Below are positions 1-63,755 of a DNA stretch of 63,755 nt, one piece after another (the first letter of the stretch is position 1; every line of letters begins with the position of its first letter). The stretch spans positions 1 through 63,755 of the forward strand of contig SIBV01000001.1 of the NCBI GenBank assembly GCA_009694965.1. The letters run 5' to 3'. A program made the position numbers and the translations under genes. Below the pieces are notes generated by a model. The model did no database searches, was not told the origin of the DNA, and was given only the letters and a program-made list of their open reading frames with translations. The stretch comes from Candidatus Zambryskiibacteriota bacterium. Lineage in GTDB: Bacteria > Patescibacteriota > Minisyncoccia > Phycocordibacterales > DATDWN01.

Positions 1-161
1 ATAAAATGGGATTTAACATTGACTTAAATACTGTCCCTGATACGGGAGTGGAATGTAAACAACATGGCAAAATGGAACGCTACAATGTCTTGGTGGAAGA
101 TAATGTTTGTCCAGTGTGCGAAAAAAATACTCTTGCTATATTGTCTGTTAGAGTTAATTAA
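1..161 (+). CDS. partial or short ORF with zinc-ribbon-like C-terminus (CxxH...CPxC)
   Basis: Frame open from window edge (possible ATG at 6) to TAA 159-161; translation ...GVECKQHGKMERYNVLVEDNVCPVCEKNTLAILSVRVN; too short for the ORF track. Confidence 0.3.
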   Translation, partial: KMGFNIDLNTVPDTGVECKQHGKMERYNVLVEDNVCPVCEKNTLAILSVRVN

Positions 162-307
162 AAATCAGTAAAGCAATCTAGAAAAACTGAGAAAACGGTC
201 TGGTATTCTAAAATCAAGGGAGCAAAGTGTGTGTGCGAAAGAAGGATGGGTTAAGACTATTTGTATTTTTCAATGAACTTGTGCTACAGTATATTCACAA
301 CTAAATA

Positions 308-420
308 GTTGTATCGAGAGTATGGCGAGAGCAACTGGCTCAAGGACCCATCAGCAACCCTCAGAAATGAGAAGGTGCCAAATCCAGCCAAATAGCGAAA
401 GCTAAATGGAAAGATAAGAC
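308..420 (+). promoter_or_regulatory. SAM-I (S-box) riboswitch aptamer
   Basis: S-box conserved blocks in canonical order: TATCGAGAG / GGCGAGAG / ACTGGCTCAAGGACCCATCAGCAACC / GGTGCCAAATCCAGC / GAAAGATAAGAC; P1 pairs 308-315 with 413-420. Confidence 0.8.
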
Positions 421-457
421 TAGTCATCTATCTTTCCTCATTACAAGAGGAATTTTT
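408..457 (+). terminator. riboswitch expression platform: antiterminator versus intrinsic terminator
   Basis: GGAAAGATA (408-416, 3' strand of P1) can pair with TATCTTTCC (429-437), which overlaps terminator stem TTCCTC (434-439)/GAGGAA (447-452) followed by TTTTT (453-457). Confidence 0.75.
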
Positions 458-468
458 AATAGAAAAAT

Positions 469-705
469 ATGAAAGAAGAAATAACATATCCATGTGTTTA
501 TGCTATATGTGCTGGCATGCCTTGTGGACCAATACTAATACCTGAAGAACACAAGGTATCAGATGAAGCAGTTAATAAATATGTGCTTATGCTAATGAAA
601 ATGTATATTAAAAGCAGAGCTGTAATACGCTGGGATGAAAAAGGAATCAAAAAAGCAACAGAGTTTTGGAGAGATATAAACGGGGGGCCTTGTTATCAAA
701 AATAA
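469..705 (+). CDS. hypothetical 78-aa protein with CX4CX4C plus C-terminal Cys, downstream of the SAM-I riboswitch
   Basis: ORF track; first ORF after the riboswitch terminator; Cys at 9, 14, 19, 75; no domain I recognise. Confidence 0.5.
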   Translation: MKEEITYPCVYAICAGMPCGPILIPEEHKVSDEAVNKYVLMLMKMYIKSRAVIRWDEKGIKKATEFWRDINGGPCYQK

Positions 706-767
706 TTTGAAATAATATGAAAAAATAATTATACAATTCACAGAAAATTGTGTAGAGTAGTTATGTT

Positions 768-1868
768 ATGTCATCTTTAAGTATAGGAATTGTGGGGCTT
801 CCTAATGTCGGGAAATCGACGCTTTTTAATGCGCTGACAAAAAAGTCAGTGCCAGCGGAGAATTATCCTTTTTGTACTATTGATCCGTCTGTTGGAATCG
901 TGCCTGTACCAGACGAGAGACTGTGGAAACTTTCGGAATTCTCTAAGTCTGCAAAGACTATTCCGGCGGTCGTAGAGTTTGTGGATATTGCTGGGCTTGT
1001 AAAAGGGGCCGCAGATGGAGAAGGCTTGGGAAACAAATTCCTATCTAATATTCGTGAAGTTGATGCGATTGTGCAAGTTGTGAGAATTTTTGAAGACGAT
1101 AAGATTATCCACGTGCACGGCGGAATCAATCCAGTCTCAGATATTGAAGTTATTAATTATGAACTTATTCTAGTTGATGAAGAAACAGTTACAAAAAGAA
1201 TTTCAAATTTACAAAAAGATGTGAAGGCTCTGAAGAAGGAGGCGATTTTCGAACATGAGACTTTACAAAAAGTAGATGCACATTTGAAAAATGGAAAACT
1301 TGTAAATAGTATGGATTTAGACGAAAAGGAAAAGGTGGTTGTAAAGATGCTTACGCTCCTTACATTCAAACCGATTATGTATGCATTGAATAAAAAAGCT
1401 GGAGGAACGAACCTTGATGAATTAGGAGACGCCCGATACCAGAAACTAATTTCTTTTTTTGAGGAGAGTCACAGTCAATGGGTAACAATTGACGCTAATA
1501 TAGAAAATGAACTAAAGGATCTAGAAGGAGATGAAAAAGAAATGTTCCGAACTGAACTAGGAGGAAAGGATGACGGAATCAATACTTTGATAAAAGGTGG
1601 ATATAAACTTTTGGATTTGATTACATATTTTACAACAGGCGAAGACGAAACTAGAGCTTGGACTGTACTACGAGACTCAACAGCTCCTGTTGCTGGACAA
1701 GCTATTCACACAGATTTCAAAGACAAGTTTATTCGCGCTGAAGTTGTAGCAACCACTGACCTTTTAGAAGCTGGTTCATATGGCGCTGCTAGAGAAAAGG
1801 GAAAGGTCAGAACTGAAGGGAAGGAATATATCGTTCAAGACGGCGATGTTATAGAGTTTAGAATTTAA
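768..1868 (+). CDS. ychF: ribosome-binding ATPase YchF
   Basis: N-terminal P-loop GIVGLPNVGKSTLFNALT, coiled insertion, C-terminal TGS-like end ...EYIVQDGDVIEFRI; typical YchF/OLA1 length. Confidence 0.93.
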   Translation: MSSLSIGIVGLPNVGKSTLFNALTKKSVPAENYPFCTIDPSVGIVPVPDERLWKLSEFSKSAKTIPAVVEFVDIAGLVKGAADGEGLGNKFLSNIREVDAIVQVVRIFEDDKIIHVHGGINPVSDIEVINYELILVDEETVTKRISNLQKDVKALKKEAIFEHETLQKVDAHLKNGKLVNSMDLDEKEKVVVKMLTLLTFKPIMYALNKKAGGTNLDELGDARYQKLISFFEESHSQWVTIDANIENELKDLEGDEKEMFRTELGGKDDGINTLIKGGYKLLDLITYFTTGEDETRAWTVLRDSTAPVAGQAIHTDFKDKFIRAEVVATTDLLEAGSYGAAREKGKVRTEGKEYIVQDGDVIEFRI

Positions 1869-1885
1869 AATTTCAGATACGAATA

Positions 1886-1910
1886 ATCGGCGGGTCTCCA
1901 CGCCGCCGAT
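1886..1910. terminator. GC-rich hairpin between convergent genes
   Basis: ATCGGCGG (1886-1893) pairs with CCGCCGAT (1903-1910); lies between ychF stop and the stop of the minus-strand ORF. Confidence 0.5.
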
Positions 1911-1919
1911 ATCAATATT

Positions 1920-2546
1920 CTATTTCAGTTGAACTGTGCGCATGTTGATTTCCATCACGAACTCAACACACCTGGCATCGTCTCCGCATCTCTTTAGGAC
2001 TTCGTTTACCTCTTTAAGACCCGGTGACATTTTGTGGCCAGTTTGGAGCAGTGGCCTCACCGCGCCTATTATCCACCTGTGCCAGGTTCTAACCTCCTCG
2101 TTTACTCGTTGATTTGGTGTTGCCTTGCGGCCTAGCCGAATCGTCTCGTAGGCTTCAAAGTGGATGGCTTCATGTGTCATTGCCAGGGCGTAATGCGTCT
2201 TCAACTCCTTGGTAGTTAATGTCGCACTGCTTACCCTTATTGACTCCAGCGATACAACAATTCTTTTCTTGCCATCCACAGTAATGTCGGAGGCCATAAT
2301 TGTTGATGCTGAGGCATTACTGAATCGCTCAGCATGGATAATTATTAAGCGCCCCGCAAAGCTTTCAACCCTAATCCACTCCAGTTTTTCTTGGACGAGA
2401 GTGGGGTAATAAGCGTTTTCACTTCCGTGCGAGAAGGCCTCCACATGGAGACGTCGGTAGATTTGCTCTCCCGGCAGTTGGCGTACCTGCCCTCCTACTA
2501 CTTGGCAGAAGCAGAGAGTCACAAGTGCAATTAAGATAGTTTTCAT
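1920..2546 (-). CDS. secreted hypothetical protein with HExxH motif (putative zinc metallopeptidase-like), G+C-richer orphan
   Basis: N-terminal signal-like MKTILIALVTLCFCQVVGG; motif AMTHEAIHFEAYE; GAGG Shine-Dalgarno about 7 nt upstream of ATG; composition visibly richer in G+C than flanks. Confidence 0.6.
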   Translation of the reverse strand: MKTILIALVTLCFCQVVGGQVRQLPGEQIYRRLHVEAFSHGSENAYYPTLVQEKLEWIRVESFAGRLIIIHAERFSNASASTIMASDITVDGKKRIVVSLESIRVSSATLTTKELKTHYALAMTHEAIHFEAYETIRLGRKATPNQRVNEEVRTWHRWIIGAVRPLLQTGHKMSPGLKEVNEVLKRCGDDARCVEFVMEINMRTVQLK

Positions 2547-2667
2547 CCACGCCTCTGAGTTGGGGAAAGAAGTTTCCGCTAATTACAATAGAGTAAATAA
2601 CTGTATTTGTCAAAGTTGACCAAGCTACACATAAAGATTTTATTTTAATGATATTATTAAATAGGAC

Positions 2668-3525
2668 ATGAAGAAATTTATTTTTTTAATTCTAACTTTA
2701 CTCTTCACCTTCTCAGAGCCTGCTCTGGTGCACTCTGCTACACCATCAATTTCCTTCATTCCAGAGTTTCCACTTCAAGGTGAACCAGTTATGATAGTGA
2801 ATGAAAATGTAAAGCTTGCAGATATTGCTAGCACCACAATTTCCGGAAAACTGTTGAAGTTATTTGTATACAATGATAAACCCACGGCTTTTTATGGAGT
2901 TGATATAAATAAAAAATCGGGTGATTATGAAATAAAAGTTATATTAAAGAACGGAACTAGTTTTTCTAAAAATCTAGTTATTAAAGAGCGCAAAAAAATA
3001 GAGGAAGTGTTTAGTATTCCAAAAAAGCTCGGAGGAGATACTGTCGCTGGTCAAAAAAGTCTAGTGACGTCCCTTGCCAAGGAAAATGCTGTGTTAAATA
3101 AAATTCCAACGAGTCAAAAAATATTTTGGAAAGAGAAATTTATTTTTCCTTTGGAAAATCCGATAGTTACCGACGACTTTGGATACTCTAGAAAAACTGG
3201 TGGCTACACACTGATACACAAAGGAACAGATTTTCGTGCGAAAACTGGAACAAAAATTTCGGCAATGAACGATGGAGTTGTTAGTGTTGCAAACGTTGCT
3301 AGAAATTACGGAAAGCACATAGTTATTGATCACGGGCTTGGTGTTATGACTTTTTATCTACATCTTTCAAAAATAAATGTAAAAGTGGGGGATTCAATTA
3401 CAAAAGGCCAAGTTATTGGTCTTTCGGGAGAAACTGGATACGCAGCAGCTCCTCACCTCCACCTTTCTGTTAGAATTTATAATGTTTCAATTGATCCTGT
3501 GAAGTTTATGGAATTTTTTAAATAG
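2668..3525 (+). CDS. M23 family metallopeptidase (LytM-like), secreted
   Basis: Signal peptide MKKFIFLILTLLFTF; HKGTDFRA (HxxxD) and APHLHLSV (HxH) M23 motifs. Confidence 0.85.
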   Translation: MKKFIFLILTLLFTFSEPALVHSATPSISFIPEFPLQGEPVMIVNENVKLADIASTTISGKLLKLFVYNDKPTAFYGVDINKKSGDYEIKVILKNGTSFSKNLVIKERKKIEEVFSIPKKLGGDTVAGQKSLVTSLAKENAVLNKIPTSQKIFWKEKFIFPLENPIVTDDFGYSRKTGGYTLIHKGTDFRAKTGTKISAMNDGVVSVANVARNYGKHIVIDHGLGVMTFYLHLSKINVKVGDSITKGQVIGLSGETGYAAAPHLHLSVRIYNVSIDPVKFMEFFK

Positions 3526-3548
3526 TATGATACAATTATTAAATTCAT

Positions 3549-3950
3549 ATGAAAAAAGGATACAAAGATAATATTGAAAAACTTACAAAAGAGAATACAA
3601 ACTTTAGAAAAGTTCTGTATACAGGTGAGGAGAGTCAGCTTGTGCTGATGAGTCTTTTTCCAGGACAAGACATTGGATTTGAAGTTCACAATGAGAATGA
3701 CCAGTTTTTCCGGTTTGAGGATGGGACGGGAAAAGTTGTCATAAATGGCTCAGAATATGAGGTTTCTGACGGAGATGCTGTTGTAGTTCCAAAAGGGGCG
3801 ACACATAACGTTATAAATACTAGTGTTAATACTTCACTAAAGCTCTATACTATATATAGCCCAGCTCATCACAAGGATGGAGTGGTTCGAAGCACAAAGG
3901 AGGAGGCCATAGAAAACGAAGAGGAGTTTGATGGTGTTACTACTGAATAA
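3549..3950 (+). CDS. cupin domain protein
   Basis: GFEVHNENDQFFRFEDGTGKVVINGSEYEVSDGDAVVVPKGATHNVIN resembles the two cupin motifs. Confidence 0.7.
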   Translation: MKKGYKDNIEKLTKENTNFRKVLYTGEESQLVLMSLFPGQDIGFEVHNENDQFFRFEDGTGKVVINGSEYEVSDGDAVVVPKGATHNVINTSVNTSLKLYTIYSPAHHKDGVVRSTKEEAIENEEEFDGVTTE

Positions 3951-3970
3951 ATTATTATTAAATCAAAACC

Positions 3971-4903
3971 ATGGAACCAAAAAAATTTAATTCTAAAGAT
4001 TTTTTTCTGAATTTAGGGGCAATTGTGGCCTTATATGCTGTGGTTGTAAGTTTGGTAAATCTACTTTTTACAATTATCAATTATTCATATCCAAAAGTGG
4101 TTGAAGGTTACAACTATTATTACAGTGCCTCACCATCAATTTCTTGGCCAGTGGCATCTCTAATTGTAGTTTTTCCTATTCTTATTCTACTTATGTGGGT
4201 ATTAGAGAGGGAATACAAAAGTAATCCAAAAGATAGGAATACAGGAATTCATAAGGCATTAACTTTTGTCACCCTTTTTATTGCAGGACTAGTCATCGCA
4301 GGGGATTTGGTAACAGTTTTGTATTACTTCTTGGACGGACAAGAACTTACAGTAGGCTTTCTTCTGAAAGTTCTCGTGCTACTTGTAGTTTCAGGAGCAT
4401 TGTTTGTGTATTACCTGTCAGATATCAGAGGAACTTTGACCTCAAAATCGAGAAAAGTTTGGAGAGTTGTAACTGGAGTTGTTATCTTAGGCTCTATTGT
4501 TTGGGGATTTTCTGTTCTCGGTTCACCAGCTACCCAAAGACTATATAAGTATGATAACCAAAAGATTAGTAATCTTCAGGAAATAAATAATTACATCCAG
4601 AATTTTTACTCTCAAAATGGAAAGCTTCCTGAAAATCTAACTGAGGCTGGGTCACTCGATTACATGCCGAATGTGATTGACCAACAAACCAAAAAACCAT
4701 ACGAGTATGTTAGAAAAGATGCGCTAAACTACAGTTTATGTGCGGAATTCAATAAGGCGAGTGATTCAAGGATGGATAAACTTGGTTCTACAGCAGTAAT
4801 GTATCCGTATGGAGGACCTGGAATTTTTGGAGCTCATCCGGCTGGAAGGTATTGCTTTGAACAAAAAATAAATCCTAACATGTTCGCTAAACCACTAAGA
4901 TAA
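3971..4903 (+). CDS. multi-pass membrane protein (DUF5671-like) with C-terminal pilin-like globular region
   Basis: About 5 hydrophobic helices followed by ...QRLYKYDNQKISNLQEINNYIQNFYSQNGKLPENL...YSLCAEF, a pattern common in type IV pilin-like proteins. Confidence 0.6.
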   Translation: MEPKKFNSKDFFLNLGAIVALYAVVVSLVNLLFTIINYSYPKVVEGYNYYYSASPSISWPVASLIVVFPILILLMWVLEREYKSNPKDRNTGIHKALTFVTLFIAGLVIAGDLVTVLYYFLDGQELTVGFLLKVLVLLVVSGALFVYYLSDIRGTLTSKSRKVWRVVTGVVILGSIVWGFSVLGSPATQRLYKYDNQKISNLQEINNYIQNFYSQNGKLPENLTEAGSLDYMPNVIDQQTKKPYEYVRKDALNYSLCAEFNKASDSRMDKLGSTAVMYPYGGPGIFGAHPAGRYCFEQKINPNMFAKPLR

Positions 4904-4964
4904 TTATAACTCTTTTTTAACATAATTTTTATAAATATTAACTACATAGGGTTACCCTATGTAA

Positions 4965-5015
4965 GCAAAATCCCCAAGGTCCGACCTCGGGGATTTTGCT
5001 TGAAGTGGTTTTTTT
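4965..5015 (+). terminator. long hairpin terminator
   Basis: GCAAAATCCCC (4965-4975) pairs with GGGGATTTTGC (4989-4999); T-run at 5009-5015. Confidence 0.6.
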
Positions 5016-5030
5016 AGGTAAAATGAGGAA

Positions 5031-8000
5031 ATGAAAGAATATGATCATTTATCTATCGAGAAGAAGTGGCAGAAAGAGTGGGAGAAGAAGAAGGTCTACA
5101 AAACGCTAAATACGTCAAAGAAAAAGAAATACTATGTATTGGATATGTTTCCTTATCCTAGCGGTGTGGGACTTCATGTAGGTCATCCAAAGGGTTATAT
5201 AGGATCGGATGTGTTCGCTCGCTTCAAGCGGATGCAGGGATTTAACGTGTTACACCCTATGGGATATGATGCTTTCGGTTTGCCTGCCGAGCAATACGCA
5301 CTCGAGCACCATATACATCCGAGAAAGGCTGTTTTGGAAAATGTGAAGGCGTTTGAGGCTCAATTAAATAAAATTGGTTTTTCGTATGATTGGGAAAGAA
5401 GGGTCAATACTACTGATCCAGAATTTTATAGATGGACACAATGGATTTTTCTTAAAATTTATAATTCTTGGTATAACCAAAAGACTAACAAGGCCGAACC
5501 TATAGAAAAACTAATAAAAATCTTTGAAAAATCTGGGAATGTTGGAGTAAACGCTGCAGGAACTTTTACATCAGAGTTTGTAGCTAAAGAATGGAATGAA
5601 AAAATAGAAAAAGAAAAACAAGATATTCTAATGAATTATCGTTTGGCGTATGAGGGCTACAGTGAGGTGAATTGGTCGCCTGTTTTAGGAACAGTTTTAG
5701 CTAATGACGAAGTGGTAGATGGTCCAACTGGTCCTGTCTCAGAGAGAGGCGGCTATCCAGTCGTAAAAAAAGAGATGAGACAATGGTTCTTGCGTATCAC
5801 AGCATATGCAGATAGATTAGCTAAGGGATTGGATACTCTCAATTGGTCAGACCACATCAAAGAAATTCAAAAAAACTGGATAGGGAAGTCTGTTGGAGCT
5901 GAAATTGATTTTAAAATCAAAGATGGTCAAAACATCAGGATTTTTACCACCAGACCAGATACTATTTTCGGTGTGACTTATTTAGTTTTGGCACCAGAAC
6001 ATCCAGCATTACTGAATTTAAAATCAAAAATTAGGAATTGGGATGCTGTTTCTAGTTACATCAACAAGACAAAATTAATAACTCCAGAAGAAAGAATGGA
6101 TTCAAAAGAAAAAACTGGTGTTATTCTCCGTGGCATCGTTGCTATAAATCCTGCAAATGGTGAAGAAATTCCAGTGTGGATTGCAGATTATGTATTAGTT
6201 AATTATGGCACCGGAGCGATCATGGCAGTACCCGCACATGATGAAAGGGATTTGGAGTTTGCTCAGAAATATATTTTACCTTTTAATGAAGTGATTATCG
6301 AAGTTTTTGGTGATATTTTAAAAGAACCAATACGTAGAGATGTTGTTAAGGCAATTATCGTGAGAAATAATAAAGTTTTATTGGTTAAAGAAAATAATGA
6401 ACAGTATTCATTACCTGGTGGTTCTTATGAGTTAGGTGAAAGTGATTTAAGTGCTCTTTCGAGAGAAATAAGAGAGGAAACTGAATATAAGAATTTTAAA
6501 ATAAAGGATTATCTTGGAAGTGTAGAAAGATTTTATAGGAAGGATATGAAAAATAATACTGGAGAGAATAGAGTTCGAAGGATTGCAGGATATCTTGTTG
6601 AAATAACCAACGAGGAGAAAGAAAAAATTCAACATGATGGTTGGATAACAGAAACTAAGTGGTTTGATATGAAAGAAGCGATTGAAGTTCTTAAAAAGAC
6701 TGATTATAATGCTGAAGCGCTTTTTATAAAAAAAATATTGGAAAATAATCATTGTTTTGTTAGTGAGGGCATTCTGGTTAATTCTGGGAAGTTCAACGGT
6801 TTTTCTTCAGAGGAAGCAAAAATTAAAATCACAAAAGAAGTGGGAGGTAAAATTGTGACAAAATATAAAATACGGGACGCAATTTTTGCACGCCAGAGAT
6901 ATTGGGGTGAACCTATCCCTCTTGTTCACACCAAGGACGGAATAATTAAGCCACTTGGAGATAAATCTCTCCCATTAAAACTTCCAGATGTGAAGTCTTA
7001 TGAACCCACTGGGACTGGGGACTCACCGCTGGCTGGTGTTAAAGAGTGGATGAAAAAAGGTTTAGAGACAAACACTATGCCTGGTTGGGCTGGATCTTCA
7101 TGGTATTACCTTGCGTACATGACGCAAGGAATTTCCAATTTCCAATTTCCAATTTTCAAAAATAATACTAAAGCCAAAAGAACCAAAGAAGCTATTCAAT
7201 ATTGGAAAAATGTAGACATGTACGTGGGTGGGCAGGAGCATGCCACAGGACATTTACTTTATTCTCGTTTTTGGCACAAAGTTTTAAAGGACTACAATTT
7301 GGTACCGACAGAAGAACCATTTCAGACTTTACGAAACCAAGGAATGATTCTCGGGGAGGATAATCGTAAAATGGGTAAGAGGTGGGGCAATGGAGTAAAC
7401 CCTGACGATGTTGTGAAATACTATGGTGCAGACACACTCCGTGTTTATGAAATGTTTATGGGACCTTTCGAAAGCTCACTACCTTGGAGCACAGATAATA
7501 TAATAGGCTCTAGGCGTTTCCTAGATAAAGTTTGGAGACTTCAAGAAAAAGTTGTTACTAAAAAAATGTCAAGGACAGTCCTTGACATTAGTACTAATAC
7601 TAAATTGGAGGCATTACTTCACAAAACTATCAAAAAAGTAGGAGATGATATAAATAACTTTGCATTTAACACGGCTGTGTCCTCAATGATGATTCTTGCA
7701 AATGAAATGGAGAAGCAGGAGGAGATAAAACAAGCACATTTTGAGATGTTTCTGAAAGTCCTCAACCCTTTTGCGCCCCACATGACCGAAGAGATTTGGA
7801 AGTTTTTGGGAAATAAGACATTGCTTGTAAATGAGAAATGGCCAAAAGCAGATCCAAAAAAGATGTTGGAATTAGAAGTGAAAATTGTAATACAAGTAAA
7901 TGGAAAGGTTCGAGCAGATTGTATGATAATTCTAAATACGCTAGAAAATGATGTAATTGAAATGGTTAAAACATTACCAGATGTAGAGAAATGGTTACTA

Positions 8001-8063
8001 GGTAAAGAAATAAAAAAAGTTATATATATTCCAAATAGATTAGTAAACTTGGTGATTTTTTGA
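5031..8063 (+). CDS. leuS: leucine--tRNA ligase with an inserted Nudix domain
   Basis: HVGHPKGY (HIGH), CP1 editing domain (TTRPDTIFGVTY), AHDERDLEFAQKY, RQRYWGEPIP, KMGKR (KMSKS-like); 1010 aa, longer than usual bacterial LeuRS. Confidence 0.95.
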   Translation: MKEYDHLSIEKKWQKEWEKKKVYKTLNTSKKKKYYVLDMFPYPSGVGLHVGHPKGYIGSDVFARFKRMQGFNVLHPMGYDAFGLPAEQYALEHHIHPRKAVLENVKAFEAQLNKIGFSYDWERRVNTTDPEFYRWTQWIFLKIYNSWYNQKTNKAEPIEKLIKIFEKSGNVGVNAAGTFTSEFVAKEWNEKIEKEKQDILMNYRLAYEGYSEVNWSPVLGTVLANDEVVDGPTGPVSERGGYPVVKKEMRQWFLRITAYADRLAKGLDTLNWSDHIKEIQKNWIGKSVGAEIDFKIKDGQNIRIFTTRPDTIFGVTYLVLAPEHPALLNLKSKIRNWDAVSSYINKTKLITPEERMDSKEKTGVILRGIVAINPANGEEIPVWIADYVLVNYGTGAIMAVPAHDERDLEFAQKYILPFNEVIIEVFGDILKEPIRRDVVKAIIVRNNKVLLVKENNEQYSLPGGSYELGESDLSALSREIREETEYKNFKIKDYLGSVERFYRKDMKNNTGENRVRRIAGYLVEITNEEKEKIQHDGWITETKWFDMKEAIEVLKKTDYNAEALFIKKILENNHCFVSEGILVNSGKFNGFSSEEAKIKITKEVGGKIVTKYKIRDAIFARQRYWGEPIPLVHTKDGIIKPLGDKSLPLKLPDVKSYEPTGTGDSPLAGVKEWMKKGLETNTMPGWAGSSWYYLAYMTQGISNFQFPIFKNNTKAKRTKEAIQYWKNVDMYVGGQEHATGHLLYSRFWHKVLKDYNLVPTEEPFQTLRNQGMILGEDNRKMGKRWGNGVNPDDVVKYYGADTLRVYEMFMGPFESSLPWSTDNIIGSRRFLDKVWRLQEKVVTKKMSRTVLDISTNTKLEALLHKTIKKVGDDINNFAFNTAVSSMMILANEMEKQEEIKQAHFEMFLKVLNPFAPHMTEEIWKFLGNKTLLVNEKWPKADPKKMLELEVKIVIQVNGKVRADCMIILNTLENDVIEMVKTLPDVEKWLLGKEIKKVIYIPNRLVNLVIF
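6330..6749 (+). other. in-frame Nudix hydrolase domain inserted in LeuRS (about aa 434-573)
   Basis: Nudix box GSYELGESDLSALSREIREETEY (nt 6420-6488) fits Gx5Ex7REUxEExGU except the final G; lies between AHDERDLEFAQKYILP and GILVNSGKFNGF, which are about 20 aa apart in E. coli LeuRS. Confidence 0.8.
7131..7158 (+). repeat. tandem heptamer repeat inside leuS coding sequence
   Basis: ATTTCCA x3 plus ATTTTCA, encoding ISNFQFPIF in a loop that is longer than in E. coli LeuRS. Confidence 0.8.
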
Positions 8064-8156
8064 CAATTTGGTCAAGACTTGACTATTGAGAACTATAATG
8101 ATAAAAATAACTTACATTAGACGTTAGATATTAATAATATTTTACTAACAATAGCT

Positions 8157-9194
8157 ATGACAGAAAAAACACCGATAACATTTAAGCCTAAGCAAGTTGT
8201 AAAACGACTACTTACTATCCTCGGAGATAGATCTCAGGATGTGATTATGAGTAGATTCGGATTAGAAAATGATACCAAGAGAATGACTCTCGAAGCTATT
8301 GGCAAAAAGTATAAGATTACTCGTGAAAGAGTTCGACAAATAGAGAATTACTCTATAATCAATGTTAGAAAGTCAAAGGAATATACCAAAGAAAAGATGG
8401 TTTTTGATGAATTGCGAAAGGTGATTTCCGATCTAGGTTCGACAGTTTCAGAAGAGTTTTTCTTGAAGCATGTTTCAAAGGATAAAGCTACCCAAAACCA
8501 GATTCACTTTCTGCTTGTTGTAGGGGAAGATTTTCATAAAGAAAAAGAGGATTCAGAGTTTAAGCATCGCTGGACAGTAGACAAAGAGCTATCAAAGAAA
8601 ATCCACGCATCACTTCGAACACTTTACTCGTCACTTTCAGATGATGAGATTCTTTTGGAGTCTGATATGGTTGGAAAGTTTCTAGAACATTTAAAAGACG
8701 TATCTGATAAGTCTAAAAATGATGAAATTGCGAAGAGATGGTTAACTCTATCAAAACTCATTGATAAGAACCCTCTTGGTGAATGGGGTAAGACAGGTTC
8801 ATCAAATATAAATGCAAAGGGAATGCGAGACTATGCATACCTAGTTATTAGACGACACGGTTCGCCGATTCACTTCCGAGAAGTAGCGAAACTTATTACA
8901 GAACTATTCAAAAAGAAAGCTCATGTTGCAACAACTCACAACGAACTTATAAAGGACCCTCGATTTGTTTTGGTAGGAAGAGGACTTTATGCACTTTCAG
9001 AGTGGGGTTATATGAGCGGAGTAGTTCGCGATGTCATAAAAGGAATTATTGAAAAGAACGGTCCGATGACAAAAGACGAAATTATAAAAAAAGTATTGAA
9101 GGAGAGATATGTAAAAGAAAACACTATTATGGTAAATCTTCAAAACTTAAAATATTTCAAGAAATCAAAAGAAGGTAAATACGGTATTGCTTAA
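8157..9194 (+). CDS. DNA-binding protein: sigma-70 region-4-like HTH plus C-terminal HARE-HTH domain
   Basis: MTLEAIGKKYKITRERVRQIENYSI (sigma r4-like); C-terminus YAYLVIRRHGSPIHFREVAKLI...DPRFVLVGRGLYALSEWGY matches the HARE-HTH pattern. Confidence 0.6.
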   Translation: MTEKTPITFKPKQVVKRLLTILGDRSQDVIMSRFGLENDTKRMTLEAIGKKYKITRERVRQIENYSIINVRKSKEYTKEKMVFDELRKVISDLGSTVSEEFFLKHVSKDKATQNQIHFLLVVGEDFHKEKEDSEFKHRWTVDKELSKKIHASLRTLYSSLSDDEILLESDMVGKFLEHLKDVSDKSKNDEIAKRWLTLSKLIDKNPLGEWGKTGSSNINAKGMRDYAYLVIRRHGSPIHFREVAKLITELFKKKAHVATTHNELIKDPRFVLVGRGLYALSEWGYMSGVVRDVIKGIIEKNGPMTKDEIIKKVLKERYVKENTIMVNLQNLKYFKKSKEGKYGIA

Positions 9195-9203
9195 AGAAAA
9201 TTT

Positions 9204-9281
9204 TTAATTTCTAATTTTCAATTTCTAAACAAAATACTTAATGTATCTGTTTGAAAATTAGAAATTGAAAATTAGAAATTG
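9204..9281. repeat. family G word-hairpin (AATTTCTA/GAAAATT words), copy G1
   Basis: TAATTTCTAATTTTCAATTTCTAAAC (9205-9230) is the reverse complement of GTTTGAAAATTAGAAATTGAAAATTAGAAATT (9249-9281, slightly offset). Confidence 0.85.
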
Positions 9282-9300
9282 TTCTAGTATACTTAGTTCT

Positions 9301-10611
9301 ATGATTGATCCATTTATTGATTTTTTTACACTTCCGAGTGTGCTTCTGATTTTAAAAATAATTTATTACACCTCCTACGTTTGGGTTCCAGTTTTTCTAA
9401 TAATAATCTTATGGAACTACTGGGTTGACTATAGAAGAGCTTTGTTTTTTGCCAAGCAGAAGTATGTTTTACTTGAGATAAAGTTGCCTAGAGAAATATT
9501 CAAGTCACCAAAAGCTATGGAGTTTTGTATTGCAGCACTATACAGTACACTAGGAGAGGCTAACTGGTTCGAAAAGTTCTGGAAGGGGCAGGTTAGAGTT
9601 TCGCATTCACTAGAAATTGTATCAATAGAAGGAGCTGTGTACTTTTTTATCTGGTCTCGAAAGGATACTAAGAACCAGATAGAGTCTAATCTTTATTCCC
9701 AGTATCCAGGAGTTGAGATATATGAAGTTCCTGACTATACCTTACCAACATCTTTTGATCCTGAAGTAAGTGGAATGTGGATGACAGAATTCAAACTTAC
9801 TGAGTCTGATGCCTTTCCAATAAAGACATATATTGATTATGGAATGGATAAAGACCCAGATGAAGAGTACAAAATTGACCCGATCACACCACTTATTGAA
9901 TTTCTAGGCTCCCTATCTCCAGGAAATCAAGTTTGGATACAAATTATCATCAGAGCTCATATTGCTGAGGAAAAAGATACCGATAAGACATTTTCTAAAT
10001 GGAAGATTTGGAGCAGTTGGAAAATGGAGGATAAATGGGATTTTATGAAAAAGAAAGACTTCAGATGGAAGGAGGCAGCCAAAACTGAGATTGAGAAAAT
10101 AATTTCAAAAGCAAAAGGAGAAAAAGATAAAGAAGGTAAGGCTATACCTGGAACAGTTCGGCAATTAACCGACACTGAAAAAGAGACAATCAATGCTCTT
10201 GAAAGAAGTATTTCAAAAAAAGGGTTCGATACTGGTATAAGGGTAATTTATATCGCTCCAAAAGATGTTTTTACTATGGGGAATGTCGGAGGGATTGTTG
10301 GGGGAATTATGCATTTCAATTCGCATTTAAATGGTTTCCAACCAACCGGAACCAACTCACTAAAATATAAACACTTACTATTAGCATGGAAAGATAGAAG
10401 TCCTAAGTTGCTCAATGCTGAAAAGCAAGAGTTTTTGGATGCATATAAAAGGCGTGCATATTTTCATAAGCCTCATGTTCGACCACATTTTGTTCTAAAT
10501 ACTGAGGAATTAGCAACACTATTTCATTTGCCAGGAAGTGTTTCTGCTACTCCAACATTTGGACGTATCGAATCTAAAAAAGGTCAGGCTCCTGCCAACC
10601 TTCCAGTCTAG
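9301..10611 (+). CDS. conserved hypothetical membrane protein
   Basis: ORF track 9265-10611; I prefer ATG 9301 (MIDPFIDFF...) because 9265-9281 lies in the G1 hairpin arm; two N-terminal TM helices then a large soluble region. Confidence 0.6.
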   Translation: MIDPFIDFFTLPSVLLILKIIYYTSYVWVPVFLIIILWNYWVDYRRALFFAKQKYVLLEIKLPREIFKSPKAMEFCIAALYSTLGEANWFEKFWKGQVRVSHSLEIVSIEGAVYFFIWSRKDTKNQIESNLYSQYPGVEIYEVPDYTLPTSFDPEVSGMWMTEFKLTESDAFPIKTYIDYGMDKDPDEEYKIDPITPLIEFLGSLSPGNQVWIQIIIRAHIAEEKDTDKTFSKWKIWSSWKMEDKWDFMKKKDFRWKEAAKTEIEKIISKAKGEKDKEGKAIPGTVRQLTDTEKETINALERSISKKGFDTGIRVIYIAPKDVFTMGNVGGIVGGIMHFNSHLNGFQPTGTNSLKYKHLLLAWKDRSPKLLNAEKQEFLDAYKRRAYFHKPHVRPHFVLNTEELATLFHLPGSVSATPTFGRIESKKGQAPANLPV

Positions 10612-10634
10612 AGAGTGTGGATTTACAATAATTA

Positions 10635-11612
10635 ATGGAACAGGAACTTATTAAATTTAAGGATTGGGTGATATCACACAGAAAAACAGTTTGTGTTGGT
10701 GTTTTCTTGATATCAGCGCTATCTATTGTTTTATTTTTTTATAAAACTCCAAGAAATTTTCCTATAGGAGAAGTTATTGCTGTGGACAATGGTAATTCTC
10801 TGCAGGAAATTACTGACACATTATATTCAAAAAAAATAATCAGGTCACCATTTTTATTTAGAACTCATGTGATCCTTCTCGGTGGGGAAAAAGGTGTTTT
10901 AGCTGGAGATTACATATTAGACAAAAGAGAGGGTCCAGCTAGGCTTGCATATAGATTAGTAAAAGGAAAATATCATTTAGAATCTAAAAAAATTACTATT
11001 CCTGAGGGTTGGAATATTTTTCAAATAGGGGATTATTTGGAAAAAACACTTCTCAGGTTCAATAAAAAAGAATTTATGACTCTAGCGAAGGATAGTGAAG
11101 GTTATTTATTTCCTGATACATATTTCATTTCCCCGGTATCTACTCCACAAGGTGTAATAGATAGAATGAAAAAAAACTTTAATGAAAAGATGTCACTCAT
11201 CAATTTGTCTACATCAACAAGGAGTTTGAAGGATATTATTATCATGGCCTCAATACTTGAGGTAGAAGCCAGAACTACAGAAAGCCGGAAAACTATAGCT
11301 GGGATTCTGTGGAAAAGGTTGTCTATCGGCATGGCTCTCCAGGTGGATTCAACATTTCTTTATATCAACGGGAAAAATACATACGAGTTAACCTTGGAGG
11401 ACTTGAAAATAGATTCTTTATACAATACCTACAAATATCCAGGACTACCTAGAGGTCCTATTGGAAACCCAGGGTTAGATTCTATTTTGGCTGCGATAAA
11501 TCCTATAAATACCAAATACCTTTATTTTCTTTCTAGTAAAAGTGGGGGCATGTATTATGGGACAACTTTTGAACAACATAAGAGGAATAAAGAACTATAC
11601 TTAAATAAATAA
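10635..11612 (+). CDS. mltG: endolytic murein transglycosylase MltG (YceG-like)
   Basis: N-terminal TM; EGYLFPDTY, ASILEVEA, YNTYKYPGLPRGPIGNPG motifs typical of YceG/MltG. Confidence 0.85.
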   Translation: MEQELIKFKDWVISHRKTVCVGVFLISALSIVLFFYKTPRNFPIGEVIAVDNGNSLQEITDTLYSKKIIRSPFLFRTHVILLGGEKGVLAGDYILDKREGPARLAYRLVKGKYHLESKKITIPEGWNIFQIGDYLEKTLLRFNKKEFMTLAKDSEGYLFPDTYFISPVSTPQGVIDRMKKNFNEKMSLINLSTSTRSLKDIIIMASILEVEARTTESRKTIAGILWKRLSIGMALQVDSTFLYINGKNTYELTLEDLKIDSLYNTYKYPGLPRGPIGNPGLDSILAAINPINTKYLYFLSSKSGGMYYGTTFEQHKRNKELYLNK

Positions 11613-11675
11613 TCACTTTCTCGTTATATCCTTTTTGGAGTACGGGTTTTCGCTGGTGCAAAACTCCCTCACCTC

Positions 11676-11749
11676 CTTACAGGAGCAGTACACCTTTCAC
11701 ATTTTAATTATAAAATGTTCAAGGTCTTGCGAAGCTTCGCTTCTCACCT
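11676..11749 (+). repeat. family B structured repeat, copy B1
   Basis: CTTACAGGAGCAGTACACCTTTCACATTTTAATTATAAAATGTTCAAGGTCTTGCGAAGCTTCGCTTCTCACC. Confidence 0.85.
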
Positions 11750-11828
11750 CGCCCAGTCGGCTGCGGGGCCTCCAAAAAAGACATAACTTCAACGCGATTA
11801 TTTATTGAGAGTTTTTTGTGGTATAAAG

Positions 11829-12944
11829 ATGGAAATGAATAACAAAGGTAAAGTTTTTGTTGGGGTATCAGGTGGAGTGGATTCATCGGTTGCTTTGGCA
11901 TTATTACAAAGGGAAGGATATGACGTGACAGGTGTCTTTTTGAAGGTTTGGAGTCCTGATTTTTTGCTGTGCGATTGGAAGGAAGAAAGAAGGAGTGCTA
12001 TGAGAGTCTGTGCCACGCTTGGTGTGCCCTTTTTAACCTTGGATTGTGAAGAGGAGTATAAGAAAGAAGTAGTGGACTATATGATACGAGAATATAGTAT
12101 TGGCAGAGTTCCTAATCCCGATATTTTTTGCAATAAATATGTAAAGTTTGGAGTGTTTCTAAATAAAGCTTTACAAATGGGTGCCGATTTCATAGCTACA
12201 GGGCATTATGCGCGAGTACGCGATACGAATGAAAACAAAGTCGACCAACGAATGTCTACGAATAGATATGAATTAAGAGAGTCGGCAGATAAAGAAAAAG
12301 ATCAGAGTTATTTTCTTTACACCCTGAATCAAAAACAGTTGAAGCACACTCTTTTTCCAGTGGGAGGAATGACAAAAAGAGAGGTTAGGAAACTCGCTCT
12401 TGATTTTGGTTTGCCTACTGCCAAAAAAAAGGACAGTCAAGGGCTTTGTTTTCTAGGAAAGATAGATATGAAGGATTTTCTTTCACACTATATAGAAACA
12501 AAAGTAGGAGATGTTTTAAATACGAAAGGTGAGACTATTGGTTACCACGATGGGGCAATGTTTCTGACTATTGGACAGAGACACGGATTTACTATCACAA
12601 AGAAAACAATAGATGAGCCAAGATTCTTTGTAGTTACAAAGGACTTAAAAAAAAATACTATAACTGTGGCAAGTAAGGTTATTGAAAATGATAAAATTTT
12701 TTCGATTAACAGTGTTTATATTTCTGACCTGCACTTTATCGTAGGAGAACCTATTTTCCCTTTGAAAACTAGTGTCCGAATAAGATATCGGCAAGAAAAA
12801 CAGGATTGCACTATAACAAAGGACAAAGATGGATATAAAGTATCATTCACCAAAACTCAAAACGGGATAGCTGTGGGGCAGTCAGCTGTTTTATATGACA
12901 ATCAAATCTGTTTGGGAGGAGGGATAATTGAAAAAGTCCCATAA
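11829..12944 (+). CDS. mnmA: tRNA 2-thiouridine(34) synthase MnmA
   Basis: PP-loop VGVSGGVDSSVALALL; ORF track starts at TTG 11805, ATG 11829 (MEMNNKGKVF) is more plausible. Confidence 0.9.
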   Translation: MEMNNKGKVFVGVSGGVDSSVALALLQREGYDVTGVFLKVWSPDFLLCDWKEERRSAMRVCATLGVPFLTLDCEEEYKKEVVDYMIREYSIGRVPNPDIFCNKYVKFGVFLNKALQMGADFIATGHYARVRDTNENKVDQRMSTNRYELRESADKEKDQSYFLYTLNQKQLKHTLFPVGGMTKREVRKLALDFGLPTAKKKDSQGLCFLGKIDMKDFLSHYIETKVGDVLNTKGETIGYHDGAMFLTIGQRHGFTITKKTIDEPRFFVVTKDLKKNTITVASKVIENDKIFSINSVYISDLHFIVGEPIFPLKTSVRIRYRQEKQDCTITKDKDGYKVSFTKTQNGIAVGQSAVLYDNQICLGGGIIEKVP

Positions 12945-12988
12945 TTTCATAATTTTGCCGTATAGGTTATTTGTGAGATAATCATTTA

Positions 12989-13825
12989 ATGACTACAGAA
13001 AATTCATTATTTATTATCAAATCTAACGGGACTCGTGAATTATTTGATCCTGCGAAGTTGCGAGAATCACTTCAACATTCAGGCGCATCAATAGAGGTTA
13101 TAAATGAAATTATTTCTCATGTGACCTCTGAAATTAAGGAAAATTCAACTACTGGAGAGATTTATAATCATGCCTTTGAGATATTACGAGAGAAAGCGAA
13201 GCCTGTTTCGCTAAAATACTCTATTCGACATGCGGTCATGGAACTTGGACCTTCTGGCTTTCCGTTCGAGGATTATGTCGCTGAGATTTTTCGCGCGCGT
13301 GGGTTCGAGACGAAGACCGGTCAGGTTGTTGAGGGGTTTTGCATCCCACATGAAATCGATGTAGTGGCATGGAATAAAGAAAAATTAATTATGGTGGAAG
13401 CAAAATTTCATAATGAAACAGGTACGAAATCAGATGTTAAAGTTGCTTTGTATATCAAAGCGCGTTTTGATGATTTGAGAAAGGTAAAGTTTGACTTCGG
13501 GGGTTTAAGAGACATTGACGAAGCATGGTTAGTGACAAACACAAAATTTACTTCAACAGCTATTGAATACGCCTTATGTGAAGGGGGGCTCAAACTTGTT
13601 GGCTGGAATTACCCACCAGTGAGTAATTTGCAACAGATGATTACGGAGTCTAAATTGCATCCATTGACATGCTTAACAAGTCTAAATGGACGTGAAAAAA
13701 AAGAGTTACTTCTTCAAGGGGTTGTACTGTGTAAATCGATATTGGAGAGGCCAGAGCTTCTTACTAATATAGGGGTCAATACAGAAAAAATAAAAGCAGT
13801 AATTGAGGAAATAGCCATACTATAA
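12989..13825 (+). CDS. ATP-cone domain protein fused to a PD-(D/E)xK (Mrr-like) nuclease domain
   Basis: N-terminal ATP-cone-like LFIIKSNGTRELFDPAKLRESL; C-terminal FEDYVAEIFRARGF...HEIDVVAW...LIMVEAKF (D...ExK). Confidence 0.65.
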   Translation: MTTENSLFIIKSNGTRELFDPAKLRESLQHSGASIEVINEIISHVTSEIKENSTTGEIYNHAFEILREKAKPVSLKYSIRHAVMELGPSGFPFEDYVAEIFRARGFETKTGQVVEGFCIPHEIDVVAWNKEKLIMVEAKFHNETGTKSDVKVALYIKARFDDLRKVKFDFGGLRDIDEAWLVTNTKFTSTAIEYALCEGGLKLVGWNYPPVSNLQQMITESKLHPLTCLTSLNGREKKELLLQGVVLCKSILERPELLTNIGVNTEKIKAVIEEIAIL

Positions 13826-13826
13826 A

Positions 13827-14429
13827 ATGAAGATAAAAAAAGTAAAGGAACTAAGTATAAAAAAAATTGCTAATTTTCTTTTTGAAGTAGGTATGCTTTC
13901 AAAAACACCAAGGAGTGGCTTTCACTTTCTCGGAACAGGAGAGCAGTCAGTCGCTGAACATATCAATCGAACCTCATTTATTGGTTACGTATTGGCCCAA
14001 ATGGAACCGGGAATCAATGTTCTTAAGGTTTTGAAGATGTGTCTTTTTCATGATATTTCAGAAACTAGAATCTCAGATTTGAATCATGTGCACCAAAGAT
14101 ATGTTGAAAGAAAAGAACACAGTGCTGTAAAAGATATTTCTGACTCAATACCTTTTGGAAGAGATATTTTTGATACCCTTCATGAATACGAGAAAAGAAA
14201 GTCTAGAGAAGCAATGGTTGTAAAAGATGCAGATACGTTAGAGTGGTTACTCGCATTGAAGGAACAAGTTGACACAGGTAACACTAGAGCATTGGAATGG
14301 ATGCTTGATGGTGTGAAAAGATTAAAAACTGATAATGGAAAACTTTTAGCAGAAGCTATTATGGAGACAAATTCAAATGATTGGTGGTTTCCAGAAGACT
14401 CAGTTATTAAAAATAAAAAATATATTTAG
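13827..14429 (+). CDS. HD-domain phosphohydrolase (YfbR-like 5'-nucleotidase family)
   Basis: SVAEHINRTS...CLFHDISETRISD (H...HD...D); start 2 nt after the upstream stop. Confidence 0.75.
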   Translation: MKIKKVKELSIKKIANFLFEVGMLSKTPRSGFHFLGTGEQSVAEHINRTSFIGYVLAQMEPGINVLKVLKMCLFHDISETRISDLNHVHQRYVERKEHSAVKDISDSIPFGRDIFDTLHEYEKRKSREAMVVKDADTLEWLLALKEQVDTGNTRALEWMLDGVKRLKTDNGKLLAEAIMETNSNDWWFPEDSVIKNKKYI

Positions 14430-14437
14430 CAGCATTT

Positions 14438-14473
14438 ACTTTATGAACTTTATAACTTTCAAACTTTATAACT
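14438..14473. repeat. family F word repeat (ACTTTATAA words), copy F1
   Basis: ACTTTATGAACTTTATAACTTTCAAACTTTATAACT. Confidence 0.7.
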
Positions 14474-14480
14474 AATTTCC

Positions 14481-15089
14481 ATGTCACATACACTTGAAGA
14501 AAAATTTGAGGCAATGGTTAAAATACGAGATGAGCTCCTTCATCTTACAAATTCTCCATTGTATTCTTACAGAATTGCAAATAAATACTTTCCAGTTGTG
14601 GGTGAAGGAAGTCATACTGCAAAAATTATGTTCATCGGAGAAGCTCCTGGTAAAAATGAAGCTGAAACTGGGAGGCCTTTTTGTGGAAAATCAGGAAAAA
14701 TACTGGATGAGATGTTAGAATCAATCCAATTAAATCGAAGTGATGTCTATATTACAAACATATTAAAGGATAGACCTGAGGATAACCGCGACCCAAAACC
14801 TGAAGAAATAGCCTTGTATTCAACATTTCTTGATAGACAAATAGAAATAGTACAACCTAAAGTAATAGCGACTTTAGGAAGATTTTCAATGGAATATATT
14901 CTTAATCTATTTGGCTTAAAAGATAAATTGAGTACAATTAGCGAAATGCATGGACAGGAGTTTATTTCGACTACAAATTATGGACCAGTAGTAATTTTTC
15001 CTCTTTATCACCCAGCAATTACTTCATACAATGGAGGAAGCAAAACAGTATTACTAGAGGATTTTCAAAAATTAAAAAAATATGTCTAA
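14481..15089 (+). CDS. uracil-DNA glycosylase, family 4
   Basis: GEAPGKNEAETGRPFCGKSGKILDEML motif; C-terminal PLYHPA. Confidence 0.85.
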   Translation: MSHTLEEKFEAMVKIRDELLHLTNSPLYSYRIANKYFPVVGEGSHTAKIMFIGEAPGKNEAETGRPFCGKSGKILDEMLESIQLNRSDVYITNILKDRPEDNRDPKPEEIALYSTFLDRQIEIVQPKVIATLGRFSMEYILNLFGLKDKLSTISEMHGQEFISTTNYGPVVIFPLYHPAITSYNGGSKTVLLEDFQKLKKYV

Positions 15090-16863
15090 AAAAAATCAGA
15101 ACACAATTAAAACAGAATGGAATTTGAAACTACTTTATAAATCCGTTGATGATCCCCAGATAGAGATTGATATTTCAAATGCTGAAAAAGCCTATCTAGC
15201 TTTTGCAAAGAAATATACCAAACGAACGGATTACCTAAAAAATGAGAACTCCCTTTTTCATGCTCTAGAGGATTCGGAAAAATTAAGTTATGAATTTGCT
15301 GATAGACCTATTTACTATTTACATTATGCTCAGGATTTAAACAGTAAAGACGAGCATGTTAGAGCCAAAATGAATCTTTTAGCTCAACGTATTCAAAAAA
15401 TGTCTAATCATATTGTTTTTTTTGGCATCAATCTTTCGAAACTTCCGCAAAATATTCAAAAATTTTTTTTGGTAAGTAAACGACTTTCCAAATATAACTA
15501 TATGCTTCAGAAAACTTTTGAGAGTGGTAAATACACCCTCTCTGAGTCTGAAGAAAAAATTCTTTCGCTTAAATCTTTACCATCTCATACCTTATGGGTT
15601 AGTGCTATTGAAAAACTTGAAAGTAAACAGACCGTTGAGCACAAAGGCAAAAAACTTCCACTCAATGAGGCAAATTCTTTAATTAGAGAGCAAACGACTC
15701 AGAAAGAAAGAGTGGATCTTAGTAAAAAGGTTATGGATAAGTTTTACGAAATTGCTGAAATGGCAGAAAGCGAACTCAATGCTGTAGTGATTGATAAGAA
15801 AATAGATGATGAACTTAGGGGATTTAAGGAGCCGTATGATGCTACTTTACTTTCCTATGAAAATGACAAAGTAGCTATTTTGAGTTTAGTTAAAACTGTG
15901 ACGGACAATTTCCATATTGCTAAAAAGTTCTACGTGATTAAGGCGAGAATGCTCAATCTGAAAACTTTTAATTATTCAGATAGAAATGTTTCTGCTGGTG
16001 TTGTTAAAAGAAAAGTTTCATTCGAGGAATCCTATCGATTATTATATGATCTTTTTTCGCGTGTAGATGTGAGGTTTGCAGATATTCTAAAAACCTTTGT
16101 TGAAAAAGGACAAATCGATGTTTACCCAAAAATGGGGAAGACTGGAGGAGCTTATTGTTCTTCAAGTCATAATAATCCCACATTCGTATTACTGAACCAT
16201 ATAAATTCCCTTGAGTCTCTTAAAACTTTTGCTCATGAAATGGGGCATGCAATTCATACTGAATTTTCAAAGTCACAACCAACCTATTATCAGGATTATT
16301 CAATGTCAGCAGCGGAGACTGCGAGTACCTTGTTTGAAAGTTTTCTTTTTTATGATCAATTCGATAATTTAAGTGAAGCAGAGAAAATAATTGCTCTACA
16401 TGACAAAATTCAAGATGATATTTCCACAATATTTAGACAAATAGCTTGTTTCAATTTTGAACTTGAAATGCATAATACTATTCGGGAAAAAGGTAATATG
16501 TCTAAGGAAGAATTGGCTGGCTGTATGAACAAACACATGGCAAGTTATATGGGTAAGAATGTTAAATTTGTGGAAAAGGACGGTTATTTCTTTGTCGGTT
16601 GGTCTCACCTTCGAAGATTTTTCTATGTTTATTCCTACGCCTTTGGAAAACTGGCCAGTAAGGCACTTTATAAAAATTACTCTGAAGACAAAACTTATAT
16701 AGAAAAAATTAAAACTTTCCTATCTCTTGGAGGATCAATGAGTCCTGAGGATGTTTTCAAGTCGATTGGAGTTGACGTTAAAAAACCAGATTTCTGGAAA
16801 CTGGGAATGAAAAGTATTGAGGAAGATATAAATTTATTAGAAAAACTAGTTAATAAAAAATAA
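15082..16863 (+). CDS. pepF: oligoendopeptidase F (M3B family)
   Basis: HEMGHAIH zinc motif, about 590 aa; overlaps upstream gene by 8 nt. Confidence 0.85.
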   Translation: MSKKNQNTIKTEWNLKLLYKSVDDPQIEIDISNAEKAYLAFAKKYTKRTDYLKNENSLFHALEDSEKLSYEFADRPIYYLHYAQDLNSKDEHVRAKMNLLAQRIQKMSNHIVFFGINLSKLPQNIQKFFLVSKRLSKYNYMLQKTFESGKYTLSESEEKILSLKSLPSHTLWVSAIEKLESKQTVEHKGKKLPLNEANSLIREQTTQKERVDLSKKVMDKFYEIAEMAESELNAVVIDKKIDDELRGFKEPYDATLLSYENDKVAILSLVKTVTDNFHIAKKFYVIKARMLNLKTFNYSDRNVSAGVVKRKVSFEESYRLLYDLFSRVDVRFADILKTFVEKGQIDVYPKMGKTGGAYCSSSHNNPTFVLLNHINSLESLKTFAHEMGHAIHTEFSKSQPTYYQDYSMSAAETASTLFESFLFYDQFDNLSEAEKIIALHDKIQDDISTIFRQIACFNFELEMHNTIREKGNMSKEELAGCMNKHMASYMGKNVKFVEKDGYFFVGWSHLRRFFYVYSYAFGKLASKALYKNYSEDKTYIEKIKTFLSLGGSMSPEDVFKSIGVDVKKPDFWKLGMKSIEEDINLLEKLVNKK

Positions 16864-16864
16864 C

Positions 16865-17287
16865 ATGTGGGTATTTTATGCTTTAGTCTCAGCATTATTT
16901 GCGGCCTTAACAGCGATCTTTGGCAAAATAGGTTTGAAAGAAATTGATTCTACTCTAGCAACAACAGTCAGGTCATTCATTATGGCAGGCTTTCTAGGTA
17001 TTACTGCAATTGCATTGAAAAAGTTTCAAGGCTTTTCTTTAGATTCATTTACCAATAAAGAATGGCTATTTGTGGTGCTCTCTGGAGTAGCCGGTGCATT
17101 ATCTTGGCTTTTCTATTTCTATGCTTTAAAGAGCGGATCGGCTCTGGGAGTTTCGGTGGTGGATAGATTAAGCATTATTTTTGTTTTTGTTTTGGCAGTA
17201 ATGTTTTTAGGAGAAAGTTTTACTATGCCTAAAGTCCTTGGGGTAATTTTGATAGCAATTGGGGCTTTTCTAACTACTATGAAATAG
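16865..17287 (+). CDS. EamA-like small transporter
   Basis: 140 aa, 4-5 hydrophobic helices, single EamA-type repeat. Confidence 0.6.
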   Translation: MWVFYALVSALFAALTAIFGKIGLKEIDSTLATTVRSFIMAGFLGITAIALKKFQGFSLDSFTNKEWLFVVLSGVAGALSWLFYFYALKSGSALGVSVVDRLSIIFVFVLAVMFLGESFTMPKVLGVILIAIGAFLTTMK

Positions 17288-17312
17288 GGTCTCTTTGTGA
17301 CATTATAATATT

Positions 17313-19094
17313 ATGACATCCGCTGAAATAAGGAAGAGATTTTTAGATTTTTTTGAGAAAAGGGGACACTCAATTCTTCCTTCTGCTTCATTAGTACCTG
17401 AAAACGATCCGTCAGTTCTGTTTAATACTGCAGGTATGCAACCTCTGGTTCCATATCTATTAGGTGAGAAGCATCCGAACGGCTCTCGCCTTGCTGACGT
17501 GCAAAAGTGCGTTAGAACAAATGATATAGATGAAGTTGGAGACAACACCCACCTCACCTTTTTTGAAATGATGGGGAACTGGTCACTAGGGGACTACTGG
17601 AAAAAGGAATCTATACAATGGAGTTACGACCTGCTTACTTCTCTTGATGAGGGATTTGGATTAAATCCACAACGGCTTTATGTAACCTGTTTTGAGGGAG
17701 ATTCGAATGCTCCGAAAGATGAGGAATCTGCGCAAATTTGGGAGGAAATTTTTAAGAAAAATGGAGTGACGGGAGAAAGGATATATTTTAGACCAAAAGA
17801 AAAAAATTGGTGGAGTGCAGGGGATAACGGACCGTGTGGACCAGATACGGAGATGTTTTACGATCTTACGGGAGATCTGGATAAAGGGATGACCCTCGAA
17901 GAGTATCTAAAGGCCGATGAGAGCCAGAAAGTTGTGGAGATTTGGAACAATGTTTTTATGGAATATCTTTCAAAGGATGGAAAGGTTGTAGAGAAACTGC
18001 AAAATAGAAACGTGGACACAGGTTCTGGTTTTGAGCGAGTGGTGGCTGTCATTCAAGGAAAGAATAATGTTTTCGATACAGATTTATTTACACCAATAAC
18101 GGAACACCTAAGAGAGAATCCATCTACTTCTATAATCAAATCCGAAAGAATTATTGCTGATCATGTAAGAACAGCTATTTTCCTTATTGCAGATGGAGTT
18201 GTTCCTTCTAATACAGACAGAGGTTATATTTTGAGGAGACTTATTCGAAGAGCAGTGAGACATGCCGATCTCATGAAGCTCCCACCAAATTTCCTACCAA
18301 CCATAATTCCGATCGTTGAAGAAATCTACAAAGATATTTATCCTTATTTAAAGGATGGGAGACCTAAAATTACCTCTGAGATAACTCAAGAGGAGGAAAG
18401 ATTTCGAAAGACACTTTCTGATGGTATGAAACAGTTTCAAAAACTTAGCACGGAAAATATTTCAGGCGAAGAAGCTTTTACTTTGTTTTCAACATATGGT
18501 TTTCCTATTGAGCTTATCCAAGAACTAGCTAAAGAGAAAAATATTAAAGTTGATGTAACAGGCTTCAATAACGCATTTAGATTGCATCAGAAAGCTTCTC
18601 GTGTTGGAGCTGAAGAGAAGTTTAAAGGTGGTTTAGCTGGAACTGGAGAAATGGAAATAAAATATCATACAGCAACCCACTTACTTCACCAAGCACTCCG
18701 AGACGTTCTAGGCAAATCTGTAACGCAAAAAGGAAGCAATATAACAAGTGAAAGACTTCGTTTTGATTTTGCCTTTGAGAGAAAAATGACCGATGACGAA
18801 AAAATGAACGTGCAGAATATTGTAAATGAAAAAATACAAGCAAAACTTCCAGTACAAAAAGTAACTATGAAAAAAGAGGACGCAGAAAAAACTGGAGCCT
18901 TACATTTCTTCGGAGACAAGTACGGTGAGGAGGTAAATGTCTATTTCATCGGAGAAAAAATAGAAGAGGCATACTCAAAAGAGTATTGCGGAGGACCTCA
19001 CACAGAGAATACAGGAAGTTTAGGTAAATTTATAATTACAAAGGAAGAGGCTGTATCAGCTGGTGTTAGACGAATCAAAGCCATATTGGAATAG
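17313..19094 (+). CDS. alaS: alanine--tRNA ligase, compact form lacking the C-Ala domain
   Basis: MTSAEIRKRFLDFFEKRGH...FNTAGMQP; editing-domain HTATHLLH and CGGPH motifs; ORF ends about 35 aa after CGGPH. Confidence 0.9.
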   Translation: MTSAEIRKRFLDFFEKRGHSILPSASLVPENDPSVLFNTAGMQPLVPYLLGEKHPNGSRLADVQKCVRTNDIDEVGDNTHLTFFEMMGNWSLGDYWKKESIQWSYDLLTSLDEGFGLNPQRLYVTCFEGDSNAPKDEESAQIWEEIFKKNGVTGERIYFRPKEKNWWSAGDNGPCGPDTEMFYDLTGDLDKGMTLEEYLKADESQKVVEIWNNVFMEYLSKDGKVVEKLQNRNVDTGSGFERVVAVIQGKNNVFDTDLFTPITEHLRENPSTSIIKSERIIADHVRTAIFLIADGVVPSNTDRGYILRRLIRRAVRHADLMKLPPNFLPTIIPIVEEIYKDIYPYLKDGRPKITSEITQEEERFRKTLSDGMKQFQKLSTENISGEEAFTLFSTYGFPIELIQELAKEKNIKVDVTGFNNAFRLHQKASRVGAEEKFKGGLAGTGEMEIKYHTATHLLHQALRDVLGKSVTQKGSNITSERLRFDFAFERKMTDDEKMNVQNIVNEKIQAKLPVQKVTMKKEDAEKTGALHFFGDKYGEEVNVYFIGEKIEEAYSKEYCGGPHTENTGSLGKFIITKEEAVSAGVRRIKAILE

Positions 19095-19273
19095 TAGCTA
19101 ATTAGTAGCTAGTAGCAAGTAGCTAGGTTAAATACGAATGCTTCTTCTTACAGAATCTGTATATCTTTCGCTTTCTGACTACAGAATGCTCAAGGTCTTG
19201 CGAAGTGATAACATCACTTCTCACTCGTCTCTACACGGTCTTCCTAGCTACTATATACTAGCTACTATATACT
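19092..19273. repeat. family I word-hairpin (AGTAGCTAG words) enclosing B2
   Basis: Arm 19092-19127 (TAGTAGCTAATTAGTAGCTAGTAGCAAGTAGCTAGG) pairs with arm 19243-19273 (CCTAGCTACTATATACTAGCTACT...). Confidence 0.7.
19147..19226 (+). repeat. family B structured repeat, copy B2
   Basis: CTTACAGAATCTGTATATCTTTCGCTTTCTGACTACAGAATGCTCAAGGTCTTGCGAAGTGATAACATCACTTCTCACTC. Confidence 0.8.
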
Positions 19274-19279
19274 ATTATT

Positions 19280-20467
19280 ATGTCGTTTTTGTCTTTTGCA
19301 AAAAAAGAAAATGAAGTATCACTCCTAATAGATATTGGGAACGAAACTGTAAGTATTGCGTTAGTTTCGTATAAGAATAAAACTCCTAATTTTACATATT
19401 ATACAAAAGCTGAGTTTCCTATACTAGAAGAGAGTAGTAAACAAAGAGCTATTACAGGTCTCGGCACTTTGTTAGATCAAATGCTAATCAAGACTCTGAA
19501 GTTAAGAAAAGAAAAAATAGACAAGGTTGTGGTTTCGTTTTCTTCTCCTTGGTACACTTTCATTTCCAAAGAAGTACACCTCGCGGAAGGCAAAGATTTT
19601 TTTATAACAAAATCATTTCTTGAAAGTGTTTTAGTAAGAGAAGAGAAATTGTATATCAAGGAATTGAGTGAGGGTAGGGAGGGCGAAGTTAAAAATCAAC
19701 ATAGTGTAGTTGAAAGGTCTATCGTTCACGCCAAGATAAACGGTTACGTTTTAAACAATATGCTAGGCAAAAAAACAAAATCTTTTGATGCATATTTATA
19801 TATTTCAGCCATTTCTACAAAAATTGAAGAAAAAGTCGTAGATGTAATTTCTAAACATACACATATTTCTCGAGGGAACATTTCACTCTATACTTCTCCT
19901 TTGGTGTCATTTCATACTATACGAGATAGGTTTCCAGATGATAGGGATTTCTTACTCATGAATATAACAGGAGAATCTACTGATTTTTCATTAGTAAAAG
20001 GTGATGTTATTGAAAGTAATATTCAGTTTCCACTTGGCAGAAGCTATATTATTCGGAAAATTGCAAAATCTGCTAAAGTTTCATCTGAAATCTCTGAATC
20101 AATGCTTCATATGTATTTACAACAGAAAACAGATGAAGTTACTACTAGTCTAATAGAGGAGACTCTAACAGAAATTGAAGAAGAGTGGGCAGTATATTTT
20201 GAAGACGTTTTTGTCTCCCTATGCAAGACCCGTGATTACCCAATAAAAATTTTTCTAATTTCTGACGAAGATGTTGTGACAATTTTCTCAAATTTTTTAA
20301 AATTGGTAAAAACGGATTCTACAGCATTATTTAGAAAAAATATGAAGCTTTGCTTGATTGACGAGCTAACTATTGCTGATCTGTACGAATCTTCTATTGA
20401 AGTTAATCCTAGTGTCGCACTAGTTCTCCTAGCTATTTTTCACAGCAGGGTTAAAAGTAATTCTTAA
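19280..20467 (+). CDS. hypothetical protein, possibly a divergent actin-fold ATPase (FtsA/PilM-like)
   Basis: N-terminal SLLIDIGNETVSIALVS resembles the phosphate-1 motif of actin-like ATPases; assignment weak. Confidence 0.4.
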   Translation: MSFLSFAKKENEVSLLIDIGNETVSIALVSYKNKTPNFTYYTKAEFPILEESSKQRAITGLGTLLDQMLIKTLKLRKEKIDKVVVSFSSPWYTFISKEVHLAEGKDFFITKSFLESVLVREEKLYIKELSEGREGEVKNQHSVVERSIVHAKINGYVLNNMLGKKTKSFDAYLYISAISTKIEEKVVDVISKHTHISRGNISLYTSPLVSFHTIRDRFPDDRDFLLMNITGESTDFSLVKGDVIESNIQFPLGRSYIIRKIAKSAKVSSEISESMLHMYLQQKTDEVTTSLIEETLTEIEEEWAVYFEDVFVSLCKTRDYPIKIFLISDEDVVTIFSNFLKLVKTDSTALFRKNMKLCLIDELTIADLYESSIEVNPSVALVLLAIFHSRVKSNS

Positions 20468-20560
20468 AACATCAATTATTAACAGGCATATTTGCAAACT
20501 CAATTTTTTGCGTTACAATATAATAAGTATTTTACGTAAATAAATTCTCATTAAAAAAGT

Positions 20561-21934
20561 ATGAAAAAAAACATTGTTCAAGATGTTATACCACCAAAAA
20601 AATCTATTCGTAATGTAGAATTGCCTTCTAGAATGCGTAAAAATCAACCAGTTGAAGAAGTAAATGTTAATGCTGGTTTTGAAAAGGTAGAGTCCGCTCG
20701 AAAGCCTCGTACTATTCATAAACAAACTGCCGAAATTCGACGCCCAAAGGAGGAGAAAATGGAACAATCCTATAAGTATGAGTACGACGGGCCTCCAAAA
20801 TCTTCAAAGAGAATCTTATACATAGCTGTTGGACTTTTTATCTTGGCTCTACTTTTCGGAATTTCAGCACTATTTCGAAGCGCGGAAATAAGAGTAACTC
20901 CAAAACAAGATTTCAAAACTTTGAACGAAACATTTGTTGCAAAAAAAGATTCTACAACTGGTCTTGCATACCAACTAGTCACAATCACAAAGGACGTGGA
21001 AAAGACGGTGGATGCTACTAGCGAGCAAAAAGTTGAAAAGAAGGCAACTGGAAGAATAATCATATATAACAATTCGGGATCTCAGGCACAGAAACTCGTA
21101 GCGACTACTAGATTTGAAACGGGAGAGGGATTAATTTTCCGTTTGATAAACAACGCTGTTATCCCAGGTCGCACAATAAAGGATGGTAAAACTATAGCTG
21201 GAAGCCTGGAAGTTCAAGTTGAGGCAGACAAAAGCGGAGAACTCTATAATATAGGACTCAAGGACTTCACAGTGCCAGGCTTTAAGGGAGACCCTAAATA
21301 TACTCAAGTGTATGCAAGATCAAAAACTATAATGAGCGGCGGTTTTTCTGGTATGCAAAAAGTAGTTTCGAAGGAAATTATGGATAGTGTTGAAGCGCAA
21401 TTAGAATCCGAGCTAAAGGAATCTTTGTCAAAGGATATGATTTCTCAAGTACCAGCAAATTTTGCACTTTATGAAAATAGCATCACATACAAACTAGAGC
21501 CAGTTATTCAGGGCAATGGCGCAAACGGTGTAGCTGTTATTAAAAGGAAGGGTGTTGCAAATGCTATAATTTTCGACAAAGGATCCTTGTCTAGAGTTAT
21601 AATCGCAAAAGTTTTACCGGAATCGACTGACAATGTAGTAAAAATAGTAAACCTTGATCAGTTGAACTTTACCTTCAGTACGAGTGAAGCTTTCAACCCA
21701 ACTACAAGCTCATCTGTCAGTTTTGAACTAAAGGGAGAACCTCATCTAGTTTGGGTCTTTGATGAAAACAAGCTTAAATCTGACTTGCTAGGCTTATCAA
21801 AGAAGAGTGCAAAAACGGTTATTAGGGCTTACCCAAATATCACAGAAGAGTGGGTTGAAATCTCACCTTTCTGGAATCAGACCATTCCAAACAACCCTGA
21901 AAACGTAAAACTCGTAAATACCTTGTCCCAATAG
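20561..21934 (+). CDS. conserved hypothetical single-pass membrane protein
   Basis: Basic N-terminus, one TM (ILYIAVGLFILALLFGISALF), large extracytoplasmic beta-rich region. Confidence 0.5.
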   Translation: MKKNIVQDVIPPKKSIRNVELPSRMRKNQPVEEVNVNAGFEKVESARKPRTIHKQTAEIRRPKEEKMEQSYKYEYDGPPKSSKRILYIAVGLFILALLFGISALFRSAEIRVTPKQDFKTLNETFVAKKDSTTGLAYQLVTITKDVEKTVDATSEQKVEKKATGRIIIYNNSGSQAQKLVATTRFETGEGLIFRLINNAVIPGRTIKDGKTIAGSLEVQVEADKSGELYNIGLKDFTVPGFKGDPKYTQVYARSKTIMSGGFSGMQKVVSKEIMDSVEAQLESELKESLSKDMISQVPANFALYENSITYKLEPVIQGNGANGVAVIKRKGVANAIIFDKGSLSRVIIAKVLPESTDNVVKIVNLDQLNFTFSTSEAFNPTTSSSVSFELKGEPHLVWVFDENKLKSDLLGLSKKSAKTVIRAYPNITEEWVEISPFWNQTIPNNPENVKLVNTLSQ

Positions 21935-21997
21935 TAGAATTTGGCATAGCACTAAAGTGCAGCAAGACCAGATGCCAAATTCACTATAGGATTAACC
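21932..21997 (+). repeat. family D REP-like hairpin, long form, copy D1a
   Basis: TAGTAGAATTTGGCAT-loop-ATGCCAAATTCACTATAGGATTAACC; begins in the stop codon of the upstream ORF. Confidence 0.8.
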
Positions 21998-22028
21998 CCG
22001 TAGTGAGCTATGCTCTACTCCAGGGTTG
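21996..22028 (-). repeat. family D REP-like hairpin, short form, copy D1b
   Basis: CCCCGTAGTGAGCTATGCTCTACTCCAGGGTTGA. Confidence 0.75.
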
Positions 22029-22102
22029 ACGAAATAGGGTTAATTCTGATACCATACAACCTGTATTAAAAAATAAGCTAATAAAGAAAACGGGACAAAA
22101 TA

Positions 22103-22324
22103 ATGCAAGATCCTAACAAAAAAGTCGCGGAAGTTTCTGCTAGAGTTACAGAGGCATTACCCAATACTTTCTTTAAGGTAAAAAGAGATGATACAGGAGA
22201 AGAGATGCTAACATATCTCTCAGGAAAAATGAGACTTCATAGGATTAGAGTTTTGATTGGAGACAGAGTTACAGTGGAGATTGAACCTTATGGCGGCAAG
22301 GGTCGCATAATAAAGCGAGTTTAG
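22103..22324 (+). CDS. infA: translation initiation factor IF-1
   Basis: 73 aa S1-like fold; ...ALPNTFFKVKRDDTGEEMLTYLSGKMRLHRIRVLIGDRV. Confidence 0.95.
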   Translation: MQDPNKKVAEVSARVTEALPNTFFKVKRDDTGEEMLTYLSGKMRLHRIRVLIGDRVTVEIEPYGGKGRIIKRV

Positions 22325-22326
22325 TT

Positions 22327-22434
22327 AAACATACGAATATACGAATAATACAAATCTACAAATGGCTACGAATAAGAAAATCACTTCGAACCCATTTGTA
22401 ACTATTCGTAACATTCGCATAATTTTTGTATCGT
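22327..22434 (+). repeat. family A word-hairpin (ACGAAT words), copy A1
   Basis: AAACATACGAATATACGAATAATACAAATCTACAAATGGCTACGAATAAG ... ATTCGTAACATTCGCATAATTTTTGTATCG. Confidence 0.8.
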
Positions 22435-22435
22435 A

Positions 22436-22552
22436 ATGAAAGTAAAATCATCAGTTAAAAAAATATGTTCAAAATGTCAGGTAGTCCGAAGAAAAGGCTA
22501 CGTTTATGTTGTTTGTGAAGCAAATGCAAAACATAAGCAACGCCAGGGATAG
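22436..22552 (+). CDS. rpmJ: 50S ribosomal protein L36
   Basis: Own translation: [38 protein letters not shown]; not in the ORF track (38 aa). Confidence 0.9.
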
Positions 22553-22560
22553 ACTAGTTC

Positions 22561-22627
22561 GTAAAGTTTATAAAGTTGAAAGTTATAAAGAAAAATAACA
22601 TAAAAGACTTTACAAACTTTATAACTT
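22561..22627. repeat. family F word-hairpin, copy F2
   Basis: GTAAAGTTTATAAAGTTGAAAGTTATAAAG ... CTTTACAAACTTTATAACTT. Confidence 0.75.
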
Positions 22628-22631
22628 ATAT

Positions 22632-23009
22632 ATGAGAATACTAGGAATCACATTACCAGAGGAGAAAAGAATAGAGATTGGATTAACAGTCCTCTACGGT
22701 GTTGGACGATCTAGAGCTCAAACTGTTTTGGATCAGGCAAAGGTTCCCTATGGATTGAAGCCAAAAGAAATTTCAGTTGAACAAGAGAACGCAATTCGAA
22801 AAGTTGTAGAATCTTTTAAAATTGAAGGAGATTTGAAACGAGAAACTGCAGGAAACATAAAGAGACTAAAGGATATCAAGTCATATAGAGGGTCTCGACA
22901 CTCAAAAAATCTTCCAAGCCGAGGTCAGCGAACAAAAACAAATGCTAGAACAAAGAGAGGCGCGAAGAAGACGATGGGTACGGGACGCAAGATAGCCGAT
23001 AAAAAATAA
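22632..23009 (+). CDS. rpsM: 30S ribosomal protein S13
   Basis: MRILGITLPEEKRIEIGLTVLYGVGRSRA... Confidence 0.95.
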   Translation: MRILGITLPEEKRIEIGLTVLYGVGRSRAQTVLDQAKVPYGLKPKEISVEQENAIRKVVESFKIEGDLKRETAGNIKRLKDIKSYRGSRHSKNLPSRGQRTKTNARTKRGAKKTMGTGRKIADKK

Positions 23010-23012
23010 ATT

Positions 23013-23130
23013 AAACATACGAATATGCGAATAATACAAATCAACGAATGGCTACGAATAAGAGAAAATTCAACAACCTGTATTATTCGTGGTAATTCGT
23101 ATCATTCGTACATTCGTTAATTCGTATATT
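23013..23130 (+). repeat. family A word-hairpin, copy A2
   Basis: AAACATACGAATATGCGAATAATACAAATCAACGAATGGCTACGAATAAG ... TATTATTCGTGGTAATTCGTATCATTCGTACATTCGTTAATTCGTATATT. Confidence 0.85.
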
Positions 23131-23141
23131 TAATTAATAAA

Positions 23142-23573
23142 ATGGGAAAAAAAAGAATTGTAAAAAAAGATGGGGATAAGGTAGAGGGAGCGAAAGCTAA
23201 CCTTGTTTCTACTGTATCCAAAAAGAAGGTTGAGGTAGGAACACTATATATACAATCAACATACAACAACACCAAGATTGTTCTGACTGACTCAAAAGGA
23301 GCGGTATTAGCCACTTCATCATCAGGATCTATTGGTTTCAAAGGTGCAAAGAAGGGAACTCCTTTCGCAGCGGCGAAGGTAGGTGAAATACTGGGTGCAA
23401 AAGCCGCTACTATGGGAATGAAGGAAGTTTCAGTTGTTGTGAAGGGTGTAGGATCAGGTAGAGAGTCGGGAATAAGAGGGTTTATTTCAAAAGGAATAAA
23501 CATAAACTCAATCAAGGATGTCACTCCAGTTCCTCATAATGGACCGAAACCAAAGAAGCCGCGTCGCGTATAA
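23142..23573 (+). CDS. rpsK: 30S ribosomal protein S11
   Basis: ...LYIQSTYNNTKIVLTDSKGAVLATSSSGSIGFKGAKKGTPFAA... Confidence 0.95.
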   Translation: MGKKRIVKKDGDKVEGAKANLVSTVSKKKVEVGTLYIQSTYNNTKIVLTDSKGAVLATSSSGSIGFKGAKKGTPFAAAKVGEILGAKAATMGMKEVSVVVKGVGSGRESGIRGFISKGININSIKDVTPVPHNGPKPKKPRRV

Positions 23574-23580
23574 CACGACA

Positions 23581-23645
23581 AATTTAGACTTTAGAATTTA
23601 AACTTTAAAAATTAATTCTAAATTATAAATTAAAATTATTTAAAA
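23581..23645. repeat. family H word-hairpin (AATTTAAA/TTTAGA words), copy H1
   Basis: AATTTAGACTTTAGAATTTAAACTTTAAAAATTAATTCTAAATTATAAATTAAAATT; shares TTTAGACTTTAAAA.TTAATTCTAA with H2. Confidence 0.7.
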
Positions 23646-23647
23646 CA

Positions 23648-24256
23648 ATGATCACAGGACCAAAATACAAAATAGCACGACGCCTCGGGGCACCAATCTT
23701 TGAGAAAACTCAAACTCAAAAGTATGCACTTCACCTAGAAAGAAAAGGAAAGAAGAGAGGTTTTTCTAAACCAAAATCCGAATACGGACTACAACTCATT
23801 GAAAAGCAAAAAGCTAGATTTACATACGGGCTTGGTGAAAGACAATTTTCAAACTATGTTAAGGAGGCTTTAGACAAGAAGACAGATAATGCACCTCAAA
23901 CTATATTCCAGTTTCTAGAGCTTAGACTCGATAATGTTATCTACAGACTTGGATTTTCTCCAACTAGATCTGGTGCACGACAGATAGCATCTCACGGCCA
24001 CATGAAGGTTAATGGCAGAAAAGTTGATACTCCTTCAAGACGACTTGTAATTGGAGATAAGATAGAAATTACAGACAGATCATTGAAGAAGCCTTTGTTT
24101 GAGAATCTAGACGAAAGAACAAAAAACGTTACAGTTCCGTCATGGATAAAGTACGACGCAGTAAAGAAAATTGCCAGCATACAAGGAATGCCACAGCTAG
24201 TGAAGACAGATAACATGTTTGATTTGAACACAGTTATAGAATTCTACAGCCGTTAA
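23648..24256 (+). CDS. rpsD: 30S ribosomal protein S4
   Basis: MITGPKYKIARRLG...; S4 RNA-binding domain ...RLDNVIYRLGFSPTRSGARQIASHGHMKVNGRKV. Confidence 0.95.
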   Translation: MITGPKYKIARRLGAPIFEKTQTQKYALHLERKGKKRGFSKPKSEYGLQLIEKQKARFTYGLGERQFSNYVKEALDKKTDNAPQTIFQFLELRLDNVIYRLGFSPTRSGARQIASHGHMKVNGRKVDTPSRRLVIGDKIEITDRSLKKPLFENLDERTKNVTVPSWIKYDAVKKIASIQGMPQLVKTDNMFDLNTVIEFYSR

Positions 24257-24266
24257 TGGGTAGAGG

Positions 24267-24324
24267 TACGAAATAAGATATACGAGATAAGATTGAGAGT
24301 TTATAGTTTCTCGTGTTTCGTGCT
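24267..24324. repeat. divergent family A-like hairpin (ACGAA/ACGAG words), copy A9
   Basis: TACGAAATAAGATATACGAGATAAG ... TTTCTCGTGTTTCGTGC. Confidence 0.45.
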
Positions 24325-24402
24325 CCGTAACTCTTGCGTCAATTCATGAATTAGTGTATATTATTATTCGCTTTATAAACTTTTAATAAAAAATTACCCT
24401 AT

Positions 24403-25356
24403 ATGTCTGATTACATAATTGTATTGCCATCAAAACCAAAAATAGTCACTGAAAAAGAGTTCAGTGGTTCTTATGAAATAGACGGATTGTACCCGGGTTA
24501 CGGCCACACCTTAGGTAACTCACTCAGAAGAATTATCCTTTCGTCACTTCCGGGATCAGCAGTTACTTCTGTTAAGATCGAAGGAATTCCACATGAATTC
24601 TCAGTTATTCCTGGTGTAAAGGAGGATGCTATCACTATTCTGTTAAATTTGAAGAAGATTAGACTAAATATGGTCAGTGATGAACCTCAAGTTCTAACTC
24701 TAAAAGTAAAGGGTGTAAAGGAGGTAACGGCAGGGGACATAAAAATAACAGGAGGTATCGAGGTTTTAAACCCTGAACTAGTTATTGCAACTCTAACTGA
24801 CGCAAAAGCAGAACTTGATATGGAAATCACAGTTGAAAAGGGCCTAGGATTCGTATCAAAGGAAGTATTACAAAAAAATAGAGTTGATATCGCTCAAATT
24901 ACACTGGACGCAATCTTCACTCCTATTAGACGAGTGAGTTACGAAGTTGAAAATATGCGAGTGGGGGACAGAACAGATTTCAATAGACTAAAAATCTTTA
25001 TTGAAACAGATGGAACTATCACTCCAAAAGAGGCTCTAGAAAAATCCATAGAGACTATGATAAATCAATTAAAGGCTATTATTGGTTTCAAGGAAGAGGA
25101 CGTGTTGGTTGCACCTCAGCACAAAGCTGGTGCAGAAGACAATGTAATAGTTGATGAAGACTCACTAAAGACTCGAATCGATACTCTTAACTTCTCAGCT
25201 CGAACAATGAATGCGCTTTCTGCAGCAAACATTCGCACAGTTGGTGGCCTTGCTAGAAAGAAGGAGAAGGATATATTGGATATTGAAGGAATGGGAGCAA
25301 AAGGACTTTCTGAAATCAAGGAAGTGCTAGCTACATTTGGAATAACGTTGAAATAA
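24403..25356 (+). CDS. rpoA: DNA-directed RNA polymerase subunit alpha
   Basis: N-terminal domain ...GYGHTLGNSLRRILLSSLPG-like; C-terminal domain ...LNFSARTMNALSAANIRTVGGL. Confidence 0.95.
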   Translation: MSDYIIVLPSKPKIVTEKEFSGSYEIDGLYPGYGHTLGNSLRRIILSSLPGSAVTSVKIEGIPHEFSVIPGVKEDAITILLNLKKIRLNMVSDEPQVLTLKVKGVKEVTAGDIKITGGIEVLNPELVIATLTDAKAELDMEITVEKGLGFVSKEVLQKNRVDIAQITLDAIFTPIRRVSYEVENMRVGDRTDFNRLKIFIETDGTITPKEALEKSIETMINQLKAIIGFKEEDVLVAPQHKAGAEDNVIVDEDSLKTRIDTLNFSARTMNALSAANIRTVGGLARKKEKDILDIEGMGAKGLSEIKEVLATFGITLK

Positions 25357-25362
25357 GTAGAT

Positions 25363-25479
25363 AAACATACGAATATGCAAATAACACCAATAATACGAAT
25401 AGCTACGAATAAAATTCAGAAGTCTGTGGTATTATTCGCATTCATTCATACATTCGCATAATTCGTTAATTCGTATATT
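25363..25479 (+). repeat. family A word-hairpin, copy A3
   Basis: AAACATACGAATATGCAAATAACACCAATAATACGAATAGCTACGAATAAA ... TATTATTCGCATTCATTCATACATTCGCATAATTCGTTAATTCGTATATT. Confidence 0.85.
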
Positions 25480-25485
25480 AATTTC

Positions 25486-25833
25486 ATGAATCACCACAAA
25501 ACTACAAGAAAATTCGGACGAGTAAAGAAAGTTAGAGACGGACTGATGAAGTCCTTGGCTCTTTCACTTGTTGTAAGAGGAAAAATTAAGACTACTGATG
25601 CAAAAGCTCGAGAACTACGACCTATGGTAGAAAAGATGATTACACAAGGTAGACTTGGAACTATTGCTTCACGACGAGCACTTGTTTCAAAAGTAGGAGT
25701 TATCGGTGCTGACAAGATTTTCAAGGATTTAGCACCAAAGTATGTCGGAAGAGCAGGTGGATACACTAGAATTACTAAGTTGCCAGCACGAGTCTCAGAT
25801 GGTTCACTCATGGCTGTTATCGAATTCGTTTAG
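25486..25833 (+). CDS. rplQ: 50S ribosomal protein L17
   Basis: MNHHKTTRKFGRVKKVRDGLMKSLALSLV...GGYTRITKL. Confidence 0.95.
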   Translation: MNHHKTTRKFGRVKKVRDGLMKSLALSLVVRGKIKTTDAKARELRPMVEKMITQGRLGTIASRRALVSKVGVIGADKIFKDLAPKYVGRAGGYTRITKLPARVSDGSLMAVIEFV

Positions 25834-25873
25834 GCCTTTACTTTCAACTTTAAACTTGATAACTTTTAAACTC

Positions 25874-26221
25874 ATGACAAAATACACACTAGATGCAGAG
25901 AACAAGAGAATCGGACGAGTAGCAACCCTTGCTGCTGTGTATTTGATGGGCAAAAATCTAGCTGTTTATACAAAGAATAAAATTCCTGATATTACAGTGG
26001 AAATCAAGAATACCTCAAAAGCTCTCGTTGATGACAATAAGAAAGCGCAAAAGACCTATAGCAGATATTCTGGTTACCCAGGAGGCCTAAAGCAACCTAC
26101 AATGGAACAGGTTATAGCAAAAAAAGGGTATTCAGAAATCTTTAAAAATGCTGTTTCAGGGATGCTTCCAAAGAACAAGCTTCGACAGAAGATGATGAAT
26201 AACCTTATTCTTTCAGAATAG
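25874..26221 (+). CDS. rplM: 50S ribosomal protein L13 (compact, 115 aa)
   Basis: In-frame ATG 25874 gives MTKYTLDAENKRIGRVATLAAVYLMGKN...; the ORF-track start 25742 would overlap rplQ. Confidence 0.9.
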   Translation: MTKYTLDAENKRIGRVATLAAVYLMGKNLAVYTKNKIPDITVEIKNTSKALVDDNKKAQKTYSRYSGYPGGLKQPTMEQVIAKKGYSEIFKNAVSGMLPKNKLRQKMMNNLILSE

Positions 26222-26222
26222 G

Positions 26223-26290
26223 AATTTAAAATTTAAAATTTAGACTTTAAAATTAATTCTAATTTTAAATTCTAAATTTTAAATTAAAAC
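26223..26290. repeat. family H word-hairpin, copy H2
   Basis: AATTTAAAATTTAAAATTTAGACTTTAAAATTAATTCTAATTTTAAATTCTAAATTTTAAATT (arms complementary). Confidence 0.75.
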
Positions 26291-26294
26291 CAAA

Positions 26295-26729
26295 ATGGAA
26301 CCAAAAACTAAAAAAAAAGGAAAAGGAAAAGATTTGCATCATGATCGTTACATAGAAACTGTGGGACGAAGAAAAACTTCAGTTGCGCGTGTTCGAATCA
26401 CAGAAGCAACAAAGACTACTTTTTTAATAAACGAGGACAAAGACCTAGAAGCTTATTTTCCAACTAGAGAAATGCACACTATTGTAAAACAGCCTTTTGC
26501 TGATATGGTGGAAAAGTTCAAGGTTACAGCTCACATAAACGGTGGAGGAATCCACTCACAAGCAGAAGCTCTAAGACACGGAATCGCACGAGGTTTGGTA
26601 GAATTCAGAGCAGAACTTAGAAAAACTTTGAAAAAAGCAGGATACCTAAAAAGAGATCCTCGCGCAAAAGAAAGAAGAAAGTTCGGTCTCAAAAAAGCGA
26701 GAAAAGCACCACAATGGTCAAAACGATAG
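26295..26729 (+). CDS. rpsI: 30S ribosomal protein S9
   Basis: ...YIETVGRRKTSVARVRI...GGGIHSQAEALRHGIARGL...KAPQWSKR. Confidence 0.95.
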   Translation: MEPKTKKKGKGKDLHHDRYIETVGRRKTSVARVRITEATKTTFLINEDKDLEAYFPTREMHTIVKQPFADMVEKFKVTAHINGGGIHSQAEALRHGIARGLVEFRAELRKTLKKAGYLKRDPRAKERRKFGLKKARKAPQWSKR

Positions 26730-26734
26730 AAAAC

Positions 26735-26760
26735 AGCCGGCCTGCGCCGGCTTTTTCTTT
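26735..26760. terminator. bidirectional intrinsic terminator
   Basis: AGCCGGC-CTGC-GCCGGCT followed by TTTTCTTT; preceded by AAAAC. Confidence 0.85.
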
Positions 26761-26811
26761 ACGCTTCGAAAACGGAGCTATGTTTTGTTAGCAAACAAAA
26801 CCAACGAGTCG

Positions 26812-26908
26812 GGGTGAGAAATGATGGGCATCACTTCGCAAGACCTTGCCTGATTTTTTCAGAATGAAATGAATGAAAAAGTCGACAAAATGTACTGTTC
26901 CTGTAAGG
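26812..26908 (-). repeat. family B structured repeat, copy B3 (inverted, with enlarged first hairpin)
   Basis: Reverse complement reads CCTTACAGGAACAGTACATTTTGTCGAC...CTGAAAAAATCAGGCAAGGTCTTGCGAAGTGATGCCCATCATTTCTCACCCC. Confidence 0.75.
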
Positions 26909-27009
26909 AAGAGAGAATTTGCTAGCGACGGCGAATAAAATATCCGTGACAAACGATAGAAAATCTCTTCCCAGAAGCGAAGCGTGCCACATTGGAGTAA
27001 ACTTTAATC

Positions 27010-27171
27010 ACACAATCTCTTTCTTACCAAAACCTTTTCAGAGACACAAAACCTGCCAGCGACGGTTTTGTTCTAGTCCTCGGTCGCAACTTGTCAAGAA
27101 AGGGTGCCTTGACGAGACCAGCTTGCGACCTGTGGATGCTCTGAAAAGGTTTTGGTTCGACGAGATTGTGT
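27010..27171 (+). ncRNA. candidate structured RNA N1 (three-way junction closed by a 28-bp interrupted helix); class unknown
   Basis: 27010-27019 pairs 27162-27171; 27026-27043 pairs 27139-27156 (18 bp perfect); inner hairpins 27046-27053/27064-27071 and 27082-27089/27123-27130 with 27090-27098/27108-27116; strand uncertain. Confidence 0.5.
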
Positions 27172-27187
27172 TAAGTGCCATCTTTAA

Positions 27188-27226
27188 TTTACTACAGTAT
27201 ATTGTAGTAGATTAGTATTTTTTCAA
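27188..27226 (+). terminator. hairpin plus T-run after candidate RNA N1
   Basis: TTTACTACA (27188-27196) pairs with TGTAGTAGA (27203-27211); T-run 27218-27223 after a short spacer. Confidence 0.4.
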
Positions 27227-27296
27227 GCATTCCTCCCTAATCAACAATAACAGATGTGTTTGTCAACAATTTTGAACCTCTTAATTTTTATGTTAA

Positions 27297-27431
27297 ACCC
27301 GCACACCAACTTTACTATAGTTTTTATACTCTGACTTACTGTAATTTCTTTATGTAAATTATGGCAAAAATGTTATAATAGTGATAATATCTTCTTGAAA
27401 AACAGAGTGATAGTAAAGTTGGTGTGCGGGT
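27297..27431 (+). mobile_element. family C MITE-like palindromic element, copy C1 (upstream of grpE)
   Basis: ACCCGCACACCAACTTTACTAT... and ...ATAGTAAAGTTGGTGTGCGGGT terminal inverted repeats; 135 nt. Confidence 0.8.
27371..27379 (+). promoter_or_regulatory. extended -10 box (TGTTATAAT) inside C1 facing grpE
   Basis: TGnTATAAT match about 66 nt upstream of the grpE ATG. Confidence 0.4.
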
Positions 27432-27444
27432 AAAATAGCTAAAT

Positions 27445-28032
27445 ATGACAAACGACGAAAATAAAATCATTGAAGAAGAAATAGATACTGACCCAGGGGA
27501 TGACGTGGTTTTTGAAGATGCTTCAGAAAATTTGGCTCCTGAGATCAAAGACCGTACCGATAAACTAAAGGCTCGGATTAAGGAGTTGGAAAAGAAAAAT
27601 GCAGAACTTCTAGACTCATGGCAGAGAGACAAGGCGGATTTTGTAAATAGTCGAAAGCGAGATGAAGAACAAAAAAGAGAATTCTTAAAGTTTGCCAAGG
27701 CAGATACTATCGCGGAAATTATACCTGTATTGGATTCTTTTGAATCCGCATTTAAAAATAAGGAATCTTGGGAAAAAGTAGATAAAAACTGGAGAGTGGG
27801 TGTTGAATATATTCAGTCTCAGCTTATGACAGCATTAAACAATCACGGACTCTCTGCTATTAACCCCTTAGGTCAACAGTTTGATTCAAAACGGGACGAA
27901 GCAGTAGAAAATATTAAAGTTGACTTAGAAAGCGATGATGGTAAAATACTGGAGGTTGTGCAGGTAGGATATGAACTAAACGGTAAGGAGATACGCCCAC
28001 CTAAGGTAAAAATAGGACATTATAGTAATTAA
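27445..28032 (+). CDS. grpE: nucleotide exchange factor GrpE
   Basis: Coiled N-terminus; ...LDSWQRDKADFVNSRKRDEEQ...IIPVLDSFESA...; precedes dnaK. Confidence 0.9.
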   Translation: MTNDENKIIEEEIDTDPGDDVVFEDASENLAPEIKDRTDKLKARIKELEKKNAELLDSWQRDKADFVNSRKRDEEQKREFLKFAKADTIAEIIPVLDSFESAFKNKESWEKVDKNWRVGVEYIQSQLMTALNNHGLSAINPLGQQFDSKRDEAVENIKVDLESDDGKILEVVQVGYELNGKEIRPPKVKIGHYSN

Positions 28033-28033
28033 G

Positions 28034-28119
28034 AATACGAATATGAATTCACGGAACCTACAAATGAGTTCGAATTTAATTCGTAAACATTCGTAACTGT
28101 ATTTAGATTCTATTCGTAC
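28034..28119 (+). repeat. family A-like word-hairpin, copy A4 (degenerate)
   Basis: AATACGAATATGAATTCACGGAACCTACAAATGAGTTCGAATTTAATTCGTAAACATTCGTAACTG...TATTCGTAC. Confidence 0.55.
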
Positions 28120-28132
28120 TCTATAAAGATTT

Positions 28133-28432
28133 ATGCAAATAATTCAATCAAAAGGGAATATTGTAGAAAAAGTCATCCGAGATAAGGACGGAAAGTTAAT
28201 CCGTGCTCGATTTTTTGTATTTGAAAACAACGGCAGAATCAAGGCTCGTCTGATGGATTTTGTATATCTGACCGAACAAGCAGTTATTGGTTGTGTAAAC
28301 TTTCTTTTGTCAGGAATTGCTAAGGCAAAGCAAGTTTTCCAAAAAGTAATTTTCTCTGTTTCTTATACTTCTCCATTTACTAAAACCAATCTTTACTTTT
28401 CCGGTTCTAAGCCTAGAGCACCAACTTTGTAA
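28133..28432 (+). CDS. hypothetical protein (99 aa) between grpE and dnaK
   Basis: ORF track only; N-terminal half looks protein-like, C-terminal half low complexity. Confidence 0.4.
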   Translation: MQIIQSKGNIVEKVIRDKDGKLIRARFFVFENNGRIKARLMDFVYLTEQAVIGCVNFLLSGIAKAKQVFQKVIFSVSYTSPFTKTNLYFSGSKPRAPTL

Positions 28433-28694
28433 CGAAGTCCCGTAGTGAGCTTTGCTCTACTACTGGGATAAGAGAAACCGCCGAGTGCCTTGATTGGCGG
28501 TACTCGACGGTGTTACTTGCGTTTAGTCTTCTTTTTTGGACGGAGCTCGAGTGTCTCAGACGGATGTAGTTTGACCCATCATCCTCGACCTTCATCACCT
28601 TGATGTCGGCAGCTGCAACTTCCCGAAGAATGCCAGCGTCCCTCAGTTGAGTCGAGATGAGCGTGAGTTGATTCACGCCACGACGTACGATCAT
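28413..28694 (-). CDS. G+C-richer orphan ORF; N-terminus resembles an AbrB/MazE-type swapped-hairpin domain
   Basis: GGAGGG Shine-Dalgarno 6 nt upstream of ATG 28694; MIVRRGVNQLTLISTQLRDAGILREVAAADIKVMKVEDDGSNYIRL; frame reads through a terminator hairpin, so the 3' end is doubtful. Confidence 0.45.
   Translation of the reverse strand: MIVRRGVNQLTLISTQLRDAGILREVAAADIKVMKVEDDGSNYIRLRHSSSVQKRRLNASNTVEYRQSRHSAVSLIPVVEQSSLRDFVTKLVL
28438..28467 (-). repeat. family D REP-like hairpin, short form, copy D3
   Basis: TCCCGTAGTGAGCTTTGCTCTACTACTGGG. Confidence 0.75.
28466..28501 (-). terminator. intrinsic terminator for the minus-strand orphan ORF
   Basis: ACCGCC (28477-28482) pairs with GGCGGT (28496-28501); on the minus strand followed by TTTCTCTTATC. 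Confidence 0.55.
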
Positions 28695-28902
28695 AGGATC
28701 CCTCCAAAGAACATCGTATCATAAATTATTAGATTGTCAATTATTAACTTTAATATAACCACACGCTTGCAGTTTTGAGTAAAGTTCGAGGCGAAAGTAT
28801 TGAGAGAATCCGAGGTGTATCGAGTATACAGTGAGGATTGTCGAGATGCTTTCAACAAAGAAATTTGCCAAAAATGAAAGCTCTGTAAAATAACAAACTA
28901 CC

Positions 28903-30789
28903 ATGAGTAAAACAATTGGAATCGACTTGGGAACAACAAACTCCGCAGTCGCTATTATGGAAGCGGGTAAACCGAAAATATTGGAAAATGCAGAAGGTGC
29001 GAGAACTACACCTTCTATTGTTGCAGTGTCTAAAACTGGTGAAAGACTTGTGGGGCTCCTTGCAAAACGACAAGCAGTTACCAATCCAAAGAATACAGTC
29101 TTTGGAATCAAGAGATTCATTGGTCACACCATGGACGATGAGGCCGTTCAGAAAGACAAAGCGATTGTGCCTTTTGAGATGTCGAAATCTCCGACTGGTG
29201 GAGTCCGAGTAAAAATGGGTGATAAGGATTATTCTCCAGAGGAATTGTCTGCGATGATTCTTTCAAAAATGAAAGCAGATGCAGAGGCGAAAATTGGGGA
29301 GAAAGTAACGGACGCTATCATCACTGTGCCCGCATACTTTAACGATGCACAGAGACAAGCCACAAAAGATGCTGGAGCAATCGCGGGATTGAATGTCTTG
29401 AGAATCATAAACGAGCCGACAGCAGCGGCTCTAGCATACGGATTCGATAAAGGTAAGAAAGAAGAAAAAATTGTTGTCTTCGACTTTGGAGGAGGAACAT
29501 TCGACGTTTCTGTATTGGAGGTAGGGGATTCTGTGATTGAAGTTAAATCTACAGATGGAGACTCACACCTTGGTGGAAAAGATATTGATCAGAAAATTAT
29601 AAACTTTCTTGCTGATGAATTTAAAAAGGAATCAGGTATTGATTTACGAAAAGATACTCTAGCGCTACAAAGACTAGATGAAGCGGCAGAAAAAGCAAAA
29701 ATTGAACTTTCAACAGCGATGGAATCAGAAGTAAATATTCCATTTATTACATCCGACTCATCTGGTCCAAGACACTTACTAATCAAAATCACTCGAGCAA
29801 AATTAGAAGAACTAACTTCAGAGTTTATTGACCGTGCGATGGCTATTACCAAGAGAGCGATGGAAGCATCAGGTTTCTCAACCTCACAGATAAATGAAGT
29901 TATCCTAGTTGGAGGTCAGACTCGTATGCCAAAGATGGCTGAAAAAGTGAAGGAATACTTTGGAAAGGAGCCAAACAAATCTATAAATCCGGACGAAGTG
30001 GTGGCTCTCGGAGCGGCTATCCAGGGCGGTATTCTCTCAGGGGACGTAAAGGATGTCCTTTTACTCGACGTAATACCATTGTCGCTCGGTATAGAGACAA
30101 TGGGAGGGGTTGCTACAAAGCTTGTAGAAAGAAATACTACGATTCCTGCCTCTAGATCACAAACTTTCTCAACAGCAGCCGATAATCAGACGTCCGTTGA
30201 GATTCATATTGTTCAGGGTGAAAGAGCAATGGCGAGCGACAACAAGTCATTGGGACGGTTTATTCTCGATGGTATTCCGCCTTCGCCTCGGGGTATGCCA
30301 CAAATCGAAGTGATGTTTGATGTGGATGCAAACGGAATTCTCTCTGTAAAGGCGAAGGACAAGGCTACTAGCAAAGAACAGTCTATCCGAATCGAGGCTC
30401 GCTCTAGTCTTTCAAAAGAAGAGATTGAAAAAATGCAAAAAGACGCAGAAGTTCACGCTGTGGATGACGCAAAAAAGAAAGATGTGATTGAGGCAAAAAA
30501 TATCGCTGAGCAACTGATCTACACTGCAGAAAAGTCTCTTCGAGATGCCGGTGAAAAAGTGCCAGCAGAACTGCGAACTGTAATTGAAAACAAAATCACA
30601 GACGCCAAGAAAGCAAAGGATGGAGACGACATGGAACAAATAAAAAAGACAACGACTGAGCTTTCAACTGAACTGCAAAAAATTGGGGAGATAATGAATA
30701 AAGCCTCGCAAGAAGCACCAAAAACGGCTGAGGCGGAAGCTACAACTGAAGAAAAAGTTCACGAGGCAGATTTTGAGGAAAAGAAGTAG
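28903..30789 (+). CDS. dnaK: molecular chaperone DnaK (Hsp70)
   Basis: [31 protein letters not shown] signatures. Confidence 0.97.
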
Positions 30790-30844
30790 AAGTTTATATA
30801 ATTTACCAGGACGCGTATAAATCACAGGTGTGATTTTACTATCT

Positions 30845-30924
30845 CTTACAGAGACTGTACACTTTTCACATTTTGATTACAAAACGCCCAAAGTCTTACG
30901 AAGTGATAAAATCACTTCTCACTC
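30845..30924 (+). repeat. family B structured repeat, copy B4
   Basis: CTTACAGAGACTGTACACTTTTCACATTTTGATTACAAAACGCCCAAAGTCTTACGAAGTGATAAAATCACTTCTCACTC. Confidence 0.85.
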
Positions 30925-31050
30925 GGAAATCAAGAAGACAATCTCATAGACACATAGCCTTCTCGCAAACTCGTTTCGCTCAAACAAATTAACACATATA
31001 GCACCTCTCGTCAAGTGTTATAAAATTGAAAAATCCTTATAATGAGGTTA

Positions 31051-31100
31051 ATTATTCGTAGCCATTCGTAGATTCGCATCATTTGCATATTCGTATATTT
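31051..31100 (+). repeat. family A half-element (3' arm only), copy A5
   Basis: ATTATTCGTAGCCATTCGTAGATTCGCATCATTTGCATATTCGTATATTT abutting the dnaJ ATG. Confidence 0.7.
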
Positions 31101-32177
31101 ATGTCTAAAGACTATTACAACTTGCTCGGGGTGGACAAAAAAGCCTCAAAAGACGACATCAAGAAGGCTTTTAGAACACTTGCTCATAAATACCATCCAG
31201 ACAAAAAAACTGGCGATGATGCTAGGTTCAAAGAGATTAACGAGGCTTATTCAATCCTTTCTGATGATCAGAAGCGCGCTCAATACGATCAGTTCGGACA
31301 AGGGGGTCAACAAGGCTTCGGAGGTCAACAAAGTGGAGGCTTTGGCGATTTTGATTTTTCACAATTCACTCAAGGTGGAACTGGAAACGGTTTTGAGTTT
31401 GATTTCGGAGACATCTTCGGTGATGTGTTTGGTGGAGGTAGACGATCACAAGCAAAAAGAGGTAGGGATATCTCTATTGACCAAGAGCTTTCGTTTGAAG
31501 AATCTATTTTTGGAATCGAACGAACTGTTCTTCTAAACAAAGTTTCTAAATGTGATGTATGTTCTGGAAGTGGAACGGAAAAAGGTAGCGAACTCATAAC
31601 ATGTTCAATATGTAACGGAAAGGGAAATCTTCGCGAAGTAAAGCGAACTTTCTTCGGCCAATTTGAAACAAACACCACTTGCGAAACTTGTCAGGGTGCT
31701 GGAAAAGTTCCAAAGATAAAATGTTCTGCGTGCTATGGAAAAGGTATTCTAAAAAAGGAATCGGAAATAAAAGTGAAGATTCCTGCTGGTATTGAAAACG
31801 GGGAGATGATTCGGCTCAGTGGAGGAGGGGAGGCGATTGTCGGTGGAACAACAGGGGATTTGTATATAAAAATATATGTGAAAAAGCACTCTATCTTCAG
31901 AAAGGATGGAAACAATCTAATAATGGACTTGGGAGTCAAATTGTCCGACGCAATTTTGGGCGGAGAAGTTAATCTCAAAACCCTGGACGGTGATATCAAA
32001 GTCAGAGTTCCAGAAGGAGTAAACCATGGCGAAATTCTAAGAATAAAAGGCAAAGGAGTACCGGTTGATAAAAATCATAGAGGAGATATTCTGATAAAAA
32101 TAAATCTTGCAGTTCCAAAAAAACTTTCCAAAGAAGCGAGAAAGGCAATTGAAATTCTAAAACAAGAAGGATTCTAA
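31101..32177 (+). CDS. dnaJ: molecular chaperone DnaJ
   Basis: MSKDYYNLLGV...HPDK J-domain, G/F-rich region, four CxxCxGxG zinc-finger repeats; ATG 31101 preferred over track start 31083. Confidence 0.95.
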   Translation: MSKDYYNLLGVDKKASKDDIKKAFRTLAHKYHPDKKTGDDARFKEINEAYSILSDDQKRAQYDQFGQGGQQGFGGQQSGGFGDFDFSQFTQGGTGNGFEFDFGDIFGDVFGGGRRSQAKRGRDISIDQELSFEESIFGIERTVLLNKVSKCDVCSGSGTEKGSELITCSICNGKGNLREVKRTFFGQFETNTTCETCQGAGKVPKIKCSACYGKGILKKESEIKVKIPAGIENGEMIRLSGGGEAIVGGTTGDLYIKIYVKKHSIFRKDGNNLIMDLGVKLSDAILGGEVNLKTLDGDIKVRVPEGVNHGEILRIKGKGVPVDKNHRGDILIKINLAVPKKLSKEARKAIEILKQEGF

Positions 32178-32230
32178 TCGTTACTGAAAATTATCCTTCG
32201 ACGAACTCAGGATGGTGAGCGAAGTCGAAC

Positions 32231-32258
32231 CAGAAATTGAAAATTGAAAATTGTTCTG
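32231..32258 (+). repeat. family G word repeat, copy G2
   Basis: CAGAAATTGAAAATTGAAAATTGTTCTG; shares GAAATTGAAAATT.GAAA.TTGTTCT with the G1 3' arm. Confidence 0.7.
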
Positions 32259-32271
32259 TTACAATTATCCT

Positions 32272-32772
32272 ATGTCCTCTACAACTTCTATTGTTTCCAA
32301 AATTTCCCAGTTTTTAACTGGAGATATTATTTTTCTTCTGGCTCTGTTTGCGGTTTTGTTTGTTCTGACTATGTATCTAGGGAAGGGAAGACTGGTTTCG
32401 GTAATTCTCGCTTTTTATGCTGCAACCATCCTATACAAATCTTTTCCATACATGGAAAAACTTCTTGTGGCAACAGGGGAGAAACCTCTCTTGTTTAACA
32501 AACTTGGAGTATTCTTAGTTTTTCTTGTGCTGATTTATCTTGCCATTAACAAATTTATTTCTCATTATGCCGAATATGGTCCTGGCGAAGGCGCGCTCAG
32601 AACAGGGGGATTTGTCCTAGCAATGCTTATTGTTTTAATTGTCTTTTCATACACAACCATTAGTTTAGACCCGCTTCACAACTTCGGAAGCCAAATAGAT
32701 GCTATTTTCGGCACTGAAGCCAGACTTTTCTGGTGGAGTTTGGCTCCTCTAGTACTTTTAGGGTTTTTGTAA
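32272..32772 (+). CDS. hypothetical multi-pass membrane protein
   Basis: Four hydrophobic helices; ATG 32272 (MSSTTSIVSK) preferred over TTG 32251. Confidence 0.55.
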   Translation: MSSTTSIVSKISQFLTGDIIFLLALFAVLFVLTMYLGKGRLVSVILAFYAATILYKSFPYMEKLLVATGEKPLLFNKLGVFLVFLVLIYLAINKFISHYAEYGPGEGALRTGGFVLAMLIVLIVFSYTTISLDPLHNFGSQIDAIFGTEARLFWWSLAPLVLLGFL

Positions 32773-32783
32773 GGAAAACCTTG

Positions 32784-32818
32784 CCCATGTAGTAGAGCAA
32801 AGCTCACTACAGGGTTGA
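32784..32818 (+). repeat. family D REP-like hairpin, short form, copy D4
   Basis: CCCATGTAGTAGAGCAAAGCTCACTACAGGGTTGA. Confidence 0.8.
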
Positions 32819-32914
32819 TTTTTCCTATTTTTAGGGTTTGATATTTTTTGGTATAATACGGCTAATATAATAGCTTTTTTTCTATTTACACAGGCACTAT
32901 TTCGTTGTATTTGA

Positions 32915-32943
32915 TTGACAAGAAGGTCTAAATATGATAGTAT
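32915..32943 (+). promoter_or_regulatory. sigma-70-like promoter (TTGACA-17 nt-TAGTAT)
   Basis: TTGACA 32915-32920, 17-nt spacer, TAGTAT 32938-32943. Confidence 0.5.
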
Positions 32944-32983
32944 ATTAGCAACTCAGATTTCCTGAGTTTTTCTGTTCCACCCA

Positions 32984-33107
32984 AGAAACTAATCAAATTG
33001 ACTTAGATACTAGGCGCAGAAGATTTTGTGATGAGCCTTATTCGATATAAGGTGAGCGAACAAAATTGAACTGCAACAACGTAGATGAGTTAATTTGGTT
33101 AGTTTCT
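32984..33107 (+). ncRNA. family E long hairpin with k-turn-like apex, copy E1 (5' of the SLT gene)
   Basis: 17-bp basal helix 32984-33000/33091-33107; inner ATTTTGT/ACAAAAT helix; apex GTGATGAG-CCTTAT-loop-ATAAGG-TGAGCGA. Confidence 0.55.
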
Positions 33108-33159
33108 CCCAGAATTACAATATAACAATAAAAATATTTTAAACTTTACTACTATTAGT

Positions 33160-33609
33160 TTGTTTATGGCACTTTCGTCTTTTACAGGAGTTCCGACTCC
33201 AGCAACTGTCACAGAAGTGCCAAAGGTTCCAACTCAACTGATTGAAACAAAGAAGACTCAACAAGAAATAGGAATCATAATGAGTACTGAGGAGTATGTG
33301 CGTGAATACTTCAAAGATATTCCAATTATGATCCAGGTTGCTCGTTGTGAATCTACCTTCAGACAATTGAGACAAAATGGAGAAGTTAATCGTGGACGAG
33401 TTAACAAAGCAGATGTTGGAGTGATGCAAATCAATGAATTTTATCACTTGGACACTGCTGAGAAAAACGACTTCGACATCTACACTATTAAAGGAAATAC
33501 TGCTTATGCTCGAGACTTATATATGAGACAGGGTACACAACCATGGTCCTCATCCAAGCCTTGTTGGGGTAAGTATGAAAACAAGGAACTAGCTCTTAAC
33601 TCAAAATAA
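33160..33609 (+). CDS. lytic transglycosylase (SLT domain) protein
   Basis: ARCESTF (catalytic Glu-Ser) and VGVMQINEFYH motifs. Confidence 0.7.
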   Translation: MFMALSSFTGVPTPATVTEVPKVPTQLIETKKTQQEIGIIMSTEEYVREYFKDIPIMIQVARCESTFRQLRQNGEVNRGRVNKADVGVMQINEFYHLDTAEKNDFDIYTIKGNTAYARDLYMRQGTQPWSSSKPCWGKYENKELALNSK

Positions 33610-33628
33610 TCACAAATTGATTACTAAC

Positions 33629-33658
33629 AAAAGCTCCCATTCGGGAGCTTTTGTTTTG
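33629..33658 (+). terminator. intrinsic terminator
   Basis: AAGCTCCC-ATTC-GGGAGCTT followed by TTGTTTTGT. Confidence 0.8.
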
Positions 33659-33737
33659 TCTTAATGGCAGTTATCTCTATTTAAATTTATATAAACAGAC
33701 TTGCACGGTGAACCTTGGTTTACTGTATAATTATGGG

Positions 33738-34988
33738 ATGCCGAAAGTTACCAAAAAAAGAAGAGAAAAAGTAATTCTACATATGGACGGGGATGCTTTC
33801 TTTGTGGCGTGTGAAGTTGCAAAAAATCCAAAGCTTCGCGGTTTTCCGGTTGTGACAGGCCAAGAGCGGGGAATTGTTTCTGCTCTTTCTTATGAAGCCA
33901 AAGCGTTAGGAGTCACTCGTGGATATCCTATTTTCAAACTAAAAAAACATTTTCCACAAGTAATTATTCTTCCAGGTGATTATGAATGTTACGCCAAACT
34001 TTCATCTCAGATGTTTGATATTGTGAGACGCTATGCCGACGATGTAGAGGAATACAGCATCGATGAATGCTTTGCAAATCTCACGGGGCTCGATAAGCCT
34101 CTATATATGTCCTACAAAGAGATAGGTGAGAGGATTAAACGTGAGATAACAGGCGAACTTCAGCTTTCCGTGACTGTTGGACTCGCTCCCACCAAAGTCT
34201 TGGCCAAAGTAGCCTCTAAATGGCAGAAACCAAACGGTTTTACGATTATTACGAGAGAAACTGCTCCAGAGTTTTTGAAAGAAACTTCAATTTCGAAAAT
34301 TTGGGGCATAGGAGTTCAAACTACAAATTTTCTACACGGAAAGGGAATCGATACTGCCCTGCAGTTCGCAGAAAAAAATGTGGAGTGGGTGAGAGAAAAT
34401 CTTTCGAGCCCTTATGAAGCTTTGTGGCTCGAACTCAATAGTGTTAGCGTTATGAAAGTTAATCCAGAAACCAAGTCCGATTATTCTTCGGTTCAGAAAA
34501 CTAGAACTTTTTATCCAACTACAAATGATAAAATTTTTTTACTCTCACAGTTATCAAAACATATTGAAGACGCATGTAAGAAAGCCAGACATTATAGTCT
34601 AGTTGCAAAGAAGTTTTCTTTTTTTCTGAAAAGTCAGGACTTCAAATACTTTTCCTATTCGGTTGACCTGCCGATTCCAACAGCTTCACCAGAACCTATA
34701 GTTGAACTAATGCGACTCAACTTTCACAAAATCTGGTCAAAAGGAGTCATTTATAGGACTACTGGTGCCACTTTATTTGAACTCGTGTCTTGTCGGGTCA
34801 CACAGAAAGATCTTTTTGGCGGCATAGACAAGGAAAACAAACTTGAAGCCGTTCACAAAACAATCGATGATTTAGAAAACAAATTTGGAAAAAGAATAGT
34901 TTATCTCGGCTCAACTCACGACGCACTGAAATCTAAACGCGAGGGAACAGACGTAAATGATTTAAATCGCAATTTATTATTTCTCTAA
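33738..34988 (+). CDS. dinB: DNA polymerase IV (Y-family)
   Basis: ILHMDGDAFFVACE..., SIDECFANLTG; ATG 33738 preferred because track start 33651 lies in the upstream terminator. Confidence 0.9.
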   Translation: MPKVTKKRREKVILHMDGDAFFVACEVAKNPKLRGFPVVTGQERGIVSALSYEAKALGVTRGYPIFKLKKHFPQVIILPGDYECYAKLSSQMFDIVRRYADDVEEYSIDECFANLTGLDKPLYMSYKEIGERIKREITGELQLSVTVGLAPTKVLAKVASKWQKPNGFTIITRETAPEFLKETSISKIWGIGVQTTNFLHGKGIDTALQFAEKNVEWVRENLSSPYEALWLELNSVSVMKVNPETKSDYSSVQKTRTFYPTTNDKIFLLSQLSKHIEDACKKARHYSLVAKKFSFFLKSQDFKYFSYSVDLPIPTASPEPIVELMRLNFHKIWSKGVIYRTTGATLFELVSCRVTQKDLFGGIDKENKLEAVHKTIDDLENKFGKRIVYLGSTHDALKSKREGTDVNDLNRNLLFL

Positions 34989-35164
34989 TTCTTATAGTGA
35001 TTCTCCCCCAGGGGAGTGGTTATATACGTGTCGCACAATATATCTTTCCGGTAGGCTCAGCATAGCTGAGTCCTAGCCAAAAGATAAATACAAAAGCTCG
35101 GTAACCCTGAATTTGTATATTTTGCATTCCTCTTCCTAATCCCTTAAAATCGGCTGTTTTAATA

Positions 35165-35244
35165 GGGTGAGGGATTATGGGATAATCCCGCAAGACCTTG
35201 AATGTTTTGTAGCCAAAATGTGAAAGGTGTACAGTTTCTGTAAG
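35165..35244 (-). repeat. family B structured repeat, copy B5 (inverted)
   Basis: Reverse complement: CTTACAGAAACTGTACACCTTTCACATTTTGGCTACAAAACATTCAAGGTCTTGCGGGATTATCCCATAATCCCTCACCC. Confidence 0.85.
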
Positions 35245-35402
35245 AAAGTCCCCTACCCTAGCTTTACCATTATCATTGATTTTTATAGGTGTATATGTAT
35301 AATACTTACAAATGATTTCTAACGGATTAATCACTACCTGGTCAAGTTTCGTCTAGACTCAATGAGTGTTGAGTTATTCTGTGTGAAGTAAGGGAGTAAA
35401 TA

Positions 35403-35660
35403 ATGAAAAGAAGATTGTGGTCGCTTTGTTTGTCTAAAATAGCTAAACAACAAAAGGCACGAGTTCGCATCTTGTCCGAGAATCACAGAAGTAAAAAGGG
35501 AGAACAGATTCAAGTTCTAGGAACCTTTAACAGCTACTTAAGGGCCCAGAACACTCGTTTGAATTTCGGTGACAAACTTCTCGCTAATCAATGGTGTACA
35601 TACTTCTATGTGGACGAAAAAAACGCCGAACTAGACCCCCACGGATACGGAAGATACTAA
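35403..35660 (+). CDS. hypothetical basic protein (85 aa)
   Basis: GGGAG Shine-Dalgarno before ATG; followed by a strong terminator; no recognisable domain. Confidence 0.45.
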   Translation: MKRRLWSLCLSKIAKQQKARVRILSENHRSKKGEQIQVLGTFNSYLRAQNTRLNFGDKLLANQWCTYFYVDEKNAELDPHGYGRY

Positions 35661-35668
35661 ACTGATCA

Positions 35669-35700
35669 GAAAGCACTACATTTGTAGTGCTTTCTTTTTA
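35669..35700. terminator. bidirectional intrinsic terminator
   Basis: GAAAGCACTACA pairs with TGTAGTGCTTTC, then TTTT. Confidence 0.8.
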
Positions 35701-35820
35701 ATCAATTCGACTTGGACGAGGTGATTTCCCTTTTATTTTTTGCGGAAGACTTTGACTTAATCCTTTCTTTTTTACTTCCTTCCTCTTACTTTCTGTATCT
35801 AAAAAGTTTTGTTTTTTCAT
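35698..35820 (-). CDS. possible 40-aa basic ORF
   Basis: Own translation: MKKQNFLDTESKRKEVKKKGLSQSLPQKIKGKSPRPSRID; TAGAAT-like -10 box 6 nt upstream of the ATG (possible leaderless start). Confidence 0.2.
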   Translation of the reverse strand: MKKQNFLDTESKRKEVKKKGLSQSLPQKIKGKSPRPSRID

Positions 35821-35921
35821 ATCATAATTCTATCACAAATAATTTTTTATATTGAAAACACCACGAACCTCTGAAAGCATTGGTGATGCTTTCAAAGACT
35901 TCACGGTGGTGGCTTTCTCGC

Positions 35922-36194
35922 CTAGAACTTTTCGAGAGAAAACTCTGTGGTCATGACGTTATGCACACAGAAGGGTTTCTTGTAGTAAACCCCGACGTTC
36001 AACTCATAGATGATCCCATACGACTCGTGTGGGTTCAGGTAGATGAAGTCTCCCTCCACAATAACGAGTGAGACAATGCCGGCCCTTCGCTCTGCCCCGA
36101 AAGTAGCCTCGTAGTGCATCTTCAGCAGGGTCTTCACTTCAGCCCTGCCTTTCAGGACTTCCTTGAAGAGATCTTTGGTTTGTGACTCGGTCAT
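35922..36194 (-). CDS. G+C-richer orphan ORF (90 aa)
   Basis: GGAGGAAAG Shine-Dalgarno upstream; composition differs from flanks; no recognisable domain. Confidence 0.5.
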   Translation of the reverse strand: MTESQTKDLFKEVLKGRAEVKTLLKMHYEATFGAERRAGIVSLVIVEGDFIYLNPHESYGIIYELNVGVYYKKPFCVHNVMTTEFSLEKF

Positions 36195-36284
36195 ACTATC
36201 TTTCCTCCATTCATAATATAAGCATGAAAACGACGACTGGTCAACGTTTCTTTTTAATGCTATATTTTATTCAGAAGGAGGCCT

Positions 36285-36683
36285 GTGACTGTGGGAAAAC
36301 TATACTACATGGACGACTACCGAAAACCGCAGGCTCCTAAATTAAGGCTTGTAGGTATTTGGAGACGAACTCCAGTCGTAAATCTAGCCTGGCTCACTCT
36401 CAAGGAATTTAAGGCATCGCCGAACCTGAAACTCACCGCGCATATGGAAAGGATATGCGAGTGCATTGATGCGGCTGAGAAACCTCGGTCCACACATCCT
36501 AGAGTTTCAGAACGCGGAATTGCACTTTACCAGGACATTTTTATTGCTCGAGGAAAGGACTGGGAGAACCTTACAGACGACCTCATGCATAGCAAGGAAA
36601 AAAACTGGGTTGATCACCCAAATTATTACCTTGCCATGATGAACGTGATTGAGCAGCTGACACCGCCACCAACAGACCCGTAG
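36285..36683 (+). CDS. G+C-richer orphan ORF (132 aa), GTG start
   Basis: AGAAGGAGG Shine-Dalgarno before GTG 36285; divergent from 35922-36194; terminator CCGCC...GGCGGTTTT overlaps the stop. Confidence 0.5.
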   Translation: MTVGKLYYMDDYRKPQAPKLRLVGIWRRTPVVNLAWLTLKEFKASPNLKLTAHMERICECIDAAEKPRSTHPRVSERGIALYQDIFIARGKDWENLTDDLMHSKEKNWVDHPNYYLAMMNVIEQLTPPPTDP

Positions 36684-36704
36684 GAGGCGGTTTTGTTGTT
36701 TACT

Positions 36705-36776
36705 CCGTAGTAGATTTTGACATTGCTCGCTAATGCGAGCGAATAAAATCGATGTCAAAATTCACTACAGGGTTTA
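36705..36776 (+). repeat. family D REP-like hairpin, long form, copy D5
   Basis: CCGTAGTAGATTTTGACAT-loop-ATGTCAAAATTCACTACAGGGTTTA. Confidence 0.8.
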
Positions 36777-36971
36777 CGTTACAATACTTCGTACAACTCC
36801 ATCAGCCCAAACATAAAACTGTTTAATTATAGAGATGAGTGGCGCAATAAAACTCTGCTCTTCTGGAGACTTTGCCCAAACCAAGACGTCAAAATCAAAA
36901 TAATATTTAGCAAACAGTATCGCAACTATTATAAGTAAAACTTTTCCAATAAAACCTTCGCTAGTTTTCAT
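36774..36971 (-). CDS. small membrane protein (65 aa)
   Basis: One hydrophobic helix (GKVLLIIVAILFAKYYF); directly downstream of the M23 gene. Confidence 0.45.
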   Translation of the reverse strand: MKTSEGFIGKVLLIIVAILFAKYYFDFDVLVWAKSPEEQSFIAPLISIIKQFYVWADGVVRSIVT

Positions 36972-36983
36972 AAATTAATTATC

Positions 36984-38336
36984 TTATATTTTAGGAAAAT
37001 AAGCCATAGGATCTAGGTAAGCTTTGATATCTGCCAGAGGCATCGTTGCTTGTTTACAACCACGACTGTTTACATATTGCTCTATTCTAACTCCTTGAGT
37101 TGCATAAACACTAATATGAAGATGGGGTCCAGTTGAGTACCCAGTATTACCTGAGTATCCTATCAAATCCCCTGTTGCCAGTCTTTGGCCTTGGAAGCTA
37201 CTAATTACAGAGAGATGTGCATAAATAGTCGAGAGACCATTGTCGTGTTTGATCATTACCCATTTTCCAAAAGAATAACATCCTCGATACAAATCCGTAT
37301 TCCCTGTTCCAACAACCGTACCATCTAAAACATTTTTAACTTTAGTTCCCACACTCGCTCTCATATCAATTCCGTTGTGACTCCCTGAAGTATAGAGTTT
37401 CTCAGCTCCAACTGTTTTACCGAATCTTTGTGTTATGAAAACATTGTCTAGAGGCCATGAAAGTATTCCGGACTTTGCCTTCGGGTAACTACCCTTATCA
37501 ATCAAGATATTTAACTGTGACTCGTACTCGAAAAGTTCCTGTTCAAACTGCTCTTTCTGTTCTTCTTTTGTTTTGACAAGCTCTTTGAAAGCCAACTCTT
37601 TATTTTTTGTAATTGCGAGTACTGTAGCCTTCTCCTTCACTGTTGATTCCACAGCCTGTTTCTTTCCACTTAGATCTTGTTTGAGATTAACTAAACTCTT
37701 TTTTTGGCCCTGAAAGGTTTCTTGCTTTTTTTCCATTTCAACCTTCAAAACACCTAACTCCATAGTTTTACCCCTAACTGTCTCCTGTATTTGTTCTAAG
37801 TTATCTAAATCCTTCCAAATCTCACCTATACTATCCTTTGAAAGCAAGATCTGGAGTATCCCTCTGTTTTCTAGTTCCTGACGACTCTTCAAGGCGGAAA
37901 TTATGGCCTGTTTATTTATACCAATATGATTAACTGTTTTTCCTATTTCATTTTCTAGTTGTTCGATAGTAAGCTCTGTCTTAGCTATTTTTGACTGTGT
38001 TAAGTTTATATCCGTAGAAATCTTTTTTTTTGTGAGGTCCAATGTTTTTATTGTATTGACAAGTGTTTTCGCCTGAGTACCAGCATTTAAAACTTCTAGA
38101 TTATATTTCAAAATTTCCTCCTCAAGAGTTTTGATTTGTGTGCTTCTTTCTTCGATTTTAGCTTTCAGTACTTCCTCCGATTCAGTCTGTGAAAAAGCCG
38201 TATTGGTACAGAATACAAATAAAACTATAAAAAGAATGTACTTCAATTGCCATAACATCCAGATAGTAGAAAATGACATAGCTCTACGAGCAACTCTGGC
38301 TTCACTTTTATTGAGATTTTTTAATTTTGATGTCAT
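36984..38336 (-). CDS. M23 peptidase with long coiled-coil N-terminal region (EnvC-like)
   Basis: HNGIDMRA and GPHLHISV M23 motifs; heptad-rich N-terminal half; ATG 38336 preferred because 38353-38375 belongs to repeat D6. Confidence 0.8.
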   Translation of the reverse strand: MTSKLKNLNKSEARVARRAMSFSTIWMLWQLKYILFIVLFVFCTNTAFSQTESEEVLKAKIEERSTQIKTLEEEILKYNLEVLNAGTQAKTLVNTIKTLDLTKKKISTDINLTQSKIAKTELTIEQLENEIGKTVNHIGINKQAIISALKSRQELENRGILQILLSKDSIGEIWKDLDNLEQIQETVRGKTMELGVLKVEMEKKQETFQGQKKSLVNLKQDLSGKKQAVESTVKEKATVLAITKNKELAFKELVKTKEEQKEQFEQELFEYESQLNILIDKGSYPKAKSGILSWPLDNVFITQRFGKTVGAEKLYTSGSHNGIDMRASVGTKVKNVLDGTVVGTGNTDLYRGCYSFGKWVMIKHDNGLSTIYAHLSVISSFQGQRLATGDLIGYSGNTGYSTGPHLHISVYATQGVRIEQYVNSRGCKQATMPLADIKAYLDPMAYFPKI

Positions 38337-38352
38337 TTTCACTACCGGATAG

Positions 38353-38415
38353 CCTTGTAGTGAAGTTGGTATCAATTTTCAAGTACGAAGTACTATACCA
38401 AGTTCTACTACGAGG
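38353..38415 (-). repeat. family D REP-like hairpin, long form, copy D6
   Basis: Reverse complement: CCTCGTAGTAGAACTTGGTATA-loop-ATACCAACTTCACTACAAGG; immediately after the gltX stop. Confidence 0.8.
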
Positions 38416-38417
38416 CA

Positions 38418-39890
38418 TTATTTTTTCAAAGCGTTATCTATTCTCAGAAGGCTCTCTTGTTTTCCTAAAACGTATAACAGTGTAAATGGATCAGGACTTT
38501 TCTCCATACCAGAAAGCGCTACCCGAAGTGGCCAAAGCACGTTTCCCTTTCCATTTTGTGTAGCATAGTCAAATATTAAAGTCTTTAGGTTTTCTGCGTC
38601 AGAAAATGATTCTGGTTTTGTTTCGTTCAAAGTATTTTTTAGCCATTCCAAATGTTTTTTTGTTTCCTTTAATGTAAGTTTTCCATTCCAAAGTAAAAGA
38701 GCTGTGTCGTATTGTGGCGTGTTAAAGAAATATGTAAGCTCTCCAGCTTCAGTCATAGTGTTAATGTCTGACCATTTGGAAATATGATCCATAATAATAG
38801 GGGTTATCTTTTTCATAAATTTTTCATTATTCAATAATGCATTTCCGGTAATAGTTGTACTATGTTTCAGACGTTCCAAAACGCTTTCTCTTACAAGACT
38901 CTCGGGAAGTAATTTCATATGTTCTTTGTTCATCCAAGCCAATTTCTCTTCATTAAAAACACCCCCAGACTTCTGAATTTGATCTATTGAAAACGCTTTT
39001 ACGAGTTCCTCTCTTGAAAAAATTTCTTGCTCCGTCCCAGGATTCCAACCAATCAGTGCAAGAAAATTAATCATAGCTTCAGGTAAAAAACCTTCATCCC
39101 TGTATTCAAAAATATCTTTTGCTCCATCCCGCTTCCCAAGTTTTTTCGTTTTATCATCTCTTAAAATAGTTGGAAGACTCACAAAAACTGGATAAGGGAT
39201 TTCTAGTGCATCATACAAACTGAGAAATCTTGGAGTGCTAGAAATAAACTCCTCACCTCTCATGACATGGGTCACATTCATATTTAAGTCATCAATAATA
39301 TGAGCAAAGTTGTATGTTGGATAACCGTCGCCTTTAATTAGAATAAAGTCGTCCAATGCTTCCTCCCCAGCTTCGAGCTCCCCTCTTACTGCATCCGTCC
39401 ATTTATATCTCTTTATTTCAGGCACCTTAAAACGCAATGGCTTCTTTCCGTCCCATTCCTCAAATTTGTCTGGTCTGTGATCTCTAAAAAGAAACGGCCT
39501 CTTCTCTTCATCAGCTTTCTTGCGAAACAGAGCTAATTCATCTTGTGTATATGGATCTGGGTACGCCAATCCTTTATCAATAAGTTTTTTTGCATATTCC
39601 ACATACGTTGGAAGTCTTTCAGATTGAATGCAAGAACCAAATGGCCCTGGTTTGTCTGGCCCAAAGTCCCAGTTCAAATCTAACCATTTAAGAGAATTCT
39701 GAATGTGGTCTATTGAGCCCGGCACTTCCCGCTCTTTGTCGGTATCCTCGATTCTCAAAATAAAGGTCCCATTATTTTTTCTGGCAAATAAATAAGCAAA
39801 AAGAGCAGTTCTAATACTACCAATATGCATAAAGCCCGTCGGAGACGGCGCGAACCTAGTTACTACTTTTTGATTGTTATTTTTCTGCAT
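38418..39890 (-). CDS. gltX: glutamate--tRNA ligase
   Basis: RFAPSPTGFMHIGSIRTALF (HIGH), KLGKRDG (KMSKS-like). Confidence 0.93.
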   Translation of the reverse strand: MQKNNNQKVVTRFAPSPTGFMHIGSIRTALFAYLFARKNNGTFILRIEDTDKEREVPGSIDHIQNSLKWLDLNWDFGPDKPGPFGSCIQSERLPTYVEYAKKLIDKGLAYPDPYTQDELALFRKKADEEKRPFLFRDHRPDKFEEWDGKKPLRFKVPEIKRYKWTDAVRGELEAGEEALDDFILIKGDGYPTYNFAHIIDDLNMNVTHVMRGEEFISSTPRFLSLYDALEIPYPVFVSLPTILRDDKTKKLGKRDGAKDIFEYRDEGFLPEAMINFLALIGWNPGTEQEIFSREELVKAFSIDQIQKSGGVFNEEKLAWMNKEHMKLLPESLVRESVLERLKHSTTITGNALLNNEKFMKKITPIIMDHISKWSDINTMTEAGELTYFFNTPQYDTALLLWNGKLTLKETKKHLEWLKNTLNETKPESFSDAENLKTLIFDYATQNGKGNVLWPLRVALSGMEKSPDPFTLLYVLGKQESLLRIDNALKK

Positions 39891-39903
39891 TTGTGTTCAC
39901 CTT

Positions 39904-39934
39904 ACGAACTTTATAAACTTTATAAACTTTCAAC
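39904..39934. repeat. family F word repeat, copy F3
   Basis: ACGAACTTTATAAACTTTATAAACTTTCAAC. Confidence 0.7.
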
Positions 39935-39938
39935 TATT

Positions 39939-41078
39939 TTATATCTCGTGTTCGAGGGCGATGGATATCACCTCCTGCGCAATCAGCTGTGCTGAATCGG
40001 CTCTGGCAAAAGCGCTCGCTGAATGCGACATTTTTTCTTTTTCGGTTGGATTAGACAAGATTCTTTCAATTTCTGATAATAAAACTCCAGATGTAAGATT
40101 TTTTTCTTCGATCACTATTGCTCCTCCAGATCTCGCATACGCATAGGCGTTACTTCTCTGATCATGCGAAGTAGGTTCTGGAATTGGAACAATAATAGAA
40201 GGCTTACCCCACAAGGCAATTTCAAAAATTGTGGATCCTGCACGTGAAATAATAATATCTGCAATACTAGCAGCCATACGCATGTTTAAAACATTCAAAT
40301 AAGCGGATGGTTTATACCTGTCCTTATGTGAACTATTTAACAAAACCACATTTGCAGTTTCCTCAATTATACTTATATTATTTTTTCCCACTTGGTGAAC
40401 GACCTGATATTTCTTTACCATTTGAGGCAGGGAATCCATAATCACTTCATTTATAAACTTCGAACCTTGAGACCCACCAAGTATTAGAAGTGTTGGTATG
40501 GCTTCAGTAAATCCAAATAGCTCATATGATCCAGCCCTTAGGGTTTCCTTGATATCTTTTCGTATTGGATTTCCCGTATAAGCTGTTTTCTCCTTTTTAA
40601 AATACTGAACCGCATCTGGATAGGAAACTGCAACCTTTCGAGCGAATTTACCTGCCCACGCATTTACTTTTCCCGGAATACTATCTGATTCATGTATAAC
40701 GACAGGAATTCGAAGAATTCTTGCGGCAAAAAGTGCAGGAAAACTCGCATAACCACCCTTACTGAATATTACATCAGGGTAAATAATAAAAATTCTCCAT
40801 AACGCTTTCAAAACACCAACTCCAGTTTTAAAAAGATCAATAAAATTTAGAATCAGATTCAAAGGTGAGGACTGCCTTCTAACTTTTCCCGCGCTAACTT
40901 TTTCAAATTGAATATTATTTTCGAACAGTAAGCCTTCGTTATAAGGCTCCGTCGACATATAGAAAAGCTCAGGTCGAAGTAGACGATTCTCCTTTGAAAT
41001 TTTGTTTAATTCCTCAGCGACTGCAATGAGTGGATAAAAGTGTCCTCCTGTTCCTCCTCCTGTAAGTAATATTTTCAT
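39939..41078 (-). CDS. murG: UDP-N-acetylglucosamine--N-acetylmuramyl-(pentapeptide) pyrophosphoryl-undecaprenol GlcNAc transferase
   Basis: MKILLTGGGTGGHFYPLIAV...; C-terminal GGSQGS and SRAGSTIFE. Confidence 0.9.
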   Translation of the reverse strand: MKILLTGGGTGGHFYPLIAVAEELNKISKENRLLRPELFYMSTEPYNEGLLFENNIQFEKVSAGKVRRQSSPLNLILNFIDLFKTGVGVLKALWRIFIIYPDVIFSKGGYASFPALFAARILRIPVVIHESDSIPGKVNAWAGKFARKVAVSYPDAVQYFKKEKTAYTGNPIRKDIKETLRAGSYELFGFTEAIPTLLILGGSQGSKFINEVIMDSLPQMVKKYQVVHQVGKNNISIIEETANVVLLNSSHKDRYKPSAYLNVLNMRMAASIADIIISRAGSTIFEIALWGKPSIIVPIPEPTSHDQRSNAYAYARSGGAIVIEEKNLTSGVLLSEIERILSNPTEKEKMSHSASAFARADSAQLIAQEVISIALEHEI

Positions 41079-41086
41079 AAATATAT

Positions 41087-41166
41087 ATACGAATATGCGA
41101 ATAATACTAATCTACGAATGGCTACGAATAAGAAAGAATGTTATTTATCTATTCGCATATTCGCAT
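41087..41166 (+). repeat. family A word-hairpin, copy A6
   Basis: ATACGAATATGCGAATAATACTAATCTACGAATGGCTACGAATAAG ... TATTCGCATATTCGCATG. Confidence 0.8.
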
Positions 41167-41168
41167 GT

Positions 41169-42269
41169 TTAAGCTTTCTTTTGATTCTTGGAAATATTTA
41201 AAATTATTCCAACCTCTGCCAAGGTCATAAATAACGCAGTTCCGCCGTGACTTATAAAGGGCAGCGTGATACCAGACAACGGCAAAACCCCAACCATAGC
41301 CCCGATGTTTACAAAAGCCTGTGACGTAATCATTATAACAATTCCCACAACCATTAGTCTACCGAAGGAGTCAGGAACTTTATTGGCTATTTTGAGCCCT
41401 CTGAAGGCAAAAAATATGAAAAGTAAGATAATGCTGACCGCCCCGACAAATCCGAACTCTTCACTCGCAACCGCAAATATTGAATCCCCTATCGGTTCTG
41501 GTAGCACATTAAATTTTTGAATACTTTGCCCGAAACCTCTACCGAAAATTCCTCCCGAACCTACCGCAATGAGAGATTGTTGAATTTGATAACCACTACT
41601 GAGCGAATTCATTGATGGATATATGAAAGTTGTGATACGACTTTTTACATATGGCCTCGTGTATGCCAGAACACCAACCCCCATAATTCCAATAATTCCA
41701 AGTATCAAAATATATCTCCATCTTCCACCTCCAACAATATAGATAGCTATTCCTGCAAATACTGTTATAGCAAAAGTATCAGTGTCTGGCTGTATTAACA
41801 AGATAACTCCTGTAATAAAAGTCAGAATTATAAAAGGTAATAATCCATATCTAAACGTTCTGGCTTTATCTTTGACTGATGCAATCCATGCAGAGAGAAA
41901 AATAATAAAACCAATTTTCAGAAACTCGGATGGTTGAAACGAGAGAAGGCCCAGTTTTATCCAACGATGAGCTCCTCCATATTCAACACCAAGACCGGGA
42001 ATAAAAACCGCTAGAGTAAAGAGAACCGCAATTATATAAATATAAAATGCATACTTTCTATAAATCTTATAGTCTATTTGGGAAGTTATGATGCAAGCTA
42101 TTACGCCTAAAAAAAGACCAAAAAAAGTTTGATTGAAGGCCACATTTGCGTATTTTGCAGTCTGACTAGAAAGCAACCCAAGCGACGCAGAACTGAAAAT
42201 CAGATATCCTGCACCGACAAGGATAAAAATAGAAACTAGAAATGGAATATCAACTTTTAGTTTCTTCAT
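41169..42269 (-). CDS. ftsW: SEDS-family peptidoglycan polymerase (FtsW/RodA)
   Basis: About 10 TM helices; ...QPSEFLKI...; ...LPEPIGDSIFAV...; GITLPFISHGGT. Confidence 0.85.
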   Translation of the reverse strand: MKKLKVDIPFLVSIFILVGAGYLIFSSASLGLLSSQTAKYANVAFNQTFFGLFLGVIACIITSQIDYKIYRKYAFYIYIIAVLFTLAVFIPGLGVEYGGAHRWIKLGLLSFQPSEFLKIGFIIFLSAWIASVKDKARTFRYGLLPFIILTFITGVILLIQPDTDTFAITVFAGIAIYIVGGGRWRYILILGIIGIMGVGVLAYTRPYVKSRITTFIYPSMNSLSSGYQIQQSLIAVGSGGIFGRGFGQSIQKFNVLPEPIGDSIFAVASEEFGFVGAVSIILLFIFFAFRGLKIANKVPDSFGRLMVVGIVIMITSQAFVNIGAMVGVLPLSGITLPFISHGGTALFMTLAEVGIILNISKNQKKA

Positions 42270-42300
42270 TCAAAACATTATACACCAAAAAAAGTAAAAT

Positions 42301-43371
42301 TTAGCTTATCAAGGCTACTATAACGCCAATTATAGCTGAGACAACACTAATAACCCAATACCTCATCGTTACCTTTTCTTTTGACCAGCCTATCGCTTCG
42401 AAATGATGATGCAGAGGAGCAACTCGAAAAACTTTACCTTTTGGGCCCCAGATTTTTTTCGATACTATTTGAATAAATGAGGAAAGCGATGTTAAAACGA
42501 GAAGAGTGGCAATAAGTGGAAGCATCAGGATCTGATTTGTGAGAAATGCGATAATAGGCAGAGTAAAAACTAGACCGAGCATACCCGTTTCCCCTAGATA
42601 AAACCTTGCAGGCGGGATATTAAACCAGAGAAACGCAAGCAAGGCTCCTGTGAGTGCAACACAAAAAGCTGCAATGTCGATCTGATTTTGAAAAAAAGCA
42701 ATCACTCCGAAAGCAGCAAAAATTGTAGACATAACTCCAGCAGCAAGACCGTCTATGCCGTCAATAACTCCTGAAGAAAAAGTCCCAAAAAAGACCAGAA
42801 GAAAAAAAGGAACAATCAGCCAGCCTAACTCCAAGTCCCCTCCAAATGGAATATGAATAAACGAAACATCAAGTTTCAAAAAGAACCAAAGTCCTGCTGA
42901 AAGTCCAACTAGGAACACTATGCCTATCATCCAAACCCTAGGAAAACCATTAACAAAAATTCCTTTTTGTACATTTATTGCAAGAAGATCATCCATGAGG
43001 CCGATGAGCGACCCAGACAGTAGTGTGAAGATCAAAAGTAGTGTCTGATTTCTACTAAAAAAATCCAAATCAACTACTACGTTGTTTGGGAAAATTCTTG
43101 AAACAAAATACAAAATTATTAAACAAAGAAATACTGAAAGCCAAACAATTATGCCTCCGGGTCTTGGAGTCCTCATTTCCTCAGTAGAGTTTTGTATTCT
43201 TTTGAATTCTGGAGAAATTTCTTCAAGCCCTTCAACTGTATCGTCAGTTCGGGGTCTCTTCTTCCACATTTTATACTTATATAAGTAGTGAGTTATAAAT
43301 GGAGTTATGGAAATAGCCAAAAAAAATGTAAGAATTGCGGGAAAAACAACCTTTAAGATATCAATATTCAT
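42301..43371 (-). CDS. mraY: phospho-N-acetylmuramoyl-pentapeptide transferase
   Basis: ...GLMDDLL..., DGIDGLAAG, APLHHHFE motifs. Confidence 0.92.
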   Translation of the reverse strand: MNIDILKVVFPAILTFFLAISITPFITHYLYKYKMWKKRPRTDDTVEGLEEISPEFKRIQNSTEEMRTPRPGGIIVWLSVFLCLIILYFVSRIFPNNVVVDLDFFSRNQTLLLIFTLLSGSLIGLMDDLLAINVQKGIFVNGFPRVWMIGIVFLVGLSAGLWFFLKLDVSFIHIPFGGDLELGWLIVPFFLLVFFGTFSSGVIDGIDGLAAGVMSTIFAAFGVIAFFQNQIDIAAFCVALTGALLAFLWFNIPPARFYLGETGMLGLVFTLPIIAFLTNQILMLPLIATLLVLTSLSSFIQIVSKKIWGPKGKVFRVAPLHHHFEAIGWSKEKVTMRYWVISVVSAIIGVIVALIS

Positions 43372-43375
43372 AAAT

Positions 43376-43429
43376 AAGTTATAAAGTTAAAAATTTGTAA
43401 AGTTATAAAGTTTATAACTTTATGGACTT
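43376..43429. repeat. family F word-hairpin, copy F4
   Basis: AAGTTATAAAGTTAAAAATTTGTAAAGTTATAAAGTTTATAACTTTATGGACTTT; overlaps the asnB-like stop. Confidence 0.7.
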
Positions 43430-45253
43430 TTCACTAATGAACACATCATACCACAGTGACAAAACTAGAAGCGCATATATTTTCCTAGAATTGTCGACCT
43501 TTTTTGCCACGTGTCTATCTATTAAATTTTTAATAAAGTCTAGATTCATATTATTTTGAATGTATTCATTTTTCAAGATAATATCGTAGATGTCTTGCTT
43601 CTCGGTTGTGAACCAATCCTTAACTGGAGTTGGGAAACCCAGTTTCTTACGATTCCTAGTAGATTCAGGAATAACTTTATTGAAAGCCTCTCTCAGAAGA
43701 TACTTAGTGATACCATTCTTCCACTTGAAACTGTCTGGAAGAGTCGCTGCGAGCTTTGCGACCTCGATATCAAGGAAAGGTACACGTAATTCAAGTGAAT
43801 TCGCCATTGTCATTTTATCTGCTTTTGCCAATATGTCACCGACTAACCATGTATGAATATCAATATATTGCATCTTGGTTGAATCACTTAGACCTAAGAC
43901 ATTTTTATACAAAGGATCAAGAGAAAGTAGTCTTTGTTTTCTTCCTTTCCACAAAGCCTCTATTTCGTCGCGTTTGAACAAATTTGCGTTGCCTATGTAC
44001 CACTCCTCTAGTTGTTCGTAAACGCGCCTTATATAATTCTTACCAAAAAACGCAAAAGGTAAACTGAGAAACATTTTCAAAATTTCCCTCGGAACCCAAA
44101 TCATTTTCATCCGAGCCATAGGTGCCAGATAAATATTGTATCCCCCAAAAAGTTCGTCGGAACCCTCACCTGAAAGCACGACTTTTACATGCTTTCGCGC
44201 TTCTCTCGCCACAAAATACAGTCCTATTGCGCTCGGATCTGCTACAGGCTCATCAAAGTGATAAACTGCCTTTTTTAAATTGTCGAAATACTCATCAGGA
44301 CCAATCATTATCTCAGTGTGATCAGTTCCGAGAAAACTAGAGGTTTCCTTTGCTTCATTTCTCTCAGTCAAAGTGTTGAAGCCTACCGTAAAAGTTTTAA
44401 TCTTTTTCTCCCCACGAACTTTCTGCATGAGCGTTGTGATAATACTGCTGTCTATTCCACCAGATAGAAACGCGCCGATAGGAACATCCGCAATCATATG
44501 GTGCGAAACAGAATCCTTGATAGTCTCAAATATTTTTTCCTTTGTTTGATTTTCATCCAAATTATTATTCTGAGCGAATTCGAAAGCCCAATACTTTTGA
44601 ATAATCGTTTGTCTGGTAACCAAATTAATTCTCATGTAGTGAGCAGGTGGCAGTTTATATACGTTTTTGAAAAAAGTTTCAGTTAAAGGGTTATACTGAA
44701 AAGATAGAAAGTTCACAACAGCTGCGTCGTTTATTTCTTTTTTGAAACCAGGAAACGACATGAAGCTTTTTATCTCAGATGAAAAAGCAACAATCTCTTC
44801 GTTTTGGATCAAATAATAAAGAGGTTTTATTCCAAAGAAGTCTCTTGCGATAAAGACTTCTTTTGTTTCTGTATTGTAAATACAAAAAGCAAACATACCA
44901 CGAAGTCGAAGTAGCATTTTCTCTCCATACATTTCAAACATATGAAGAACAACTTCTGTATCAGAATGAGTTTTAAACTTTACTCCCTTTTCTACAAGTT
45001 CAGATCTTAATTCTTTATAATTATATATTTCTCCATTGAAAAATATTAATTTTTTTTCATCACTAGAAGTTACAGGTTGCCTGCCTGTTTCTAGATCAAT
45101 AATAGCTAGTCGCCTCATACCTAGCCCCACAAATTTATCTACATAAAAACCGTCATCGTCTGGCCCACGATGAGTAATTCTGGAGACCATATCCCCTATC
45201 AGGAGCTCTTTATTCTCAATATTAGGGCTTAAAACCCCAGTAATTCCACACAT
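43412..45253 (-). CDS. asparagine synthase (glutamine-hydrolysing)-family amidotransferase
   Basis: MCGITGV N-terminal nucleophile Cys; PP-loop-like SGGIDSS. Confidence 0.85.
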   Translation of the reverse strand: MCGITGVLSPNIENKELLIGDMVSRITHRGPDDDGFYVDKFVGLGMRRLAIIDLETGRQPVTSSDEKKLIFFNGEIYNYKELRSELVEKGVKFKTHSDTEVVLHMFEMYGEKMLLRLRGMFAFCIYNTETKEVFIARDFFGIKPLYYLIQNEEIVAFSSEIKSFMSFPGFKKEINDAAVVNFLSFQYNPLTETFFKNVYKLPPAHYMRINLVTRQTIIQKYWAFEFAQNNNLDENQTKEKIFETIKDSVSHHMIADVPIGAFLSGGIDSSIITTLMQKVRGEKKIKTFTVGFNTLTERNEAKETSSFLGTDHTEIMIGPDEYFDNLKKAVYHFDEPVADPSAIGLYFVAREARKHVKVVLSGEGSDELFGGYNIYLAPMARMKMIWVPREILKMFLSLPFAFFGKNYIRRVYEQLEEWYIGNANLFKRDEIEALWKGRKQRLLSLDPLYKNVLGLSDSTKMQYIDIHTWLVGDILAKADKMTMANSLELRVPFLDIEVAKLAATLPDSFKWKNGITKYLLREAFNKVIPESTRNRKKLGFPTPVKDWFTTEKQDIYDIILKNEYIQNNMNLDFIKNLIDRHVAKKVDNSRKIYALLVLSLWYDVFISEKSIKL

Positions 45254-45268
45254 ACACCCAAGTTTACA

Positions 45269-46216
45269 TCATTCTCTTATATACGCCAAACTAGCCTTAA
45301 CTAGAGCTTCTACATCTTTAAATCTTCCATCAATAGTTGAACCCAAAACGACAACAACTACTGGATGTCCTATGGATGCATCAAAAGCAATTACAAGGTT
45401 TCCGCCGGCCATTTCTGTGTAGCCCGTTTTAGAAGCCATCAAACCTGGAACTTTATTTATATAAATATTGGTATTTTCTGCCCTGTGAACTTTTTCGAGA
45501 GATGAAATGTCAATAAACTCATACTTTGTTGCCTCTACCATTTCTGGACTTACTTTTAAAATATGACTCATCAGTTTTGCAACGTCTATCGCTGAGCCGT
45601 ACCCCCCACTTACTCCCCCCATGTCCAAACCACTTTCGTTTGTAAAATATGTTTGTTTTAAACCCAACTTTTTTGCTACAGCATTCATTTTTGCAATAAA
45701 GTCAGCTCTTCCTAGATTATAATCATTTGTTCTAAGATCCATCGCTCCTACAACAGACGCTATTGATCTTGCGCCGTCATTCGACGAAACAAGTAATGAG
45801 AAATCCAAAAGCTTTGCCAATGTCCACGATTCATCCGCTAATAACCCCGTGTCGCCTTCGGCAGAGAGAAATTCTTTTTTTATTGTTACTCTAGAATTTC
45901 TCGGAATAAGTTCCACTGCAGTGAGAGCCATCATAAGTTTCGTAATGGATGCTAAAGGAAATTGTGCGAATTCATTTTTTTTGAAAAGAACTTTGCTTTC
46001 TCTCACATCATATACATAAGCCGATTTTGCCTCTAAATTTATATTGTTGAAAGCGGTGGATTCACTATTTTTTTCGGAAACGATTTTTTTCGCTTCTTTT
46101 TTCTCAATGGAGGAATTTATTACAAAAAGCATTACAACTATCAGAAAAACAACTACCGCGTTAAATGCGAAAAGTCTTTTGGATATTATATCTGTCTGTA
46201 TTTCACTAGTCTCCAT
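45269..46216 (-). CDS. D-alanyl-D-alanine carboxypeptidase (S11, PBP5-like)
   Basis: SITK (SxxK), SSND (SxN), KTGYT (KTG) motifs; N-terminal TM. Confidence 0.8.
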   Translation of the reverse strand: METSEIQTDIISKRLFAFNAVVVFLIVVMLFVINSSIEKKEAKKIVSEKNSESTAFNNINLEAKSAYVYDVRESKVLFKKNEFAQFPLASITKLMMALTAVELIPRNSRVTIKKEFLSAEGDTGLLADESWTLAKLLDFSLLVSSNDGARSIASVVGAMDLRTNDYNLGRADFIAKMNAVAKKLGLKQTYFTNESGLDMGGVSGGYGSAIDVAKLMSHILKVSPEMVEATKYEFIDISSLEKVHRAENTNIYINKVPGLMASKTGYTEMAGGNLVIAFDASIGHPVVVVVLGSTIDGRFKDVEALVKASLAYIRE

Positions 46217-46805
46217 TGGCGTCTCTTGTGTCCTCTATCACGTCTTTTTCCTCTTCTGTCTCTTCTATTACTTCCAATTGCTTCTGGACTTCCTTGTACT
46301 CAGGTAAATCTGAAATGTTGCCGAGCCCCAGAAACCTCAACGTTTCAGTTGTAATACTATACACTATGACCCTCTCTAGAGTCTCACTTCCTTTTTTTTC
46401 AACTAAACCACGTAAAAGCAGATTTCTCAGTGCGTATTGAGAGTTTACTCCTCTTATGTACTCTATTTCCTTTTTACTTACTGGACCTTTGTATGCCACA
46501 ATAGCCAGTGTTTCTATTCCAGCTCTTCCTAAGTCTCTTTCTCTCTCCTCTTTTATAATCTTTTCTATGAGACCTCCGAGCTCTGGAGACGTTACGAGAG
46601 ACACCTCATCGTTATGTCTAACAATTTTTATACCTCTATTTGAAAGTGAAGCCTCTATTTCGTTAATAGCATCCACGATATCTTCCCTTGGAACTTCAAG
46701 AGTTTTTACTAGAAATTTAATCTCCACAGGCTCAGCCAAGTAGAAAAGAATCGCCTCCACCCGCACACTAAGATTGCTATTGTTTTTTATATTCTGCTCA
46801 AGCAT
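46206..46805 (-). CDS. scpB: segregation and condensation protein B
   Basis: VEAILFYLAEPVEIKFL..., two winged-helix repeats; first about 15 codons are encoded by repeat C2, so a GTG start near 46763 is possible. Confidence 0.85.
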   Translation of the reverse strand: MLEQNIKNNSNLSVRVEAILFYLAEPVEIKFLVKTLEVPREDIVDAINEIEASLSNRGIKIVRHNDEVSLVTSPELGGLIEKIIKEERERDLGRAGIETLAIVAYKGPVSKKEIEYIRGVNSQYALRNLLLRGLVEKKGSETLERVIVYSITTETLRFLGLGNISDLPEYKEVQKQLEVIEETEEEKDVIEDTRDANGD

Positions 46806-46894
46806 AAAGATTTAAGTAAATTTTATTGAAAATGTTTTACTATGACTGATTTTATTTTGAAAAAACAGAATGATAGCAACCTTAGTGTGCGGGT
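46759..46894 (+). mobile_element. family C MITE-like palindromic element, copy C2 (spans the scpB start)
   Basis: ACCCGCACACTAAGATTGCTATTG... and ...AATGATAGCAACCTTAGTGTGCGGGT; 136 nt. Confidence 0.8.
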
Positions 46895-46924
46895 CTATTT
46901 TTTTTGTTAATTCATTCTGCATTT

Positions 46925-46954
46925 ACTTTATAGACTTTATGGACTTTACGAACT
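46925..46954. repeat. family F word repeat, copy F5
   Basis: ACTTTATAGACTTTATGGACTTTACGAACT. Confidence 0.65.
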
Positions 46955-46960
46955 AGAAAA

Positions 46961-47689
46961 TCAATATCTAGGAACGCCTATTGATTGATTCTCCATTTCT
47001 ATGTCATGGAAATCTCTATCCTGTCTCACTTGAATAATTCCCTGTTTGACCAATTCTAACATAGCAAGAAAACTTACTATAACATTTACTTTGTCAGCCT
47101 TACCAATACCCGAAAAATCTTTGAAACTCATTTTCATACTTTCTGTTATTCTTCTTGTTAAACTTTCTATTGTTTCATCTAGAGAAATAACTTTTTGGAC
47201 TATAGCTTTTGGCACAAACTCTTTTTTTGGGATTTGTTTTATTACAGCTTGTATGGTTTCGTGGAGTCCATCTACTGAGGTATTTTTGTCAGGAGTAAAA
47301 ACAACAATCTTTTCTTTTTCTGGTAACCTGAGATACTCTACGTTTATACCGAAACGTTCTTTCAGATGAAGACTCAAAGCTTTGTACTTTTGATATTGTT
47401 TTAATCTGTCTTCCAAGTCATCAATAGTGGACTCTTCTTCCTCTGAAAGAGATAGATTTGGTAGTAGAGACTTCGATTTTATCAGAACAAGAGTTGAGGC
47501 AATCAGAATAAAGTGTGCTGAGTCAGCAATTGGGAAATCGGAAAGTGATTTTATATAAGCGATATAATCATCAGCAACTTGTGCCAAGGAAATATCATTT
47601 ATAAAAAGTTTCCGCTTTTCGATAAGAGAAAGCAGAGTATCAAGTGGACCCTCAAAAATATGAGTTTTAACATTGTAAGAACTATCCAT
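46961..47689 (-). CDS. scpA: segregation and condensation protein A
   Basis: ...FEGPLDTLLSLIEKRKLFINDISLAQVADDY... kleisin N-terminus. Confidence 0.85.
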   Translation of the reverse strand: MDSSYNVKTHIFEGPLDTLLSLIEKRKLFINDISLAQVADDYIAYIKSLSDFPIADSAHFILIASTLVLIKSKSLLPNLSLSEEEESTIDDLEDRLKQYQKYKALSLHLKERFGINVEYLRLPEKEKIVVFTPDKNTSVDGLHETIQAVIKQIPKKEFVPKAIVQKVISLDETIESLTRRITESMKMSFKDFSGIGKADKVNVIVSFLAMLELVKQGIIQVRQDRDFHDIEMENQSIGVPRY

Positions 47690-47706
47690 TTAATTGGTAT
47701 TTAAAC

Positions 47707-49152
47707 TTAACTACTTTTCTTTATGTTTATCCCCAATTCTAAAAGCTGCATTTCTGAAATTTCAGACGGCGAATCCATCATAAGGTCCTTTCCTTCTCCA
47801 GTTTTAGCAAAAGGAATAACTTCACGAATATTCGGCTCATTTTGTAAAAGCATAATCAATCTATCTAGTCCCCATGCGATTCCTCCGTGAGGTGGAGTAC
47901 CAAGTGAAAATGCTGCCATCATGTGTCCAAAGTTTTTTTGGATTCCCTCCAAACTATGTCCCATAATCTCGAATACTTTTTCCAAGGCTTTAGGATTATG
48001 ATTTCTAATACTTCCTCCCCCAATTTCCATTCCGTTTAAGGCCACATCGTATTGTGAAGTAAGAATTCCTCCAATATTTTCCTTGTTCATTAACCATTCT
48101 AGGTGTTCAGGCTTTGGCCTTGAAAAAGGATTGTGCGTAAATGTCCATGCTCCAGTATCTGTTTTTTCAAAGAATGGAAAATCAATAACCCAGCAAAAAG
48201 CCAAAAGATTTGGGTCTTCTTTGTTTTCTCTAACATCAGGCTTATCGGAATTATACTTTTCCATTGCTTCCTGATAAGTAAATCTAGGAAAAGGAATTTG
48301 TTGAATTTTCTTTTCTGGGTATAGTTTTGTAACCAAATCTATAAGCAACTTTTCGTTCAACTCTATAACATCTTCTCTTTTCACAAAACTCATTTCAAGG
48401 TCTAACTGAGTAAATTCTGGTTGTCTATCCCCTCTTGTATCTTCATCTCGCATACATCGAGCAATTTGGAAATACTTTTCCACCCCTCCTGTCATTAAAA
48501 GTTGTTTGTATTGCTGCGGGGATTGCGGAAGCGCATAAAACTTTCCAGGATAAAGTCTAGCAGGAACTACGTAGTCTCTTGAGCCTTCAGGGGTGGATTT
48601 TGTAAGTATAGGTGTCTCTACCTCGATAAAACTTTCTGTATCAAGAAAATCTCTAATAAATTTTATTACCTTGTGTCGATTGCGAATATTTTTCTGCATT
48701 CTGTCTGAACGCAAATCAACATACCTATATTTCAATCTTACTTCTTCATTTATTTCTCTTGTATCTCCTCCAATATCAAAAGGGATTGTGTATGATTTAT
48801 TCAAAACTTCAACATGCAAAATCTCAAGTTCAATATCTCCGTTTAAAACTCCAGCTTTAACATTTCTCTCCGGTCTTTTGTTTACTAAACCTTTAACTGA
48901 TAATACCCATTCAGTTCTAACGTCCTTTACTTGTTCAATCGCTTCAGGATGATTCGGTAAAACAACACATTGAACCTTGCCAGTCATATCTCGCATATCC
49001 ATAAAAACCATCTTTCCTTGGTCTCGACGGACATCCACCCAGCCAGATATCGTAATTTCTTCGCCAATATGGCCGCTCAAATCCTTTATATACACCCGCA
49101 CACCAATTTTGCCGTTGCTTTTACTGTCCTGTTTTGAAATAATTTCAGTCAT
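47707..49152 (-). CDS. aspS: aspartate--tRNA ligase, bacterial-type core without the GAD insertion
   Basis: LPQSPQQYKQLLM, CMRDEDTRGDRQPEFTQLDLEMSF, GGGSIR; DKPDVRENKEDPNLLAFCWVIDFPFFE where bacterial enzymes carry the GAD domain; first about 20 codons lie in repeat C3. Confidence 0.92.
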   Translation of the reverse strand: MTEIISKQDSKSNGKIGVRVYIKDLSGHIGEEITISGWVDVRRDQGKMVFMDMRDMTGKVQCVVLPNHPEAIEQVKDVRTEWVLSVKGLVNKRPERNVKAGVLNGDIELEILHVEVLNKSYTIPFDIGGDTREINEEVRLKYRYVDLRSDRMQKNIRNRHKVIKFIRDFLDTESFIEVETPILTKSTPEGSRDYVVPARLYPGKFYALPQSPQQYKQLLMTGGVEKYFQIARCMRDEDTRGDRQPEFTQLDLEMSFVKREDVIELNEKLLIDLVTKLYPEKKIQQIPFPRFTYQEAMEKYNSDKPDVRENKEDPNLLAFCWVIDFPFFEKTDTGAWTFTHNPFSRPKPEHLEWLMNKENIGGILTSQYDVALNGMEIGGGSIRNHNPKALEKVFEIMGHSLEGIQKNFGHMMAAFSLGTPPHGGIAWGLDRLIMLLQNEPNIREVIPFAKTGEGKDLMMDSPSEISEMQLLELGINIKKSS

Positions 49153-49229
49153 AATAATTTTATCAAATAATAAATTTTGTTGTTAGTTTTATTGAAAAAG
49201 CAGGATGACGGCAAACTTGGTGTTCGGGT
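49094..49229 (+). mobile_element. family C MITE-like palindromic element, copy C3 (spans the aspS start)
   Basis: ACCCGCACACCAATTTTGCCGTTGC... and ...GATGACGGCAAACTTGGTGTTCGGGT; 136 nt. Confidence 0.8.
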
Positions 49230-49377
49230 AAAGTTCGTTTACCGATTTTAAAATTCTAACACATTTATTATTTCAAACCAAACTAAGTATCACAATCATG
49301 TAGCCTAATAAGTATTGCTAACTAGCATCACTATAATCAACCTTATTCAATCTATCCTGTCTATTCCGTCAATTCCA

Positions 49378-49417
49378 TACTACACTAACTTCTACGACCG
49401 TAGAAGTTAGTGTAGTA
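49378..49417. repeat. perfect 18-bp-stem palindrome with GTAG-type heads
   Basis: TACTACACTAACTTCTAC-GACC-GTAGAAGTTAGTGTAGTA. Confidence 0.85.
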
Positions 49418-49487
49418 AAAGTTTTTAGTTAGTACTAGTAAAAAATTTACTGTAAACCGAATTCTTTTCGAATTTTTACATCATTTT

Positions 49488-49593
49488 CAAATTTAGATGA
49501 AATTCAAGGCGGATGAGGAAAATATAACGAGCCTTATAAGTATAAGGTGAGGATTATTTTACCGAAATCCAACAAAGAAGTTCGCTAAATTTG
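49488..49593 (+). ncRNA. family E long hairpin with k-turn-like apex, copy E2
   Basis: CAAATTTAG (49488-49496) pairs with CTAAATTTG (49585-49593); apex GGATGAGG...GCCTTAT-AAGT-ATAAGG-TGAGGA matches E1. Confidence 0.5.
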
Positions 49594-49598
49594 GATGT

Positions 49599-50585
49599 TT
49601 AATACAATTTAACTCCTATTGCTTCTCGTACCTCCTCCATCTTCTTCTCTGCCTTCATTTTCGCTCGTTTACCCCCTTCTTTCAAAACATCCATGACAAA
49701 CTCAATATCATTCTCCAATAATTTTCTTTTTTCTCGTAATGGTGCGATAAACGCATCTATATTTTTTATTAATAACTCTTTGGATTCTTTGTGACTCATT
49801 CCACCCTTTTCGTACTTCTCTCTCAAATTAAATAGTTCGTCGCTTTTTGAAAAAAGTTTATGGAGTTTGAAAACATTATCTTCCTCTGGATTTCTCTCTG
49901 CATCAACTGGTAGTGAGTCTGTCGGGATAGACATTACGGCCTTAGTAATTTCATCGAGTGTCGCAAACAGCGGAATAGTATTTCCATAACTCTTACTCAT
50001 CTTCCTGCCATCCGTACCTGGGACCACAGCTACTTCATCGAGGATTTTCGCCTCAGGAAGTTTGAAAACTTCTTGTCCAAATGTGTGATTAAACTTTTGG
50101 GCAGTGTCTCGAGCATATTCTACGTGTTGTTTTTGGTCTTGTCCTACTGGAACAACATCTACATCATATAAAAGAATGTCCGCAGCCATAAGCATCGGAT
50201 AGTTAAACGAACCAACACTTATCTCCTTATCCTTTGCCTCGGCATCCTTGTAAGCATGGGCTCTCATAAGATAAGGCATTGTCGTAATAGTATCGAAAAT
50301 CCACGCAAGTTCAGTGTGCTCTGATATGTCTGATTGCTTATATAAAATGGTTTTCTGTGGATCAAGACCAATTGCAAGGTAATCAATAGCGAGATCTATA
50401 ATCTTCTGTTTCATCTCCTTCCCATCTTGAATAAAATTTAGCGCATGATAATCCGCAATAAAAACCATAGACTGATGTTCATCCTGCATATCCACAAATT
50501 GCTTCATTGCTCCGAAGTAGTTACCAATATGTGGCCTTCCGGTTGGTTTTACCCCAGAAAGCGAGATTTTTTTAGACATAAGCAT
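49599..50585 (-). CDS. trpS: tryptophan--tRNA ligase
   Basis: SGVKPTGRPHIGNYFG (HIGH-like), KMSKS present. Confidence 0.93.
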   Translation of the reverse strand: MLMSKKISLSGVKPTGRPHIGNYFGAMKQFVDMQDEHQSMVFIADYHALNFIQDGKEMKQKIIDLAIDYLAIGLDPQKTILYKQSDISEHTELAWIFDTITTMPYLMRAHAYKDAEAKDKEISVGSFNYPMLMAADILLYDVDVVPVGQDQKQHVEYARDTAQKFNHTFGQEVFKLPEAKILDEVAVVPGTDGRKMSKSYGNTIPLFATLDEITKAVMSIPTDSLPVDAERNPEEDNVFKLHKLFSKSDELFNLREKYEKGGMSHKESKELLIKNIDAFIAPLREKRKLLENDIEFVMDVLKEGGKRAKMKAEKKMEEVREAIGVKLY

Positions 50586-50601
50586 ATTGTACCAAATCTC
50601 T

Positions 50602-51285
50602 TTATTTTTTCAAATATCCAATCCAGAAGTTTCGCTTATAGGAACGTCCGTTCATTCTGCTGTAACTGGTCTTTTTTTCTAAATGTAAAATTTTAAAATA
50701 ATTTGAATAAGTAGAAATAAAATCTTCTTTACTCCAGACTCTCTCTGTCACACCCAGTTCAGGCATTACATATGTATCCTTCTCTTTTCCTGGGAAGTTT
50801 TTTACAAGATACTTGGCATTCTCGTCACCATCCTTACATAAGGCTTTAACAAAAAAATAACCTCCAGTTTTTAAAACCCGATTAGTTTCAGACAAGTAAA
50901 TTTCTCTCTCTTCTTCTGTTAATGAATTCGATGAGGTCACATCTAGCACAAGATCAACTGAATTATCTTCTAGCGGAAACTTTTCTCCAATACTTTGCTT
51001 AACATATTTTATATCAAGGATAGTCCTTGATATGTTAGCTTCGGCTATTTTTATTGCTATTTTTGAGATCTCCAAACCAGTGACTTTTGCACCAAGTTCT
51101 GCAAAGTAAAAACTATTTCTACCGATTCCAGAACCCAAATCAAGTACTTTGAGACTGGCTATTACAACTCCTTCTTCTTTTTTCAAAAACTGTACAAATC
51201 TAACCACATCAGATTGCGGTTTATTTTCCTTGGTCAAAAGTTTTGATTTTCTGTATTCATCATTCCAAACTTTTTCTTGTGCCAT
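50602..51285 (-). CDS. class I SAM-dependent methyltransferase
   Basis: VLDLGSGIGRNSFYF motif I. Confidence 0.7.
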   Translation of the reverse strand: MAQEKVWNDEYRKSKLLTKENKPQSDVVRFVQFLKKEEGVVIASLKVLDLGSGIGRNSFYFAELGAKVTGLEISKIAIKIAEANISRTILDIKYVKQSIGEKFPLEDNSVDLVLDVTSSNSLTEEEREIYLSETNRVLKTGGYFFVKALCKDGDENAKYLVKNFPGKEKDTYVMPELGVTERVWSKEDFISTYSNYFKILHLEKKTSYSRMNGRSYKRNFWIGYLKK

Positions 51286-51297
51286 ATGCGTGATTTT

Positions 51298-53070
51298 TTA
51301 TAAAAAGCCACCGACTTGTAAATCCCAAAGTTTCTTATACAATCCCCCATCTTTATTTGCCAATTCATCATGAGTCCCTTCTTCTACAATAGAACCATCT
51401 TCCATGGCAATAATTCTATCCATTTTTTTGACAGTTGAAAGTCTGTGGGCAATAACAATTGTTGTACAATCTTTCATTAGAGTTTCCAGTGCATCTTGAA
51501 TTAGGGACTCAGAATATGAATCGAGGCTTGATGTTGCCTCATCGAAAATAAGAATTGGTGCGCGTTTTAATATCGCCCTTGCAATAGCAATTCTCTGTCT
51601 CTCCCCGCCAGAAAGTTTAATGCCTCTTTCTCCAACAAAAGTTTCGTATTTTAAGGGAAGCTTGTCAATAAATTCATCACAATGAGCTAATTTTCCTGCT
51701 TGTATAACTTCCTCATCAGAAGCATCCCTCTTACCATAACGAATATTATCCATCAGAGTTCTGTGAAAAAGAACTGGATCCTGAGGCACAAAGCTTACAT
51801 TATGACGAAGGCTGTTTTGAGTAACTTTGCTTATATCTTGTCCATCAATGCTTATATGACCCCTTGTTACATTATAAAGTCTCATAATCAACCGAACAAA
51901 AGTGGTTTTACCTGCTCCAGAGTGACCAATAATTGCCACTTTTTCTTTAGATTTTATTGTGACACTTACTCCATTTAATACTCTGGTATTATCACTGAAA
52001 TTAAAGGAAACATTATTAAATAAAATTTCACCCCTCGGAACTTCTAAAAGTTTTGCATTGGGTTCATCCTTTATTTCATAAGGTGTGAGCAGAATATCAA
52101 CCATTTCTTTTGAATCAGCGAGACTTTGATAAACAGAACGAATTATTCTGTTTAGACCCCAAAGTTTATTTGCCAATTCAATGATATAGGTTTGAGCTAA
52201 AACAAAAGTTCCTACAGTTACCAAACCCATCTCCCAATACTTTATTGCATAGTAAAATACAAAAAACTCAACTAGGGCTATCATTAATGATTGAATTGCA
52301 TCCACCACATTTCCTAGCTGCCATGAAAATAAAGTTTTTTTGGCTTGATCATTGGAAACTTCCCTAAATCCTTCAAGTTCATAATCGTGACCTGTAAAAA
52401 ATGATACAGCGATATTATTTGTTACAGAATCTGATAAATATCCTGTTGTTTTAGAACCAGACGCAGCAGCAATTGTGTCATACTTTAATTTCCACTTAGA
52501 AAAGAAAATACTGAAAGTTACTATAGAAATAACCCACACGCATAGAATAATTGAAAGAATTGGAACGATAGACCATGCAATCCAAATCGAACCAACAACT
52601 GCAACTACTAAAGGCATCAGATTGAAAACTAAAGTATCGGTTAATACTTCATAAGAGCGGGTAAAACGACCAATTTTTTGAACGAGGCTTCCTCCAAAAT
52701 TATTGGCAAAAAAAGTATATGAGTGATTAATCATGTAGTCAAAACTATTCTGTTTTAAACGTGCCATAACGATTGACTGCATCCAACTCCAAATATATGA
52801 CCCTGTACGAAACATTAGCCACCCTAAAAGATGTAAAAGCAAAACGGCAAATATCACCTTAGTTAACAGAAGTGCAGTTAACTCATTGTCAGTAGAACTA
52901 GTAATGAGATCAAAAAACTTTTTGTAATAAAGTGGAATAAAAACATATATAATATGTGTACCAAGATATAAGAAAATGGAAGAAAAAAACATCACTTTGT
53001 TAGGCCTAGTTCCCTCCCAAAACTTTTTTATTATTTCCTTAATCGGGACATTCTTAGTAGTTTTTTCCAT
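51298..53070 (-). CDS. ABC transporter, fused permease/ATPase (MsbA-like exporter)
   Basis: Six N-terminal TM helices; GHSGAGKTT Walker A, LSGGERQRIAIARA signature, ILIFDEATS Walker B. Confidence 0.85.
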   Translation of the reverse strand: MEKTTKNVPIKEIIKKFWEGTRPNKVMFFSSIFLYLGTHIIYVFIPLYYKKFFDLITSSTDNELTALLLTKVIFAVLLLHLLGWLMFRTGSYIWSWMQSIVMARLKQNSFDYMINHSYTFFANNFGGSLVQKIGRFTRSYEVLTDTLVFNLMPLVVAVVGSIWIAWSIVPILSIILCVWVISIVTFSIFFSKWKLKYDTIAAASGSKTTGYLSDSVTNNIAVSFFTGHDYELEGFREVSNDQAKKTLFSWQLGNVVDAIQSLMIALVEFFVFYYAIKYWEMGLVTVGTFVLAQTYIIELANKLWGLNRIIRSVYQSLADSKEMVDILLTPYEIKDEPNAKLLEVPRGEILFNNVSFNFSDNTRVLNGVSVTIKSKEKVAIIGHSGAGKTTFVRLIMRLYNVTRGHISIDGQDISKVTQNSLRHNVSFVPQDPVLFHRTLMDNIRYGKRDASDEEVIQAGKLAHCDEFIDKLPLKYETFVGERGIKLSGGERQRIAIARAILKRAPILIFDEATSSLDSYSESLIQDALETLMKDCTTIVIAHRLSTVKKMDRIIAMEDGSIVEEGTHDELANKDGGLYKKLWDLQVGGFL

Positions 53071-53158
53071 AACTTATCTATTCTACAATGAAACTTATAT
53101 TTCGTAAATAACCAGTGTAACATTTGTAATGCCTAAACCTTTGTTATATATTTTATAA

Positions 53159-53719
53159 ATGATTTTAGTCGTTTTCAGTATTTACCTTCTATTCATAATT
53201 TTATCAGTAGTTTTTATTCTATTTGTCTTAGCACAATTTATTGCTGTATTTACAACTCATGCACCGTTTGTCCCGGTACCAAAAGAAATTGAAAAAGAAA
53301 TCGTTTCCAATTTAAACCTAAACAACGACAGTGTTTTGTTCGATTTGGGTTGTGGTGACGCACGAATACTCACAGAGGCTTCTCTCGAGTACCCGATGAT
53401 TAAGGCTGTAGGTGTAGAAATAGCTTTCCTGCCATTTCTCTTGGCCAAATTCAAAACGAGATCCTACAAAAATATCACGATTAAAAGAGAGGATATTTTC
53501 AGGACAGACTTAAAAGATGCTACTCACGTATTTCTATATCTATATCCAAAAGTCATAAATCGACTAATTCATAATATAAAAGCCCAATGTAAACCTGGCA
53601 CAACCATCGTGTCTTGCGATTTTGAACTAGATAATTACAAACCAAGTAAGGTGATTGATTTGCAAAATATAAACCCAAATTCTAAACGAGGTAAGAAGCT
53701 TTTTATTTACACCGTCTGA
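53159..53719 (+). CDS. membrane-anchored SAM-dependent methyltransferase-like protein
   Basis: N-terminal TM; LFDLGCGDARIL motif I. Confidence 0.6.
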   Translation: MILVVFSIYLLFIILSVVFILFVLAQFIAVFTTHAPFVPVPKEIEKEIVSNLNLNNDSVLFDLGCGDARILTEASLEYPMIKAVGVEIAFLPFLLAKFKTRSYKNITIKREDIFRTDLKDATHVFLYLYPKVINRLIHNIKAQCKPGTTIVSCDFELDNYKPSKVIDLQNINPNSKRGKKLFIYTV

Positions 53720-53728
53720 TTAAAACTT

Positions 53729-54619
53729 TTATTTTACTAGAATACTGTCTCTACACTCTGGATTACAAAATGATCTTCCGTCATCTTCTGAACAACTCTC
53801 ACAGCAGATAAAATGCTTATTACACTCGGGATTCCGACAATTTACATAACGTTCTGAAAACTCTTCGCATTTATCACACTTGCCTACAACCACATGATTG
53901 TCTTTGGAATCAAAGTCCGTAGTTATCCGTTTATCGAAAACATATAAAGTCCCCTCAAACTCTTCCCCTGGAAATTTCTCCATATAAGAAACAATTCCCC
54001 CATCTAGTTGGTACGCATCCTTGAATCCTTCTCTGACAAGAAGTCCTGAAACTTTTTCGCATCTAACTCCCCCAGTGCAAACAGTAAGTACTGTTTTATC
54101 CTTAAAGCTCTCAATATGAGAAAGTGAGGCCGGAATATCGCGAAAGTTTTGCACTGGCATCAAAACTGAATCCTTAAACTTGCCTACCTTGAATTCATAA
54201 TCATTTCTCATATCTACAACATAAAACTCTTTGCCTTCCTCATACCATTTTTTCAATTCTTCAGGTTTCAAGTGTTTACCTGTTATTTTATTTGGATCAA
54301 TATCATTCTCTAAACCTAGGGTCACTATCTCTTTTCGCAGTTTTACTGAAAGCTTTGGAAAAGCGCTTCCTGTTCCAACACTTTTCTTTATGTGAGTATC
54401 AGAAAAACGTATATCGGACAAATACACTTCTAAATACTTTTCTATATTTTCAGTTGTGCCTTCAAGTGTCGCATTGATTCCCTCTTTGGCCACTATTACT
54501 CTACCTTTTAATTGAAGTTTTGTTGCAAGAGCTATCTGCTCTGATTTTAATTTTTCTGGTTCGTCTATTTCTATGTATTTATAGAAAAGAATTATTGCGA
54601 AATTGCTTTCTTTTACCAT
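53729..54619 (-). CDS. trhO: rhodanese-domain protein of the UPF0176/TrhO family (tRNA U34 hydroxylase)
   Basis: ILFYKY N-terminus, rhodanese active-site loop CTGGVRCEK, Cys-rich C-terminus. Confidence 0.8.
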   Translation of the reverse strand: MVKESNFAIILFYKYIEIDEPEKLKSEQIALATKLQLKGRVIVAKEGINATLEGTTENIEKYLEVYLSDIRFSDTHIKKSVGTGSAFPKLSVKLRKEIVTLGLENDIDPNKITGKHLKPEELKKWYEEGKEFYVVDMRNDYEFKVGKFKDSVLMPVQNFRDIPASLSHIESFKDKTVLTVCTGGVRCEKVSGLLVREGFKDAYQLDGGIVSYMEKFPGEEFEGTLYVFDKRITTDFDSKDNHVVVGKCDKCEEFSERYVNCRNPECNKHFICCESCSEDDGRSFCNPECRDSILVK

Positions 54620-54781
54620 ATATTTATATTTTTTTGTTCCTATAATGCTTCTCCTAACCTATCTTAAAGCAAGTAAAACACCGCATTGAGGGATGTTAGG
54701 AGATGTTTAAAACGCATTTCAGTACAATACCGCAAAACCCCACCTTGGTCAAAGTCTAGTTATTTCAATTAAATTATAGGG

Positions 54782-55233
54782 TCATTTCTTCTGAATTGAA
54801 TCTCTAGCGATTTTGATTTTCTCTAACTGGTCTCTTAACTTTCTTTCCTGTTCAACTAATACAGTTTCCACTCTCGTTTCATTTATTAGAGTCGCATGAT
54901 CATAATCGCCATCGTAACCAAGGGGCTCACGTATAATACCCTCACCAGTTGGCAAGATTATTAGACCATACAGACCCCAAAAGAAACAAAAGGAAGTTTA
55001 TTACTATCTATATCGTAGAAGTTCGATACATTTGAATCAGGGTTATTAACTAATTCATCCATGCGAGAGTTAAATACTTGCGTTCGAGAACTATAATCCT
55101 CATCGCTTTCATCCTCTCCTTGAGTCAACTTATGAAAATCTTCATTCATTTTTTGAAGCTCTTTTATAAGTGCTATCTTTTTATCTAAATCCAAATCCTC
55201 TTGCTCCTTTGGTGCTCCTTCTCCTTGAGTCAT
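54782..55233 (-). pseudogene. acidic protein ORF (54961-55233) continuing in the -1 frame (54782-54997): frameshifted gene or assembly indel
   Basis: ORF track gives 90 aa ending at 54961; own translation of the -1 frame continues TSFCFFWGLYGLIILPTGEG...ERKLRDQLEKIKIARDSIQKK with no start codon of its own. Confidence 0.4.
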
Positions 55234-55295
55234 ATTGTAAAAAATTTAACTATTATGTTTAATATTATACATCAATCAAACCTTGATGCAATGAG

Positions 55296-55778
55296 TTACT
55301 TCAATCCCTTACAGTTCTTTCCTGGGGTAAATCCGGCATCTTTCGCTTCTTCAATTGAAGCAAACTTTACTTGATTTTCGGGCTTTATTCTCTTAACAGT
55401 CCCACACCAAGGAAAGTAGTATTTTTTACCAGTTTTTGACCCTACAACAGCCCCATCCTTAGATCCAAGGACTCCCCTTGGATTGGTTGCTCCCACGTCT
55501 GGAAAACCGACTCCTGACTGTATTACGGCCCCAGTTTGTGAATTTGTTTGGCTTATTTGCTTATACTCTATTTTTATTGGTTTATGAGCCTCTTCTAAGG
55601 CAGAAATTCGCCCTAAGGCAAAGAAAATGAAGGCTACAGTTAGAATTACAAATAAATTGTAAAAGGGGTTGACCCAGTAGTGAAAAAAGGCATGGAACCC
55701 TGTTCGCTCCGTTGGAGCAATGCCTTTTTCTACTACGGGGTTGATTTTTTGAAGTATTTCCTTTATACTCATACTCAC
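55296..55778 (-). CDS. membrane-anchored protein with C-terminal Ada-like Cys-containing (sunset) domain
   Basis: One TM (LFVILTVAFIFFALG); C-terminus KKYYFPWCGTVKRIKPENQVKFASIEEAKDAGFTPGKNC. Confidence 0.6.
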   Translation of the reverse strand: MSMSIKEILQKINPVVEKGIAPTERTGFHAFFHYWVNPFYNLFVILTVAFIFFALGRISALEEAHKPIKIEYKQISQTNSQTGAVIQSGVGFPDVGATNPRGVLGSKDGAVVGSKTGKKYYFPWCGTVKRIKPENQVKFASIEEAKDAGFTPGKNCKGLK

Positions 55779-55851
55779 TCAGTTTAACAATATTTATTGG
55801 GTAAAACAAAGGTCTCGATTTAATAACACTATATAAACACTACATAATTTT

Positions 55852-55925
55852 GAATTTCTAATTTCTAATTTCTAATTTCTAAACTGGGTTCTGTTTTAAA
55901 ATTGAAAATTGAAAATTGAAAATTC
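55852..55925. repeat. family G word-hairpin, copy G3 (two heptamer arrays)
   Basis: (AATTTCT)x4 at 55852-55884 and (AAAATTG)x4 at 55893-55925; arms pair with one mismatch per heptad. Confidence 0.8.
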
Positions 55926-55946
55926 GTTTATGTAACCATAAACGTC

Positions 55947-56219
55947 ATGGCTCATAAAAAGAGTGCCGGAACAACAAAAAACGGTAGAGATTCAAATCCT
56001 AAATACCTTGGTGTGAAAATCACTGAAGGTGATATGGCACAAGCTGGATCTGTAATAATCCGACAAAGAGGCACAGACGTCATGCCTGGCAGAGGCGTAG
56101 GTATGGGCAAAGACCATACTCTATATGCTCTTGTCCCAGGAACTGTAAAGTTCAGCTCAAAAAGAAAGAAGCATTTTGATAATACAATGCAAGTAAAGAA
56201 AGTAATCTCAATAGTTTAA
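55947..56219 (+). CDS. rpmA: 50S ribosomal protein L27
   Basis: [24 protein letters not shown]... Confidence 0.95.
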
Positions 56220-56248
56220 AACGCAACAAAATTACTCCAATAAAAGCA

Positions 56249-56372
56249 GTCGTGCCGTCCATCCTCGCAGCAAACTGCGAAGGTTGCGGCACGAACCAGG
56301 GCTCTTATGTTCGTAGGGGAATCGGCCACCGCCGATACTAGTATATCAATCCCCGCAGCAAGCTGACGGGGT
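56249..56372 (+). ncRNA. candidate G+C-rich structured RNA N2 (3' of rpmA); class unknown
   Basis: Hairpins 56251-57/56287-93 (inner 56265-70/56275-80), 56316-20/56350-54 (inner 56321-26/56331-36) and alternative 56351-55/56367-71; twice CGCAGCAA(A/G)CTG; strand uncertain. Confidence 0.4.
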
Positions 56373-56383
56373 ATTTCTCGAAT

Positions 56384-56413
56384 AAAAAAACCACCCTCTC
56401 GGGTGGTTTTTTT
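56384..56413. terminator. bidirectional intrinsic terminator
   Basis: AAAAAAA-CCACCC-TCTC-GGGTGG-TTTTTTT between convergent rpmA and rplI. Confidence 0.85.
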
Positions 56414-56855
56414 ATTTACTTTCTATTATAACTTTGAATTCGGCTTTTTTGCCACTTGCCTCAACAGTAACCGAATGCTCACCTACCTCCTTCAACGGCT
56501 TTTCTAATTTTATAGATTCTGGGTCAATGTTTATTCGAGCTACCTTCAAAATTTCTTCTGCCAATCTTTCTTTTGTTATCCCCGCAAACAAGTGGCCTTT
56601 GTCACTCGCCTTTTCTTGTAGGTTCAAAGTTATATTTTTTATAACTTCAAAACTCTTCGCCAATAATTCGCCTTGGACCTTTTTCTCGGTCAAATCAGTT
56701 GCCTTCAAGATTTCAATATTCTTTATTGCGTTTGCTGTTGCTGCCTGCGCCTGACCTCGTGGTATTAGCATATTCAATGCGAAACCATCCGCCACATCCT
56801 TTATGTCGTACTTTTTACCTACCTTTGCAATGTCTTTCAGAAGTATTATTTTCAT
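56412..56855 (-). CDS. rplI: 50S ribosomal protein L9
   Basis: MKIILLKDIAKVGKKYDIKDVADGFALNMLIP...; the track's 24-aa N-terminal extension is encoded by repeat A7. Confidence 0.9.
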   Translation of the reverse strand: MKIILLKDIAKVGKKYDIKDVADGFALNMLIPRGQAQAATANAIKNIEILKATDLTEKKVQGELLAKSFEVIKNITLNLQEKASDKGHLFAGITKERLAEEILKVARINIDPESIKLEKPLKEVGEHSVTVEASGKKAEFKVIIESK

Positions 56856-56863
56856 ATATTCAG

Positions 56864-56959
56864 AATATACGAATATACGAATTATGCAAATCAACGAATG
56901 GCTACGAATGAATTCATTCGTAGCCATTCGTAAAAGTATTTCATTCGTTAATTCGTATA
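56864..56959 (+). repeat. family A word-hairpin, copy A7 (contains a perfect 38-nt palindrome 56894-56931)
   Basis: ACGAATGGCTACGAATGAATTCATTCGTAGCCATTCGT flanked by ATACGAATATACGAATTATGC and TTCATTCGTTAATTCGTATAT. Confidence 0.9.
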
Positions 56960-58186
56960 TTACTTACTGAGAATTTCCAGCGCTTTTAACAACTGAGTAT
57001 CATTCCCCTTCTTAAACTCCTCCTCATCCAACTTCACAACTTCGTTTGGAGTTAGACCTTGATGAGAAATAGATATTCCGTTTGGTGTAAGCCACTTTGC
57101 GATAGTAACTTTGAGACTAGTTCCCTGTCCGATGTCCATAAGCTCCTGTACTGAACCTTTTCCAAATGACTGAACTCCAACTAGTTTTGCTACACCATGA
57201 TCATGAAGTGCTCCCGCAAGAATCTCTGAAGCACTAGCGGATCCGCCGTCAATCAATACCACAAGTTTAAGATTATCGTTGAATACATTGTATCCCTTGC
57301 TTCGGAAAATCTGTTCATCTTTCTCGTCTTTGAAATCCTCTTTTACAACTACTTTTCCTGCTGGCAAAAACCATGAAGCCATATCTATCGCTGCATCTAG
57401 ATATCCCCCTGGATTTCCTCTAACATCTATTATTAGTTTTACTTTTCCAGACTCAACGAACTCTCGGAGGGATTCCCTGAACAAATTTGCTGATATTGCT
57501 GAAAAGTTATAGAGACGAATTATAAAGACATCACCCTTCACCTCGGTATCCACGGTTGGCATGTTTATGACATCTCTAATAACTGTAATTTCTAGAGGTT
57601 CTTTGTTGCCCTCTCTAACAACTATGAATTTAACTGGAGTACCTTTTTTCCCACGAATTATTTTGATTGCCTCTTCTGTACTAAGTCCTGCCGTAGCAGT
57701 ATCATCAATTTTCAAAATCTTATCTAGAGGTTTCATACCGGCTTTATATGCAGGAGTACCCTTGAGTGGCGCTATCACCGTCAAAATTCCTTCTTTTGTA
57801 CCGACTTCCATGCCAACACCTTCGAAGTTGCCACTTATTTCCTCGCTAAAAATCTTTGCCTCAACAGGAGGAAGGAAAATGGTGTATGGGTCTCCTAGGG
57901 ACATCACCATACCCTCGATAGCTCCATAAACTCTAGCCTGGTCGTCTATCTTCACAGTAGTTGTGCTGTTTGTAGTGACATACTTGTCGTTTATCACATT
58001 CCAAGCCTTCCAAAATAAAGCAAAATCTACTTCACTTGGAGAACCTTCTGTTTTGTTGATTAGCGCTGTTACTTTGTTTATTTCAGAAACATTTTGTTTA
58101 CCAAAATAATAACCAGTAAAAAAAATAAGTCCTACGACAAGTAGACTCGAGAAAACGTAAGCTCTGTATTTGAAAAAATCATTCAT
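56960..58186 (-). CDS. ctpA: carboxy-terminal processing peptidase (S41) with PDZ domain
   Basis: PDZ region GMKPLDKILKIDD; RGNPGGYLD and S41 catalytic region; ATG 58186 (MNDFFKY...) preferred, TTG 58225 also possible. Confidence 0.85.
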   Translation of the reverse strand: MNDFFKYRAYVFSSLLVVGLIFFTGYYFGKQNVSEINKVTALINKTEGSPSEVDFALFWKAWNVINDKYVTTNSTTTVKIDDQARVYGAIEGMVMSLGDPYTIFLPPVEAKIFSEEISGNFEGVGMEVGTKEGILTVIAPLKGTPAYKAGMKPLDKILKIDDTATAGLSTEEAIKIIRGKKGTPVKFIVVREGNKEPLEITVIRDVINMPTVDTEVKGDVFIIRLYNFSAISANLFRESLREFVESGKVKLIIDVRGNPGGYLDAAIDMASWFLPAGKVVVKEDFKDEKDEQIFRSKGYNVFNDNLKLVVLIDGGSASASEILAGALHDHGVAKLVGVQSFGKGSVQELMDIGQGTSLKVTIAKWLTPNGISISHQGLTPNEVVKLDEEEFKKGNDTQLLKALEILSK

Positions 58187-58330
58187 ATTGAACTCTATTG
58201 TCTCAATCCCGTTAGAGTTTTGCAAGCCCTACCTAATCAAATAATTAAAACGTAGAAGTTAAAACCTATATGAGCATCTTTCGTATAATCAAAAACTCTA
58301 ACGGGATCAAGAAACTACATTGTGGTCAAT

Positions 58331-58402
58331 CCGGTAGTAGAAGTTGGCATAGCACTAAAGGTGCATAAATATAAAATGCCAACTTCACTACGGGATTAAT
58401 CC
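58331..58402 (+). repeat. family D REP-like hairpin, long form, copy D7
   Basis: CCGGTAGTAGAAGTTGGCAT-loop-ATGCCAACTTCACTACGGGATTAATCC; loop start AGCACTAAAG shared with D1a. Confidence 0.85.
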
Positions 58403-58446
58403 ATAATCAGTTTCCTAATTAATAATTAAGCTATATACTATTAAAT

Positions 58447-59826
58447 ATGAGAATCTATCTACAAAACACACTAACTGGAAACAAAGAAGAATTTAAGCCT
58501 CTAAAGGCTGGTTTTGTTTCTATGTATAACTGCGGACCGACAGTTTATAACTATGCGCATATAGGAAATTTGAGAAGTTACGTTTTTGCAGATACCTTGA
58601 GACGAGTGTTTGAATACAATAGTCTAGAGGTTAAGCAGGTTATCAACATCACTGACATTGGACACCTCTCTAGCGACTCGGATGATGGGGAGGACAAAAT
58701 GACAAAAGCTCTGAAGCGCGAAGGCAAGCCTCTGACTCTAGAGGCTATGAAGGAAGTAGCGAATTTTTACTTTGATAAATTTAAGGAAGATTTGGACTCT
58801 CTAAACATAGAAACTCCAGCAAACTTCCCTTTTGCTAGTGATCACATAAAGGAAGATATTGATTTGGTTACTAAACTTGAAGAAAAAGGTTTTACTTATG
58901 CTATTTCAGATGGAATATATTTTGATATCAGTAAATTTCCAGATTATGGAAGACTTGGGAATATAAAAATTGATGATAAAGGTGAATCGAGAGTAGGATC
59001 AAATCCAGAAAAGAGAAACCAGCGTGACTTTGCTGTTTGGAAATTCAATAGTGAACTTGGTTACAATGCGCCTTTTGGAAAAGGTTTCCCGGGCTGGCAT
59101 ATAGAGTGCTCGGCAATGTCAGTAAAGTACCTTGGGCCTGAATTCGATGTTCACACAGGAGGAATCGATCATATACCTGTGCACCATAACAACGAGATAG
59201 CTCAATCTGTTTGTGCGGGAGATCCATACGCAAAATATTGGTTACATAATGCATTTCTAAATGTTGATTCTGGTAAAATGGCAAAGTCTGATGGCAACGA
59301 CACAACCCTGAAAACTCTGATGGATAAGAATATTGACCCTGTTGCCTATCGATATTTATTGCTTACGGCTCGTTACTCCTCGCCACTTCAATTTAGTTGG
59401 GAAGCTTTGGAAGGTTCGCTGACTGCCCTGAAAAAATTAAGAAACTTTACCGCAGCTAAAGATGATGACACTCCCGATGATTTTTCTAAATTGGAGGAAT
59501 ATAAAACTAATTTTCTGCAGTTTGTTAACGACGACCTGGATACACCGAAAGCCCTGGCCTTAGTTTGGGACATGGTCAAAGACGACTCGCTTTCCAGTAA
59601 AAGCAAAAAGCTACTTTTAATAGATTTTGATAAAGTTTTGGGGTTGAATCTTAATAAGGTTGAAACTGTAGAGATTCCAGAAAACGTAAAAAAATTGATA
59701 AAAAATCGCGATTTAGCTCGAGAAGGCAAAGACTTTGTTAAAAGTGATGAATTAAGAGTGGAAATTGAAACTTTTGGGTTTGAGGTCAAAGATACAGATG
59801 CTGGCACTCTTGTCACTCCTCGTTAA
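58447..59826 (+). CDS. cysS: cysteine--tRNA ligase
   Basis: YNCGPTVYNYAHIGNLRSY (HIGH), GWHIECS, KMAKS. Confidence 0.93.
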   Translation: MRIYLQNTLTGNKEEFKPLKAGFVSMYNCGPTVYNYAHIGNLRSYVFADTLRRVFEYNSLEVKQVINITDIGHLSSDSDDGEDKMTKALKREGKPLTLEAMKEVANFYFDKFKEDLDSLNIETPANFPFASDHIKEDIDLVTKLEEKGFTYAISDGIYFDISKFPDYGRLGNIKIDDKGESRVGSNPEKRNQRDFAVWKFNSELGYNAPFGKGFPGWHIECSAMSVKYLGPEFDVHTGGIDHIPVHHNNEIAQSVCAGDPYAKYWLHNAFLNVDSGKMAKSDGNDTTLKTLMDKNIDPVAYRYLLLTARYSSPLQFSWEALEGSLTALKKLRNFTAAKDDDTPDDFSKLEEYKTNFLQFVNDDLDTPKALALVWDMVKDDSLSSKSKKLLLIDFDKVLGLNLNKVETVEIPENVKKLIKNRDLAREGKDFVKSDELRVEIETFGFEVKDTDAGTLVTPR

Positions 59827-59906
59827 TTGTTTTGCACTAATCAATCCACAGGTTATACCACTCATTTAAATAGAATTTTGAAATCATGACGTGCTAAAAT
59901 CTAAGC

Positions 59907-61301
59907 ATGCCAACAAAAACTATTATCACTCAAACGGTGACAAATCGTATGAGGATACCCCCACAGAATTTGGAATCAGAAATGGCAGTTCTGGGTTCCA
60001 TAATGCTCAGGCCTGAAGCACTCTACGATATAGTTGATGTCGTAAAGGCGGATTCTTTCTATTCAGAAAAGCATCGCGTTATTTATGACGCAATGATGGA
60101 ACTTTTTGTAAAAAAATCTCCTATTGATTTACTATCCGTTTCTTCTAAACTGAAAGAGAAGGGTTGGCTTGATCAAATAGGTGGTAACACTTACCTTACT
60201 GAGATAGTAAACGTGGTTCCATCTTCTGCCAATATCGCTTACTATGCCGAAATAGTTCAGAAAAAACATATGATGAGACGCCTTATCGAAGCCTCTGACC
60301 ATATTTCTCAAATCGGTTATGATGAAACCAAAGAACTTGAAGAGATGCTCGATGGTGCAGAAAAAAAACTTTTTGATGTTACGAACTTCAACACCGCTCA
60401 TAAATTTGTTGCAATCAAGGAAGAACTAGCTGAAGCATGGGAAAGACTTGACCGACTTCACACAGATGGCGTAGGTATGCGTGGAGTACCATCCGGCTTT
60501 CATGATATTGATAATAAACTTTCTGGGTTCCAAAAGTCTGACCTGATTATTCTTGCAGCCAGACCATCTATGGGCAAGACTTCGCTAGCGCTGGACATCG
60601 CTCGCCAAGCTGCGGTGAACCACAACATACCTGTTGGTATTTTTTCACTAGAAATGAGCAGTCAGCAACTAGTAGATAGAATGCTTGCAGCACAGGCAAA
60701 CGTCGATGCGTGGAAACTACGAACGGGAAAACTTTCTAGACAGGACGATTTTGACGCTATCCGTAGTTCACTCGACAAACTGAGTAATGCACCTATTTAT
60801 ATTGACGACCAACCTGGAAACAATATTTTAAAAATGAAATCGATTGCTAGAAGATTGAAAAGTGAAAAAGGATTGGGGCTTATTATCGTGGATTATCTCC
60901 AGCTTATGGTTCCAACTCAGACAAAGAGCGATAACATGGTTCAGCAAATAACTGAAATCTCAAAGTCGTTGAAAAATCTTGCTCGAGAATTAGATGTTCC
61001 TGTTCTTGCTCTCTCTCAGTTAAACCGCGCGGTGGAAGCTCGTGGAGGTCGCCCTCGTCTTTCTGACCTACGAGATTCTGGAGCTATTGAGCAAGATGCT
61101 GATGTCGTTATGTTTATTCACACCGAAGATAAATATAAGGATGAAGCAGAACAAACAAACATATATGAAATATTGATTGAAAAACACCGAAATGGAGAAA
61201 CCGGAAAAGTAGAACTATTTTTTAACAAAAAGAAAGCGACTTTCCAATCAATGGACAAATCCCAATATGGTGGAGCGGAGAAAGAATTCTCAGACTTCTA
61301 A
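59907..61301 (+). CDS. dnaB: replicative DNA helicase DnaB
   Basis: PPQNLESEMAVLGSIML N-terminus; ARPSMGKTS Walker A; IIVDYLQLM; SQLNRAVE. Confidence 0.95.
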   Translation: MPTKTIITQTVTNRMRIPPQNLESEMAVLGSIMLRPEALYDIVDVVKADSFYSEKHRVIYDAMMELFVKKSPIDLLSVSSKLKEKGWLDQIGGNTYLTEIVNVVPSSANIAYYAEIVQKKHMMRRLIEASDHISQIGYDETKELEEMLDGAEKKLFDVTNFNTAHKFVAIKEELAEAWERLDRLHTDGVGMRGVPSGFHDIDNKLSGFQKSDLIILAARPSMGKTSLALDIARQAAVNHNIPVGIFSLEMSSQQLVDRMLAAQANVDAWKLRTGKLSRQDDFDAIRSSLDKLSNAPIYIDDQPGNNILKMKSIARRLKSEKGLGLIIVDYLQLMVPTQTKSDNMVQQITEISKSLKNLARELDVPVLALSQLNRAVEARGGRPRLSDLRDSGAIEQDADVVMFIHTEDKYKDEAEQTNIYEILIEKHRNGETGKVELFFNKKKATFQSMDKSQYGGAEKEFSDF

Positions 61302-61415
61302 TAATACAAATATGCAAACAAACGAATAATACGAATGGCTACGAATAAGATAATAAATTATTGTATTATTCGTAGCCATTCGTAGATTTGTTATAATTCG
61401 AATATTCGTATATTT
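61302..61415 (+). repeat. family A word-hairpin, copy A8 (19-bp perfect stem 61330-61348/61366-61384)
   Basis: TACGAATGGCTACGAATAA pairs with TTATTCGTAGCCATTCGTA; outer arms ATACAAATATGCAAACAAACGAAT / ATTCGAATATTCGTATATTT. Confidence 0.9.
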
Positions 61416-61420
61416 ATTTT

Positions 61421-62032
61421 ATGGACAATACTCAGAGACTCATAGAACTCTTCAAAGAGTTTCCCGGAATTGGACCAAGACAAGCCAAAAGGTTTGTATA
61501 TTTTTTACTAAATCGAAATCCTGCTTACGCCAATAATTTATCAAAACTCATAAATGAAGTGCGTTCGACTGTTCACTCCTGCGATTCTTGCTTCAGATTC
61601 TTCCCTAATTCCACAAGTTCAACATGTCCAACTTGCAGAGACACCACAAGAGACTCCTCTTTACTTATGATAGTTTCCAATGATGTAGATTTTGAGAATA
61701 TTGAAAAAACGCATTTTTTCAATGGTTATTATTTTATGTTAGGTGGAAATATTCCAATCTTGGAAAAAAATCCTGAAAAGAGAATACGCCAAAAAGAATT
61801 ATTAAATATAATTGAAAAAAAATCTAAAGATGGATTGAATGAAATTATCATAGCATTAAACTATAACCCTGAAGGCGAAAACACACTTTCTTATCTTACT
61901 GACTTATTGTCAAGGTTCAACCTTGACAATAATGTTAAGATTTCAACACTTGGACGAGGACTCTCAACTGGAACCGAGCTTGAGTATTCTGATAGTGACA
62001 CCATCAAGAACGCCCTTAAAAATCGACAGTAG
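61421..62032 (+). CDS. recR: recombination protein RecR
   Basis: FPGIGPRQAKRF HhH, C4 zinc finger CDSC...CPTC, Toprim region. Confidence 0.93.
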   Translation: MDNTQRLIELFKEFPGIGPRQAKRFVYFLLNRNPAYANNLSKLINEVRSTVHSCDSCFRFFPNSTSSTCPTCRDTTRDSSLLMIVSNDVDFENIEKTHFFNGYYFMLGGNIPILEKNPEKRIRQKELLNIIEKKSKDGLNEIIIALNYNPEGENTLSYLTDLLSRFNLDNNVKISTLGRGLSTGTELEYSDSDTIKNALKNRQ

Positions 62033-62159
62033 AACTTCCATATTTGGACAATCTCTGCGTGGGAATTTCAAAAATTCTCGTCACTTTACGATATGTAAAG
62101 CTCCTCCTATTTTCTTATTCCGCCTTGACCTTGTCAAAAATCTGAAAGTTCTTAATAAA

Positions 62160-62185
62160 ACAACCTCCGAGAGGAGGCTATTTTA
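62160..62185. terminator. bidirectional hairpin terminator
   Basis: CCTCC-GAGA-GGAGG with a T-run on both strands. Confidence 0.6.
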
Positions 62186-62503
62186 TTACTTTATCCCAAC
62201 TATTTCTACCTTGAACCAAGGCTGTCGATGTCCGTTTTTCTTATAGTATCGGCTCTTTTGTTTGTATTTAACCACCTCTACCGTCTTGTTTCTTCCAACT
62301 TCCTTTAGGGTTGCTTCTACTGAGGCTTCTGTTATGTAAGGAGTGCCAATAGTTGTGTCCTTACCGTCCTCAACAAGTATTACTTTGTCGAAAACAATCT
62401 TGTCTCCCACCTTGAAATCACCAGTGATTTTCTCAATTTTAACAACATCTCCCTTTGAGACTTTGTATTGTTTCCCGCCTGTGTGTATGACTGCAAATTC
62501 CAT
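62186..62503 (-). CDS. rplU: 50S ribosomal protein L21
   Basis: MEFAVIHTGGKQYKVSKGDVVKIEKI... Confidence 0.95.
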   Translation of the reverse strand: MEFAVIHTGGKQYKVSKGDVVKIEKITGDFKVGDKIVFDKVILVEDGKDTTIGTPYITEASVEATLKEVGRNKTVEVVKYKQKSRYYKKNGHRQPWFKVEIVGIK

Positions 62504-62534
62504 AATTTTTAGAACTTATAAATTCAGCGAACTC

Positions 62535-62607
62535 CTTACAGGAGCAGTACACCTTTTGCATTTTGATTACAAAACGCTCAAGGTCTTGCGAAACTCCGTT
62601 TCTCACC
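62535..62607 (+). repeat. family B structured repeat, copy B6
   Basis: CTTACAGGAGCAGTACACCTTTTGCATTTTGATTACAAAACGCTCAAGGTCTTGCGAAACTCCGTTTCTCACC. Confidence 0.85.
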
Positions 62608-62756
62608 TTTGTCGCAGGCTCCGTTTGCTCCTGCAGAGTAGGTCTACTACACTTTAGTCGCAATACTCACCTGCTTCGCGGATTTCATCTGAATTTTGAA
62701 GTTCTAGTATATTACAAAATATGGCTATAAATTGCAAGTAATCGATTTAATAAAAG

Positions 62757-63755
62757 TTATTCTTCGTTATCTGGCTTATCTATTAAAACGGTCTCAATTT
62801 CTAGTGAGTTTCCTGTAATTCTAACTACATCCTTGTCTATCTTTTTGAATTCTTTGCTTGAGCTGTTGTAGTGATTTACTACAGTTTCAAGGGAGTTGCC
62901 GAGACGCTGATGATAGTCCTCGTACTTCTTCAAATGTGTCCCTATCTCCCCCACCCTCTTTATAATATCCTTTGTAGTTTCCTCTATCTGCAATGCCTTG
63001 AGACCTTGTAGGACGGTCTGAAGATATGCTAAAAATGAAGTCGGGGAAACAATTATAACTTTATGCTTTCCTGCGGCTCTTTGAATAAGGTTTTCAGTAT
63101 CCTCAGTCACTGCCCCTATTTTGTTTATTAGTAAATCATAGTAAATAGCTTCATGTGGAATAAACATAAATGCAAAATCCATTGTACCCTCTTCTGGGCG
63201 AATATATTTTGCAGTTTCAGTAATACGTAGCTTCAAGTCGTTTACAAAAAGTTTTTCAAGACGAGCTTTTTCGCTCACGTCACTCGCTTCTATCATTCTG
63301 TTGTAGTTCTCTAGTGAAAACTTGGAATCAACAGGAATAATCTTGTCTTTTACAAACACCACGCAGTCCACAATCTCGCCGTTGTTAAATGCATATTGCA
63401 TCTGATATTGGCTTGGCGCCAAAACATTTTTGAGAAGTGTCTCTAGGTAATATTCTCCAAGTATTCCTCTTTGTTTTGGATTTTTTAAAATATCTTGCAA
63501 ATTTTGCAGTTGGTCAGCAAAAGAAACCACTTGTCTGTTTGTTTCATCTAGTTTTGTAAGACCTTGAGTAACCTCCCGAATAAGATTGGCTGATTCACCT
63601 AGTTGGTGTCTCACGGATTCGTTCATAGACCTAGTACTCTCACCAATCTTTGTATCAACAACACGGTTTAGTTCGTTTATCTGTTGAAGAATGAGTTTCA
63701 GACCTGTGTCGTTACTTTCCTGTTTTGGACGAAAAAAATATGCGAAAAAACCTCC
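62757..63755 (-). CDS. rmuC: DNA recombination protein RmuC (5' end beyond the window)
   Basis: Own translation shows the frame stays open from 63626 to 63755 (GGFFAYFFRPKQESNDTGLKLILQQINELNRVV...); coiled region then RmuC nuclease-like C-terminus. Confidence 0.85.
   Translation of the reverse strand, partial: GGFFAYFFRPKQESNDTGLKLILQQINELNRVVDTKIGESTRSMNESVRHQLGESANLIREVTQGLTKLDETNRQVVSFADQLQNLQDILKNPKQRGILGEYYLETLLKNVLAPSQYQMQYAFNNGEIVDCVVFVKDKIIPVDSKFSLENYNRMIEASDVSEKARLEKLFVNDLKLRITETAKYIRPEEGTMDFAFMFIPHEAIYYDLLINKIGAVTEDTENLIQRAAGKHKVIIVSPTSFLAYLQTVLQGLKALQIEETTKDIIKRVGEIGTHLKKYEDYHQRLGNSLETVVNHYNSSSKEFKKIDKDVVRITGNSLEIETVLIDKPDNEE

Follow-up and report, generated by a model that had tools for sequence, protein, structure and literature searches.

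The stretch of DNA analysed here, 63.8 kb in length and called the window throughout, belongs to a 527-kb genome assembly of 29 contigs that is 87% complete. A SAM-I (S-box) riboswitch lies near its left end, the contig starting about 300 nt 5' of it, and is followed on the same strand by a 78-aa ORF and by ychF, the gene of a redox-regulated ATPase (Table 1). The riboswitch is the single RF00162 match in the 527-kb genome, and no Rfam family other than RF00162 exceeds its threshold in the window. An earlier note on this DNA, made from its letters alone, had read the locus as a complete SAM-I OFF switch with a small unrecognised cargo, and this core reading stands, with a full-length RF00162 match and an intact expression platform. 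It had also described the 78-aa ORF as the sole unit before ychF; indeed, no other same-strand ORF is present before position 768.

Table 1. Features of the riboswitch locus (positions are those of the window)
Feature	Position	Strand	Details
Promoter-like element (putative, at consensus level)	261–290	+	TTGTAT 261–266; 18-nt spacer; extended -10 TGcTACAGT 282–290
SAM-I (S-box) aptamer, P1–P4	308–420	+	RF00162; P1 = 308–315/413–420
Antiterminator	408–437	+	GGAAAGATA 408–416 pairs with TATCTTTCC 429–437; exact 9-bp complement
Intrinsic terminator	434–457	+	TTCCTC 434–439; 7-nt loop; GAGGAA 447–452; TTTTT 453–457
78-aa ORF (78fam gene, cargo of the switch)	469–705	+	ORF call; homologues; dN/dS
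Putative -10-like motif of ychF	751–758	+	TG-TAGAGT; the ATG follows about 10 nt downstream
ychF (redox-regulated ATPase)	768–1868	+	TIGR00092, 423.7 bits

The SAM-I aptamer and its expression platform

The aptamer matches the RF00162 covariance model over its entire length (1–108 of 108) with 56.6 bits, above the gathering score of 44.4, and with E-values of 9.9e-12 in 3 kb and 2.1e-10 across the whole window. The S-box blocks follow each other in canonical order, as the earlier note had observed, and the junction blocks AUC, AGAG, GCAACC...GGUGC and GAAAGAU are all aligned with high posterior probability within the four-helix P1–P4 architecture. P1 has one G-A mismatch (311/417), P4 contains an internal A-A pair that is common to the window and to the related locus L090, and the P2 kink-turn region reads AAGGACC versus the consensus aUGAAgCC, a variant also found in L024, where the cargo is metK. 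When the aptamers that front homologues of the 78-aa ORF are compared, P2 and P3 covary, with double compensatory changes in 9 of the 16 predicted pairs. The window aptamer is 87–89% identical to the metK-type aptamers of L057, L071, L024 and L010 and 89% identical to that of L090, whose cargo is a homologue of the ORF. The promoter-like element upstream aligns with TGCTATAAT of L090 at an equal distance from the aptamer, and it also aligns with the equivalent position in L025.

The earlier note had further proposed that the platform is complete and that the terminator, TTCCTC/GAGGAA plus T5, can be disrupted by an alternative pairing. Its coordinates are confirmed and the 9-bp complement is exact, while its assignment of 408–416 to the P1 3' strand is right for 413–416 only: the P1 3' strand of the Rfam alignment comprises just 413–420, and 408–412 (GGAAA) belongs to the P4/J4-1 side. 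The antiterminator duplex is predicted at -9.8 kcal/mol and the terminator hairpin, which was recovered independently by a consensus terminator scan, at -6.9 kcal/mol, the terminator 5' arm overlapping the antiterminator at 434–437. Counting against a switch, the terminator stem is short, with 6 bp, 3 of them G-C, and a 7-nt loop. We also folded 298–460 without ligand, forcing each structure in turn, and obtained -35.4 kcal/mol for P1 plus terminator and -35.2 kcal/mol for the antiterminator; the OFF and ON folds are thus 0.2 kcal/mol apart, the closeness in energy that is required of a switch tipped by its ligand.

The platform stems were analysed per sequence with ViennaRNA; MAFFT left several platforms out of register. 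Among 34 distinct platforms of related loci, a terminator hairpin before a U-run and an antiterminator duplex can be folded in nearly all, the exceptions being L058 and, because its analysed stretch is too short, L076. The duplex of the platform variants is formed by GGAAAGAT with the 5' flank of the terminator, and compensatory terminator stems are found in relatives (TTCCTG/CAGGAA, TCTCTC/GAGAGA and ACTTTCC/GGAAGT).

From these elements the following mechanism can be proposed. When SAM is bound, P1 would be closed (308–315/413–420) and 429–437 would be free, so that the terminator (434–452 plus U5) could form and RNA polymerase would stop 11 nt before the ATG of the ORF. When SAM is scarce, 408–416 would pair with 429–437, the 5' arm of the terminator would be sequestered and the 78-aa protein would be made, possibly with partial read-through into ychF. 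This switch mechanism is well supported by sequence, and we infer from it that the 78-aa gene is made when SAM is low.

The window RNA is therefore an ordinary RF00162 member with a classical terminator platform. It belongs to the same aptamer class, by a full-model match, as the S-box leaders that precede metK, yitJ and met/cys operons in Bacillota such as Bacillus subtilis, and it would follow the same P1/antiterminator/intrinsic-terminator logic, OFF at high SAM. In contrast to these, it is the sole SAM riboswitch of its genome, an ultra-small one of the Paceibacteria (Patescibacteria) with metK undetected, and its cargo lies outside the known Met/Cys/SAM families of the classical S-box regulon, having no Pfam or NCBIfam match. 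In Listeria, SreA and SreB are SAM riboswitch RNAs that act in trans. A terminated SAM-I leader at high SAM would be common to both systems, but there is no sign of a trans role for the window riboswitch; with a conserved coding gene directly 3' of it, control in cis is the simple reading.

A family of small proteins with its own core

The 78-aa protein has Cys at positions 9, 14, 19 and 75 and no known domain, as noted earlier and as now borne out by the ORF translation and by Pfam and NCBIfam searches; no Shine-Dalgarno sequence is seen near its ATG. A word-indexed search gave as closest homologues two proteins of exactly 78 aa that are 74% and 68% identical. By a profile search across 1.84 billion representative proteins we retrieved seven clusters of the family, hereafter 78fam, together with one repeat-protein false positive; no fusion of 78fam to MetK or to any larger protein was found among these 1.84 billion representatives. 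A second indexed profile search brought the family to 15 members (90% clustering). The homologues are 72–101 aa long, 41–74% identical, and share the core xPxxxAxxAGM(P/G)(C/F)GPxxIP...YVLxxM...I..R. The window ORF scores 140 bits against a 10-sequence 78fam profile to which it contributes itself, and in the 10-sequence alignment only G20, P21, I24, P25, Y38, L40 and I47 are invariant.

Comparison with the three closest members for which DNA is at hand gave dN/dS values of 0.16 versus L090 and 0.32 versus L092, while synonymous sites are saturated versus L087; across all non-saturated 78fam pairs the values range from 0.14 to 0.32. Together with the existence of homologues, these values indicate that the 78-aa ORF is a real gene under purifying selection. 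Among 60 related genomes, 36 from the same genus, none was found to contain it, and protein-pattern scans of metagenome and genome contigs for the DNA of the two closest homologues returned nothing.

Searches of Pfam, NCBIfam, PHROGs and PADLOC and a profile search of PDB gave no meaningful match for 78fam. An AlphaFold2 (AF2) model built on 10 sequences (pLDDT 66, pTM 0.59) predicts a short strand, a helix at 32–45 and a three-stranded sheet, whereas a model with 3 sequences only was poor (pLDDT 55); a fold search with the former found no match with E <0.2 in PDB or in BFVD, a collection of predicted viral protein structures. The proteins are hydrophilic, with a pI of 6–10, and have no membrane segment. 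A tblastn search of 50,697 phage records gave no match to 78fam, and the viral contigs of IMG/VR likewise gave none.

Linkage to SAM-I and a possible exchange of cargo with metK

Homologues of the 78-aa ORF are themselves preceded by S-boxes. An RF00162 match above cut-off heads the operon in all eight other 78fam members with readable upstream DNA: L075 (member P0004, 59.0 bits), L076 (P0006, 60.1 bits), L077-81 (P0007, 68.5 bits), L082 (P0008, 53.9 bits, with a 109-aa gene between switch and member), L083/84 (P0009, 52.5 bits), L087/89 (P0014, 60.2 bits), L090/91 (P0013, 52.1 bits) and L092 (P0012, 61.7 bits, with a 100-aa Cys-rich gene between switch and member). With the window included, 9 of 9 testable members lie behind SAM-I. 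The count covers neither L085 and L086, where the upstream DNA is too short, nor P0002 from GCA_041445565.1 and P0003 from ERZ1426830, for which upstream DNA is missing; P0003 is preceded by a gap of 210 nt, which is the right size for a riboswitch, and P0002 by a called ORF of 76 aa. Several of the homologue contigs are short metagenome fragments of no known taxonomy. 78fam is thus a small undescribed family of the Patescibacteria type that is physically tied to SAM-I riboswitches.

The aptamers that front 78fam members are 56–70% identical to that of the window, with the exception of L090 (89%). Homology between the window and L090 runs from the -10 box through aptamer and platform to the stop codon of the ORF and then ends, so that promoter, switch and ORF behave as one unit of about 450 nt. 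Since this unit comprises all three, part of the linkage could stem from one cassette having been inherited or transferred, and not from repeated selection.

In its riboswitch-controlled operons 78fam is accompanied by three other uncharacterised families, none of which has a Pfam match. One is a Cys-rich zinc-ribbon-like domain (L076_99 and L092_100), which also forms the core of proteins of the L012 type, second in frequency among the cargo of the riboswitch lineage described below, and the C-terminus of L069_304, which precedes metK; L086_92 and L044_96 are one variant of this Cys-rich domain. The second is a family of 151–158 aa, of which L090_151 is homologous to the stand-alone riboswitch cargo of L039, L062 and L037, and the third a family of 109 or 255 aa (L082_109 and L075_255). 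The 78-aa protein probably acts together with these three families. In the L012-type fusion the Cys-rich domain is joined to an N-terminal domain of 75 aa, which was considered as a 78fam homologue and rejected (hhalign probability 0.2%).

A word of 20/21 nt from aptamer P2, used as a query in genome and metagenome collections, identified 58 loci, of which L054 and L072 are chance matches, leaving 56 genuine ones. These loci are found in metagenome-assembled genomes labelled Nomurabacteria, Paceibacteria and similar, and the remark in the earlier note that S-boxes occur mainly in Firmicutes consequently needs widening, as this lineage is common in Paceibacteria/Nomurabacteria metagenome-assembled genomes. 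Its platform, GGAAAGATAAGACTAGTCATCTAT(AT)CTTTCCTC-loop-GAGGAATTTTT, is near-invariant. The first downstream gene encodes a short MetK of 305–324 aa in about 36 of the 56 loci, a Cys-rich family is the second recurrent cargo (L012, L030, L042, L047, L050, L063 and L067), and the remainder are assorted uncharacterised ORFs. When compared with the riboswitch-metK units of Paceibacteria/Nomurabacteria (L010, from the same-genus genome G022, as well as L024, L057 and L025), the window has an aptamer that is 81–89% identical and an almost identical platform, GGAAAGATAAGACTAGTCATCTATCTTTCCTC...GAGGAATTTTT, but a 78-aa gene in place of the MetK gene.

L025 shares in addition the next gene: its order is riboswitch, metK, 38 nt, ychF, with a ychF 68% identical to that of the window, while in the window the order is riboswitch, 78-aa ORF, 62 nt, ychF. 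These two orders suggest a replacement of cargo at a shared site, namely that the 78-aa gene took the place of metK at a ychF-linked position, albeit on the thin ground of L025, the one locus in which synteny of ychF with the riboswitch is common to both. At 29 same-genus ychF loci, the upstream DNA shares nothing with window positions 1–767 and no riboswitch is seen. The -10-like motif of ychF recurs, as TGTTGTATAGT or TGTTATATT, directly in front of ychF in the riboswitch-less genomes of the genus and in L025, and ychF is therefore likely to be transcribed from a promoter of its own. The terminator scan detected nothing between 705 and 768, and ychF may receive read-through from the riboswitch promoter.

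SAM supply and the role of the small protein

The source genome encodes the SAM-dependent enzyme TrmD and an EamA-domain membrane protein. In this assembly metK was detected neither with TIGR01034 nor by tblastn with MetK from a relative in the genus, although the absence of metK is not proven as only 87% of the genome is represented; among 41 genomes of the genus, metK is present in one, behind a riboswitch (L010). Domain searches of the 87% complete assembly also found no radical-SAM domain and no MTA/SAH nucleosidase-type domain (PNP_UDP_1). With TrmD present and metK undetected, the cell would use SAM and, within the limits set by 87% completeness, would have to import it, in which case the riboswitch would read imported SAM.

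What the 78-aa protein does can be read in several ways. The main rival to a role in SAM shortage, which we consider unlikely, is that 78fam proteins are defence or restriction-modification factors that shield the host against restriction enzymes of its own or trigger growth arrest, and not SAM-homeostasis factors; they would be called upon by a collapse of SAM caused by phage SAM-degrading enzymes or by a lost host supply. The neighbourhoods of several members fit this proposal, with an SNF2/PLD protein, an MmeI/Eco57I-type methylase and a Zeta toxin at L087, ResIII/RE_endonuc, Mrr and DUF2779 on the P0003 contig, AAA_13, DUF2779, Macro and an ADP-ribosylglycohydrolase at L075, and PDDEXK_1 and GIY-YIG at L077. 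However, DNA methylases and recombinases are about equally frequent in the flanks of control loci with metK cargo (N6_N4_Mtase four times, D12 and DpnI in 21 loci), while the flanks of non-metK cargo hold N6_Mtase twice, one C5 methylase and one D12 in 18 loci. Since the control loci have similar neighbours, the restriction-modification context is not specific to 78fam. Moreover, the family has no PADLOC match and is absent from the phage and viral collections searched, and none of these genes is found beside the window ORF, whose upstream side ends with the contig. It is still less probable that ychF is the functional target of the switch and the 78-aa ORF a passenger or a leader-type ORF. 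The lack of a detected terminator between the two genes would fit, as would L025, where ychF again stands 38 nt after a riboswitch-controlled gene; but ychF has a -10-like motif of its own, as it does in same-genus genomes without the riboswitch, it is downstream in 0 of the 8 other 78fam loci, and the 78-aa ORF is under purifying selection.

The earlier note had offered three identities for the small protein, the first being a new SAM- or methionine-responsive protein, perhaps a metal or redox peptide. Responsiveness to SAM is supported by the S-box linkage; the metal or redox part is not supported, as the cysteines vary and none is invariant in the 10 aligned members. The CX4CX4C motif is present in the window protein, P0002, P0006 and P0013, yet it is intact in a minority of the family: position 9 holds either Cys or Arg, Ser, Val or Ala can stand in for Cys14 and Phe or Ser for Cys19, and Cys75 occurs in the window protein only. 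The second identity, a ribosomally made precursor peptide, has the same variability against it; in addition, the ORF has no maturase gene, radical-SAM or other, as a neighbour, and conservation peaks in the predicted alpha/beta core of helix and sheet, not in the layout of a cleavable leader and core. As Cys residues are not conserved, neither peptide reading is supported, and we hold them to be very improbable. Least probable of all, and largely refuted by the sequence comparisons, is the third identity, in which the ORF is a leftover of a decayed met gene and the riboswitch a dead metK leader, either or both being decaying relics. In its favour, this riboswitch lineage usually carries metK, and yet metK goes undetected in the genome. 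However, the aptamer is full length and above cut-off, the platform, likewise intact, agrees with those of relatives that look functional, and the homologues of the ORF are under purifying selection, each with a riboswitch of its own. A blastn comparison of 458–770 with metK loci gave only chance-level matches and a genome-wide tblastn search with same-genus MetK gave none; the ORF has no similarity to metK in protein or DNA, and a decayed met gene is rejected on this ground.

Altogether, we think it likely that a SAM-I OFF switch of the terminator type controls a genuine small-protein gene and that the protein is a cytoplasmic factor responding to SAM shortage; 78fam as a whole would probably be part of that response. 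A broader proposal, tentative and in our view rather unlikely as a whole, is that SAM-auxotrophic Paceibacteria gauge external, possibly host, SAM by SAM-I, with 78fam and its three partner families forming a SAM-starvation module that functionally replaces metK. If true, such a module could for instance switch on SAM scavenging or sparing, or protect the genome while methylation fails.

Three points set the locus apart: the cargo is an undescribed small-protein family that is obligately tied to SAM-I, the genome has this one SAM riboswitch and no detectable SAM synthetase, and metK and the small ORF appear to have been exchanged as cargo within a single riboswitch lineage. Our full-text literature search turned up no publication on SAM riboswitches of CPR/Patescibacteria or on 78fam cargo, and reviews of Parcubacteria/Patescibacteria mention riboswitches solely in other contexts. 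The S-box regulon beyond Bacillota would accordingly extend to cargo outside known methionine and SAM metabolism, and the cargo behind a single riboswitch lineage appears exchangeable, metK for a small ORF. Riboswitches are among the few sequence features that tell when a gene is needed, and here they label 78fam and the three operon families as needed at low SAM. This label offers a testable entry into the "dark matter" of Patescibacteria, organisms that are uncultured and apparently without SAM synthesis, and is relevant to the question of how reduced-genome bacteria manage when they depend on SAM from outside. The situation of the window is exactly repeated in G065, the genome of L077, where the single SAM-I match heads the 78fam member and no MetK match is obtained.

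Small proteins as riboswitch cargo

A Cys-rich domain of roughly 95 aa, with about 8 Cys (KCxxCGEY...SCLCxGIxCxxCxKNxIHRPxSN...HWxYFxGM..CxEC), is repeatedly the cargo of SAM riboswitches. It was found stand-alone, preceded in the same chain by a 75-aa N-terminal domain (in some cases with a membrane tail as well), adjoining the 78-aa family to which the window's riboswitch cargo belongs, and 5' of metK. A further cargo of the window's riboswitch lineage is a family of 151–158 aa (...F(A/V)xxPRxLxVExREELWVFPLN...LYEPDLSSF...), whose gene at L090, a locus with a 78-aa family member, lies immediately 3' of that member. No Pfam match was found for the Cys-rich domain or for the 151–158-aa family.

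Coordinates of features in the window and at related loci (L-numbers)
Feature	Location	Remark
Cys-rich domain	first ORF of L012, L030, L042, L047, L050, L063; L076:1169-1468; L092:532-834; L069:681-1592	
151–158-aa family	L039:3496-3969; L090:1434-1889; L062; L037	
GIY-YIG nuclease ORF, 87 aa	L074:about 590-860	metagenome contig Ga0114951_10163193; between riboswitch of the window's lineage and its metK
Second-lineage SAM-I aptamer	~1501-1636 in each of L003, L005, L006, L007	
-10-like motif of ychF	window 751-767; L025:4878-4893; L094-L106	just 5' of ychF in L094-L106
EamA-domain ORF	window 16865-17278	81 bits
Near-perfect palindrome, 48 nt	window 2297-2344	within minus-strand ORF 1920-2546
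5'-truncated ORF	window 3-161	contig start; ends in CxxC-type motif (CPVCEK)

metK loci and a second SAM-I lineage

In the metK loci of Paceibacteria (L010, L011, L013, L017-L073) the gene is always preceded by a SAM-I switch, DNA methylases or recombinases are frequent nearby, and the encoded MetK is short, with 305–324 aa versus ~385 aa in model bacteria. metK is an accessory gene in these Paceibacteria; within the window's genus it was present in only one of 41 genomes. At L074, an inserted nuclease ORF separates metK from its riboswitch.

A separate SAM-I lineage was observed in four genomes of the same genus (G020, G032, G004 and G007, corresponding to L003, L005, L006 and L007). Its aptamer sequence starts ATATTATCAAGAGTGAGCCGAGGGTACTGACCC and its terminator is ACCACCATATCGGTGGTTTTTG. 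The small ORF that follows differs per genome (139, 94, 137 or 92 aa), these ORFs display no mutual relatedness, and in two of the four loci the next gene is rplU, encoding ribosomal protein L21.

Other features of the window

The sole EamA match in the window's genome is a candidate SAM carrier, by analogy, in a genome without detectable metK, since proteins of the EamA/DMT type are known to import SAM in Rickettsia and Chlamydia. Concerning ychF, a TG-TA(T/G)AGT -10-like motif stands only ~10 nt 5' of the ATG in the window and in relatives, suggesting that the gene is transcribed from a promoter of its own into an mRNA with little or no leader.

The near-perfect palindrome produces a spurious mir-4662 match, below threshold, on both strands. 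In none of the related loci does the truncated ORF at the contig start have a homologue 5' of the riboswitch. The contig breaks off 300 nt 5' of the switch, which could be the sign of a variable region.

What the first reader, a model, noticed from the sequence alone, without database searches (positions are those of the whole stretch)
6330..6749. Nudix hydrolase domain inserted in frame inside leucyl-tRNA synthetase
Seen:
- An in-frame segment of about 140 aa lies between AHDERDLEFAQKYILP and GILVNSGKFNGF. The first motif marks the end of the CP1 editing region. The two motifs are about 20 aa apart in E. coli LeuRS.
- The segment contains an almost perfect Nudix box, GSYELGESDLSALSREIREETEY. 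It fits Gx5Ex7REUxEExGU with only the last G replaced.
- An upstream beta-strand pattern, VKAIIVRNNKVLLVKE, is typical of Nudix folds.
- The catalytic Glu residues of the box are present.

Established: aminoacyl-tRNA synthetases make Ap4A-type dinucleotides as side products, and many Nudix enzymes hydrolyse them.

Inference:
- A LeuRS-embedded Nudix domain could clear diadenosine polyphosphates, aminoacyl-adenylates or another nucleotide signal at the source.
- Alternatively it could act as a ligand sensor.

I do not recall this architecture being described.
Basis: partly seen in the sequence, partly recalled or inferred. Interest (0 to 1): 0.7.

Follow-up and report, generated by a model that had tools for sequence, protein, structure and literature searches.

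The report
Swappable Nudix hydrolase cassette inside LeuRS
The leucyl-tRNA synthetase of this uncultured bacterium carries a complete Nudix hydrolase domain inside its proofreading domain, and related bacteria exchange, replace or delete this module like a cassette, which is unexpected for an essential translation enzyme.

Summary
ORF 5031-8063 (+) is a bacterial LeuRS (TIGR00396, 904 bits). A Nudix domain occupies aa 436-558 (Pfam 57 bits, cut-off 21). AlphaFold2 models it confidently (pLDDT 92), and its best solved match is Aquifex aq_158, an Ap4A hydrolase and RNA 5'-pyrophosphatase.

The insert lies inside the CP1 editing domain, not at its end. It splits a hairpin that is about 22 aa long in Thermus LeuRS. 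All LeuRS catalytic and editing motifs are intact.

It is not a chimera. In the window's own sequence set, 76 of 120 LeuRS carry a Nudix at the same site. So do Bacillota MAGs.

The new result is that the module behaves as a cassette:
- Insert identity and core identity are uncorrelated.
- LeuRS pairs 89-95% identical in the core carry inserts 27-47% identical, with sharp DNA breakpoints.
- The nearest syntenic orthologue lacks the insert.
- The window's copy is compositionally foreign (GC3 18% versus 33%).
- The catalytic Nudix residues are nearly invariant across all cassette types.

The most likely reading is a tethered, active pyrophosphohydrolase acting on nucleoside oligophosphates (ApnA, or the same groups on RNA 5' ends). 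The substrate is untested. No paper describing this architecture was found in the library searched.

The parts
5031..8063 (+). leuS ORF, 1010 aa, a bacterial-type leucyl-tRNA synthetase that carries the nested domain
   Evidence: Single ORF. TIGR00396 scores 904 bits against a cut-off of 548. The locus is syntenic with the insert-less orthologue in L001.
5175..5186 (+). HIGH motif (HVGH, aa 49-52) of the synthetic site
   Evidence: Read directly from the sequence. H49, G51 and H52 are invariant in the 108-sequence alignment.
5871..6296 (+). First part of the CP1 editing domain (aa 281-422). It includes the T-rich motif TTRPDT (5946-5963) and the AHDERD motif (6234-6251).
   Evidence: PF13603 matches aa 281-424 to profile positions 1-142 of 185. 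T306, T307, R308, D310, T311, D404, R406 and D407 are invariant or nearly invariant.
6297..6764 (+). Exchangeable cassette: linker plus Nudix domain plus linker (aa 423-578). It is absent from the nearest orthologues P0003 and P0004.
   Evidence: L001 has a 465-nt gap at this position, while the flanks are 75-85% identical in DNA. The protein alignment shows the same. GC is 29.3% against 37.3% for the rest of the gene, and GC3 is 17.9% against 33%. This is the first percentile of all 468-nt windows.
6336..6704 (+). Nudix fold proper (aa 436-558 by Pfam; AlphaFold2 secondary structure spans aa 434-571)
   Evidence: PF00293, 57.1 bits. AlphaFold2 pLDDT 92.3 and pTM 0.86. Foldseek finds 3I7U at E = 1.6e-10 with a target-normalised TM-score of 0.77-0.80.
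6420..6488 (+). Nudix box GSYELGESDLSALSREIREETEY (aa 464-486)
   Evidence: Regex hit. Family conservation among 76 sequences: G464 76, E470 73, R478 73, E479 76, E482 75, E483 76, G485 74. The window has E at position 485.
6765..6890 (+). Second part of the CP1 editing domain (GILVNSGKFNGF..., aa 579 to about 620). It resumes after the cassette.
   Evidence: Aligns to Tth LeuRS from residue 377 onward. G580, L582 and F588 are nearly invariant.
7368..7382 (+). KMSKS-type motif (KMGKR, aa 780-784)
   Evidence: Read directly from the sequence. M781, K783 and R784 are invariant in the alignment.

Best explanation
The window encodes the housekeeping LeuRS of a Paceibacteria-type (Zambryskibacteria) bacterium.

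Shown:
- A complete MutT-type Nudix domain is nested in a surface hairpin of the CP1 editing domain. It lies between the AHDxRDxEFA helix and the GxLxNSGxFxG strand.
- The domain is modelled as an independent module.
- The synthetic and editing motifs of LeuRS are intact.

Inferred:
- The protein is bifunctional: leucylation and editing, plus metal-dependent hydrolysis of a pyrophosphate bond in a nucleoside-oligophosphate compound.
- The most likely substrates are dinucleoside or nucleoside oligophosphates of the Ap4A type, possibly the same chemical groups at RNA 5' ends.
- The Nudix module works autonomously and is merely tethered to LeuRS. It is not an allosteric part of it.

Shown, on evolution:
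- The module is an accessory cassette. It is present at the same site in most related LeuRS and in some Bacillota.
- It is replaced by distant variants between otherwise near-identical genes.
- It is absent from the closest orthologue.
- It is compositionally foreign in this window.
For: Architecture:
- establish the ORF, the domain hits, the insertion point and the models.

Catalytic competence:
- The Nudix-box residues G464, E470, R478, E479, E482 and E483 are conserved in 73-76 of 76 cassettes, although the cassettes average about 30% identity to one another.
- In the pairs that inherited the cassette vertically, insert identity (85-99%) equals core identity (87-95%). The whole domain is therefore under purifying selection.

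Substrate class:
- The best PDB match by sequence (3I7U, E = 3.7e-7) and by fold is aq_158. It hydrolyses Ap4A-Ap6A and RNA 5' oligophosphates and caps.
- DIPP/NUDT3-4 and other Ap4A hydrolases follow in the fold ranking.
- The domain is acidic (median pI 5.5), yet it keeps conserved basic residues R436, K507 and R514 and an aromatic residue 16 positions after the box.

Cassette behaviour:
- Core and insert identity are uncorrelated (Spearman -0.05; 237 of 300 Mantel permutations reach the observed value).
- 8 of 16 pairs with at least 85% core identity carry inserts only 27-61% identical.
- The syntenic loci L010 and L011 are about 90% identical in DNA, except for about 535 nt at 25-48% identity that covers exactly the cassette.
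- Bacillota LeuRS are 44-47% identical to CPR cores, but their inserts are 41-46% identical to P0012's insert.
- The window's cassette has GC3 of 18% against 33% for the rest of the gene.
- The nearest orthologue lacks the cassette at a syntenic locus.
Against: - No activity has been measured.
- Nudix substrate specificity cannot be transferred reliably at 27% identity.
- All specific NCBIfam Nudix equivalogs score far below their cut-offs.
- The window's own copy replaces the last Nudix-box glycine with Glu. It is a singleton cassette type whose best relative is only 39% identical.
- Its closest orthologues have no cassette at all, so this particular copy could be under relaxed constraint.
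The distance from the Nudix metal site to the editing pocket or to the tRNA ends is therefore unknown.
Confidence: 0.6

Rival explanations
1. The Nudix module acts on RNA, specifically on the tRNA held by LeuRS. It would remove a 5' triphosphate or a non-canonical cap from tRNA-Leu, or a pyrophosphate or ADP-ribose-type adduct at the acceptor end. The editing domain would serve as the docking platform.
For: - The module sits in the domain that binds the tRNA CCA end. This comes from established knowledge of LeuRS; the position of the insert is.
- The closest solved relative, aq_158, removes ppp, pp, m7G, NAD, FAD, Np4 and sugar caps from RNA, even when the 5' end is base-paired (PMC13145063).
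- RppH, BdRppH and Dcp2 appear among the sequence and fold hits.
Against: - The cassettes are uniformly acidic (mean net charge -6.3; 97% have pI below 7). That is unlike RNA-binding surfaces.
- NCBIfam RppH models score 16-21 bits against cut-offs of 116-259.
- Mature tRNAs normally carry a 5' monophosphate made by RNase P (established knowledge).
- The frequent absence of the cassette in sister lineages argues against a core tRNA-maturation role.
Confidence: 0.17
2. The cassette is a conflict or immunity module embedded in the target enzyme. It would destroy a nucleotide-type LeuRS inhibitor (adenylate-mimic antibiotics) or a toxin- or phage-made nucleotide or adduct. Antagonists would therefore keep it under diversifying, frequency-dependent selection.
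For: - Cassettes are replaced between near-identical LeuRS, show presence/absence polymorphism and transfer across phyla.
- The same editing domain in relatives hosts other small-molecule-modifying enzymes: GNAT, Ser_hydrolase and alpha/beta-hydrolase, HAD, ASCH, and second or third Nudix copies.
- From memory: immunity to aminoacyl-adenylate mimics such as microcin C uses a GNAT (MccE), a serine hydrolase (MccF) and a phosphoramidase. Agrocin 84 targets LeuRS.
Against: - No direct evidence exists.
- No Nudix enzyme is known to cleave acyl-adenylate or phosphoramidate mimics.
- No defence or toxin genes were seen next to leuS in the window or in L001, L010 or L011.
- Cassette exchange could also come from neutral recombination in a dispensable region.
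Confidence: 0.12
3. In this particular genome the Nudix domain is catalytically dead or decaying, or it serves only as a structural or ligand-binding appendage.
For: - It has the G485E change in the box, which 74 of 76 relatives do not have.
- It departs from the consensus at W454, H506 and H540.
- Its AT-rich composition is at the first percentile of the window.
- The nearest orthologues have no cassette.
Against: - All metal-binding and catalytic residues (E470, R478, E479, E482, E483) are retained, as are R436, K507, N513, R514 and W544.
- The reading frame is intact and the fold is modelled with very high confidence.
- Related cassettes and stand-alone Nudix proteins also vary at the last box position (P in P0088, D in P0139).
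- Low GC3 fits recent import better than decay.
Confidence: 0.1
4. The insertion is an assembly chimera, an intein or another selfish in-frame element.
For: Only the patchy distribution and the foreign base composition.
Against: - The same protein occurs on 4 contigs and in several archives.
- 76 of 120 related LeuRS clusters, from NCBI, ENA, JGI and Logan, carry a Nudix at the identical site.
- Pfam finds only LeuRS and Nudix domains, with no Hint or endonuclease domain.
- The insert folds as a plain Nudix domain.
Confidence: 0.01

Closest known systems
Bacterial LeuRS with a CP1 editing domain (T. thermophilus 1H3N/2BYT; E. coli 4AQ7/4ARC)
   Same: - Full-length homology (597 bits to 1H3N).
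- HIGH and KMSKS motifs.
- T-rich and AHDxRD editing motifs.
   Different: - A 140-aa Nudix domain replaces the tip of a hairpin of about 22 aa inside the editing domain.
- An extra segment of about 58 aa lies at aa 146-203.
- There is no leucine-specific domain.
Aquifex aeolicus aq_158, 'Ap4A hydrolase' / Omnivore RNA pyrophosphatase (PDB 3I7U, 3I7V)
   Same: - Best PDB match by sequence (E = 3.7e-7).
- Best PDB match by fold (E = 1.6e-10, target-normalised TM-score 0.77-0.80, 27% identity).
- A minimal single-domain Nudix with the same box and an aromatic residue after it.
   Different: - aq_158 is a free-standing 134-aa protein.
- The similarity is too low to transfer specificity.
- aq_158 itself is promiscuous (ApnA and many RNA 5' groups).
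NadM-Nudix, a bifunctional NMN adenylyltransferase / ADP-ribose pyrophosphatase (NCBIfam PRK05379 family)
   Same: A HIGH-motif adenylate-forming enzyme and a Nudix hydrolase sit in one polypeptide. There are weak NCBIfam hits of 13-18 bits.
   Different: - It is a terminal fusion, not a nested domain.
- Scores are far below the cut-offs (354-449 bits).
- The host enzyme is different.
IleRS with an N-acetyltransferase domain (NCBIfam NF040702, ileS_w_GNAT)
   Same: It is a class Ia synthetase that carries an extra catalytic domain. Relatives of the window's LeuRS also carry a GNAT in CP1 (P0077).
   Different: - The synthetase and the added domain are different.
- The match to this model comes only from the shared synthetase core.
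Exchangeable target-recognition domains of Type I restriction-modification HsdS subunits (an analogy recalled from memory)
   Same: Variable domains are swapped by recombination between conserved flanking segments. The result is near-identical genes with unrelated central cassettes.
   Different: - There is no homology.
- Here the host is an essential translation enzyme and the cassette is a catalytic hydrolase.
- The driver of the exchange is unknown.

Membership tests
Nudix superfamily (PF00293) | Profile HMM score above the curated cut-off | tested here: met
   57.1 bits on the fragment and 52.5 bits on the whole protein, against a cut-off of 21.1.
Nudix superfamily (PF00293) | Nudix box Gx5Ex7REUxEExGU with the catalytic Glu residues | tested here: met
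   G464, E470, R478, E479, I480, E482 and E483 are present. Only the last G is E485. 74 of 76 relatives have G there.
Nudix superfamily (PF00293) | Alpha/beta/alpha Nudix fold | tested here: met
   AlphaFold2 pLDDT 92.3. Foldseek probability is 1.0 to many Nudix structures.
Nudix superfamily (PF00293) | Metal-dependent pyrophosphohydrolase activity | not testable with these tools
   Needs enzymology.
Bacterial leucyl-tRNA synthetase (TIGR00396) | Equivalog HMM above its cut-off, and intact HIGH, KMSKS and CP1 editing motifs | tested here: met
   904 bits against a cut-off of 548.4. HVGH, KMGKR, TTRPDT and AHDERD are present.
Ap4A / ApnA hydrolase subgroup of Nudix | Closest characterised homologue is an ApnA hydrolase. 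An aromatic residue (Tyr) lies 16-18 residues after the box; this rule is recalled from memory. | tested here: inconclusive
   The best PDB hit, 3I7U, scores only 33 bits at 27% identity. Y502 lies at +16 in the window, and the family has F or Y there in 70 of 76 sequences. No curated model was available.
RppH RNA pyrophosphohydrolase (NCBIfam PRK00714 models) | Equivalog HMM above its cut-off | tested here: not met
   15-21 bits against cut-offs of 116-259.
MutT 8-oxo-dGTPase (TIGR00586 / PRK10776) | Equivalog HMM above its cut-off | tested here: not met
   14.5-16.9 bits against cut-offs of 97.9 and 148.
Intein or homing element | Hint splicing domain and/or an endonuclease domain | tested here: not met
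   Pfam finds only LeuRS and NUDIX domains. The insert is modelled as a plain Nudix domain.

The most novel reading that the evidence does not exclude
The CP1 editing domain of LeuRS in small-genome bacteria (Patescibacteria and some Bacillota) is a landing pad for horizontally exchanged enzyme cassettes. The cassettes seen are Nudix, GNAT, serine hydrolase, HAD and ASCH domains. They would act as countermeasures embedded in the target enzyme during a chemical or biological conflict. For example, they could destroy nucleotide-type synthetase inhibitors or toxin-made adducts on tRNA ends at the enzyme itself. Cassette turnover would be driven by an arms race.
Probability: 0.12. Interest if true: 0.9.

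Novelty: new variant of a known kind. Interest (0 to 1): 0.72.

Why it matters
Aminoacyl-tRNA synthetases are among the most conserved and most vertically inherited proteins. A catalytic domain nested in the proofreading domain of an essential synthetase is unexpected, and here it is also exchanged like a cassette between near-identical genes and across phyla.

If the Nudix module hydrolyses Ap4A-type nucleotides, it links a synthetase physically to removal of the alarmone-like by-products that synthetases make. If it acts on tRNA ends, it defines a new kind of tRNA quality control. If it is a conflict module, it is a new form of target-embedded immunity.

There is also a practical consequence. 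NCBI names these proteins 'NUDIX domain-containing protein' or 'class I tRNA ligase family protein'. LeuRS can therefore be scored as missing in surveys of candidate-phyla genomes.

Tried and rejected
1. A word-indexed search with the insert alone found only one weak stand-alone Nudix. The exhaustive phmmer search found no close relative of the window's cassette. The best hit had E = 3.7e-16 and 39% identity, and 833 hits were mostly generic Nudix. The donor could not be identified.

2. My first reading was that the insert evolves about twice as fast as the core. I rejected it. In vertically related pairs the insert is as conserved as the core, and the low identities come from cassette replacement.

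3. I suspected Nudix remnants in the short linkers of the insert-less P0082 and P0016. They are not significant. The direction of each presence/absence event, gain or loss, is therefore unresolved. For P0003 and P0004 a deletion is likelier, because they lack even the native hairpin loop.

It returned only 6 loci, so it gives occurrences, not a census.

5. Foldseek against viral structures gave only generic Nudix hits, weaker than the PDB hits.

6. Model coordinates are not exposed. The geometry of the Nudix site relative to the editing pocket and the tRNA could not be measured.

7. Literature searches found nothing on this architecture. The two candidate papers I opened were irrelevant to it.

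8. Rfam and ARAGORN found no T-box or tRNA near leuS.
Full report
**1. What is there**

The window has one uninterrupted ORF of 1010 aa at 5031-8063 (+). It is a bacterial-type leucyl-tRNA synthetase. TIGR00396 scores 904 bits against a cut-off of 548, and T. thermophilus LeuRS 1H3N scores 597 bits.

Pfam NUDIX matches aa 436-558 at 57 bits against a cut-off of 21. The box G464-x5-E470-x7-R478-E479-I-x-E482-E483-x-E485-Y486 deviates from the consensus only at the last glycine. It is the only such box in all six frames of the window.

AlphaFold2 models the whole protein at mean pLDDT 87.7 and pTM 0.79, with the Nudix region at 91-96. The isolated region scores pLDDT 92.3.

**2. Where it sits**

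Alignment to Thermus LeuRS puts query aa 436 at Tth 375 and query aa 576 at Tth 377. The Pfam editing-domain profile is broken at about position 142 of 185. The Nudix domain is therefore nested inside the CP1 editing domain, at the tip of a hairpin that is about 22 residues long in Thermus. It is not at the end of that domain.

The following LeuRS motifs are present and lie in invariant or nearly invariant columns of a 108-sequence alignment:
- HIGH (HVGH, aa 49-52)
- KMSKS-type (KMGKR, aa 780-784)
- the T-rich editing motif (TTRPDT, aa 306-311)
- AHDERD (aa 402-407)

The host enzyme looks fully functional.

**3. Not an artefact, and not rare**

The identical protein is in NCBI, ENA, nr and Logan on four contigs. 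NCBI labels it 'MAG: NUDIX domain-containing protein [Candidatus Zambryskibacteria bacterium]'.

In the 120-sequence set (the window's own LeuRS plus its 119 best matches), 76 carry a 140-172-aa Nudix insert at exactly this site. They lie on contigs of up to 840 kb from four archives.

A follow-up protein search found about 35 more Nudix-bearing entries among its 120 best hits. Most are unnamed; among the few that carry a source name, the Nudix-less ones are Bacilli, Erysipelotrichaceae, Anaeroplasmataceae and Clostridia MAGs. One Nudix-bearing entry is labelled Saccharimonadales. Every source name seen is a MAG; none is a cultured organism.

**4. The catalytic machinery is conserved**

Conservation across the 76 cassettes:

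| Residue | Sequences with it (of 76) |
|---|---|
| G464 | 76 |
| E470 | 73 |
| R478 | 73 |
| E479 | 76 |
| E482 | 75 |
| E483 | 76 |
| G485 | 74 |
| R436 | 72 |
| K507 | 69 |
| N513, R514 | 65 each |
| W544 | 73 |

The window keeps all of these except G485, which is E. Variation at that position also occurs in related cassettes and in stand-alone Nudix proteins (P in P0088, D in P0139).

**5. The unexpected part: the module is a cassette**

Insert identity is uncorrelated with LeuRS-core identity (Spearman -0.05; 237 of 300 Mantel permutations reach the observed value).

Among the 16 pairs whose cores are at least 85% identical, the picture is bimodal:
- Eight pairs have equally similar inserts (85-99%).
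- Eight pairs have inserts only 27-61% identical. Examples are P0108/P0061 (core 95%, insert 28%), P0071/P0086 (89% and 30%) and P0048/P0064 (91% and 46%).

Conversely, some inserts are more alike than their cores. P0060/P0105 are 76% versus 66%, and P0102/P0013 are 71% versus 62%.

Protein-level identity profiles show sharp drops confined to the cassette. I fetched the DNA for one pair from independent assemblies. L010 and L011 are syntenic and about 90% identical, except for about 535 nt at 25-48% identity. The breakpoints fall just after the KKY codons and just before the FDGMS codons.

The Bacillota LeuRS are only 44-47% identical to the candidate-phyla cores. Their inserts are nevertheless 41-46% identical to the insert of P0012. 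Clustering gives 32 cassette types at 50% identity, and the window's is a singleton.

My first inference, that the insert simply evolves faster, was therefore wrong. Where the cassette is inherited vertically it is as constrained as the core. Otherwise it has been replaced.

**6. The window's own cassette**

- The nearest orthologues (P0003 and P0004, 80-83% core identity) have no cassette and not even the native loop.
- P0003's locus is syntenic with the window: YchF, M23 peptidase, cupin, DUF5671, leuS, sigma-like protein, DUF8128, YceG.
- The DNA alignment shows 75-85% identity on both sides of a 465-nt gap.
- The cassette has 29.3% GC against 37.3% for the rest of the gene. GC3 is 17.9% against 33%. 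This is the first percentile of all windows of that size. That indicates import from a lower-GC donor.
- Its best relatives anywhere are only 34-39% identical. They are P0122, P0045, P0123 and P0126, all LeuRS-embedded but in distant cores, and stand-alone Nudix proteins of 150-190 aa score about the same.
- Whether it was captured from another leuS or from a free Nudix gene cannot be decided.

**7. What it probably does**

By sequence and by fold, the nearest solved protein is A. aeolicus aq_158. Diphosphoinositol-polyphosphate/ApnA hydrolases (NUDT3/4), other Ap4A hydrolases and RppH follow in the ranking.

aq_158 hydrolyses Ap4A-Ap6A. According to a 2026 paper, it also removes tri- and diphosphates and many caps from RNA 5' ends, even base-paired ones (PMC13145063).

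The cassettes are uniformly acidic (median pI 5.5), but they retain conserved basic residues and an aromatic residue 16 positions after the box. This fits a small oligophosphate substrate better than an RNA-binding surface. A tRNA presented by LeuRS would not need such a surface, however.

All substrate-specific NCBIfam Nudix models score far below their cut-offs.

I therefore commit, with moderate confidence, to an autonomous, active pyrophosphohydrolase tethered to LeuRS that acts on nucleoside oligophosphates of the Ap4A type. Action on tRNA or RNA 5' ends is the main rival.

The sensor idea is disfavoured. Catalytic residues are conserved, and cassettes swap without changes in the core.

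**8. Wider context seen on the way**

Relatives carry further enzymes nested in the same editing domain.

At a second site, near profile position 20:
- alpha/beta-hydrolase (P0047)
- ASCH (P0062, P0065)
- GNAT (P0077)
- HAD (P0093)
- Nudix (P0112, P0222)

Downstream of the Nudix site:
- a second Nudix (P0046, P0065)
- a Ser_hydrolase (P0122, P0222, P0143)

Some proteins have three Nudix domains (P0150, P0185, P0198).

This suggests the CP1 domain is a general landing pad for small-molecule-processing enzymes. Together with the cassette turnover, it motivates the speculative conflict or immunity reading.

**9. Novelty**

Seven full-text searches found no description of a Nudix domain in LeuRS or in any synthetase. 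A clan-wide Nudix review that I opened does not mention synthetases. The AARS Online paper appeared in one search with no occurrence of the term Nudix; I did not open it. The library is incomplete, so this is absence of evidence only.

Both domain families are well known and the proteins are already in public databases. The nested architecture and its cassette dynamics appear to be undescribed. I classify it as a new variant of a known kind.

Noticed in passing
window 308-420 (+): A SAM riboswitch (RF00162, 56.6 bits against a gathering score of 44.4) lies upstream of ORF 768-1868. By synteny with L001 that ORF is a YchF-type GTPase, which is an unusual pairing for an S-box.
   Followed up: no
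window 5466-5639 (aa 146-203 of LeuRS): There is an extra segment of about 58 aa where Thermus LeuRS goes straight from residue 145 to 147. It is conserved in this clade. The leucine-specific domain (Tth 580-637) is absent.
   Followed up: partly
window 4940-5010: A GC-rich inverted repeat (GCAAAATCCCC...GGGGATTTTGC) followed by a T-run lies just upstream of leuS. It is probably the terminator of the DUF5671 gene. Rfam detected no T-box leader.
   Followed up: no
window 6447-6752 (-): A 101-aa antisense ORF lies inside the AT-rich cassette. Nothing supports it as a gene, and it is probably a by-product of base composition.
   Followed up: no
relatives P0047, P0062, P0065, P0077, P0093, P0112, P0122, P0143, P0150, P0185, P0198, P0222: Other LeuRS carry additional nested domains in CP1: alpha/beta-hydrolase or Ser_hydrolase, ASCH, GNAT, HAD, and a second or third Nudix. 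They occupy at least two further insertion sites.
   Followed up: partly
L010 5376-5996, L011 5393-5995, L006 777-1955: An HD-domain nucleotide hydrolase gene sits immediately upstream of the Nudix-bearing leuS in two unrelated lineages. It is a YfbR-like 5'-nucleotidase in L010 and L011, ending a few nucleotides before leuS. In the Clostridia MAG L006 it is dGTPase-like.
   Followed up: no
P0002, P0009, P0028, P0036 and others: NCBI names these synthetases 'NUDIX domain-containing protein' or 'class I tRNA ligase family protein' instead of leucine--tRNA ligase. Automated surveys may therefore score LeuRS as missing.
   Followed up: no
P0196 (987 aa): A protein combining an nSTAND1 NTPase, an FGE-sulfatase domain and a C-terminal Nudix appeared among the relatives of the window's cassette. 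This is a conflict-system-like architecture.
   Followed up: no
window 1-63755: ARAGORN found no tRNA gene in the whole 63.7-kb window.
   Followed up: no

Follow-up and report, generated by a model that had tools for sequence, protein, structure and literature searches.

A dispersed three-hairpin element of Paceibacteria genomes, possibly a structured RNA module

What kind of element lies six times between the genes of a single 63,755-nt stretch of a Candidatus Zambryskiibacteriota bacterium (SIBV01000001.1, GCA_009694965.1; the whole stretch is referred to below as the window), and does it work as RNA or as DNA? Candidate-phyla-radiation bacteria have tiny, streamlined genomes, and to our knowledge almost no non-coding elements have been experimentally characterised in them. 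The original prediction described a dispersed structured element whose stems change while pairing is kept, and offered a small-RNA family, a MITE or a DNA hairpin recognised in trans as candidates.

A covariance model built from 118 copies was run without filters on both strands of the window. It returned exactly the six predicted copies, in the same places and on the same strands, with 70-89 bits (E 1e-15 to 1e-19); the next-best match in the window scored 12.6 bits. The sequence CTTACAGNNNCNGTA occurs six times in the window compared to 0.6 times expected from shuffles, and CAAGGTCTTGCG occurs five times exactly and once, in the sixth copy, with two mismatches. The blocks described as shared hold in part, as GTACAC is exact in only four of the six copies and CTCAAGGTCTTGCG in only two. 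As a discrete module, the element spans 80-105 nt and has three adjacent hairpins, conserved linkers and sharp edges. In the orientation of the original prediction, which reads CTTACAG...CTCAC and is here called the CTTACAG strand, the hairpins follow in the order P1, then P2 enclosing P3, then P4, and the module ends with CTCAC. Its complement, GUGAG...CUGUAAG, is called the GUGAG strand. The strand listed for each copy is the inferred folded strand, that is, the complement of the predicted orientation, which is added in brackets:

11673..11749, minus strand (predicted plus): copy 1, short form, 87.2 bits, between an mltG-like gene (YceG) and mnmA
11673-11685, plus-strand numbering: P1 of copy 1, followed by the linker at 11686-11691 and by P2 at 11692-11696 paired with 11721-11725
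11699-11718, plus-strand numbering: P3 of copy 1, followed by CTTGC at 11726-11730, P4 at 11731-11743 and the CTCAC tail at 11743-11747
11604..11640: left arm of an inverted repeat around copy 1, 37 nt, 81% complementary
11770..11806: right arm of the same inverted repeat, 37 nt
19144..19226, minus strand (predicted plus): copy 2, short form, 80.1 bits, between alaS and a hypothetical gene
19118-19127 and 19243-19252: flank stem enclosing copy 2, AGTAGCTAGG / CCTAGCTACT, flank duplex -45.7
26812..26910, plus strand (predicted minus): copy 3, long-P3 form, 70.4 bits, between rpsI and grpE
30842..30924, minus strand (predicted plus): copy 4, short form, 89.0 bits, in the dnaK-dnaJ spacer
35165..35247, plus strand (predicted minus): copy 5, short form, 89.2 bits, between dinB and a small ORF
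62532..62608, minus strand (predicted plus): copy 6, short form, 85.5 bits, between the convergent genes recR and rmuC

Each of the six copies is flanked by domain-supported genes, in agreement with the intergenic position predicted for all of them. The genes of the window are of the housekeeping type only, with a G+C content of ~37%, and seven ORFs are without a Pfam match. Domains of transposase, Cas, TnpB or IscB proteins were looked for in the window and not found, as predicted, and the search for HUH and recombinase domains and for tRNAs in the window was likewise negative. A SAM riboswitch at 308-420 is the sole Rfam match of the window at the gathering threshold. The window DnaK is 72% identical to the DnaK of L113, a Paceibacteria MAG (related loci carry L numbers), and an orthologue of copy 4 is retained in the dnaK-dnaJ spacer of the latter. 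At copy 3, ~85 nt past the CTCAC end are homologous to the same flank of the L070 copy, and this L070-like flank stops at a bidirectional terminator-like hairpin just past rpsI. The density of one copy per 10.6 kb is unusually high, as had been remarked; by comparison, the 703 kb that surround 100 ascertained copies contain 119 copies according to the model, or approximately one additional copy per 35 kb.

The fold is more elaborate than the two hairpins originally described. Both of these are real, and all variants listed for them are correct as written, but two of the four helices, P1 and the ACCTT/AAGGT helix, had been missed. P1 is the 5' hairpin nnnCT-TAC-AGnnn, in which 51, 45, and 34 double changes at the three outer pairs show covariation. 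P2, the ACCTT/AAGGT helix, encloses P3, which corresponds to the first predicted hairpin and is found in a short form in five window copies and in a long form with 20-40 extra nt in the copy at 26812. P4, the second predicted hairpin, consists of one G-C pair and 4-8 variable pairs, and its loop takes insertions of 80-90 nt (L094, L007). Outside the stems, conservation is seen in the linkers CWGTMY and CTTGC and in the YCTCAC tail. In the structure formed by P1, P2, and P4, standard pairs occupy 97.7% of 1753 cells compared to 79.9% after column shuffling, and cells with double changes number 322 where 83 are expected, a value reached in none of 500 shuffles. When the 3' partner was slid by one to three columns, at most 57% of the cells were paired. 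The claim that pairing is kept while the stems change is thus well borne out. CTTACAG and CAARGTCTTRCG look invariant in the alignment of 118 copies, an appearance built in partly by the collecting pattern. Copies found by the model only, and therefore free of this pattern, exchange all of P2 (AGGTT/AACCT, ACTCATTG/CAATGAGT, ACTTGCCC/GGGCAAGT), and such divergent copies retain CTTACAG, TCTTGCG, and CTCAC.

Several other structures and resemblances were considered and set aside. A GUA/UGC helix proposed by RNAalifold is not real, since GTC variants lack compensation. The alternative hairpin TACAG-nnn-CTGTA, which RNAfold chose in two window copies, competes with the covarying P1, and pairing of the flanks with CTCAC into a general closing helix was seen in only a subset of the copies. 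A tRNA origin was considered for the P1 loop, which is anticodon-like on both strands (CU-UAC-AG, CU-GUA-AG), and was rejected as there is no further tRNA similarity; in local alignments with 73 tRNAs from related loci, no score exceeds 11 except that of one ARAGORN miscall of the element itself. Resemblances to SD/anti-SD, CsrA, GNRA, MazF, and TGT motifs were regarded as numerology and were not relied on.

The strand that folds is a separate question. In P1 and P4 taken together, G:T (4) and A:C (7) are both near absent from 1023 cells. The P2-P3 region is more telling. Using 51 distinct short-form P2-P3 segments and the identical bracket string on each strand, we found standard pairs in 90.5% of the cells on the CTTACAG strand versus 96.2% on the GUGAG strand, where 44 G:U cells were counted versus six on the CTTACAG strand. 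RNAfold predicts the GUGAG strand to be the stabler one in 92 of 118 copies, by a mean of 2.7 kcal/mol, and in four of the five short-form window copies an uninterrupted 8-bp P3 helix is present on this strand only. In copy 5, two A:C mismatches in P3 on the CTTACAG strand become G:U pairs on the GUGAG strand. Based on the G:U asymmetry and the folding energies, selection on the fold most likely acts on the complement of what was originally taken as the folded orientation. Since the copies are randomly oriented to replication and transcription, mutation bias cannot explain the asymmetry. The selected fold would then read 5'-GUGAG-P4'-CGCAAG-P2'/P3'-GUACWG-P1' (loop CUGUAAG)-3', and the GUGAG strand is also the one that is co-oriented with neighboring tRNAs. 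The strand argument is valid for RNA and for single-stranded DNA alike.

In a scan of one genome per species (GTDB representatives), at least 117 loci were identified, and at least 100 Parcubacteria/Paceibacteria genomes carry the element, with many copies per genome. Nearly all of the listed loci are labelled as Parcubacteria/Paceibacteria MAGs (Nomura-, Kaiser-, Zambryski-, Taylor-, and Lloydbacteria, 'Paceibacterota', 'Minisyncoccia'), and TPA assemblies generically labelled Saccharibacteria are also among them. Four loci labelled Nitrospira, Acidimicrobiales, and Azotimanducaceae are probably mis-binned contigs. The viral contigs scanned gave no match to the element. The original prediction could assign no known RNA family, and neither could we: the window and the loci were scored with the 4227 models of Rfam 15 against gathering thresholds, the matches in 24 related loci were confined to rRNA, tRNA, 5S, and group I introns, and permissive scanning of copy 1 (both strands) produced chance-level matches only (E at least 0.34). 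The models of known ribozyme classes (hammerhead, twister, pistol, hatchet, and related models) did not match the element. A full-text literature search found no description of such an element, and the TIGR-Tas and gLM2 papers proved unrelated to it. The element is new, i.e., previously undescribed, although small structured dispersed repeats are a known kind of element (REP/BIME, BOX, ERIC, Correia).

The evidence narrows the choice between a small-RNA family and a DNA hairpin read in trans and does not settle it. The reading that we favor, at a probability of roughly 0.4, is that of a structured RNA module whose copies multiply as DNA, through microhomology copying or gene conversion. An RNA module is favored because deep lineages share the linkers and loops even as the stems covary, and because the fold is strand-specific and captured tRNA leaders recur directly upstream. 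The conservation pattern resembles that of a functional small RNA, and the behavior of the element resembles that of structured dispersed repeats of the REP, BOX, and ERIC type. Some observations count against this reading. Among co-directional gene pairs, the CTTACAG strand is sense in 28 copies and antisense in 20, so that orientation is independent of the flanking protein genes, as predicted; many copies would therefore need a promoter of their own. No promoter-like or terminator-like motif was found at a fixed distance on either strand, a result that counts against the RNA module and also, outside the subfamily with a conserved 75-nt extension and an adjacent hairpin, against an independent sRNA gene driven by a sigma-70 promoter and closed by an intrinsic terminator. 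The scarcity of G:U in P1 and P4 (4/1023) is likewise unusual for RNA and typical of DNA palindromes. A cis-regulatory leader or riboswitch was rejected as well, as the orientation is not fixed and the neighboring proteins are diverse: among the 206 immediate neighbor proteins the largest homologous cluster has three members. The proteins that do recur in the whole loci are of the housekeeping type (ABC transporter, EF-G, RF1/2, FtsW, GatA, Pif1). The co-occurring protein gene that was looked for near the copies did not emerge, as no cis-linked gene recurs across the listed element loci.

The almost purely Watson-Crick stems of P1 and P4 would be expected from a purely DNA-level selfish element, a local equivalent of REP elements or of palindrome-associated transposable elements, and G:T is also the most tolerated mismatch of DNA, which makes the strand asymmetry compatible with this alternative too. 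Here, single-stranded-DNA hairpins would be read by a trans-encoded tyrosine recombinase or HUH enzyme, the latter RAYT-like or similar to the TnpA of IS200/IS605 and nicking beside a hairpin, e.g., after CTCAC. This is the main rival, and a serious one, if somewhat less probable than the RNA module. Some features of how the copies multiply fit it. The L047 and L075 loci lie on one contig with 24 kb between them and have in common an 80-nt block of 100% identity within diverged flanks; two identical copies in one genome fit a selfish element and count in favor of the RNA module as well. The block starts at the 5' arm of P1 (TCCC-CTTACAG) and stops at CTCACT; as it includes both P1 arms, both belong to the copied unit, and the sequence 5' of CTTAC is therefore not target DNA. 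One subfamily has a longer common unit of ~230 nt, consisting of a hairpin with a T-run, the core, and a conserved 75-nt tail with which the core and its adjacent hairpin are found at non-orthologous loci, namely L024, L075, and the window copy at 30845 (30795-30995). An optional extension, CTCAC-CCGCCTCG-hairpin-CTCC(G), is present in ~15% of the copies, and head-to-tail tandems joined as CTCAC|CTTACAG (L036, L097, L038, L043, L054) also fit a DNA-level element.

The insertion sites point in the same direction. The consensus 5' end and the reverse-complemented 3' end match over 3 nt at most, so terminal inverted repeats are lacking. Direct repeats (3-8 nt) spanning the element boundaries were not in excess of those obtained with permuted flanks (at k = 5, 20 were counted, where permutation gave 12.6 on average and 23 at most), i.e., no target-site duplication was detected. 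These two results speak against the MITE of the original prediction, and they suit a DNA-level element of the REP kind. Exact complementary flank stems of at least 7 nt were observed 11 times compared to 3.3 expected, and flank duplexes of -36 kcal/mol or below in 12 of 109 copies compared to 1.6 with permuted partners, an excess that fits insertion into hairpin loops. Copy 1 lies in the loop of a long hairpin made by its flanks (flank duplex -38.6), and at L011 the element splits a terminator-like stem with an A-run and a T-run. Random orientation to protein genes and an excess of convergent over divergent intergenic contexts (14 versus 6) are in line with this alternative, as is the position of tRNA and 5S fragments, which abut the CTCAC end (at the partial element of L003, the other end). 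However, lagging-strand-dependent transposition of the IS200/IS605 type predicts a replication-strand bias, and none is present: the GC skew on the element's strand is positive at 45 loci and negative at 40, which argues against such insertion. HUH, transposase, and recombinase domains were absent from the recurrent clusters of the annotated listed loci as well as from the window. Moreover, the element has neither a GTAG-type head nor a single-palindrome architecture, and its identity of up to 89% across candidate phyla, together with conserved unpaired nucleotides, goes far beyond REP and MITE families. The maximum of 89% was found between window copy 2 and the L023 copy, which belong to differently named candidate phyla. 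For 23 of 29 copies the nearest relative is in another genome, and old paralogous subtypes are therefore common to several genomes. A search for matching contigs for a strain-level comparison of presence and absence returned only the window's own arrangement.

The links to stable-RNA genes bear on both readings. Within 100 nt of a tRNA we found 17 of 112 copies, compared to 7.3 expected from random intergenic placement. In the raw ARAGORN output, the CTTACAG strand of tRNA-adjacent copies is antisense to the tRNA in 24 cases and sense in 4; once the dubious calls at L105 and L114 are dropped, 22 copies have the GUGAG strand in the direction of the tRNA and 4 have it opposed (p = 5e-4). Seven loci (L099, L079, L098, L001, L018, L096, L034) carry a duplicated tRNA leader and 5' fragment directly upstream of GUGAG. 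In L001, L018, and L096 the arrangement is tRNA-Asn 1-22, element, tRNA-Asn 25-48, located 60-70 nt upstream of the intact gene. The L034 chimera involves a Phe tRNA, L098 residues 1-35 of a Pro tRNA, and L079 a Tyr tRNA in three units, while L099 has three tandem aaatacatAGCGGGG units with the element in the first. At L003, the non-CTCAC end of a partial element is joined to the T-loop of tRNA-Lys. The junctions are microhomologies of 3-6 nt in D- or anticodon loops, with GGR|GTGAG (the complement of CTCACYCC) matched to GGTAGAG or GGGGTG. At L112, a partial second 5S gene is joined to the CTCAC end in the relative orientation opposite to that of the tRNA chimeras, and both 5S-adjacent copies (L112, L008) show the other orientation relative to the rRNA. 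To judge from their sequences, the tRNA and 5S chimeras are DNA-level rearrangements, because sequence upstream of the mature tRNA is included and the duplication has no fixed length. The opposite orientation at 5S genes means that co-orientation with tRNAs may reflect junction microhomology rather than co-transcription. A more novel reading is an undescribed, Paceibacteria-specific class of small structured RNA that would be expressed from the GUGAG strand, often via captured tRNA promoters and leaders, would have a conserved host function in an RNP or as catalytic RNA, and would multiply via recombination with tRNA and 5S genes. We regard this as unlikely, though the chance is not negligible; if true, the element would be a 'gene parasite' that acts at the RNA level on the stable-RNA machinery of minimal-genome organisms and has been domesticated.

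The position of the copies relative to transcription units is also what could be expected from cis-acting 'punctuation' of transcripts, i.e., a processing site, a stabilizer, or a terminator-associated structure such as REP/BIME and ERIC provide in enterobacterial mRNAs. The copies are intergenic, many of them 50-130 nt downstream of a stop codon and many beside or within terminator-like hairpins, convergent regions are preferred, and runs of T5 and A5 peak 10-20 nt past the P1 end. Such a role is nevertheless improbable, as both orientations to the flanking transcription units are used near equally (28 versus 20), only one strand is optimized according to the fold asymmetry, and no U-run follows any of the module's own hairpins. 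A last alternative, either a new ribozyme capable of self-cleavage or a small retro-mobile RNA joined to abundant stable RNAs (tRNA, 5S) when a reverse transcriptase switches templates, would account for the conserved junction nucleotides between variable stems, the multiple scattered copies, the chimeras at 3-6-nt microhomologies, and the failure of every known ribozyme model to match, but is very improbable, since tRNA duplicates that reach upstream of the mature 5' end and the opposite orientations of tRNA and 5S chimeras indicate DNA-level events, and no reverse transcriptase was seen near any copy in the loci.

Comparison with known families places the element among small structured repeats and apart from each of them. 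REP/BIME elements and their RAYT enzymes, known from Enterobacteria and Pseudomonas, are alike in being short, extragenic, multicopy, at times clustered or in tandem, and devoid of terminal inverted repeats and target-site duplications, with covarying near-perfect Watson-Crick stems, free orientation, and a preference for gene 3' ends. A REP, however, is one palindrome of 20-40 nt with a GTAG-type head and a species- or genus-specific sequence, whereas the present element has three hairpins and conserved linkers over 80-105 nt, occurs in many Parcubacteria lineages, and shows the strand-asymmetric G:U signature; no RAYT gene was found among the window ORFs or in the ten largest protein clusters of the 117 listed loci. 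BOX, RUP, ERIC/IRU, and Correia (NEMIS) are small repeats, structured at the RNA level and co-transcribed. They share with the element a length of ~100 nt, intergenic position, modularity, stable folds, and tens to hundreds of copies, and the A, B, and C parts of BOX find a parallel in the optional extra hairpins and variable P3 and P4. Most of them have terminal inverted repeats, TA or other target duplications, and a range limited to a genus or family, unlike the element, which has neither such repeats nor such duplications and a much wider phylogenetic range.

The ends of IS200/IS605 elements and of PATEs, their derivatives that lack ORFs, including the right-end omega-RNA region, are similar in having subterminal hairpins at both ends and in lacking terminal inverted repeats and target-site duplications, and short motifs lie beside the hairpins in both (CTTAC and CTCAC in the element, TTAC and TCAA in IS608). 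The element differs in that it has no TnpA or TnpB, no replication-strand bias, and no match to the Rfam IS605-orfB or omega-RNA models; an autonomous relative with the same ends around tnpA or tnpB was not seen in the window or the loci. Dicistronic units of tRNA and C/D box sRNA occur in reduced archaeal genomes and in plants. Such tRNA-linked sRNA genes are likewise multicopy structured RNAs co-oriented with tRNAs at distances of 4-250 nt, and they share with the element the apparent use of tRNA promoters or leaders, but the element lacks C/D and H/ACA boxes as well as single-stranded guides, and most copies are not beside tRNAs; we know of no guide RNPs of the C/D type in bacteria. Integron attC sites, which are recognized as folded single-stranded DNA, conserve structure over sequence and have one strand that folds better, as in the element. 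They differ by forming a single bulged hairpin with R''/R' sites (RYYYAAC/GTTRRRY) at the 3' end of a cassette, in one orientation and together with IntI; in the element no GTTRRRY core site was found, and its neighbors are housekeeping genes. The element thus departs from each known family that could be tested in the features that define that family, and it is distinguished by its three-hairpin architecture, wider phylogenetic breadth, strand-asymmetric fold, and tRNA/5S chimeras.

Under the favored reading of a structured RNA module, the predicted module would act as a structured RNA domain once transcribed, with transcription supplied by read-through or by captured fragments of tRNA promoters and leaders. 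The purine-rich linkers and UGUA-containing loops would then form a surface for a putative conserved host factor. New copies may arise by microhomology-guided copying at the DNA level or by gene conversion, as opposed to cut-and-paste transposition, and would settle within hairpins between genes and at the edges of tRNA or 5S genes. The conservation of linkers and loops in at least 100 genomes implies a conserved reader, either an RNA-binding factor or a DNA-processing enzyme, and the element provides a handle for finding this putative reader by phylogenetic profiling. It is, furthermore, a marker for Paceibacteria contigs and a natural example of small repeats that remodel tRNA and 5S loci through partial duplication. 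If expressed as RNA, it would be among the most widespread unassigned RNA families of this lineage.

In addition to the element, the dispersed three-hairpin repeat, we identified a second repeat family in the window, consisting of ATTCGTA-like heptamers arranged in arrays with TATATT(T)A at the array end. The arrays were found at the following positions:

23082-23139, + strand
25431-25488, + strand
31051-31105, + strand
56913-56970, + strand
61365-61423, + strand
22323-22383, inverse copy
23009-23069, inverse copy
25351-25391, inverse copy
41079-41139, inverse copy
56859-56919, inverse copy
61296-61356, inverse copy

For at least four genes (rpsK, rplQ, dnaJ, and recR), the array is oriented towards the gene and the start codon lies at, or a few nucleotides from, the array end. 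This arrangement looks like a common promoter or operator design in which the mRNAs are leaderless or nearly so.

A third family comprises inverted repeats of ~35 nt based on ACCCGCACAC...GTGTGCGGGT with a spacing of 64-91 nt, and short tandem-like AATTTCT/AATTGAA repeats were observed in both orientations in intergenic regions:

27284-27318 / 27410-27444, third-family inverted repeat immediately 5' of grpE
46759-46794 / 46859-46894, third-family inverted repeat
49093-49131, third-family repeat
7130-7161, 9199-9280, and 55853-55924, tandem-like repeats

The inverted repeat preceding grpE may serve as an operator or form a structured leader.

The cumulative GC skew of the window peaks at ~35 kb, and the genes switch from the + to the - strand at ~35-36 kb and back again at ~58.3 kb. 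The first switch coincides with the element copy at 35165, and the switch points could be replication terminus-like or mark the boundaries of an inversion. Close to the start of the window, a SAM-I riboswitch aptamer was identified with a score of 56.6 bits, above the Rfam gathering score. The aptamer and two genes have the following positions:

308-420, + strand, SAM-I riboswitch aptamer
768-1868, YchF-type GTPase, the next domain-supported ORF after the aptamer
5031-8063, + strand, leucyl-tRNA synthetase of 1010 aa

A YchF-type GTPase is an unusual partner for a SAM-I riboswitch, and there may be a small unlisted ORF between the two. In the leucyl-tRNA synthetase, a NUDIX domain (residues 436-558) follows the editing domain as an insertion.

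In other genomes, element copies are located within or beside rRNA operons in three loci (L112, 872-1169; L008, 3450-3892; L007, 1467-4527), and in L112 the element is fused with an incomplete second copy of the 5S gene. In L007, the 16S gene contains a group I intron, which scores 73 bits in Rfam. Four element-bearing contigs (L043, L066, L074, and L071) were binned in Acidimicrobiales, Nitrospira, or Azotimanducaceae MAGs, but are probably mis-binned and of Paceibacteria origin. Among the element loci, a recurrent protein of ~225 aa matches HTH_23 and contains the motif GLYWGEG, which resembles LAGLIDADG homing endonucleases:

L005, 2703-3404
L071, 1069-2450
L081, 621-1283
L012, 7638-8000

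The protein showed no consistent adjacency to the element.

Further repeat families recur beside element copies (flanks in L040, L067, L083, and L019), including GGGAAGGGGTCGG(GAAACGG), located immediately 5' of GTGAG, the complement of the conserved CTCAC end of the element, and TTTCCCGTGGAGGAAGG. Several small families thus cluster in the same intergenic 'junkyards'.
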